Numbered from the stretch's first letter, positions 1 through 32,000 are shown. The stretch: DNA of 32,000 nucleotides from Wolbachia endosymbiont of Cimex lectularius (GCF_000829315.1 NZ_AP013028.1:420001-452000), one strand, 5' to 3'. Notes: a model not told the origin generated them from the sequence alone. Numbers and translations are program-made.

Positions 1-108
1 GTAAAAGAAGTGATAGATATGTTAATTCAACAGGCAAACAATTATATCGAAAACAAATCTGTAGAAGTGGAAAACTCAATCATTAGCAAAGCAAATATCA
101 ACCAATAA
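1..108 (+). CDS. 3' end of an unidentified CDS (partial, runs off window start)
   Basis: Frame 1 is open from base 1 to TAA at 106-108 (...IENKSVEVENSIISKANINQ*). No family recognised. Confidence 0.3.
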   Translation, partial: VKEVIDMLIQQANNYIENKSVEVENSIISKANINQ

Positions 109-212
109 GCAAATCGCCGTAATCGTCCATAATAGGGCATAATCGCCCAGTTTTAATGTAAAATTAACACTGATGAGGTATCTATACATTTTGTTATGTA
201 TGGAGGAATGCT

Positions 213-1412
213 ATGCCTGCTTTACTTGGTAAAAAAAATGTTTTACCCGCTAAAATACAAGAGCTTATTCAATCTTTGAATAATAAAGAAGATTGTGATC
301 TGTGCGGAGCTATATACAACAAGGCAACGAGAAAAAATCATAAAGGTAAAACTCTCACAAAGTACAGAGAGTTATTCGAGCAAGGGACTAGTCCTGAGGT
401 GTTAACTAAATTAGAAAAATCGCTGAGAGAACAAATTGAATTAGAAGAATCACCAGAAGAAAAAAAGGAACATCAAAGACATTACAAGTATTATATCAAA
501 ACCTTTCTTCCACCATTGCTACAAGAAATAACACAATCAAAAGAATTAGAACCAGAAAAAATAGAGCAAGTATTAAGAATAACTTCAGGCATTGTTAAGC
601 AGAGTAGCGAAGAAGAATGCAGGAGCCTCCTTTTAGAGTTGCAAAAAGAAATAATAAAGTCAAAAAGGTCGACAACGTCAAAAGAGCTAATGGCAAAAAA
701 AACGGAAATAGAAGCAACAGTTATGAGACTAATAGCTTCAGATGCTATTAGCAAGATCGTTGGTGAAAATCATCCTAATAACATTATTCAAAATCAAGGC
801 CCTGAAAATTTAGAAATAAATGATGAAGAAGAGTTAGAGAAACCTATAGAAACTCTTGAGCTCAGTGGTGATCCAGGTAGTAGAGCAAGTTCACCCGTAC
901 CGAGTGAGAAAAGCCCACCATCACCAGTAAGTAGGAGTGTAAGCCCAACATTAAACCATGCTAAAAAAGACGCTGGTCCACAAAAAAAAGAAACTAAGCA
1001 ACCAAAGCAGCCTGCAAAAGAAGAGCCAAAGAAGCAAGAAAATAAAATTTCAGGTGACCAAGCAGATCCAATCAGTAATGGTAATCCACAAAAAGAGGAT
1101 GAGAATCAAATGCAACCACCAAAGCAGAATCCAGAAGAAAAGCCAAAGAAGCAAGAAAATGAAAACTCAGAGCCTACAAAGCAACCCAATAACAGAAATT
1201 TTCGCATTGCACTTGCAACAGGTTGCGCTCTCTCTGCAATAGGATGTCTTATTGCCGGAGTGGTGACTTTGGGGATGGTAGGGGCAGGATTGTTGGTTAT
1301 GTCTGTAGTGCTTGCTATAGCAGCAGCAGTCACACGGTATTTAACCCCTCCTTCAAGTGAATTAACATCCACCAATTTGAGTCCTCTTATTGATGATGGT
1401 AAACAGCGGTAA
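213..1412 (+). CDS. hypothetical membrane-anchored protein (charged N-half, P/K/Q/E-rich repeats, C-terminal double-TM hairpin)
   Basis: 399-aa ORF with GGAGG a few nt upstream of the ATG. The region aa ~250-325 is P/K/Q/E-rich, with EEPKKQENK and EEKPKKQENE repeated. A ~43-residue uninterrupted hydrophobic stretch (IALATGCALSAIGCLIAGVVTLGMVGAGLLVMSVVLAIAAAVT) is split by a Gly-rich turn. No family recognised. Confidence 0.6.
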   Translation: MPALLGKKNVLPAKIQELIQSLNNKEDCDLCGAIYNKATRKNHKGKTLTKYRELFEQGTSPEVLTKLEKSLREQIELEESPEEKKEHQRHYKYYIKTFLPPLLQEITQSKELEPEKIEQVLRITSGIVKQSSEEECRSLLLELQKEIIKSKRSTTSKELMAKKTEIEATVMRLIASDAISKIVGENHPNNIIQNQGPENLEINDEEELEKPIETLELSGDPGSRASSPVPSEKSPPSPVSRSVSPTLNHAKKDAGPQKKETKQPKQPAKEEPKKQENKISGDQADPISNGNPQKEDENQMQPPKQNPEEKPKKQENENSEPTKQPNNRNFRIALATGCALSAIGCLIAGVVTLGMVGAGLLVMSVVLAIAAAVTRYLTPPSSELTSTNLSPLIDDGKQR

Positions 1413-1456
1413 AAATTAAATATATGTTACTCGTAGTGAACAAACAAATTCAGTTC

Positions 1457-1485
1457 TTGCCTGTTGATGTGAAAGTTGTTATAAT
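1457..1485 (+). promoter_or_regulatory. sigma70-like promoter candidate TTGCCT-N17-TATAAT
   Basis: TTGCCT at 1457-1462, a 17-nt spacer, then TATAAT at 1480-1485, about 25 nt upstream of the 1511/1514 start. It sits in the only sizeable gap before the 1511-7219 gene string. Confidence 0.45.
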
Positions 1486-1510
1486 CAGGTGGTGTTTAAA
1501 AGGTATTTAG

Positions 1511-1876
1511 TTGATGCGCATTCAATTGAATAGAGTTTTAGTTTTTATAGCCCTATTAAGCTTCATTTTTACATCATACTCAGGCGAGGCGATTCCAGTG
1601 GATAATGAACTAAAGGATATACAAGAAACGGTAAAAAATTTTATTTCTTCATTTTCAGTTAAGGATACCTTAGAAAATATGAGTCCTTCGACAATCATAG
1701 GATTATGTATAGCTGCAGTGATACTTGCAATATTGTTTAGGGGCCTGATCTTTTTCATGATAATGTTTGGTGTACTGGTCATGATGTTTGGTAGCACGGA
1801 AAGGGCAACTGACTACTTGAAAGAGAAGTTTAGTTTTGTAAAAGTAAAACCTGACAACGAAAAAGATAAAAATTAA
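1511..1876 (+). CDS. small exported double-TM protein, VirB2 (T-pilin)-like candidate
   Basis: 121 aa (TTG 1511, ATG 1514). It has an N-terminal signal-like segment (RVLVFIALLSFIFTSYSGEA), a ~35-aa polar spacer, then two adjacent hydrophobic helices (TIIGLCIAAVILAILFRGLIFFMIMFGVLVMMFG). The gene ends 35 nt upstream of a VirB4 homolog. This architecture fits TrbC/VirB2 pilins and does not fit VirB3. The call rests on topology only; I recognised no motif-level match. Confidence 0.45.
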   Translation: MMRIQLNRVLVFIALLSFIFTSYSGEAIPVDNELKDIQETVKNFISSFSVKDTLENMSPSTIIGLCIAAVILAILFRGLIFFMIMFGVLVMMFGSTERATDYLKEKFSFVKVKPDNEKDKN

Positions 1877-1911
1877 GTATCACTGCCTTTATTGAACGCA
1901 CATGATGTTGT

Positions 1912-4266
1912 ATGCAGCCAAAAATACCAGCAATTAACACTAAGCTTGAAAAAAAGAATAATCTAGCATTATTAGAAAGCATTGATTTAGACTTTATCCC
2001 TTACGCTTGTCATTATGATGAGGAAACCATACTAACAAAACAGGGAGAATTATTAAAAATAATCAAGTTAGAAGATTATTCCTCTGCTGATAATTACAGC
2101 GACCTTAGAACTGAAATTAGAAAAAGCATATCAAAAAATATCGATAGCTTATATTTCACTGTTTGGATTCATACTGCCCGAAAGCGCAATAAACTGAGCT
2201 TAAAATGGAACAAAACTGGAGACTTTTCTGATAAACTACATTCAACGTGGCTTAATAAACTCACTGATAGTAAACTGCAGTATATAAACGAGTTATACAT
2301 CGTAGTATTATTTAGCGATTTTGGCGAGCATACTAATAATTCATTTTTTCTGAGTAGAATAAAAAATCAGCATAAACTGTCTCTACAAGAAAACCATCGG
2401 GAATTACAAAGGGTAACTAATTTAATTCAAAGTGATTTGGAGCCTTTCGGAGCTAAAAAGCTGGGCCTAAGGTTTAGTGAGTGTAAAATGTATTCTGAAA
2501 TGATGGAATTTCTCCATTATATTGTTACGTTAACACGCAAAGACTACCCAATATGTGAAAGGGATCTGTCGCAACATGTTGAAAACTTAAAGGTAGCTTT
2601 TGGTTTTAACACATTTCAAACAACATTTGAAAATCAACAGAAATTTGGTTCTATTTTTTGTATAAAGGAATATCGGGAAATCCCTTTAGAAAATATAGAT
2701 AGGTGTTTACAACTTGACTCTGAGTTTATTATTACAGAAATAATAATATTCACTAGTAATAACAAAGCAGTCAAAGAATTCAAAAAACAAATCAATATGC
2801 TGCAAGTCAGTGAGGACAGTATCTTACTTCAAAACCCAGAAATCAAAGAAATAATAGAACTGGAAAAAACTTCTGCTATAGACTTTTGTCAACAGAAAAT
2901 TATTTTCACAATTTTTGCTGACGATAGAAAGAGACTAGCTGAAAACATCAGCGATTTGTCCGCAGTAATGTCGTTAGTTGGTTTGATGATGTTTAGAGCT
3001 GATCTACATATGAAAGATCATTTTTGGGCACAACTTCCAGGCAATTTTACTTTTGTTACACAACCGAAAAATATATTAAAAAAATATGCCTGCAGCTTTG
3101 CTATGCTACATGATTTTAGGTCAGGTACATTAAAAGGAGGAAGGTGGAAGGAAGCAGTAACGGTCTTTTTCTCAAAAAAAGGGTGCCCTTACTTTTTTAA
3201 TTTTCATGGAAAGAAAAACAATGGTCATACTACGATACTTGGCGCTCCGAATTCAGGCAGAACTTCACTAATTAATTTCCTGTTGTCAGAGTCAAGAAAA
3301 TTTGATCCTAGAATTGTCATATTAGACAACACCGGAAAGTCAATAATTTTTACTAAAGCGGTGAGCGGTAAATATTACATAATTGATCCAAAATATAAAA
3401 ATAAAAGCTTGAAATTTAATCCACTAAACATTGAAGGTAGTGCTTCCAATCGCAATATGCTAGTTGAACTGATCAAAAGAATGGTGGCTGATACAAACTC
3501 GGTGGATGTGGAGGAGAAGATAAAAAAAATTGTAGATTCTATATTTGCTATACCAAGGGAGTCGCGTTCTATTTCACAAATTTCTGAAGTGCTCTTACTC
3601 CTTGGGGGCAAGATAAGTAAATGGTGCAATGATGGTGAGTTTGCTTATTTATTTCAAGATGGTGATGAATCAGACATTGATTGGGAAATGAGAACTATAT
3701 CTCTCAATACTGCAAACCTTACGAAACGAAAGGAATGTATGTCCGTGATACTTTACTATTTCTTATACTCTTTTGAAGCAAAATGTGATGGCTCGCCTGC
3801 AATACTTGTTTTGGATGAAGCATGGGAGATAAGTAATATTTTTCCTACGGAGAAAGAGTTTGATAACTGGATGCACAGGATGACAAAATTAAATGTTGTG
3901 GTAATTCTAAGTACTGAAAACTTGAACCTGGCATTTGCTAGCAAATTTACTCAATATCTAGATAAACACGTTGATACAAGGATTTTGATGCCGAACGTCA
4001 ATGCAAATAGGTTATACATGAAAGCATTTTCTCTATCGAAAGAGGAACTAAACATAATCCTGCAAACACCAACGCAAGAAGGTTTGTTTTTGATAAAACA
4101 ATACAAAGGACTAGTAACTTTAAATTTAGATTTGAAAGATATGCAAGAAATACACATACTTTCAGCTAATAAAGATACTATAAAGTATATGTACGAAGCA
4201 ATAAAAGAAAAAGGGGAAGAAGTTAGTAAGTGGTTACCGGTGTTTTATGAAAAGTGTAAGGCTTAA
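1912..4266 (+). CDS. virB4: VirB4/CagE/TrbE-family type IV secretion ATPase, divergent paralog (rvhB4-II-like) with degenerate Walker A
   Basis: 784 aa. The N-terminal layout is VirB4-like (FIPYACHYDEETILTKQGELLKIIKLEDY). The P-loop position reads GHTTILGAPNSGRTSLINFLL (3241-3267), with Arg where the canonical Lys of GKT/S sits. Walker B/DEAW is intact (ILVLDEAWE, ~3802-3828). The later ST-E-N replaces the usual TQS-type motif. Confidence 0.85.
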   Translation: MQPKIPAINTKLEKKNNLALLESIDLDFIPYACHYDEETILTKQGELLKIIKLEDYSSADNYSDLRTEIRKSISKNIDSLYFTVWIHTARKRNKLSLKWNKTGDFSDKLHSTWLNKLTDSKLQYINELYIVVLFSDFGEHTNNSFFLSRIKNQHKLSLQENHRELQRVTNLIQSDLEPFGAKKLGLRFSECKMYSEMMEFLHYIVTLTRKDYPICERDLSQHVENLKVAFGFNTFQTTFENQQKFGSIFCIKEYREIPLENIDRCLQLDSEFIITEIIIFTSNNKAVKEFKKQINMLQVSEDSILLQNPEIKEIIELEKTSAIDFCQQKIIFTIFADDRKRLAENISDLSAVMSLVGLMMFRADLHMKDHFWAQLPGNFTFVTQPKNILKKYACSFAMLHDFRSGTLKGGRWKEAVTVFFSKKGCPYFFNFHGKKNNGHTTILGAPNSGRTSLINFLLSESRKFDPRIVILDNTGKSIIFTKAVSGKYYIIDPKYKNKSLKFNPLNIEGSASNRNMLVELIKRMVADTNSVDVEEKIKKIVDSIFAIPRESRSISQISEVLLLLGGKISKWCNDGEFAYLFQDGDESDIDWEMRTISLNTANLTKRKECMSVILYYFLYSFEAKCDGSPAILVLDEAWEISNIFPTEKEFDNWMHRMTKLNVVVILSTENLNLAFASKFTQYLDKHVDTRILMPNVNANRLYMKAFSLSKEELNIILQTPTQEGLFLIKQYKGLVTLNLDLKDMQEIHILSANKDTIKYMYEAIKEKGEEVSKWLPVFYEKCKA

Positions 4267-7219
4267 CTTTTTATTTATATTCCTCTTGACATTTGGTCTT
4301 TCGTATCAGGGATATGCTGAGTGTCCATCTCTCGTATGGAGTAATACTCATACCGAGGCAAATTTAAGTAAGACAGGTAAAGGTATTAAGAACTTTTTTC
4401 GTGGCAAGTGGGATGACTTGGATTTCGACGAAAAATTATTGCAGTATATTAAAGTCAAAGCAGTGAAAGATCAAGGAATTGGTGGTTACTTTAACCCGAA
4501 AATTAGAGTATGTGATTATGAAGGAGATAATTGTCATGAATTGTACAGTAGAACGTCTTGTCAAAAAATATATGGAACACAAGGGAGTGGAGCTGGAGTT
4601 TCAGCAGCAGTTTTTATAGACTGGGAAGGAGATAAAACAAGAGCTGGAGGAGAAATTGTTCAGGGTCTTGAATGGGAATGGGCAGAAGGTGTCACTGATG
4701 AAGAAAAAGTAAAATTTGCTAATTCTCCTAAGATATGCGCTTGTAGCCAAAAGAGCGCTTGCCTGAGTGGTGCTTCTGCAACTTTTGCTAGGTGGGGTCA
4801 AGGAGCGAATATTTTCCGCCCTGGAGAAATGGCAAAAGTTTGTGATACTTGTTTGTGGAGTCAAGGGAAACAAAAAATAAAATGTGCCCCTGTACCACTT
4901 GCACCTGGCCCACCTCCGTTCTGTGAACAACTTGCGATGTCACCTCCACAGGTTAGAATTGTTCCTATAACAAATGAAAAAAATGATTACTTTGATCTTA
5001 GGGTTAAGGTAATAATTGGTGACCTAATAGGAAAAGACGGAGAAATCGGAGAAAAGTTAGATTTTCCAAGAGAGTACAAAAAGGATAAGGCTGGGGAGAG
5101 CCCTACTCCGGGTGAAGTTAGGGAGCATTCTATTTTAGATAGAGATGGTACTACACACTACTTTGAAACGTACAGAAAAAAAAATAAACTCTGCACTGAA
5201 TACCGCGGTACCGAAAAGGAGGAATCTAAAAGAAGATTGCAATTTCCTGCTCGTTGTTTTCCGGTGCCACCTGCTCCAGAGCCTGAAGTAGTGGAGATAG
5301 TAAATGAAAATACGTTAAAAATAAAAGTAGAGATGAGCAGAAAAAGTTGCATGAAACAAGTAAATAGAAGTTATAGTGATGGCTATTGTACTTTCGAGAT
5401 CAGTTTTAATGCTAGTGAAGATAGGAAAAAAATTGACCCACGGTCTTTTAGAGTGATAAAACCAAGAATAATTAAAAAAACAACTAAGAATAGTAATGAT
5501 GAAAGTAACATCACTGATGTTATAGAAGGTATATTAAGAAAGAATCCTCAGTTTGCAATTTTGGAAAAATATGGGCTTACTCCTAATATTGGGATCCAGT
5601 TTCCTAATGGTGAGGATTACAGTATAACAAATCCTGACAAATCCAGTAAAAAAGGACCAACTAATTTGGAATTAGATGATATGGGACTACCAAAAATAGA
5701 AGTAAGGTACATGAGAGTAAAGGATCAAGCAAACTCTAAAAGAAAAATGCTTTGTCTTTCTGGTTGGAAGCCAGAACCAGAAGAGTTTGTACTTAAAAGA
5801 GGTGAGGAGGGAGAAAGTAAGATAATATCATTAAAATCAATGGGGGCAAGGTACGTTAAGTACAATACTGTTTATTCAAAGGAGTCGAATCAACTTTATT
5901 ATTTCCCTTGCAACGAAACAACTAATGTTTTGGCAAAGCCACAGGGCGAGCTAGATAAAATAATATTCAATAAGCGGGGATATATTTCCATTCCTGAAGA
6001 AAATATGAATAGAAGCAATTGCATTGCGGAAAAGGATGACGAAATGGATACAAAACAGAATTGCAACAAATGCAAGATAGTGTATAAATTAATAGATGGA
6101 AAGCGTAAGGAAAAATGTGAACAAGGTCAAGATGGCTGTCTCTGCTCAGGTAAAGCATGTAGCCGCTCAACACAATACTTGAACAAAAAAGGCGAGCCAT
6201 TTTATTTAAGGTACGAGGAAGTGGATTGTAAAGATAAGGATGGTAAAACACTAAAAAACGAAAAAGGTGAAATACAAAAGTGCACACAATTGAAAGATCA
6301 ACTGGTTAAAGCAAACAGACCAGAGGTTTTTTATGCTGATAAATTGTGTAGGCTTGACTTGGCAGGTTTAAAAGCGAAATTGAAAGAAATAATCAAGAAG
6401 CAGTTAGAAAAGAAGAAACAAGATATTGAAGAGAAGGATCGGAAAACTTATGATCTTGGAGATGGCTATACAGATGACTTGTCGCAATATGATTATGTTG
6501 AAATAGAGGCATGGGGAGGTGGTGAAGCAGGTCATATAAAAAACACTGCTCACTCTACAGAAAGTAGACCAGGAATGCCAGGAGATTATATTAAAGCTAA
6601 ACTAAAAATTGATCCTAATCACCCTGTGATTAAAGTTAAAGTTACGGAAGGAGGAGGTGGACAAGAAGATAGTCTATCAAACAAGGATGGAGGGCCAACT
6701 TGGATAGAAATGTGTAATTCGTACAGGCAAGATTGCCAGCCATTAATTACTGTTGCTGGTGGGGGTAAATACAGAACCTATGGGGGAAGGGATTACACAG
6801 ATACAATAATTCATGAACAAAATTTAAAGCTAGAAGAGGAAATTACGAAAGGAGATAAGCTAAGTTCTACTGAAGATAATAAAATAGCATATATAGATGA
6901 TGGTGAGATCAAGTATAAAAACGTAACAGAATGCAATAAAAGCTATGCTAATAAGACACATGGTGCTGGTGGTTGTGTTAATAAAGATAATGGAAGTTAT
7001 AGTAAAGGCTCTCCTGGTTATGCGAAGATTAAATCTATGTTTGACAAGATTGATGAAAGTAAAATAAATGTTGCTGTTGATGAGATGGTAGACAATCTAA
7101 AAGATATTACAATTGATGATTCTTTAATAAATAAACTTGATCACGATATAATTGATACAATTAAAGAAGAAATTAGAAAAGAATTGTTAGGGTCAGAGCC
7201 AAAAGGTTCTAAATCGTAG
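4247..7219 (+). CDS. secreted Cys-rich 990-aa protein with C-terminal Gly-rich (GGG-motif) domain, function unknown
   Basis: The ATG at 4247 overlaps the virB4 stop (4264-4266) by 20 nt. The signal peptide reads MKSVRLNFLFIFLLTFGLSYQGYA|EC, and there are many Cys residues. The motif C-x-P-V-P-x-A-P-x-P occurs twice (~4883-4918 and ~5246-5288). The C-terminal ~180 aa carry spaced Gly clusters: AWGGGEAG, PGMPGDY, VTEGGGGQ, TVAGGGKY, HGAGGC, GSPGY. Confidence 0.7.
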   Translation: MKSVRLNFLFIFLLTFGLSYQGYAECPSLVWSNTHTEANLSKTGKGIKNFFRGKWDDLDFDEKLLQYIKVKAVKDQGIGGYFNPKIRVCDYEGDNCHELYSRTSCQKIYGTQGSGAGVSAAVFIDWEGDKTRAGGEIVQGLEWEWAEGVTDEEKVKFANSPKICACSQKSACLSGASATFARWGQGANIFRPGEMAKVCDTCLWSQGKQKIKCAPVPLAPGPPPFCEQLAMSPPQVRIVPITNEKNDYFDLRVKVIIGDLIGKDGEIGEKLDFPREYKKDKAGESPTPGEVREHSILDRDGTTHYFETYRKKNKLCTEYRGTEKEESKRRLQFPARCFPVPPAPEPEVVEIVNENTLKIKVEMSRKSCMKQVNRSYSDGYCTFEISFNASEDRKKIDPRSFRVIKPRIIKKTTKNSNDESNITDVIEGILRKNPQFAILEKYGLTPNIGIQFPNGEDYSITNPDKSSKKGPTNLELDDMGLPKIEVRYMRVKDQANSKRKMLCLSGWKPEPEEFVLKRGEEGESKIISLKSMGARYVKYNTVYSKESNQLYYFPCNETTNVLAKPQGELDKIIFNKRGYISIPEENMNRSNCIAEKDDEMDTKQNCNKCKIVYKLIDGKRKEKCEQGQDGCLCSGKACSRSTQYLNKKGEPFYLRYEEVDCKDKDGKTLKNEKGEIQKCTQLKDQLVKANRPEVFYADKLCRLDLAGLKAKLKEIIKKQLEKKKQDIEEKDRKTYDLGDGYTDDLSQYDYVEIEAWGGGEAGHIKNTAHSTESRPGMPGDYIKAKLKIDPNHPVIKVKVTEGGGGQEDSLSNKDGGPTWIEMCNSYRQDCQPLITVAGGGKYRTYGGRDYTDTIIHEQNLKLEEEITKGDKLSSTEDNKIAYIDDGEIKYKNVTECNKSYANKTHGAGGCVNKDNGSYSKGSPGYAKIKSMFDKIDESKINVAVDEMVDNLKDITIDDSLINKLDHDIIDTIKEEIRKELLGSEPKGSKS

Positions 7220-7353
7220 CTTAAAGTGTCTTAACATCATGAATTTTGCCTCTTACTTTAATAATTAATTAAAGTAAATCACGTATTAATTTGCTATTCA
7301 GTTTAATTGCTATATTTTAACAAAAAGGTACAGCTAATGTAAGGGGGTGCTTT

Positions 7354-7965
7354 ATGTCTCTGAGTAATAAGATTTCTGGGCTAATAGAACAACAATTTAA
7401 CATTAAAAACCATGATAACTATTTGGCTTACGCTATACACAAGTGGGCTGCAAGTGAAATGTCCGATTCCATTGCTCTTTGTATAACTGGCAGTGGCGAA
7501 TGCAAGATCAAGTATCAAGACATTGCAAATTCATTCAACATAACAAAAGAGGAAATTGACCAGGGTAATATTGAAAGTATAGGAAATAAAATAAGAAGTG
7601 AAGCTGAAAAGGAAGATAGCAAGTTTTCTGAGTTGATTTCTAGAATGGATCAATCGCTAAAAGAGCAGAGTGAAAAGTCTATTATACAAATTTTAAATTC
7701 ATCTGCTGAGGAGATGTTGAGGAGTTTTTGTGGGCAATGCAATAGCTCTGCGGAGGAAAACAGTTCCCCTAGTCTCAAGAAATCAATAATGCACCCTCTG
7801 CTTTACCTGAAGAGCCTACCACAGAAGGTTTGGAAACTACTACCAATCAAGATCCTTTTTCAACCTAATCAACCCCATATATATACTCTTTTTGCACCCA
7901 CGCTTTACGTTTTGAGGAGGATAGCAAGCACCATTTCTCATTGCATTTTTCTATTCTCATTATAA
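7354..7965 (+). CDS. hypothetical protein; 3' end uncertain (possible frameshift near 7773-7790)
   Basis: 203-aa ORF with AAGGGGG upstream of the ATG. The last ~60 codons are low-plausibility sequence that overlaps the convergent SH3 gene by 101 nt. An alternative frame opens at 7773 and ends at TAA 7866-7868 (…NNAPSALPEEPTTEGLETTTNQDPFST*). Confidence 0.45.
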   Translation: MSLSNKISGLIEQQFNIKNHDNYLAYAIHKWAASEMSDSIALCITGSGECKIKYQDIANSFNITKEEIDQGNIESIGNKIRSEAEKEDSKFSELISRMDQSLKEQSEKSIIQILNSSAEEMLRSFCGQCNSSAEENSSPSLKKSIMHPLLYLKSLPQKVWKLLPIKILFQPNQPHIYTLFAPTLYVLRRIASTISHCIFLFSL

Positions 7966-8353
7966 CGTATTCGTCTATTTTCATAGTAATCTTACTGTCC
8001 ATATTCTGTTTTTGATATCCATAAGTATCTTCTTTTATCATCGCGTAGCGCCTGTTATTGAGCAGATTACTTTTTATCCATCCGCAGTCTTCTTTTATAT
8101 CACAGACCTTTTTCCAGTTTTCAAACTCTTCTATCACTTTTAGGGGCAGGTTTTTGCAAGTGTATATCCATATTACAGGATAGTGAAACCCTGGTCCTGT
8201 TCTCATATTGACTTTATTTGATTTTATTGAAACAAAGTTGCTGGCAAACAAGTTAGGACTAAACAATAAAAACAATAGGATAATAGTAGATCTATTTCTG
8301 AACCAAGATCCTAGTGTCACGCACTGGGGTGACGTAAGTGGTTTATTCATCAT
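7865..8353 (-). CDS. exported SH3b-type (DUF1058/YgiM-like) domain protein
   Basis: 162 aa with a hydrophobic signal-like segment (STIILLFLLFSPNLFASNF). This is followed by a bacterial SH3-like pattern (VNMRTGPGFHYPVIWIYTCKNLPLKVIEEFENWKKVCDIKEDCGWIKSNLL) and a second half (YVIMRIEKCNEKWCLLSSSKRKAWVQKEYIYG). Confidence 0.7.
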   Translation of the reverse strand: MMNKPLTSPQCVTLGSWFRNRSTIILLFLLFSPNLFASNFVSIKSNKVNMRTGPGFHYPVIWIYTCKNLPLKVIEEFENWKKVCDIKEDCGWIKSNLLNNRRYAMIKEDTYGYQKQNMDSKITMKIDEYVIMRIEKCNEKWCLLSSSKRKAWVQKEYIYGVD

Positions 8354-8422
8354 AATTCACGATTAGATTGACATAAGATAAAGAGTAAATTAAAAATTGA
8401 ATAGATTTTTAATTTACAATAG

Positions 8423-9811
8423 ATGCCCATAGAAATATTAATGCCTGCTCTTTCCCCGACAATGAGCAAAACTGGGGGAAAAATCGTAAAGTGGTGTAAA
8501 AAAGAGCAAGATAGAGTTGAAGCAGGTGATGTAATTGCTGAAATAGAGACTGACAAAGCCATAATGGAGTTTGAGTCTGTGGATGAAGGGGTTTTAGCAA
8601 AAATTCTAGTATCGGAGGGAGCAAGTGGTGTGCCTGTAAATCAACCAATAGCTCTAATGCTGGAAGAAGGAGAAGATAATAGTGCACTTGATAACTATGT
8701 TCTAGCTTCTACTACCAATGTTGAAGCTAAGAAAGAAGTTGAAGCACACTCTTCAACGTCATCCAATTCTTCAGTGCCAGATGACTCTTCAATGTCATCT
8801 AACTTCTCAGCGTCATCCAACCCTTTAGTGTCACCTAACACTTCAATGCCATCCAACCCTTCAGTGTCATCCAACCCTTCAGTGTCATCCAACCCCTCAA
8901 TGTCATCCCAGTGCTTGACACTGGGATCCAGAAAAGAAGAAGATACCAAAACAACAGAAAGTAGAATAAAAATAAGCCCATTAGCTAAGAAAATAGCTCA
9001 AAATGAAAATGTGGATATAAAACGACTAAAAGGTACCGGGCCATATAGCCGTATCATTAAAGCTGACGTATTGGAGTTTTTAGACGGTGGTGTACAAATT
9101 GAAAATCGTGAAAGATCGAGCGAAGACGTTATAATCGAAGCAAGCAACATGCGCCAGGTGATAGCACAACGCCTGATTGAGTCTAAACAGAATATACCGC
9201 ACTTTGATTTAACTGTAGACTGCCGGGTTGATAAGCTAATATCGCTCAAAAACGAGATTAATTCAGCAGATGAAAACAATAAAGTAACAATTAATGATCT
9301 AATTATAAAAGCTGTGGCTTTCAACATGAAGAAATTTCCTGATGTAAATTCTTCCTGGATAGATGATAAAATACTGAAATATGCAAACATAGATATTTCA
9401 ATCGCTGTAGCACTTGAAGATGGACTAATCACCCCCATAGTAAAAAATGCTGATAAAAAAAGTATTTTATCTATATCAAAGGAAGTGAAGGATCTAGTAA
9501 GCAGAGCAAGGTCTGGAAAATTAAGACCTGAAGAATTTCAAGGAGGAGGGTTTACTGTCTCCAACTTAGGCATGTTTGGTATAAAAACTTTCAGCGCTAT
9601 AATTAACCCGCCGCAGTCCTGCATTATGGCTGTTGGTACATCCAAGAAACAGCCTATTGTTATCAATGAAAAAATAGAGATAGCAGAAATAATGATGGTA
9701 ACACTTTCTGTTGACCATAGAACAGTTGATGGAGCACTAGGGGCAAAATTTTTAAACGCCTTTAAGCATTATATAGAGAATCCTCTAGCGATGCTTCTTG
9801 AGTCTGCGTAG
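8423..9811 (+). CDS. pdhC: pyruvate dehydrogenase complex E2, dihydrolipoamide acetyltransferase
   Basis: The lipoyl domain is present (MPIEILMPALSPTMSKTGGKIVKW...IAEIETDKAIMEFES, lipoyl-Lys in TDKA). The E3-binding domain reads ISPLAKKIAQNENVDIKRLKGTGPYSRIIKADV. The catalytic domain carries the DHRTVDGA active-site motif. 462 aa. Confidence 0.92.
   Translation: MPIEILMPALSPTMSKTGGKIVKWCKKEQDRVEAGDVIAEIETDKAIMEFESVDEGVLAKILVSEGASGVPVNQPIALMLEEGEDNSALDNYVLASTTNVEAKKEVEAHSSTSSNSSVPDDSSMSSNFSASSNPLVSPNTSMPSNPSVSSNPSVSSNPSMSSQCLTLGSRKEEDTKTTESRIKISPLAKKIAQNENVDIKRLKGTGPYSRIIKADVLEFLDGGVQIENRERSSEDVIIEASNMRQVIAQRLIESKQNIPHFDLTVDCRVDKLISLKNEINSADENNKVTINDLIIKAVAFNMKKFPDVNSSWIDDKILKYANIDISIAVALEDGLITPIVKNADKKSILSISKEVKDLVSRARSGKLRPEEFQGGGFTVSNLGMFGIKTFSAIINPPQSCIMAVGTSKKQPIVINEKIEIAEIMMVTLSVDHRTVDGALGAKFLNAFKHYIENPLAMLLESA
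8752..8930. repeat. Degenerate 18-24-bp tandem repeats ending in a palindrome, embedded in frame in the pdhC linker
   Basis: Units of the form tca(g/a)tgtcatccaaccc repeat here, giving SNPSVSSNPSVSSNPSMSS in the E2 frame. They end with the hairpin atcccagtg-cttga-cactgggat (8905-8927). The same unit-plus-palindrome architecture occurs intergenically at 11134-11310 and 19268-19348. Confidence 0.8.
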
Positions 9812-9961
9812 ACATTGAACTTTTTGCAAAGCCATATCAGGTTATGCAAGAAGTCTGATGCAAACCAAGGTTAATTTATGGAGGAATTTACTAATTAAAC
9901 TAAAAATTAACATCCGAGTGTTACATTGTTATTATGTTTAATTGAAATTGAGGTAAACGTT

Positions 9962-10247
9962 ATGGAACTGAAGAAATCTAATAACATTTTTAATATAGAG
10001 AAAACAGATAAAGACTTTTTAGAACAAATTAACGAGTATAAGAAACAAGCTATTGATATTCAAAAGCACAATAACACAATCATAGAGACCATTAATGGTC
10101 AACAACGTACCTTAGGTAATGTACCGAAAAGACGTCCAACAGCAATTGAAACTTTCATTGAAAAGCACATTGCTGATATTAAAAAATGTGATGACGAGAT
10201 TGCAAATGTCCTTACTAGTCAGCGGTCACGAGGTTACAGTAGTGTAA
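9962..10247 (+). pseudogene. 3'-truncated hypothetical gene fused to an IS fragment
   Basis: The ORF (MELKKSNNIFNIEK...) runs into the truncated IS at 10248. The track ORF 9926-10348 ends in out-of-frame IS sequence (…RGCYQRVFQDGKAYITIFECGVKRMEKSQACWN*). Confidence 0.45.
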
Positions 10248-10891
10248 GAGGATGTTACCAAAGGGTTTTCCAAGATGGGAAAGCGTATATTACTATTTTC
10301 GAGTGTGGAGTAAAAAGAATGGAGAAGAGCCAAGCTTGTTGGAATTAGTCTTAAAAAAAATTAGTTGGAGAGGTCCGTATCAGCAATGGTCGGAAAGAGA
10401 AAACTAGCTTTTGTATAATTGATTCTCAAAGCGTTAAAAACGCAGATACTGCTGAAAAAAAAGGCTATGATGCAGGTAAAAAGATTTCAGGGATAAAGCG
10501 CCATATTGCAGTTGATACACAAGGTTTGCCACATGCAATTTATGTAACAACGGCAGAAGCAACTGACCGTAGCAGTGCTGTGAAAATGGTCGAAAATGCT
10601 AAAGCAAACCTCTCTGAAGTTAAAAACATACTGGTTGATGCTGGCTACACAGGAGAAAATTTTGCAACACAAATAAAAGCTATCATTGGTGCGACTGTTG
10701 AAGTAATAAAGCGAAGTGAGTTACACACTTTCGTCGTATTGCCAAAAAGATGGGTTGTTGAACGCTCTTTTGCCTGGTTAGAAAAGTGCAGGCGATTGTG
10801 GAAAAATTGCGAGCGGAAGCTCAACACTAGCTTACAGATGATAGTCCTCTCCTTCATTTCTCTCCTGTTACGAAGATTTTAAACAGGTTCT
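10248..10891 (+). mobile_element. 5'-truncated copy (~644 bp) of the IS5-family element
   Basis: From 10248 the sequence matches the full copies from about position 253 of the IS onward, through the terminal repeat ...cgaagattttaaacaggttct at 10891. It lacks the left end and most of orfA. Its second poly-A tract is A8 (10455-10462), which leaves the DDE frame open from 10355 to 10882. Confidence 0.85.
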
Positions 10892-10948
10892 CACGCTTTG
10901 GTTGTTGGAAGTGGTTATATCGTTTAAGTTTTTGGCAAAACTAAACTA

Positions 10949-10999
10949 ATATCATTCCGTTTGGGGATAACATAGTTTATACCCCAAATGGAATGATAT
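10949..10999 (+). terminator. 18-bp stem hairpin followed by a T-run (terminator-like or repeat unit)
   Basis: aatatcattccgtttgggg (10949-10966) pairs with ccccaaatggaatgatat (10982-10999) with one G:T position. ctttttatt follows the stem. Confidence 0.3.
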
Positions 11000-11133
11000 C
11001 CTTTTTATTGGTATCATCCTTTTTGTAAAAAACATTTCCAACTTTCTCTCCCGCTTTTTCTGGATAAGGTCCACAACTGCATGAAAATTGTGATTTGAGC
11101 CTACCAGGAGGGTGTCATGAAAGTAGCTCTTCG

Positions 11134-11391
11134 TTGTCATCCAAGTAGCCCCTTCTCCTGCCATCCCAGCTCCTCCTTTTCTTGTCATTCCAGTGTCTCC
11201 TTCTCCTGTCATCCTAGCTTCCTTTTCTTGTCATTCCAGCGCTCCCTTTCTTGTCATCCCAGTTCTTCCGTTTTTGTCATCCCAGTGCTCGACACTGGGA
11301 TCCAGCTTTCCATAAAAATGGTACATTTTAACATAACTTTTATGTTCACCTACTTGATAAAATTCCTAGATTCCAGCGTCACGCGCTGGAA
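11134..11391. repeat. Tandem ~24-bp 'tgtcatcc' repeat array with terminal palindromes (Wolbachia-type repeat block)
   Basis: There are six to seven degenerate units: tgtcatccaagtagccccttctcc, tgccatcccagctcctccttttct, tgtcattccagtgtctccttctcc and so on. The array ends in gtcatcccagtgctcgacactgggatccag (~11277-11306). A second palindrome, ttccagcg-tcacg-cgctggaa, lies at 11371-11391. Track ORFs 11117-11440 (+) and 10952-11212 (-) are just translations of this array. Confidence 0.8.
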
Positions 11392-11902
11392 TGACACCAC
11401 TTGTTGTAAAAACAAATGTTCGTTCATAGATTGCAGCTAGCTATAAATATTTAAGAAATTTACCAGATGAGAAAAAAAGGCAAAGAAATCCCGAGTGGCG
11501 AGTTTTGACTCTATAATACTTTAAATTGGCGCTATAATAATTTGCTGACGCTTAGTTCAAGCGCGATTTGGCTGAATGTAGAAAAAATGAAAAAGACATG
11601 CAGCCGCTATAATTTGATACAATCCGCCAAAAAATACCCTGAGTTTTTTACTGAATTTTGTCATTGAGGCTGCAGATCAAAAACAAGTTTTAAGTCAGAA
11701 ATACTCTCATCGTTATGATAATGGGTTTGGTGAAGTTTGTCAAGTAGTTTTTTTTGTTTCTGGCGATTGCTATATACCCAGCACGCTGCTAAAAATTGGT
11801 TTGATGTGGTTATGCAAAAAGTCTAACGACAACTTAGCAAAGGAAAAGCTTTGTGTTAAGGGAGTATTTTAAGTATAATGTGGATAGTATTACAACACTT
11901 AA

Positions 11903-13081
11903 ATGAATCACATTGTCAATGCATACAATAGATTTGAAACTCCTATAGTTAGGGGAGAAGGGGTATATCTTTTTGATAAAGATGGTAAAAAATATCTAGA
12001 CTTTGCTGCGGGTATTTCTACAACCTCTTTAGGACATTGTCATCCATATATTGCAGATAAGCTGAAGGAGCAATCAGATTTATTATGGCACTGCTCCAAT
12101 ATTTTTACTATTCCCGAACAAGAAAGGCTTGCTGAGCGTTTAACAGCACTTACTTTCGCGGATAAAGTTTTTTTCTGTTCAAGCGGACTTGAAGCAACAG
12201 AAGCTGCAATTAAATTTATTCGCCGTTATTTTTATTCAAAAGGGCAAGAAAAGCGCAATCGCATTATTACAATCGAGAGGGGGTTTCATGGCCGCAGTAT
12301 TGCTGCGATTTCCGCTGGAGGAAATGAAAAATTACGCGAAGGTTTTGCTCCACTCCTTTCTGGTTTTGATAAAGTGCCAAGAAATAACATTAAAGCGCTA
12401 GAGGAGAAAATCAGCGGTGAAACTGCTGCTGTGTTTTTAGAGCCCATACAAAGCGAGGGTGGAGTGTATACACTGGATATAGAATACCTTCACAAAGTAA
12501 GAGAAATAACAAAATCTCAGAAAATGATCCTATGCTTTGATGAGGTGCAGTGCGGGTATGGGCGTATTGGTTCTTTATTTCATTATCAAAATATAGGAAT
12601 CGAACCTGACATTTTAACTTGCGCGAAGGCTATGGGTAACGGGTTTCCCTTAGCTGCATGTTTAGTAAGAAATTATATAGCAGAAGCGATTACTCCAGGA
12701 ACTCACGGATCAACCTATGGCGGTAATCCGCTTGCCGTGACTGTTGGTAACGCAGTGCTCGATATAGTGCTGAAAGAAGGCTTTTTCGACCATATTAGAA
12801 GGGTTAGTAAATATCTAAAAGAAAAATTACTACTGTTAGCTGAAGAATTTCCAAGGATAATCTCAGAAATTCGTGGGGAGGGTTTGTTAATAGGAGTAGA
12901 GCTTAAAGCTCCTTTGGCTGACAAAATTGTTAGCCGATCCCTTGACAAAGGTTTAATAATGACTAAAGTTTTAGATAATAGAGTAGTGAGAATAACACCT
13001 CCACTTATTGTTCAGGATAAACATGTGGATGCAGCGTGTAATACACTCTATAATTTGTTTTTTAAGATTAAAGATATATAA
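11903..13081 (+). CDS. argD: class-III PLP aminotransferase (acetylornithine / succinyldiaminopimelate aminotransferase-like)
   Basis: 392 aa with the ArgD-type pattern: GISTTSLGHCHP, SSGLEATEAAIKF, DEVQCGYGRIGSLF, the PLP-Lys context TCAKAMGNGFPLAA, and THGSTYGGNPLA. Confidence 0.85.
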   Translation: MNHIVNAYNRFETPIVRGEGVYLFDKDGKKYLDFAAGISTTSLGHCHPYIADKLKEQSDLLWHCSNIFTIPEQERLAERLTALTFADKVFFCSSGLEATEAAIKFIRRYFYSKGQEKRNRIITIERGFHGRSIAAISAGGNEKLREGFAPLLSGFDKVPRNNIKALEEKISGETAAVFLEPIQSEGGVYTLDIEYLHKVREITKSQKMILCFDEVQCGYGRIGSLFHYQNIGIEPDILTCAKAMGNGFPLAACLVRNYIAEAITPGTHGSTYGGNPLAVTVGNAVLDIVLKEGFFDHIRRVSKYLKEKLLLLAEEFPRIISEIRGEGLLIGVELKAPLADKIVSRSLDKGLIMTKVLDNRVVRITPPLIVQDKHVDAACNTLYNLFFKIKDI

Positions 13082-13188
13082 ATATTTTAGAAATATAAAG
13101 TCCAGCTATACAAAATTTCAAACTTGCGAATGCTTCTTATAACATGTAAGATTAACTCTGTTTTTTGTCACAATAACATCATACTTTA

Positions 13189-14475
13189 ATGGATTGGTTA
13201 TTGGTTTCAATATTATCGGTAATTTTTGTTTTATTGATTTTATCGTTTTTATTTTCAGGGGCAGAAATAGGTCTAACCTCGATCAGCCGATCTCGCGTTA
13301 ATAAGCTAAAGCTAGAGGGTAACAAAAGGGCCAAGATAATAGATCGCCTGTTAAGTAAAAAAGAATTAACAATAGGAACGATGCTGCTCGGCAATACGAT
13401 TATTAACATTACTTGTTCCGCTTTATTTACAGCGATATTGATAAATTTCTTTGGAAGTGAAGGCGTATTTTTATCAACGATTATAATGACATTTTGTATT
13501 TTGCTATTTTGCGAGGTGTTACCAAAAACTTACGCCATGCAAAATCCCGAAAAATTTACATTATTTTCCACTTATTTTGTACTGTTTTTTGTCAGGATTT
13601 TTTCTCCATTGACATTAGGCATTCAGTTCATTGTCAATCTTATTTTGAAGTTATGTGGGCTTCATAAGAATAGGGAAGTAATATCTGCAGCGGATGCAAT
13701 GCGTAATATGATTACTCTTCATCGCAGTGAAGGAACCATGTTACAACAGGATTTAGATATGCTAAGCAGCATACTTGATTTAGCTGAGACAGAGATATCG
13801 GAAATTATGACCCACAGGAGAAACTTATTTTCTCTTGATATAGATCGAAATAAAGAAGAATTGATAAGAGAAATTTTAATCAGCAGTCACAGTAGGGTGC
13901 CCTTATGGCAAAAAGAACCAGATAACATTGTCGGAGTAGTTCACGTAAAGAATCTAATAAACGCTTTGCGTGAAAAGGATAATAAAATAGAGGAGGTTGA
14001 TATTGCCAAAATTATGTCAAAACCTTGTTTCTTACCAGAAAGTACACCACTTAGCGTTCAACTACACAATTTCCGTCAAAACAGAAAACATCTTGCGTTT
14101 GTTGTTGATGAGTATGGAGCACTGCAGGGAATTGTAACTCTTGAAGATATATTGGAAGAAATAGTTGGAGAAATTTCCGATGAGCATGATTTAATCACGG
14201 AGAATTTTATAAAGAAAATATCTGACAATGTATATCATATCGAAGGAAAATCAACTATTAGGGACATTAACAGACAATTACACTGGAATCTTCCTGATGA
14301 AGAAGCTACGACTCTAGCAGGTATGATTGTAAATGAGATAGAGCGCATTCCTGACGAAGGCGAAGAATTTTTCATATATGGTTTTCATTTCAAGATTTTG
14401 AAAAAAGATAAAAATATTATTACTGTTATTGAAGTACAAGTAAAAACTGATCATACTATGACAGCGATTAATTAG
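13189..14475 (+). CDS. tlyC: DUF21-CBS-CorC_HlyC family membrane protein (hemolysin C / CorC-like)
   Basis: 428 aa. The N-terminal portion is a multi-TM DUF21/CNNM-like domain (FSGAEIGLTSISRSRVNKL). It is followed by a CBS pair (IMTHRRNLFSL...VPLWQKEPDNIVGVVHVKNL, AFVVDEYGALQGIVTLEDILEEIVGEI) and a C-terminal CorC_HlyC-like domain. Confidence 0.85.
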   Translation: MDWLLVSILSVIFVLLILSFLFSGAEIGLTSISRSRVNKLKLEGNKRAKIIDRLLSKKELTIGTMLLGNTIINITCSALFTAILINFFGSEGVFLSTIIMTFCILLFCEVLPKTYAMQNPEKFTLFSTYFVLFFVRIFSPLTLGIQFIVNLILKLCGLHKNREVISAADAMRNMITLHRSEGTMLQQDLDMLSSILDLAETEISEIMTHRRNLFSLDIDRNKEELIREILISSHSRVPLWQKEPDNIVGVVHVKNLINALREKDNKIEEVDIAKIMSKPCFLPESTPLSVQLHNFRQNRKHLAFVVDEYGALQGIVTLEDILEEIVGEISDEHDLITENFIKKISDNVYHIEGKSTIRDINRQLHWNLPDEEATTLAGMIVNEIERIPDEGEEFFIYGFHFKILKKDKNIITVIEVQVKTDHTMTAIN

Positions 14476-14484
14476 TTAGGTTTT

Positions 14485-14751
14485 ATAGAAGACACAGTAA
14501 AAATAACAGCCGATGAGTTAAAAGGTTATATAGAAAGAATCGAAAAACTCGAGCAAGAAAAGAAGGATGTGCAAGATCACATTCGTGATGTATATGCAAA
14601 AGCTGCAGATAAAGGTTGGGATACAAAGGTGATGAAACAGATTGTCAGGCTAAGAAAGATGAATGATGATGACAGAGAAGAACAAGAAATTTTGCTTGAT
14701 ACTTATAAACGCGCATTGGGAATAAGTTGCGAAGAAGAGTCAAGTGAATAG
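14485..14751 (+). CDS. DUF2312 (GapR-like) small DNA-binding protein; start codon uncertain
   Basis: The frame is open from 14476 and reads (LGF)IEDTVKITADELKGYIERIEKLEQEKKDVQDHIRDVYAKAADKGWDTKVMKQIVRLRKMNDDDREEQEILLDTYKRALGI. The conserved N-terminal helix lies upstream of the only canonical start, GTG 14569. ATA 14485 sits where a start codon is expected. Confidence 0.65.
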   Translation: MEDTVKITADELKGYIERIEKLEQEKKDVQDHIRDVYAKAADKGWDTKVMKQIVRLRKMNDDDREEQEILLDTYKRALGISCEEESSE

Positions 14752-15307
14752 CAGAATTGTAATTGGGATAAGTGGAGCATCTGGTTCTATTTATGGTGTG
14801 CGTATTTTGGAAGTGTTAAAAGATGCTGACTACGAAACTCATTTAGTAATAAGTCGCGCTGGAAAAACCACCCTGGCCCATGAAGTTGCAGAAAGACTTG
14901 AAGACATCACATCACTTGCAGATTTTTACTATTCTGAAGAAAAAATAGGAGAAAAAATAGCGAGCGGTTCGTTTGAAACTTTAGGGATGATTATCGCTCC
15001 ATGCTCTATGAAAACAATGTCTGAAATTGCGTCAGGTGTCACTTCCAACCTGTTAACGAGAGCTGCAGATGTAACGCTAAAAGAAAGAAGGAAATTAGTT
15101 CTTATGGTGCGAGAGTCGCCACTGCATCTTGGTCATTTACGAAATATGTTAAAATTAACGGAGATGGGGGCAATTATTGCTCCGCCAATGCCAGCTTTTT
15201 ATATTAAACCGAAATCTTTGGAGGACATTATAAATCATTCTATTGGCAAAGTATTAAGTTTATTTGGTATCAAATTACCTGGCTTCAAAGAATGGCAAGG
15301 AGTATAG
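14744..15307 (+). CDS. ubiX: flavin prenyltransferase UbiX
   Basis: 187 aa with a GTG start. The sequence matches the UbiX/Pad1 pattern: IVIGISGASGSIYGVRILEVL, IAPCSMKTMSEIASG and LVLMVRESPLH. Confidence 0.9.
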   Translation: MNSRIVIGISGASGSIYGVRILEVLKDADYETHLVISRAGKTTLAHEVAERLEDITSLADFYYSEEKIGEKIASGSFETLGMIIAPCSMKTMSEIASGVTSNLLTRAADVTLKERRKLVLMVRESPLHLGHLRNMLKLTEMGAIIAPPMPAFYIKPKSLEDIINHSIGKVLSLFGIKLPGFKEWQGV

Positions 15308-15310
15308 CAA

Positions 15311-16207
15311 GTGGCAATTATCATTGATGGCAAGAAAATAGCAAGTGACCTGTGCAAGAAGTTATCACAAAAAATCGATGCTTTAAAGAAGAAGCACAAC
15401 ATTTTTCCTTGTCTTAAAGTAATTCTTGTGGGTAGCAATCCAGCAAGTCAAGTCTATGTCCGTAATAAACAAAAAAAAGCAGAATCAATAGGCATAAGTT
15501 CTGAGACTATTGTTTTGCCTGATAATATTTCAGAAGGTGAATTAATTGCAAAAATTAATGGGTTAAATGCAGATCCGTCTGTGCATGGCATTTTAGTACA
15601 ATTGCCTTTACCAAGCCATATTAAAGCGAGCAGAGTAATTAACACAGTAAGCGTTGAAAAAGATGTAGATGGCTTCCATGATGAAAACGTTGGCCGATTA
15701 GTTAAAGGTGAAAAAAATTGTCTTATACCTTGCACTCCTAAAGGTTCTTTGCATTTAATTAAATCGGTTGAAAGTAATCTTTCAGGTAAAAACGCAGTTG
15801 TGATCGGCAGATCAAACATCGTGGGTAAACCGATGTTTCACCTGTTGTTGCAAGAAAACTGCACTGTTACCATTTTGCATTCACAAAGTAGGGATTTAGC
15901 TGAATATTGCTCCAAAGCGGATATAGTAGTTGCAGCGGTTGGAAAGCCAAATTTTGTCCAAAAAGACTGGATAAAGAAAGGGGCAATAGTGATTGACGTT
16001 GGCATAAATAGTATGAATGTAGGAGGGCAAACAAAGCTTGTAGGTGATGTTGACTTCGATGGAGTAAAAGAAAAAGTCAAAGCTATTACGCCAGTGCCTG
16101 GGGGCGTTGGTCTAATGACCATTGCATTCTTGATGATAAATACTGTTATTGCTGCTTGCTTGCAGAAGAAAGTTGATGTTTCTGATTTCATGGACCAAGG
16201 TCTATAG
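15311..16207 (+). CDS. folD: bifunctional methylenetetrahydrofolate dehydrogenase/cyclohydrolase FolD
   Basis: 298 aa with a GTG start. Motifs seen: [61 protein letters not shown] and [12 protein letters not shown]. Confidence 0.93.
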
Positions 16208-16222
16208 TTGTAGTGAGGTAGG

Positions 16223-17056
16223 ATGAAAGGTACGAAAATGGCAGGGCTGAAAGGATGGCTAACAACAATTTTTCTTTTGCTATGCTCAACCACAGTTTTC
16301 TGTAGTGGTTGTAATTTTAATTTACCATACCGCGGGCTTAGTTGTAATTTAGATCTATCGTACAGAAGTTTAAGTAACATAAAAAAGTTGTTAAATAACA
16401 GTGATAAATTTGTTGCGCTCACATTTGACGATGGACCATCTAACAATAGAGTAAACGATATTATTAATGTTTTAGAAAGCTATAAAGCAAAAGCGACATT
16501 TTTTCTTCTTGGTGAACGTATAAATAAAAAAACGTCCGAGATAGTAAAGAGAATCTATAATGCAGGTCATGAGCTGGGCAATCACTCTTGGTCGCATAGA
16601 AAGTTGACATCGCTTTCAAGTGAAGAACAATTGCAAGAGCTGGAGAGGACAAGTACGGCAATTAAAAATGCAACAGAGCAAGATATAAAATGGTTTCGCC
16701 CACCATATGGATGTCACGATGATAATTTGATTGAAAACACTAATCGATTGAATATGTATTCGATATTATGGACAGTTGACTCTCTAGATTGGCAAGGTGA
16801 TAAACCAGAGATCTTAATTGAAAGAGTTATAAGCAACGTACACAATGGAGCAATCATACTGTTCCATGACCACGACAACAAATCAAATACAGTTGAAGCT
16901 TTACCTCAGATTATTGAGATACTAAAAAGATTGGGTTATGAGCCTGTTACCTTAAGTGAGTGGGAGGAAAGGGTTTGTAGTGTAGTTAAAACTGAAAGTA
17001 TATCAAGAGGAGAAGAAATGCATAATTTAGATTTACCAAAATACATTTACAACTAG
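16223..17056 (+). CDS. polysaccharide deacetylase (NodB homology domain), exported
   Basis: 277 aa with a hydrophobic N-terminus. NodB motifs are present: LTFDDGPS, HELGNHSWSH, FRPPYG, LDW and ILFHD. Confidence 0.85.
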   Translation: MKGTKMAGLKGWLTTIFLLLCSTTVFCSGCNFNLPYRGLSCNLDLSYRSLSNIKKLLNNSDKFVALTFDDGPSNNRVNDIINVLESYKAKATFFLLGERINKKTSEIVKRIYNAGHELGNHSWSHRKLTSLSSEEQLQELERTSTAIKNATEQDIKWFRPPYGCHDDNLIENTNRLNMYSILWTVDSLDWQGDKPEILIERVISNVHNGAIILFHDHDNKSNTVEALPQIIEILKRLGYEPVTLSEWEERVCSVVKTESISRGEEMHNLDLPKYIYN

Positions 17057-17096
17057 ATCAGTATACGAATGTTGAAATATCTAACTCCAAACACAG

Positions 17097-17239
17097 TAGA
17101 CTTCTTTTAAAATTGAGAGAAGGAGTATAAAATAATATATTGAAAATGTGAATAAACGCGAATTTGGTTGATTTAAGATTTAATTTGATGCTGCTATTCA
17201 CAATTTTGAGCTTCCTATATGAATTTTGAAAGAAGTCTA
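17097..17239 (+). mobile_element. 143-bp MITE-like internally deleted derivative of a second IS (DDE_Tnp_4-type)
   Basis: Left end tagacttcttttaaaatt (17097-17114) is the inverted complement (17/18) of right end aattttgaaagaagtcta (17222-17239). The last ~72 bp match 19128-19200, the 3' end of a transposase remnant. Confidence 0.55.
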
Positions 17240-17562
17240 TTGAAGTGGTTATAACGCTAGTTCTGGATTAGTCTTTTGTAAGCTATTGAAAACTTGAATT
17301 TTAGAGCTATGCTTAATCAAACTTAAAAGTGACAGTTCATTGCATGTCTGTACAGCTAAGCTATTGAAATTCTTGAGTTTTGCTAAATCTATTGAGCATT
17401 TAAAATGTCTACTGCTTAAACTTAGGTAGCTCTTTTACCTTAGATATTTGAATTTATAAACTATGATATCTTGTACTTTTTAATTTCTAATTAATACTAA
17501 ACATTTATAAAAGTATTGTTTCTCGTAACTAAAATACCTATACTCCCTAATTTTAGACAAGA

Positions 17563-18792
17563 TTGATGCTACAGAGAAACTTTTTAATATGGTTATTGGC
17601 ATCGCTGTTTTACGCATATCAGTATATATTACGTGTGATCCCAAATGTTATAGCTCCTGAATTAATAACAAGTTTCAGTATAGGAGCAGTAGAAATAGGG
17701 CAATTTGGAGGGTTGTATTATGTGGGCTATGTGTTAGCACACTTTCCTGTAGGTATTTTGCTAGATAGATTTGGTGCCAAATGCATCATGCCGCTTTGTA
17801 TTATGTTGACCTCTTTAGGTGCTGTACCTTTAGTTAGTTCTAATAATTGGAATTATTCTATTGCTGGAAGAATAATTACTGGCATTGGATCCTCTGCCTC
17901 AGTGCTTGGACTCTTTAAAATAATAAGTATCTATTACCGTAGAGAAAAATTTGCTGTAATGTTTAGCATGTCAGCTGTTATTGGTATCTCAGGTGGTATA
18001 TTTGCCACTAAACCGTTACATGTTTTATTTGATAAGTTTGGATGGAACCATGTACTTATTGCATTTGTGATTCTTGGGTTGTTGTTTGCTTTAGCTACAT
18101 TTGTAGCTATACCTAAAGTTGATACCTCAGACAAAATAAATATCAAAAATTTAAGCAAGATTGTATTCAATAAGGATATTTTACTGGTGAGCTTATTTGG
18201 CGGTTTTATGATTGGTCCATTAGAAGGTTTTGCAGGTGCATGGTCTACAACATTCTTGCGTGAGATGTACGCTATGGATAGGCACATTACATATAGTGTT
18301 TCACAATGGATACTAGTAGGCTTTGGTCTTGGAGTTTTATTACTGCCTTATATGTTAGCAAAGTACCCAACTAGACACTATGAGATAATAATTTCTTGTG
18401 CTATGACTATGATAATTGTGTTCTTACTGCTTTTTACTCACAATGTTAGTACATTCTTAGCATGTATAGCACTATTCATTATTGGCTTTGCCTGTGCATA
18501 TCAAATTCCTTTAACTGATAAAGTTGTAAGTTGTGTGAAAAATGATGTAGTCGCAAGCGCAGGGTCTGTAAGTAATTCTATAGTTATGAGTTTCGGTTAT
18601 TTTTTTCATACTATTATTGCAGGCATAATAAATTTTTATTGGGATGGTAAAGTTATTGATGGGATCCCATCTTATGGAACTGAAATAATGATTAAATCTA
18701 TGCTAATAGTACCTATAGGCTTATTAATAGGAATGATAGGTTTTTTGTTACTGAAAGTTATAGATTGTAAAAAGAATTTACCAGAAAATTGA
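17563..18792 (+). CDS. MFS-type transporter (12-TM-like)
   Basis: 409 aa, hydrophobic throughout, with an MFS-like loop (GILLDRFGAKC) after TM2. The start is TTG 17563 or ATG 17566. Confidence 0.75.
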   Translation: MMLQRNFLIWLLASLFYAYQYILRVIPNVIAPELITSFSIGAVEIGQFGGLYYVGYVLAHFPVGILLDRFGAKCIMPLCIMLTSLGAVPLVSSNNWNYSIAGRIITGIGSSASVLGLFKIISIYYRREKFAVMFSMSAVIGISGGIFATKPLHVLFDKFGWNHVLIAFVILGLLFALATFVAIPKVDTSDKINIKNLSKIVFNKDILLVSLFGGFMIGPLEGFAGAWSTTFLREMYAMDRHITYSVSQWILVGFGLGVLLLPYMLAKYPTRHYEIIISCAMTMIIVFLLLFTHNVSTFLACIALFIIGFACAYQIPLTDKVVSCVKNDVVASAGSVSNSIVMSFGYFFHTIIAGIINFYWDGKVIDGIPSYGTEIMIKSMLIVPIGLLIGMIGFLLLKVIDCKKNLPEN

Positions 18793-19009
18793 CATGCTGA
18801 ATTTACTTTATAGACGACTTGTGAAGTTTTTTTGATTGTTTTGGTTGGTAGAAACTTATAACTTTGAAATTTGCAATTAGGTTGAATGAGAACAAAACTG
18901 AAAAAGCTTTAACCCATAAACTTGATATTTTATATTTTTAATAAGCTGGTTCTAATTTCATACAATCTTAAAAGATCCTTTTCAAGGTACTATTTTTAGC
19001 TAGAGAATG

Positions 19010-19200
19010 AACACTTTTAACTACAATAGAACTCTTTCTAGCCAAAAGGTGATAGTTGAAAACGTAATTGGCTTATTGAAAAGGTTTAAAATCATCTCTG
19101 ACAGATATAGAAATAGACGAAAACGTTTTGGTTTAAGATTTAATTTGATTGCTGCTATTCACAATTTTGAGCTCCCTATATAAATTTTGAAAGAAGTCTA
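19010..19200 (+). mobile_element. 3' remnant of a DDE_Tnp_4 (IS5/Harbinger-like) IS with its terminal repeat
   Basis: A 58-codon frame reads MNTFNYNRTLSSQKVIVENVIGLLKRFKIISDRYRNRRKRFGLRFNLIAAIHNFELPI*, a typical C-terminus for that transposase type. It is followed by aattttgaaagaagtcta ending at 19200. A possible degenerate left end (tagacgacttgtgaag) lies at 18811. Confidence 0.55.
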
Positions 19201-19214
19201 GTATCATTCCTCTG

Positions 19215-19852
19215 CTTATACCAATCTCTACTACACAGAAAGCGACAGGTACCGTTTTGCCAGTCAACAATGGTGTCATCCAAGTAGCCTTTTCTTGTTG
19301 TCCAAGTAGCCTTTTCTTGTCATCCCAGTACTTGATACTGGGATCCAGGATACTACTTTAGTAATAAATATTTAAGAAATTTACCAAGCGAAGAAAAAAG
19401 CAAAAGAAGCCCTGGTCGGTATTTATTTTTAGTATTGGCGTTTTTATGCCTTAAACGCTGCAATTTAGCTGCTTTTAAACGCAACTAGTCTAAGCTATAA
19501 TATTTAAGAAATTTACCAGGCAGAAGAAAAGGACAATAAAACCCCGAGGTAGCTAGTTATTCCACTCTCTATTTTAAAATCCGGCGTTGGGTGATGTCTT
19601 AAACGACTTATAAGCGCGTTTCAGCTTGTATGGGTAAAAACCCAAAGTTTTAAAAAGACATGCAGTGCACATAGTACGCCAAATACAAGCTTTCTTGTCA
19701 TTTTAACCTGCACAGATTGGGAAATTAAACAAATAGCTTCAACACTATGATAAGGGAACTGAAAGAGTTTGTCAAGTAGTTTTTTTGTTTCTATTGGGTA
19801 GCTTTTTTCCACTGTTGTCTGTCCGCTTTCTGTGTAGTGGAATTGGTATAAG
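19215..19852. repeat. ~640-bp repeat-rich element bounded by imperfect 34-bp inverted repeats (non-autonomous element?)
   Basis: cttataccaatctctactacacagaaagcgacag (19215-19248) matches the reverse complement of 19819-19852 (cttataccaattccactacacagaaagcggacag). Inside are 'tgtcatcc' units plus the palindrome catcccagtacttgatactgggatccag (19268-19348). The motif atatttaagaaatttacca occurs twice (19364-19386, 19494-19520). There is also a degenerate ORF (19621-19812, -). Related segments occur at 11068-11790. Confidence 0.45.
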
Positions 19853-19945
19853 GTCTTGGATATGCTAATTTTAATCTTTGTGTTATAAAATTGTTAATCA
19901 TTTTATCCTATAATTAGGATGATAGTTATTTTTCAAAGGATTTTT

Positions 19946-20808
19946 AGAACCTGTTTAAAATCTTCGTAACAGGAGAGAAATGAAGGAGAGGACTATCATC
20001 TGTAAGCTAGTGTTGAGCTTCCGCTCGCAATTTTTCCACAATCGCCTGCACTTTTCTAACCAGGCAAAAGAGCGTTCAACAACCCATCTTTTTGGCAATA
20101 CGACGAAAGTGTGTAACTCACTTCGCTTTATTACTTCAACAGTCGCACCAATGATAGCTTTTATTTGTGTTGCAAAATTTTCTCCTGTGTAGCCAGCATC
20201 AACCAGTATGTTTTTAACTTCAGAGAGGTTTGCTTTAGCATTTTCGACCATTTTCACAGCACTGCTACGGTCAGTTGCTTCTGCCGTTGTTACATAAATT
20301 GCATGTGGCAAACCTTGTGTATCAACTGCAATATGGCGCTTTATCCCTGAAATCTTTTTACCTGCATCATAGCCTTTTTTTTTCAGCAGTATCTGCGTTT
20401 TTAACGCTTTGAGAATCAATTATACAAAAGCTAGTTTTCTCTTTCCGACCATTGCTGATACGGACCTCTCCAACTAATTTTTTTTAAGACTAATTCCAAC
20501 AAGCTTGGCTCTTCTCCATTCTTTTTACTCCACACTCGAAAATAGTAATATACGCTTTCCCATCTTGGAAAACCCTTTGGTAACATCCTCCACTGACAAC
20601 CACTTTTTAAGACGTACAACACCCCACAAAATACGTCATACAAATCAAGTTTTCTTGGTTTTGTTTTCTGCTTGCTACTCTCCAAATTTGGCCTGATTTT
20701 TTCAAACTGCTCTTGACTTATATTACTTGGATAACTTTTCTGCATAGACACCTCATTATTAATCTATGCTTACTTTACCTCACATTTCCAAGATTTTAAA
20801 CAGGTTCT
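19946..20808 (-). mobile_element. IS5-family insertion sequence, copy A (863 bp)
   Basis: The terminal inverted repeats are agaacctgtttaaaatcttcg (19946) and ccaagattttaaacaggttct (to 20808). It carries orfA and a DDE part. At the protein level it is identical to copy B (variant RPNLESS / KKNGEE). Flanking triplets are TTA on the left and TAA on the right, so they do not match. Confidence 0.92.
19955..20751 (-). CDS. IS5-family transposase (orfA 20431-20751 plus frameshifted DDE part 19955-20419)
   Basis: orfA has the DUF4096-like pattern (YDVFCGVLYVLKSGCQWRMLPKGFPRWESVYYYFRVW). The DDE part contains IIDSQSVK (out of frame), LVDAGYTG and VVERSFAWLEKCRRLWKNCE. The frames are split at poly-A tracts A8 and A9. 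Confidence 0.85.
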
Positions 20809-20954
20809 AAATCATCACGATCAACATCTAAAGAATGTCCTCTAGCTATTGCCTAATCGATGATATCCTTAGTTTTTTCCAGACTTTCCTCATAGAGGAT
20901 GTCAGTTTTAGTATCATTTTCTTGTTCAATTTGTTCAGTCATTTTTACCCTTTA

Positions 20955-22995
20955 TTAATATCTAATGTAGTATTCTTTTTCAGAGTCAGTGATATTAGGA
21001 ATGTTGAACATAGTTGTCCCCTTGGTGTTAATTATATTGACAATTGCGTCTGCGAGATCTTCGGTCTTCATTCCATCCGTATTGATTTTTACATATTCCT
21101 TGGCAGCAATATCTCTATATGGTGTGTCATCGTCACCTAATGTGTTCCACCATATTACTAGGTCGCAAACATAGCCGGGATCAGTGTTGTCGTACCTTTT
21201 AAAACCTATCCAATCGATAGGTTCCCAACTACCTTTTTTGTTAAGTTTAATTGCGTACAAACATCTTTGAGTAAACAGAGCCTTATGCTGCATAGCGTAC
21301 GTTATCACTGAATTTTTATCGGTAAATAGTACGTTAGGTTTTCCTGGTATTCTCTTATCTGTTGGTGATTGTTTATAAATAACGTGATTGCCCCATGATT
21401 TTATTAATGGGTAACGTCTATCAATTTCCTTATCGTAACTCATAATTACAGTAGCGTAAGCTGTAGAAGCGGAAGCACTTTCAAGATCTGTACCATACAC
21501 TGAGTACATCGAACACACAAACCACGGGGAAAATAAAAAGTAGTTTTGTGAGCAGTTACAATTAGTAGTAGTTGGCTGCAAAAAAGTAGCACTAGCCTTT
21601 GGTATAATTAAAGGAAAACCAATATCATAAACTCTACTAGTAAAATTAACTGGATTAAAAAACCCGCATAAACCAGAAGGATATGGAAATTGTTGATAAT
21701 TAAGACTTACCGTTAAATAAAAAAATCCATCTTTAACAGAATAGCTTATTTCAGTTTTCTTAGTTACTTCATCAATACCTTTATTATTATGATTTAACTT
21801 AGTTGTAGTTCGAAAATAACCTGAAAAATCAGAGTCAGAATCCGCAAATTTCACCGAAAACAATCCATTACTAGTCATTCTAATTTTTTCACTTAAATAG
21901 TTAGTGGTAATATCAAACGAATGACAACAGGTGATGATTTCCATATTGTCACTGCTGTTTGATACAACGTATTGAAAATTGTAATCCACAGATGGATTAG
22001 CATGAAATGTAGTTTCTATCCACAGGTCAGCAATACCATCACCTTCAGGTTTTGAACTTACTACCCCCTTCCCATCAAAAGCAACTTTGACTTTATTATC
22101 TGCAACGAACTTTTTTATGTATTTACTTGATATTGCATTAAACCAATTTGGTGTATCTTTAGTTTTGAGCATATCAAACGTAACTGGTGTAAGACCTAGT
22201 TTTTCGTATAGCCTCCTGTATTCAATTCCTAGAGGACTCATTCCATTTGCATCAAGTGCACGACCATCGCACTTCATTAAATTTATCTCTTTCTCATTGA
22301 CTTTTGCCCCCTTAGGATAAGTGACTATTTCACCAACATTGTCTGCGAATTTCAGACCTTCAATTGTAAAAATTAATTCTTTATAACCATCATCAATTCC
22401 ATATTTAGTTGGCGAAAACGAAGAAAACAACAAATGAGATTTCGCTAAATCAGAGTTTTGTACTGGATATTTAAAATCAACAACCGATACAGGCGATGAA
22501 ACCTCCGCACAATAGAAATTTGTTGCTCTTAAGTCAAATTTTTGATTTTTCGGCAGAGAAAACTGCAGCAATAAATATTGATCATCGCCAATATCTTTTG
22601 GTATTGTTACTTTAGGTAAAGCAAAACGACTAAAATAAACCTTTGGATCGTCAGAATCAATTGTGTATTCAGCAACCTGTATAACTTGCGGCGCTGCCAA
22701 TGACTTTGAGCCAAAATTGCGAATAACTGACACAGCAAGTGGTATATTATCACCGCTTTTCCAAGCATAAAATTTTAGCTGAATGTTAGTATTCGCGCCC
22801 CACAGCACATTAGAACTCCTAAACGCTACAATTTTCTGCAACGGCGGCGCTTTCTCGCTGAACTTTTCGCAGATAACGTTCAAATAAAAACGAGGGTTGC
22901 CTTCACTGATTTTTTCAGCTTCGTTGATTTCTTTGATGAAAATTCTATCTACATCAACTCTGTTTTGTACCGGTACTGAGTCAGCATAAGGTCTT
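20955..22995 (-). pseudogene. C-terminal ~680 codons of a phage tail-fibre / receptor-binding-like gene split by IS copy B
   Basis: Track ORF 20955-22883 (642 aa) stays open upstream to the IS boundary (…LRPYADSVPVQNRVDVDRIFIKEINEAEKISEGNPRFYLNVICEKF…). It joins 23859-24257 in frame once the IS and one TTA are removed. The functional call rests only on size, context and a tail-fibre-like N-terminus. Confidence 0.6.
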
Positions 22996-23858
22996 AGAAC
23001 CTGTTTAAAATCTTGGAAATGTGAGGTAAAGTAAGCATAGATTAATAATGAGGTGTCTATGCAGAAAAGTTATCCAAGTAATATAAGTCAAGAGCAGTTT
23101 GAAAAAATCAGGCCAAATTTGGAGAGTAGCAAGCAGAAAACAAAACCAAGAAAACTTGATTTGTATGACGTATTTTGTGGGGTGTTGTACGTCTTAAAAA
23201 GTGGTTGTCAGTGGAGGATGTTACCAAAGGGTTTTCCAAGATGGGAAAGCGTATATTACTATTTTCGAGTGTGGAGTAAAAAGAATGGAGAAGAGCCAAG
23301 CTTGTTGGAATTAGTCTTAAAAAAAATTAGTTGGAGAGGTCCGTATCAGCAATGGTCGGAAAGAGAAAACTAGCTTTTGTATAATTGATTCTCAAAGCGT
23401 TAAAAACGCAGATACTGCTGAAAAAAAAAGGCTATGATGCAGGTAAAAAGATTTCAGGGATAAAGCGCCATATTGCAGTTGATACACAAGGTTTGCCACA
23501 TGCAATTTATGTAACAACGGCAGAAGCAACTGACCGTAGCAGTGCTGTGAAAATGGTCGAAAATGCTAAAGCAAACCTCTCTGAAGTTAAAAACATACTG
23601 GTTGATGCTGGCTACACAGGAGAAAATTTTGCAACACAAATAAAAGCTATCATTGGTGCGACTGTTGAAGTAATAAAGCGAAGTGAGTTACACACTTTCG
23701 TCGTATTGCCAAAAAGATGGGTTGTTGAACGCTCTTTTGCCTGGTTAGAAAAGTGCAGGCGATTGTGGAAAAATTGCGAGCGGAAGCTCAACACTAGCTT
23801 ACAGATGATAGTCCTCTCCTTCATTTCTCTCCTGTTACGAAGATTTTAAACAGGTTCT
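22996..23858 (+). mobile_element. IS5-family insertion sequence, copy B (863 bp) inserted in the tail-fibre-like gene
   Basis: It has the same termini as copy A. It is flanked by TTA (22994-22996) and TTA (23858-23860) if the core is taken as gaacctg...caggttc (861 bp). Confidence 0.92.
23053..23849 (+). CDS. IS5-family transposase (orfA 23053-23373 plus frameshifted DDE part 23385-23849)
   Basis: As for copy A. The A8 tract lies at 23319-23326 and the A9 tract at 23421-23429. Confidence 0.85.
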
Positions 23859-24257
23859 TAAAAACTGCCACGAAAGTCCTGCTATCGGTAGCTGCGGAAA
23901 AGTAGGCAAAACAAATCCTGCACCCTGCCCTCTATCATCAAATTGCAAACCAATATTAAACTGACCATCGATAAACAAATTATCAGACACGATGGCAGTA
24001 ATCGGATCAGTTTTTGCCTGCTCCTGAAAATACGGAAGATCTTGAAAAATAAGTTCAGGAGCCACAGCATTACCGTACCGGCATTTCAACTGAGCGGTGT
24101 ATCTATCCTCAGGATCATCTACGTCAACAAAATAGTATAATTTATGAGGCAATGTACCGTTTTCGTCGAGTTGCAGGGGATTTTGTGCCGGTACGACATT
24201 CCCCTCTTGGTTTTTATAGTAGGCATTGTGCAGAGTTGTTGGGCTTTTTTTTATCAT
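23859..24257 (-). pseudogene. N-terminal ~133 codons of the IS-split tail-fibre-like gene
   Basis: The sequence reads MIKKSPTTLHNAYYKNQEGNVVPAQNPLQLDENGTLPHKLYYF... and ends ...PIAGLSWQFL at the IS boundary. The likely start is ATG 24257; the track ORF begins at 24293. Confidence 0.55.
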
Positions 24258-24448
24258 AAAAATACATCCAGTATCCCGCTGCCGGCATACCATCCTTATT
24301 CTTGATGATATCTTGTAAGACTATACTTAGTACTAACCTCTGTGCCATTTTTCCTGAGCAAAAAGTCAGTTATAGTATATTTCAAAATTTTAATATTTTA
24401 TTAACACAGGTGCACAAAATCATCTTTACACATCCGTAACTTTTATTA

Positions 24449-24477
24449 TTGAAAAATTAAAAAAGATGCTGTATACT
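24449..24477 (+). promoter_or_regulatory. TA cassette promoter TTGAAA-N17-TATACT (TA1)
   Basis: TTGAAA at 24449-24454 and TATACT at 24472-24477, 29 nt upstream of the antitoxin ATG. The same hexamers and spacing occur upstream of the other two cassettes. The -10 overlaps a GTATAC palindrome. Confidence 0.6.
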
Positions 24478-24506
24478 TGTTACAGTAGTAGATTTCGGTA
24501 AAATTT

Positions 24507-24740
24507 ATGGCAGATCTAGAATTTAATATAACTTTCAACAATGAAATCTCAGAGTGTCTTGCTGGGCTAGCTAAAATAAGAAATAAATCCGTTAAAGAAC
24601 TAGCAGAGAAGCTAATGCAAGAAGCAATTGAAAATGAGGAAGATAAAATACTAATTGAGCGTGCTGTTGAGCGTAGTACTCTAAATTCAAAGAAAATTAG
24701 AAGTGAGGATGTAGACTGGAATACGATATTATCTTCTTAA
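24507..24740 (+). CDS. RHH-type antitoxin (TA1)
   Basis: 77 aa. A beta-strand-like N-terminus (LEFNITFNNEI) is followed by two helices (LAGLAKIRNKSVKELAEKLMQEAIE), which fits a ribbon-helix-helix fold. By eye it is ~70% identical to the 30817-31038 product. It sits directly upstream of a RelE/ParE-like frame. Confidence 0.7.
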   Translation: MADLEFNITFNNEISECLAGLAKIRNKSVKELAEKLMQEAIENEEDKILIERAVERSTLNSKKIRSEDVDWNTILSS

Positions 24741-24979
24741 ACAATGTTCTTGAGAAAGACCTTCCAAATCTTCCAAAAACAATAAGATTAAGGGTTATAA
24801 ACGCAATAAACGAGCGGCTTACAGTTGATCCTATTAATCTTGGTGAGCCATTATATCACAGATTTAAAGGATGCAGAAGGCTAAGGGTAGGTGATTATCG
24901 CGTTGTCTATTCCGTAAATATCATAAAATATGAAGTAGTTATTACTTCAATAGAACATAGAAAAGACGTTTATAAATGA
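24709..24979 (+). pseudogene. RelE/ParE-family toxin gene with a disabled start (TA1)
   Basis: The frame open from 24707 encodes (R)LEYDIIFLNNVLEKDLPNLPKTIRLRVINAINERLTVDPINLGEPLYHRFKGCRRLRVGDYRVVYSVNIIKYEVVITSIEHRKDVYK*. That frame has no in-frame ATG, GTG or TTG anywhere. ATG 24709 is one nt out of frame and is followed immediately by TAG. Confidence 0.65.
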
Positions 24980-25012
24980 GTACATCATATAAACATTAAG
25001 TATATTCTATAC

Positions 25013-25219
25013 AGCCCCTTTTCCTGATCCATTCTCCATCTTAGGCGGCTCCGCTCAGCTCAAAAAAAACTGATTTTTTTGTCCACCCCCCTATATATTA
25101 TATTTTATATATAATATATAATATAATTTGGGGGAAGAGGCGACGAAAACAACATTGAGTTTGAGTAGCCTCCGCTTAATATTATTTTTAAGATGGAGAA
25201 TGGATCAGGAAAAGGGGCT
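25013..25219. repeat. 207-bp palindromic element: perfect 31-bp terminal inverted repeats around a nested AT-rich hairpin
   Basis: agccccttttcctgatccattctccatctta (25013-25043) is the exact reverse complement of 25189-25219. Inside, a C-run and a G-run (25086-25091 / 25130-25134) flank tatatattatat (25092-25103), which pairs with atataatatata (25109-25120). Confidence 0.85.
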
Positions 25220-25248
25220 CAGGGTCGATGGGCGTTGATGAAGATGTC

Positions 25249-26000
25249 AGAACCTGTTTAAAATCTTGGAAATGTGAGGTAAAGTAAGCATAGATTAATA
25301 ATGAGGTGTCTATGCAGAAAAGTTATCCAAGTAATATAAGTCAAGAGCAGTTTGAAAAAATCAGGCCAATTTTGGAGAGTAGCAAGCAGAAAACAAAACC
25401 AAGAAAACTTGATTTGTATGACGTATTTTGTGGGGTGTTGTACGTCTTAAAAAGTGGTTGTCAGTGGAGGATGTTACCAAAGGGTTTTCCAAGATGGGAA
25501 AGCGTATATTACTATTTTCGAGTGTGGAGTAAAAAGAGTGGAGAAGAGCCAAGCTTGTTGGAATTAGTCTTAAAAAAAATTAGTTGGAGAGGTCCGTATC
25601 AGCAATGGTCGGAAAGAGAAAACTAGCTTTTGTATAATTGATTCTCAAAGCGTTAAAAACGCAGATACTGCTGAAAAAAAAAGGCTATGATGCAGGTAAA
25701 AAGATTTCAGGGATAAAGCGCCATATTGCAGTTGATACACAAGGTTTGCCACATGCAATTTATGTAACAACGGCAGAAGCAACTGACCGTAGCAGTGCTG
25801 TGAAAATGGTCGAAAATGCTAAAGCAAACCTCTCTGAAGTTAAAAACATACTGGTTGATGCTGGCTACACAGGAGAAAATTTTGCAACACAAATAAAAGC
25901 TATCATTGGTGCGACTGTTGAAGTAATAAAGCGAAGTGAGTTACACACTTTCGTCGTATTGCCAAAAAGATGGGTTGTTGAACGCTCTTTTGCCTGGTTA
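25249..26000 (+). mobile_element. IS5-family copy C, 3'-truncated (~110 bp missing), abutting copy D tail-to-tail
   Basis: The left end agaacctgtttaaaatcttgg starts at 25249. The copy matches the IS through ...ttgcctggtta, then copy D begins. The junction is ambiguous within 25998-26003. Variant RPILESS / KKSGEE is shared with copy D. Confidence 0.88.
25306..26000 (+). pseudogene. IS5-family transposase of copy C, truncated at the C-terminus
   Basis: orfA at 25306-25626 is intact. The DDE part (25638-) ends ...ERSFAWLE and then reads into copy D. Confidence 0.8.
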
Positions 26001-26862
26001 GAACCTGTTTAAAATCTTCGTAACAGGAGAGAAATGAAGGAGAGGACTATCATCTGTAAGCTAGTGTTGAGCTTCCGCTCGCAATTTTTCCACAATCGCC
26101 TGCACTTTTCTAACCAGGCAAAAGAGCGTTCAACAACCCATCTTTTTGGCAATACGACGAAAGTGTGTAACTCACTTCGCTTTATTACTTCAACAGTCGC
26201 ACCAATGATAGCTTTTATTTGTGTTGCAAAATTTTCTCCTGTGTAGCCAGCATCAACCAGTATGTTTTTAACTTCAGAGAGGTTTGCTTTAGCATTTTCG
26301 ACCATTTTCACAGCACTGCTACGGTCAGTTGCTTCTGCCGTTGTTACATAAATTGCATGTGGCAAACCTTGTGTATCAACTGCAATATGGCGCTTTATCC
26401 CTGAAATCTTTTTACCTGCATCATAGCCTTTTTTTTTCAGCAGTATCTGCGTTTTTAACGCTTTGAGAATCAATTATACAAAAGCTAGTTTTCTCTTTCC
26501 GACCATTGCTGATACGGACCTCTCCAACTAATTTTTTTTAAGACTAATTCCAACAAGCTTGGCTCTTCTCCACTCTTTTTACTCCACACTCGAAAATAGT
26601 AATATACGCTTTCCCATCTTGGAAAACCCTTTGGTAACATCCTCCACTGACAACCACTTTTTAAGACGTACAACACCCCACAAAATACGTCATACAAATC
26701 AAGTTTTCTTGGTTTTGTTTTCTGCTTGCTACTCTCCAAAATTGGCCTGATTTTTTCAAACTGCTCTTGACTTATATTACTTGGATAACTTTTCTGCATA
26801 GACACCTCATTATTAATCTATGCTTACTTTACCTCACATTTCCAAGATTTTAAACAGGTTCT
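26000..26862 (-). mobile_element. IS5-family insertion sequence, copy D (863 bp)
   Basis: Both terminal repeats are present. TTA sits on both sides of the 861-bp core (25998-26000 and 26862-26864). Confidence 0.9.
26009..26805 (-). CDS. IS5-family transposase (orfA 26485-26805 plus frameshifted DDE part 26009-26473)
   Basis: As for the other copies. The T9 tract (A9 on the coding strand) lies at ~26429-26437. Confidence 0.85.
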
Positions 26863-26863
26863 T

Positions 26864-27103
26864 AGAGAAGTTTTAGCAAGAATAGGTCTCAATGGGTTTA
26901 CCGATGGGCAAATTGCCAAATTATTTGCTCAATATTCTTTTGGTTCTTCTAAGGATCCAGTAACACGAGAATTACTAGCGGCTTTACAAGGAAGAATTGT
27001 TGAAGAGCAAAGTGGTTTTATCATGGAAATGCTAAAAAAAACAGCGATGAGTGGTGTTAGAGTAGGGCTGCGTGGACGAATGAAGATGAAAGAAGATGAT
27101 TAA
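26864..27103 (+). pseudogene. 3' part of a small phage gene cut by the IS pair (gpW-like or HTH small-terminase-like; unknown)
   Basis: The frame runs from the IS boundary: REVLARIGLNGFTDGQIAKLFAQYSFGSSKDPVTRELLAALQGRIVEEQSGFIMEMLKKTAMSGVRVGLRGRMKMKEDD*. Its stop (27101-27103) overlaps the portal ATG (27096). A possible 5' piece lies at 25228-25249. Confidence 0.45.
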
Positions 27104-28747
27104 GCTCGAATACCTGACAAGACTGAGAAATAGCTGGTTTGACTATTGGAGTCAGAATGTTCAGCAGGCGAAACATCAGCGCAAATTCGTGATTATGGGG
27201 CAGCAATATACCGAGGATGAGAAGCGAGAGCTGCTCAATATTGGTGTAGAGCCTATGGTTTTTAATGTCACCTTTGCGATGGCTGAAAAGATTTTAAACA
27301 CTGTTCGCGGAAAAAGGTATGACTTGGAGCTTAAGGTCAATGGTGAGAGCCCTGACCCAGCAATTATGCAGACGATGCATAATTGTATCACTGATTTGAT
27401 CTTTAGTCAAGATCATTATGTGGAATATAGTAAAGCACTAAAAGAATCGATAATAGAAGGATATTCTGCACTTTATGTTAGTTTGGTTACAACAATGAAG
27501 ATATAGAAGACGATGAATTAACGTTTAAAATCAGGGCAATAAACGGTACTGAGAGCTTTTTTTTTGATCTACATAGTAATGAACCGCATAAGGGTGATGG
27601 ACGTTACTGTGGTATTATTCATCGCTTATATAAAACCAGCTTGGAAAAGATAGGCTATTCCCAAGCTAAAATTGCAAAATTAGAATTTAAGGATGAAGAT
27701 ACTGTTCCTTATATAGAAGTTACTGATCTATATTTAAAAAAAGATGATGGTATAACTTTTTATCGTTTTACTAACGAGGAAATTCTTGAAACTAAAAAAT
27801 TATATGGTCACAGATATTTGCCACTGGTATTTCATGGTGGCTGCTCTCATTATATTGATAATCGAGAGGTAACAAGACCACTGGGTGTAATGTGTCGTTA
27901 TGCACAGCTAGCCTATAACCATTGTATTACAATGATGAAGTATGGTGCTAAATACTGACAAAATCGCTTTTTAGTGCCACAAGCGAGCGTCAGCAATGAT
28001 AAAGCTCAACGTTATGCTGATCCTCGTGAACTATTATTAGAATTTGCACCGGTAGAAGGTATTCAACCTATTGTTATACCACCAACTGGTTCTGACCCAA
28101 ACCTTGCAATACTGATGCAGCAATCTCTGAGTTTGTTATCACAGATTTGGAATGATGCTACTGATGTTATCGATAAAAGTAAATATTCATCTGCTAAAGC
28201 TTTGGAGGGTAAGTTAAAGGCAAATGAAGGCAGCGTCACTTCTTATTATTTTGTTCACCAAATTACGCTTAATCAAGTAGGAAATGTCCTGCTTTCTCTA
28301 CTTCCTCACAAATTAGCGCAAGATGATGATACTCTAAAGATTTTAGATAATTTTAGTAGGCAAACAAACGTAAAAATTAAAATCAGTGAATCTTTAGAAA
28401 AACAACGTGAAAAAGATAATGAATTGATGCTAAGTATTATGCAATATCTTGGTGCGAGTGGTATCACTGATCAGCAAGTAAGTATCGAGCTTATAGTGGA
28501 AATGCTCTTAAATCAGGATACTGTAAACAGTAAGATTTTACGTGATAAAGTGCTGAATATTGGTCAGCAGCAGGCACAGCAACCGACAGATCAGGATATA
28601 AAACTGCTTGAGATTAAATCAAAAAAAAGAATTGCAGAGCTAAAAGCTGAGGTTGATCTGCTAGCTGAACAGTTAGCTGTTTTGCGGGAAGAAATGCGCA
28701 ATGCTCATGAAGAAAAAATGTTAAAGGAGAAGAGTAATGCAGCTTAA
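27096..28747 (+). pseudogene. phage portal-like protein gene, disrupted by one frameshift and one in-frame TGA
   Basis: Three consecutive ORFs (27096-27506, 27641-27958, 27974-28747) together make ~550 codons. The N-terminal pattern is portal-like (GQQYTEDEKRELLNIGVEPMVFNV). A frame change falls between 27482 and 27503. TGA 27956-27958 sits in frame with the next ORF (…GAKY*QNRFLVPQASV…). The C-terminus is coiled-coil. Confidence 0.6.
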
Positions 28748-29263
28748 AATAAGAAAATTTCCATGTCCAAGAAAATTAAAAGGTGTACTAGAAAATGTTT
28801 TAAGCGTTGATCTTGGTAAGAACGTTAGTTTTGCTTATGTGAAAGATAATATACTTTACTGTGGTAATTGTGTTTTAAATATAAAACAGTGGCGATTTAA
28901 TCAGTCCTCGATACATCAAATCAGTAGTGAATATAAAAAAATCATTGATGCCTTGTTGTGTGAAAATCAAGAGCTAGATTTGGTACTGCTTGAAGATAAT
29001 CAATATTACTTCAGGCAGAAGTATATGAAAGGTAATCACATGTCGTACTATAAGAAACTACAAATAATAGTAGAAGGGTTGTTTTGCAACCATTGGCCAG
29101 GTGAGGTTAAACGTTATTTTGGTGGTTCACTGAAAAAGAAATATTTTGGTACTGCTCGTAAAGAAATTGTTAAAGAACGTATAAAAAAATACTTGAGGCT
29201 AGGCTATGCGACCACACAACCGATGCCATAGCCGGTTTATTTGATAGTTTAAGGAAGGGATAA
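28737..29263 (+). pseudogene. RuvC-like Holliday-junction resolvase gene, frameshifted at an A7 tract
   Basis: The N-terminal SVDLG and mid LLEDNQ acidic motifs lie in the 28737-29231 frame. The C-terminal motif DHTTDAIAGLFDSLRKG* lies in the adjacent frame (open from 29174, stop 29261-29263). The two frames meet at aaaaaaa, 29183-29189. Confidence 0.5.
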
Positions 29264-29265
29264 TA

Positions 29266-29781
29266 ATGCTTGGGGATTTTTTTGATTGGCTTTTTGGTAG
29301 TTCTAAAGCTAATCGCCAGTTTGAAGAAAATATTGACATACAAAAAGAATTGTACGGTCGATATAACAAATTCATGGATAGCCTTGGAGGGCTTGGAACA
29401 GGTGGTCCTGGAGGGTTTATCAATCAAATAGCATCGCAATATCAAGGTGGTTCTTATCAGCAATTTATTAGCAATCAAATGAATACGGCACTTGGCAATC
29501 AACTGCGGGCAAGTGGGCTTGGTCAATCAAGCTATGGTCTATCTAAGGTTGCAAGTTTAAACTCTGATCTTGCATCCAAAGGCTTGAATGACTTTATCAG
29601 TTCGTCTTTAGGTGGGATGCAAGGTCTCATCGGAGCACATGGTCTTGGTGCACAAATAGGACAAGGACTCGGTAGTGGCTACACTTCTTACGGAGGAGCT
29701 TTAAATAATCGTTTTATAGCTATAAACCAGATGTTAGCTGAGCTTGGTAAGGCTGCTGGTAAGGGTATGATAGGAATTTAA
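29266..29781 (+). CDS. Gly/Ser/Gln-rich phage-region protein, unknown function
   Basis: 171-aa ORF with AGGAAGGGA upstream. Its composition is low-complexity (GGLGTGGPGGF, GLGQSSYGL, GAHGLGAQIGQGLGSGYTSYGG). A strong hairpin follows. Confidence 0.6.
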   Translation: MLGDFFDWLFGSSKANRQFEENIDIQKELYGRYNKFMDSLGGLGTGGPGGFINQIASQYQGGSYQQFISNQMNTALGNQLRASGLGQSSYGLSKVASLNSDLASKGLNDFISSSLGGMQGLIGAHGLGAQIGQGLGSGYTSYGGALNNRFIAINQMLAELGKAAGKGMIGI

Positions 29782-29792
29782 TTATAGAAAAA

Positions 29793-29816
29793 AGGCGCCA
29801 GTTAACACTGGCGCCT
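29793..29816. terminator. GC-rich hairpin between convergent genes (terminator, best fit for the minus strand)
   Basis: aggcgccagt-taac-actggcgcct. On the minus strand the hairpin is followed by tttttt (plus-strand aaaaaa at 29788-29793). On the plus strand no T-run follows. Confidence 0.6.
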
Positions 29817-29911
29817 AACATAAAATTTTATAAAATTCATTACACTTTACATGAGGTAAGGTGACAACGATCTTTCACTATAGTGTAACTGAAAAAATTA
29901 TGAAAGTCAAG

Positions 29912-30226
29912 TTAAAGCCTTGATAGCAAATCTGCTAATCCTGCCCGCTTATAAATATCACCTCTTGGTCCTGCTGCAATGATAGATACTTTATACTTTG
30001 CTATATTTACACGATAGATAAGACGGTAACCACCAGCTTCCAATCTTCTATATCCTAATAACTTACCACATAATGGTTTACCAGCTTTAATTGGATCAAC
30101 TTTGAGTTCTGTTTCTATCGCTTTTTCAAAACTCTTTCTTACTTTTTCTGGTAAAGCTCGAAAATCTTTCTTACATTTCTTTAAGAATTCAATTTCATAT
30201 ACTTTACCCTTGTTTGAAATCTTCAT
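29912..30226 (-). CDS. RelE/ParE-family toxin (TA2)
   Basis: MKISNKGKVYEIEFLKKCKKDFRALPEKVRKSFEKAIETELKVDPIKAGKPLCGKLLGYRRLEAGGYRLIYRVNIAKYKVSIIAAGPRGDIYK... The likely start is ATG 30226 (the track ORF starts at 30283). It overlaps the antitoxin 3' end by 23 nt. Confidence 0.75.
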   Translation of the reverse strand: MKISNKGKVYEIEFLKKCKKDFRALPEKVRKSFEKAIETELKVDPIKAGKPLCGKLLGYRRLEAGGYRLIYRVNIAKYKVSIIAAGPRGDIYKRAGLADLLSRL

Positions 30227-30425
30227 ATTTAATCGTTTCCGCACCTGGAGTATCACGCTCCTTAATAACATCAGCCAGTGCAATTTCTTCTATCTTACAT
30301 TCAATCCCGTCTTCAATTAGCTGTTTTACAAGCTCTTGAACGGACTCCTTAGTCACTTCAGCTAGCCTAGTAAGCCGATGTGAAGTTTCTGGGTCAAAAG
30401 TTACACTAATTCCTGAATCTGCCAT
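30204..30425 (-). CDS. RHH-type antitoxin (TA2)
   Basis: MADSGISVTFDPETSHRLTRLAEVTKESVQELVKQLIEDGIE... ATG 30425 aligns with the starts of the two paralogs. The track ORF begins 12 nt upstream at a TTG. Confidence 0.7.
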   Translation of the reverse strand: MADSGISVTFDPETSHRLTRLAEVTKESVQELVKQLIEDGIECKIEEIALADVIKERDTPGAETIKYEDFKQG

Positions 30426-30454
30426 AAATTTTACCAAAGTCTACAACTATAACT

Positions 30455-30483
30455 AGTATACAACATTTTTCTGAATTTTTCAA
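30455..30483 (-). promoter_or_regulatory. TA cassette promoter TTGAAA-N17-TATACT (TA2)
   Basis: On the minus strand, TTGAAA is at 30483-30478 and TATACT at 30460-30455. It lies within a 92-bp leader that is nearly identical to 31039-31130. Confidence 0.6.
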
Positions 30484-30525
30484 TAAATTAGTGTATGCTG
30501 AAACTAGTTTAAAGAATAAGGGAAG

Positions 30526-30816
30526 TCAAACCGACTTTATTTTTTTCTTGTAAACATCCTTTCTATATTTTATTGAGACAACAGTCACTAGATATTGTAT
30601 AACATTTATTTGGTATACGACACGACACTTACCTACTTTTAATCTTCTATATCCTTTTAATCCATAACGTAATGCTTCACCACGGTTGGCAGGATCGGTT
30701 TTGAGACGTTCTGCTATAGCTTTTTTGATTGTTTCCCTTTCCTTTTTTGGGATCCTTGGTAAGTCCTTTTTATCAACACTTTCTAGGAATTTAATCTTGT
30801 ATTCCTTTGGTTCCAC
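30526..30816 (-). CDS. RelE/ParE-family toxin (TA3)
   Basis: (GTG)EPKEYKIKFLESVDKKDLPRIPKKERETIKKAIAERLKTDPANRGEALRYGLKGYRRLKVGKCRVVYQINVIQYLVTVVSIKYRKDVYKK. The start abuts the antitoxin stop codon. Confidence 0.8.
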   Translation of the reverse strand: MEPKEYKIKFLESVDKKDLPRIPKKERETIKKAIAERLKTDPANRGEALRYGLKGYRRLKVGKCRVVYQINVIQYLVTVVSIKYRKDVYKKKIKSV

Positions 30817-31038
30817 TTATTGGTCCCACTTGACATCTTCAAAATCAATTGTTTTTGCATCTGGAGTATGAAGTTTAGCAGCGCGCTCAATTAATATTCT
30901 ATCTTCCTCATTTTCAATCGCTTCTTCCATGAGCTTTTCTGCTAGTTCTTTAACAGATTTGTTTCTTATTTCAGCTAGACCAACAAGGCACTCTGAAATT
31001 TCATCACTAAAGGTTATACTAATTTTTGAATCTGCCAT
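30817..31038 (-). CDS. RHH-type antitoxin (TA3)
   Basis: MADSKISITFSDEISECLVGLAEIRNKSVKELAEKLMEEAIENEEDRILIERAAK... This is a close paralog of the 24507-24740 product. Confidence 0.75.
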   Translation of the reverse strand: MADSKISITFSDEISECLVGLAEIRNKSVKELAEKLMEEAIENEEDRILIERAAKLHTPDAKTIDFEDVKWDQ

Positions 31039-31067
31039 AAGTTTTACCAAAGTCTACAACTATAACT

Positions 31068-31096
31068 AGTATACAACATTTTTCTGAATTTTTCAA
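31068..31096 (-). promoter_or_regulatory. TA cassette promoter TTGAAA-N17-TATACT (TA3)
   Basis: On the minus strand, TTGAAA is at 31096-31091 and TATACT at 31073-31068. It is divergent from the terminase-like gene that starts at 31136. Confidence 0.6.
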
Positions 31097-31135
31097 TAAA
31101 TTAGTGTATGCTAAAACTAGTTTAAAGGATGAAAA

Positions 31136-32000
31136 ATGCTATCTCAAAAGGACATTATTTTATGCCGTAAAGATTTTGGCTTCTTTGCCTTTCAAGGCAT
31201 GCTGCGGGTATTTAATATCAAATTAAATTTAAAAAGAGAAGACGGCAGTAAAAATTATTTATGGGTACTGTTTAATAGCATCAACCGATTGGTTTTTGAA
31301 AAAGCACATAATCAATGGTGGAATATGCCACCGCACTGTGCTAAGACAACATTGGGTTTTATATTTCATGTAGCGTTTGCTTTTGGTAATAACCCAAGGG
31401 CAAAATTTATGTATATCACGCATCAGAGGGATTTGATGCGTGAAAAAATAAACGAATTACATATGGTGCTTGAATCTCCATTTTATCGCCAAGTTTTTCC
31501 AAACGTAAAAGTAGTTGGTCGCAGAAGTACGCGAGTAATCAAAACGAAAGAAGATGGTTTTGTTAATGGCTTTTCAATATCAGGACATGTGACAGGTCCA
31601 TGGAGCTGGAGATAGTTCTTTTGATGTTGATGAGATTCGTAAATACGGTGGCTGTATTATCCTTGATGATTTACATGATGCGAGCTGTGCTTATAGCCGA
31701 GTATCCCTCGTTAACGCCTGTCAAAAATTTGAACAGTGTATAACTTCAAGGCGCAATACTTCCGATACACCATTTTTAGTAATTGGTCAAAGGATCAGTG
31801 TTTATGACATATTTTGCTATTTAGATAAAAAATCAGAGCGACAGTTTGAGAAGACCATAATACCTGCAGTACTGGAAAATGGAACAAGTATTGATGAAGA
31901 TAGATTGCCTCTGCAAGAGCTGAGGATCAAGGAAAAAGCAGAGCCTTATGTTTTTCAATCGTAATACATGCAAGATCCACTAGAGCCAAAATGGCGAATA
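31136..32000 (+). pseudogene. phage terminase large subunit-like gene (N-terminal ATPase part), with a +1 frameshift and an in-frame TAA; continues past the window end
   Basis: The P-loop-like motif reads WNMPPHCAKTTLGF. After the frameshift at ~31598 the sequence continues (GHVTG|HGAGDSSFDVDEIRKYGGCIILDDLHD, Walker B-like ILDD), then VIGQRISVYD and ...EPYVFQS*YMQDPLEP, with TAA at 31963-31965 where Gln is expected. Confidence 0.6.

Follow-up and report, generated by a model that had tools for sequence, protein, structure and literature searches.

A second VirB4 paralog is conserved across families of Rickettsiales, and the role of the duplicated Rvh-II components is described in the literature as 'unknown' and 'a mystery'. 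What such a paralog does, and for which partner, is the question raised by a locus of the Wolbachia endosymbiont of Cimex lectularius. A stretch of 32,000 nt (NZ_AP013028.1:420001-452000), referred to as the window, was analysed, and all positions are counted from its first nucleotide. The comparison of loci showed that Wolbachia keeps here its version of an ancient, conserved cassette, composed of a membrane protein in the VirB2 slot, VirB4-II, and a protein resembling the N-terminal part of Ehrlichia EtpE (EtpE-N-like). The linkage of VirB4-II to a distant EtpE relative suggests a function, open to testing, for a duplicated secretion gene that has long been puzzling. The features are collected in Table 1.

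Table 1. Positions of the cassette genes, their motifs and their neighbours in the window.
Feature	Position	Strand	Remarks
Variable upstream neighbour, WBM0752-like	213-1412	+	399-aa low-complexity protein, C-terminal TM segments
Candidate sigma-70 promoter	1457-1485	+	TTGCCT (1457-1462), 17-nt spacer, TG-extended TATAAT (1480-1485)
Small membrane protein, WBM0751 ortholog, VirB2 slot	1514-1876 (ATG; 120 aa) or from TTG 1511 (121 aa)	+	
RvhB4-II/VirB4-2 paralog, 784 aa	1912-4266	+	35-nt gap (1877-1911) after the small ORF
Degenerate Walker A, GAPNSGRTS	3241-3267 (aa 444-452)	+	Arg replaces the catalytic Lys
Intact Walker B, LVLDEAWE	3805-3828 (aa 632-639)	+	
Overlap of VirB4-II stop and 990-aa gene start, 20 nt	4247-4266	+	ATG 4247, stop 4264-4266
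Sec-exported, Cys-rich EtpE-N family protein, 990 aa, WBM0749 ortholog	4247-7219	+	Predicted from sequence
Predicted signal peptide MKSVRLNFLFIFLLTFGLSYQGYA	4247-4318	+	Read from sequence; kept in family alignments
Signature CxxxPLAPGPPPFC, N-terminal module	4883-4924	+	Near-invariant across 26 family members
Gly_rich_2 (PF21722) domain	6488-7039	+	(Y/C)D(Y/F)xxIEAWGGG to GAGGC...G.PG
WBM0748-family 'T4SS-associated protein'	7354-7965	+	NCBIfam NF049850, 5.6e-78, 259.9 bits (cutoff 150), aa 1-144

Profile, identity and phylogeny identify the 784-aa protein as RvhB4-II, the divergent second VirB4 that Rickettsiales possess, and as the ortholog of wBm0750. It matched Pfam CagE_TrbE_VirB (PF03135) at 2.5e-29 and aligned with TIGR00929 over aa 27-781 at 441 bits, under the cutoff of 643 bits; the score with PRK13898, 420 bits, was likewise under its cutoff of 1050. 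The identities to wBm0750 (virB4-2), the Mesenet protein and E. chaffeensis virB4-2 were 88%, 52% and 42%, respectively. In a neighbour-joining tree the Wolbachia, Mesenet and Ehrlichia virB4-2 sequences formed one clade in 99 of 100 bootstraps; the tree included no named RvhB4-I sequences and the separation from RvhB4-I is thus indirect. Other T4SS genes were not found in the 32-kb window, and the paralog thus lies away from virB3/virB6 and virB8-D4. The original prediction of a VirB4 homolog starting 35 nt after the small gene, of its GAPNSGRTS and DEAW motifs and of its placement with rvhB4-II was borne out in all parts, by the profile match, by both motifs, and by the clade and the site away from other T4SS genes. 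The degenerate P-loop and the virB2/virB4-2 linkage, which that prediction also listed, had already been published and are not new.

The catalytic Walker A pattern GxxGxGK[ST] is not present in the 784-aa protein (GAPNSGRT). Almost all Wolbachia sequences, and Mesenet as well, carry the Arg as a fixed residue, and this Lys-to-Arg form is confined to these two groups, unlike the equivalent GSPQSSVT of Ehrlichia VirB4-2 or the GKT kept in the deep VirB4-II relatives of the same cassette. Since the deep relatives keep GKT, the ancestral VirB4-II was probably an active ATPase. The protein otherwise shares with wBm0750 and the E. chaffeensis protein the same full-length architecture, the orphan site, the defective Walker A and the intact Walker B. 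Among the Wolbachia homologs listed, the full-length proteins were 61-100% identical, with at least 69% in all but one strain (P0204), and the ORF is intact.

The large protein, predicted earlier as a Cys- and Gly-rich protein with a signal peptide, is encoded as described and contains 31 Cys, 20 of which are invariant, and 82 Gly. Its relationship to EtpE was missed in the original prediction and is a new result: judged from sequence comparisons, the 990-aa protein is distantly homologous to the first ~770 aa of Ehrlichia EtpE. BLASTP against E. chaffeensis EtpE (ECH1038), which itself scores 3611 bits on the NCBIfam EtpE model NF049896 (1500-bit cutoff), gave two collinear matches with E values of 7e-11 and 1e-6. 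A profile built only from the Wolbachia members of the family matched only 67 among 1.84 billion proteins, including Anaplasma proteins and clusters named EtpE from E. muris and E. canis; the E values for the EtpE clusters, with respect to the full library, were 2.6e-8 and 4.8e-6. The Mesenet homolog served as a bridge, with E values of 2e-37 to the window protein and 8e-33 (113 bits) to the EtpE model.

Both proteins have the signal peptide, the PPPFC module and Gly_rich_2 in the same order and occupy the same genomic slot 3' of virB4-2, and their common region is equivalent to the 'EtpE-N' fragment (aa 29-708) of the literature. In contrast to EtpE, the Wolbachia protein has half the length and contains neither the variable central part nor EtpE-C (aa 1658-1965), the DNase X-binding invasin part. 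BLASTP gave no alignment past EtpE aa 769, and the Wolbachia protein terminates ~60 aa after the Gly-rich domain. The gene junction also differs: the Wolbachia gene overlaps virB4-II, whereas the Ehrlichia EtpE gene lies ~700 nt downstream. The window protein gave no NCBIfam match and is thus not a full-length EtpE equivalog by the NF049896 cutoff. Of the Ehrlichia invasins, EtpE has been characterised best; it is a vaccine candidate and is described only within Ehrlichia. In E. chaffeensis it was determined by experiment to be a surface-exposed invasin with a poorly accessible N-terminal part (PMC3789761). Its self-anchoring in the outer membrane via the N-terminus is a prediction of its authors, and its mode of display is not accounted for in the literature.

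The Gly_rich_2 domain scored 27.4 bits in Pfam (cutoff 24.3; aa 748-847), and its homologs 31-43 bits. The AlphaFold2 (AF2) model of the 990-aa protein was poor outside aa 240-390 and 710-935; across the Gly_rich_2 domain the pLDDT was 70-92, and the modelled domain gave Foldseek matches to the cyanophage Pam3 fibre (PDB 7ypx) and to 24 BFVD proteins. The predicted fold thus resembles the glycine-rich fibre heads of phages and giant viruses. In contrast to those, the domain found here belongs to a protein encoded on a bacterial chromosome and linked to a T4SS paralog, and the sequence family is very narrow. Pfam detected no beta-barrel or autotransporter domain in the 990-aa protein, and no similarity to known T4SS subunits was revealed by Pfam, NCBIfam, Foldseek against PDB or the PDB profile search.

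The small protein was originally called pilin-like. It has a signal-peptide-like N-terminus and hydrophobic stretches at aa 3-24 and 56-96, and the length of 120 aa is more likely than 121 because the orthologs begin at ATG. Its ORF, the signal-peptide-like start and the double hydrophobic segment stand, but homology to VirB2 could not be demonstrated. No match to the TrbC profile (PF04956) was obtained at E<=10 with any of 27 family members, and hhalign of the family with 14 cassette-linked VirB2 proteins gave probabilities of 0.6-0.9%, the sole local match being collinear. A profile search of PDB found no pilin. The AF2 model (pLDDT 64) has a putative single continuous helix over 58-92 and had no Foldseek match in PDB. 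These comparisons agree with the outcome named beforehand as speaking against a pilin, a protein with no VirB2-like profile or structure, and the assignment as a TrbC/VirB2 homolog was not supported.

The small protein resembles VirB2 only in position and hydropathy layout. It occupies the slot of the VirB2 linked to virB4-2 in Anaplasma, Ehrlichia and Neorickettsia and is of similar length (120 vs 119-124 aa). In both, the signal peptide precedes a pair of adjoining hydrophobic helices parted by a basic residue, with hydrophobic stretches at 3-24 and 56-96 compared with 1-24 and 53-97 in Ehrlichia VirB2. However, the ICNV Cys motif, the G(K/R)xxW loop and the C-terminal Cys of the cassette-linked VirB2 proteins are missing. 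All 50 homologs are from Wolbachia, and the protein was not found in the Mesenet cassette. It may be a membrane partner peculiar to Wolbachia, or it may derive from VirB2 and have diverged past recognition. Several copies of canonical virB2 genes have been reported elsewhere in Wolbachia.

The predicted TTGCCT-N17-TATAAT promoter is present upstream of the small gene, with TG directly 5' of the -10 hexamer. It matches the consensus at 10 of 12 positions and has the best promoter-like score within positions 1-8500. Promoter-like sites as a class were not enriched (26 observed vs 29.2 +/- 5.8 in shuffles), and the motif alone is therefore weak evidence. The form TTG[CT]CT-N17-TA[TC]A[AT]T is kept with identical spacing in five Wolbachia strains of different lineages, and this conservation supports the candidate promoter. 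A ~110-nt block 5' of the cassette is retained in Wolbachia even when a transposase or integrase gene lies upstream, as in two strains (L017 and L018) that have one in place of the WBM0752-like gene. The 399-aa product of that gene in the window is 29% identical to the wBm protein.

The 20-nt overlap between VirB4-II and the 990-aa gene, noted originally in this genome, is conserved: an identical overlap was found in wBm, a group B strain, wFol, wCfeT and Mesenet, and the overlapping ATG is conserved together with the encoded signal peptide in Wolbachia and Mesenet. One public annotation uses a downstream TTG start instead, which removes the signal peptide. The trio and the overlap are kept in five Wolbachia strains despite differing flanking genes. 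Synteny had been set beforehand as a check, and a homolog of the 990-aa gene indeed follows the VirB4-II-type gene outside Wolbachia. A VirB4-II-type gene is directly followed by an EtpE-N-like gene in five Wolbachia strains, Mesenet, Ehrlichia and five further MAG or metagenome loci (L001, L002, L004, L006-L014 and L016-L019); a sixth MAG/metagenome locus, with a large overlapping downstream gene of unread identity, stands outside the count. The deep MAG lineages carry the cassette with VirB4 proteins of 30-35% identity. Except in Ehrlichia, the two genes overlap by 4-20 nt or are 8 nt apart. The Ehrlichia spacer of 670-820 nt shows that tight coupling is not obligatory. TrbC/VirB2 genes were found upstream in Ehrlichia, in L007, L008, L011 and L019 and on the P0220 contig. 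One Rickettsiaceae MAG contained an orphan VirB4 with neither cassette partner. The genome scan was based on a single narrow peptide pattern, so that the taxonomic spread is under-sampled.

The canonical gene order is virB2-B3-B4-B5, with the VirB5 gene directly after virB4. Rickettsiales are reported to be without VirB5; cryo-ET of wMel revealed long T4SS pili, and their formation in the absence of VirB5 is left open by the literature. The explanation towards which we lean, with modest confidence, is a coupled cassette in which VirB4-II mounts the EtpE-N-like protein on the surface or the pilus in a VirB5-like role. The three genes would be transcribed as a single transcript starting near 1492, and the 990-aa protein would be translated in coupling with VirB4-II. 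Once exported by Sec and disulfide-bonded, the EtpE-N-like protein would be handed over by VirB4-II to the envelope-spanning rvh T4SS/pilus. In Wolbachia, VirB4-II would act as a non-hydrolysing docking subunit, possibly still binding nucleotide. The EtpE-N-like protein would then reside at the surface or on the pilus in VirB5's canonical role, its constant N-terminal module serving as the machine-proximal anchor and the C-terminal part as the lineage-specific host contact.

With the VirB5/TrbJ minor pilin-adhesin, the protein has in common the position after virB4, Sec-dependent export and the proposed surface or tip location. By contrast, it is roughly four times the size and rich in beta structure and in Cys; the likeness is positional and hypothetical only, and no similarity to VirB5 was found among the Pfam, NCBIfam, Foldseek PDB or PDB profile matches. 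The stronger statement, that the EtpE-N family is the missing VirB5-equivalent of the Rickettsiales rvh T4SS, a Sec-exported adhesin or tip subunit loaded by RvhB4-II onto a VirB2 pilus or T4SS surface structure with C-terminal modules such as EtpE-C setting the host contact, is doubtful at present and is put forward as a tentative proposal.

The linkage could also reflect co-regulation only. The EtpE-N-like protein would then be an ordinary Sec-exported surface or outer-membrane protein displayed independently of T4SS parts, and the shared operon would secure expression at the same stage. The predicted self-anchoring of EtpE by its N-terminus, the long spacer between the two genes in Ehrlichia and the missing similarity to T4SS subunits agree with this. 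The adjacency, however, extends from Wolbachia to the deep MAG lineages through repeated rearrangement of the flanks, the start/stop overlap is the rule, and Pfam indicates no barrel or autotransporter domain; we consider co-regulation possible, though rather unlikely. Another role for the 990-aa protein would be that of an effector translocated by the T4SS into the host cytoplasm. This premise, which brought WBM0749 into a wBm effector screen (cassette neighbours had earlier been chosen as T4SS-linked candidates), fits the adjoining T4SS gene and the detection of WBM0749 in Brugia material. It is nevertheless very improbable: the predicted cleavable Sec-type signal peptide and the 31 Cys point to a disulfide-bonded periplasmic or extracellular protein, the homolog EtpE acts from the bacterial surface, and a term search of the effector-screen paper found WBM0749 only in Table 1, the candidate list.

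According to the original model, the cassette forms an accessory T4SS module that is complete in itself and stands apart from the canonical operons, with a filament of the 121-aa pilin, a VirB4-II scaffold and the 990-aa cargo. The length, hydropathy layout and slot shared with Ehrlichia VirB2 and the collinear hhalign match speak for it, but the failed TrbC, hhalign and fold comparisons, the missing VirB2 motifs, the absence of the small protein from Mesenet and the several canonical virB2 genes reported in Wolbachia make it distinctly unlikely. Moreover, the cassette cannot be self-contained because it has no VirB6-B10 channel parts, and the idea of a separate module was not supported. That VirB4-II is a functionless decaying relic with an accidental overlap would accord with the loss of the catalytic Lys and the score under the NCBIfam VirB4 cutoff. 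Yet the ORF is intact, the identities among the listed Wolbachia homologs and to Mesenet are retained, the Arg is fixed and not drifting, and the paralog is conserved across Rickettsiales families, so that decay is hardly credible.

If the VirB5-equivalent reading is true, RvhB4-II would obtain a function, the route of EtpE to the Ehrlichia surface would be explained, and a candidate host-contact protein on the Wolbachia pilus would be identified. The conserved VirB2/VirB4-II/EtpE-N cassette, in many loci with putative translational coupling, joins three questions: the role of Rvh-II, the display of EtpE and the formation of pili without VirB5. These become testable with existing Ehrlichia transposon mutants and with imaging of wMel. 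Wbm0749, which is expressed and was detected in worm proteomes, is nominated for study as a candidate surface protein, conserved and expressed, in filarial Wolbachia.

The WBM0748-family gene downstream of the 990-aa gene is present in wBm and absent beside the cassette in the L016-L018 loci. It is a Wolbachia-specific accessory neighbour outside the conserved trio.

The layout of the candidate cassette described in the original prediction was confirmed: the promoter, the small gene, the VirB4 homolog and the overlapping large gene were all found (see the table), and the VirB4 homolog carries GAPNSGRTS (aa 444-452) and LVLDEAWE (aa 632-639). The GC content of the window is about 35%, the closest relatives of the genes of the region are from Wolbachia, and neither Rfam nor tRNA scanning of the window gave a hit. 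The TATAAT hexamer is preceded by TG, resulting in an extended -10 element. Promoter-like matches as a class were not enriched in the window, with 26 observed versus 29.2 expected from shuffled sequence, so the hexamers alone prove little. Both hexamers, their spacing and an upstream block of about 110 nt are kept in five Wolbachia strains. In two of these the upstream gene is a transposase or an integrase and the block is still kept, which argues that the promoter region travels with the cassette.

Coordinates of the window features and VirB4-II/large-gene junctions in the compared loci
Feature or locus	Position in the window	Description or junction
399-aa protein	213-1412	Pro/Lys/Glu-rich, low complexity, C-terminal hydrophobic segments
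Promoter	1457-1462, 1480-1485	TTGCCT, 17-nt spacer, TATAAT
121-aa protein gene	1511 (TTG) or 1514 (ATG) to 1876	120 aa from ATG
784-aa VirB4-II gene	1912-4266	begins after a 35-nt gap
990-aa EtpE-N-like gene	4247-7219	overlaps the 784-aa ORF by 20 nt
WBM0748-family ORF	7354-7965 (+)	203 aa
SH3_4-domain gene	7865-8353 (-)	convergent
E2 acyltransferase	8423-9811	expanded Ser/Pro-rich linker
Two-ORF IS4/IS5-family element (DUF4096 + DDE_Tnp_1)	19955-20751 (-), 23053-23849 (+), 25306-26012 (+), 26009-26805 (-), 10526-10882 (+)	four copies and one fragment
642-aa ORF	20955-22883 (-)	flanked by one IS4/IS5-family pair
Phage portal fragment	27096-27506	136 aa
Window, L004, L016, L017, L018 (five Wolbachia strains)		20-nt overlap
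L001, L009 (two Mesenet)		20-nt overlap
L002, L010, L012-L014 (five Ehrlichia)		670-820-nt spacer
L008 (Anaplasmataceae MAG)		4-nt overlap
L011 (Rickettsiales MAG)		8-nt gap
L006 (assembly GCA_964580525.1)		8-nt overlap
L007 (metagenome contig)		17-nt overlap

The 784-aa protein is RvhB4-II. It contains a CagE_TrbE_VirB domain (2.5e-29), aligns end to end with TIGR00929 at 441 bits, under the curated cutoff of 643 bits, and is 88% identical to wBm0750, named virB4-2 by Li and Carlow. In the neighbor-joining tree it was grouped with the Mesenet and Ehrlichia virB4-2 proteins in 99 of 100 bootstraps. In Mesenet and nearly all Wolbachia, Arg has become fixed in place of the Walker A Lys, and the corresponding position of Ehrlichia virB4-2 reads GSPQSSVT. 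No other T4SS gene was detected within the 32-kb window. Already known were RvhB4-II, published with a defective ATPase site and as of unknown role (PMC4676284), the genetic linkage between virB4-2 and virB2 paralogs (Anaplasma, Ehrlichia and Neorickettsia), the suggestion that virB2 and virB4-2 might build a variable surface organelle, and EtpE in Ehrlichia. The VirB4-II of the Wolbachia endosymbiont of Pentidionis (P0204) has the reverse of the motif pattern of all other strains, with the Walker A Lys present (GVPNSGKT) and Walker B broken (LHEAS). The 'virB4-2 promoter' probe that was shifted by wBmxR2 in the EMSA of Li and Carlow 2012 corresponds to L004:7673-8021 in wBm, equivalent to about 1590-1935 of the window. 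Nearly all of this probe is WBM0751 coding sequence (7593-7970) together with the 30-nt spacer; the conserved promoter motif lies farther upstream, in the intergenic region before the small gene, which the probe does not cover.

The 990-aa protein is universal within Wolbachia, where it is annotated as hypothetical, and could be named only through its distant relatives. Pfam returned only Gly_rich_2 (27.4 bits with a cutoff of 24.3 bits), and no NCBIfam family was matched. A profile of 27 Wolbachia sequences, run against 1.84 billion representative proteins, retrieved just 67 at E<=1e-3; the family is thus narrow, and the similarity is not of a generic glycine-rich kind. Four features are common to its distant full-length members (680-1900 aa): a signal peptide, the motif C..P.AP.PPPFC near aa 150-220, CDFxxxEAWGGG at the entry to the Gly-rich domain and a GxGGC...TCExW ending. 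By cluster look-up, the Ehrlichia members are named 'entry-triggering protein EtpE', and Anaplasma members are present too. The E. chaffeensis gene scored 3611 bits on the NCBIfam EtpE model. Its product aligns collinearly with the window protein over two stretches (E 1e-6 and 7e-11), and a Mesenet protein bridges the two. The collinear matches and the Mesenet bridge show homology with the N-terminal part of EtpE, and the Wolbachia protein thus corresponds to 'EtpE-N'. Compared with Ehrlichia EtpE, it is without the central variable region and the DNase X-binding EtpE-C. Mohan Kumar et al. reported that the N-terminal part of EtpE is conserved among Ehrlichia, is poorly reached by antibody on live bacteria and is not itself an invasin. 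In the literature searched, which did not include the Gillespie papers PMC2863512 and PMC5505475 that may describe the downstream gene, no link of EtpE with Wolbachia or virB4-2 was found, nor any description of EtpE outside Ehrlichia. In Ehrlichia, a second EtpE-N-like gene is located just downstream of etpE (L002:20451-22376 in E. chaffeensis, P0331 cluster). It scored 132 bits on the EtpE model and is a 'conserved domain protein' of 750 aa in some annotations.

The EtpE-N-like gene was found directly 3' of a VirB4-II-type gene in every locus that could be examined, and the gene order, the overlap and the conservation of the cassette were directly observed. Ehrlichia, L007, L008 and L011 carry TrbC/VirB2 genes on the 5' side of VirB4-II. 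In two deeper relatives, whose VirB4 has an intact GKT P-loop, TrbC is followed by VirB4 and this by an overlapping large protein, and further T4SS genes are missing from the surroundings. The P-loop is dead in Wolbachia and intact in these deep relatives, and the shared layout shows that the cassette predates the loss of the catalytic Lys. In L019, the one of the two in which the large protein was compared with the family, the N-terminal module of the family is joined to a different C-terminus. The N-terminal module is thus the constant part of the cassette, and the distal part is exchangeable. A single clade of all VirB4 proteins linked to Gly-rich proteins was rejected (0/100 bootstraps), and the L006 VirB4 falls among GKT-bearing sequences in the tree. 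Universality of the cassette in Rickettsiales was also rejected, as an orphan VirB4 unaccompanied by either partner is present in one Rickettsiaceae MAG. The genome scan used one narrow peptide pattern, E[AS]WGGGA[SA][GS], and returned only 8 loci; because it relied on a single pattern, the lack of hits from Anaplasma, Neorickettsia and Rickettsia does not show that the cassette is absent there. In a contig almost identical to the window, the public annotation places the start of the large gene at a TTG farther downstream (L005:6035, window 4286); in this gene model the conserved signal peptide is lost and the 20-nt overlap is no longer visible.

The pilin-like nature originally predicted for the 121-aa protein failed in every homology test and is kept only as a positional analogy. 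In its length and in the layout of its hydrophobic stretches the protein is almost the same as Ehrlichia VirB2 (3-24/56-96 versus 1-24/53-97), and the gene occupies the same slot. However, none of the 27 family members matched TrbC in Pfam even at E<=10, and the VirB2 identity was supported neither by the PDB profile search nor by a tblastn search of the window with VirB2 proteins. The AF2 model was weak and gave no PDB match in Foldseek. With hhalign, the probability was below 1% against 5 and then 14 cassette-linked VirB2 proteins; with the 14, the only greedy alignment was collinear. Compared with these proteins, the conserved ICNV, G(K/R)xxW and C-terminal Cys are missing. The 50 homologs are all hypothetical proteins from Wolbachia, strongly conserved along the hydrophobic segment, and Mesenet has no gene in this slot. 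Three to six canonical virB2 genes have been reported elsewhere in Wolbachia. VirB2 membership was rejected and the protein is treated as a Wolbachia-specific small membrane protein; a VirB2 derivative diverged past recognition is unlikely.

The large protein bears the predicted features of an exported protein, and its 31 Cys, 20 of which are invariant within Wolbachia, fit an oxidised periplasmic or extracellular location. Wbm0749 was listed as a likely surface protein by Foster et al. and is expressed in Brugia tissues. The AF2 model was usable only for about aa 240-390 and 710-935. The modelled aa 710-935 resemble the fibre-head or 'glycine-rich domain' proteins of phages and giant viruses. 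The best Foldseek match in the PDB, the Pam3 fibre, was borderline (E 1.2e-3), and the phage-fibre link was clearer in BFVD, where 24 proteins matched at E<=1e-3. A PDB sequence-profile search with the family gave no match.

In canonical operons, virB5 is the next gene after virB4 and encodes a Sec-exported tip adhesin. VirB5 is missing from Rickettsiales, and the assembly of wMel pili without it has been flagged in the literature as unresolved. Because of this canonical order and the missing VirB5, the EtpE-N-like protein may, by positional analogy, have a VirB5-like role; no sequence or fold similarity with VirB5 was detected by Pfam, Foldseek against the PDB or the PDB profile. The cassette would be transcribed as a single transcript from about 1492, and the large protein would be translationally coupled to VirB4-II. 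After export by Sec, it would be handed to the envelope machine through VirB4-II, acting as a non-hydrolysing docking subunit, and be displayed at the surface or on a pilus. The main rival is that the large protein is a surface protein anchored on its own and simply co-regulated with VirB4-II, which is favoured by the long VirB4-II/EtpE spacer in Ehrlichia and by the outer-membrane anchor predicted by the EtpE authors themselves. With the proposed VirB4-II-assisted display, the RvhB4-II puzzle and the question of EtpE display become directly testable.

The wBm genes 0748, 0749, 0751 and 0752 were screened as effector candidates since they flank a T4SS gene, and the NCBI name of the WBM0748 family is 'T4SS-associated'. 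The WBM0748-family ORF of the window is longer than the wBm protein and the NCBIfam model (142-144 aa), and its extra 59 C-terminal aa overlap the 3' end of the SH3_4-domain gene; a lost stop codon or a frameshift may be the cause. The 399-aa protein upstream of the cassette evolves fast, since it shares just 29% identity with its counterpart in wBm, WBM0752, against 55-88% for the adjacent genes. WBM0752 is expressed in wBm. The rest of the window contains housekeeping genes, IS5-family copies and a phage portal fragment. The 642-aa ORF is without a Pfam match. The portal fragment matches the N-terminus of a P22-like phage portal protein; the adjoining ORFs had no Pfam matches, and the fragment is probably a degraded prophage remnant. 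In the E2 acyltransferase, the expanded linker is located between the lipoyl and E3-binding domains and carries SSNPS(V/M)S repeats.
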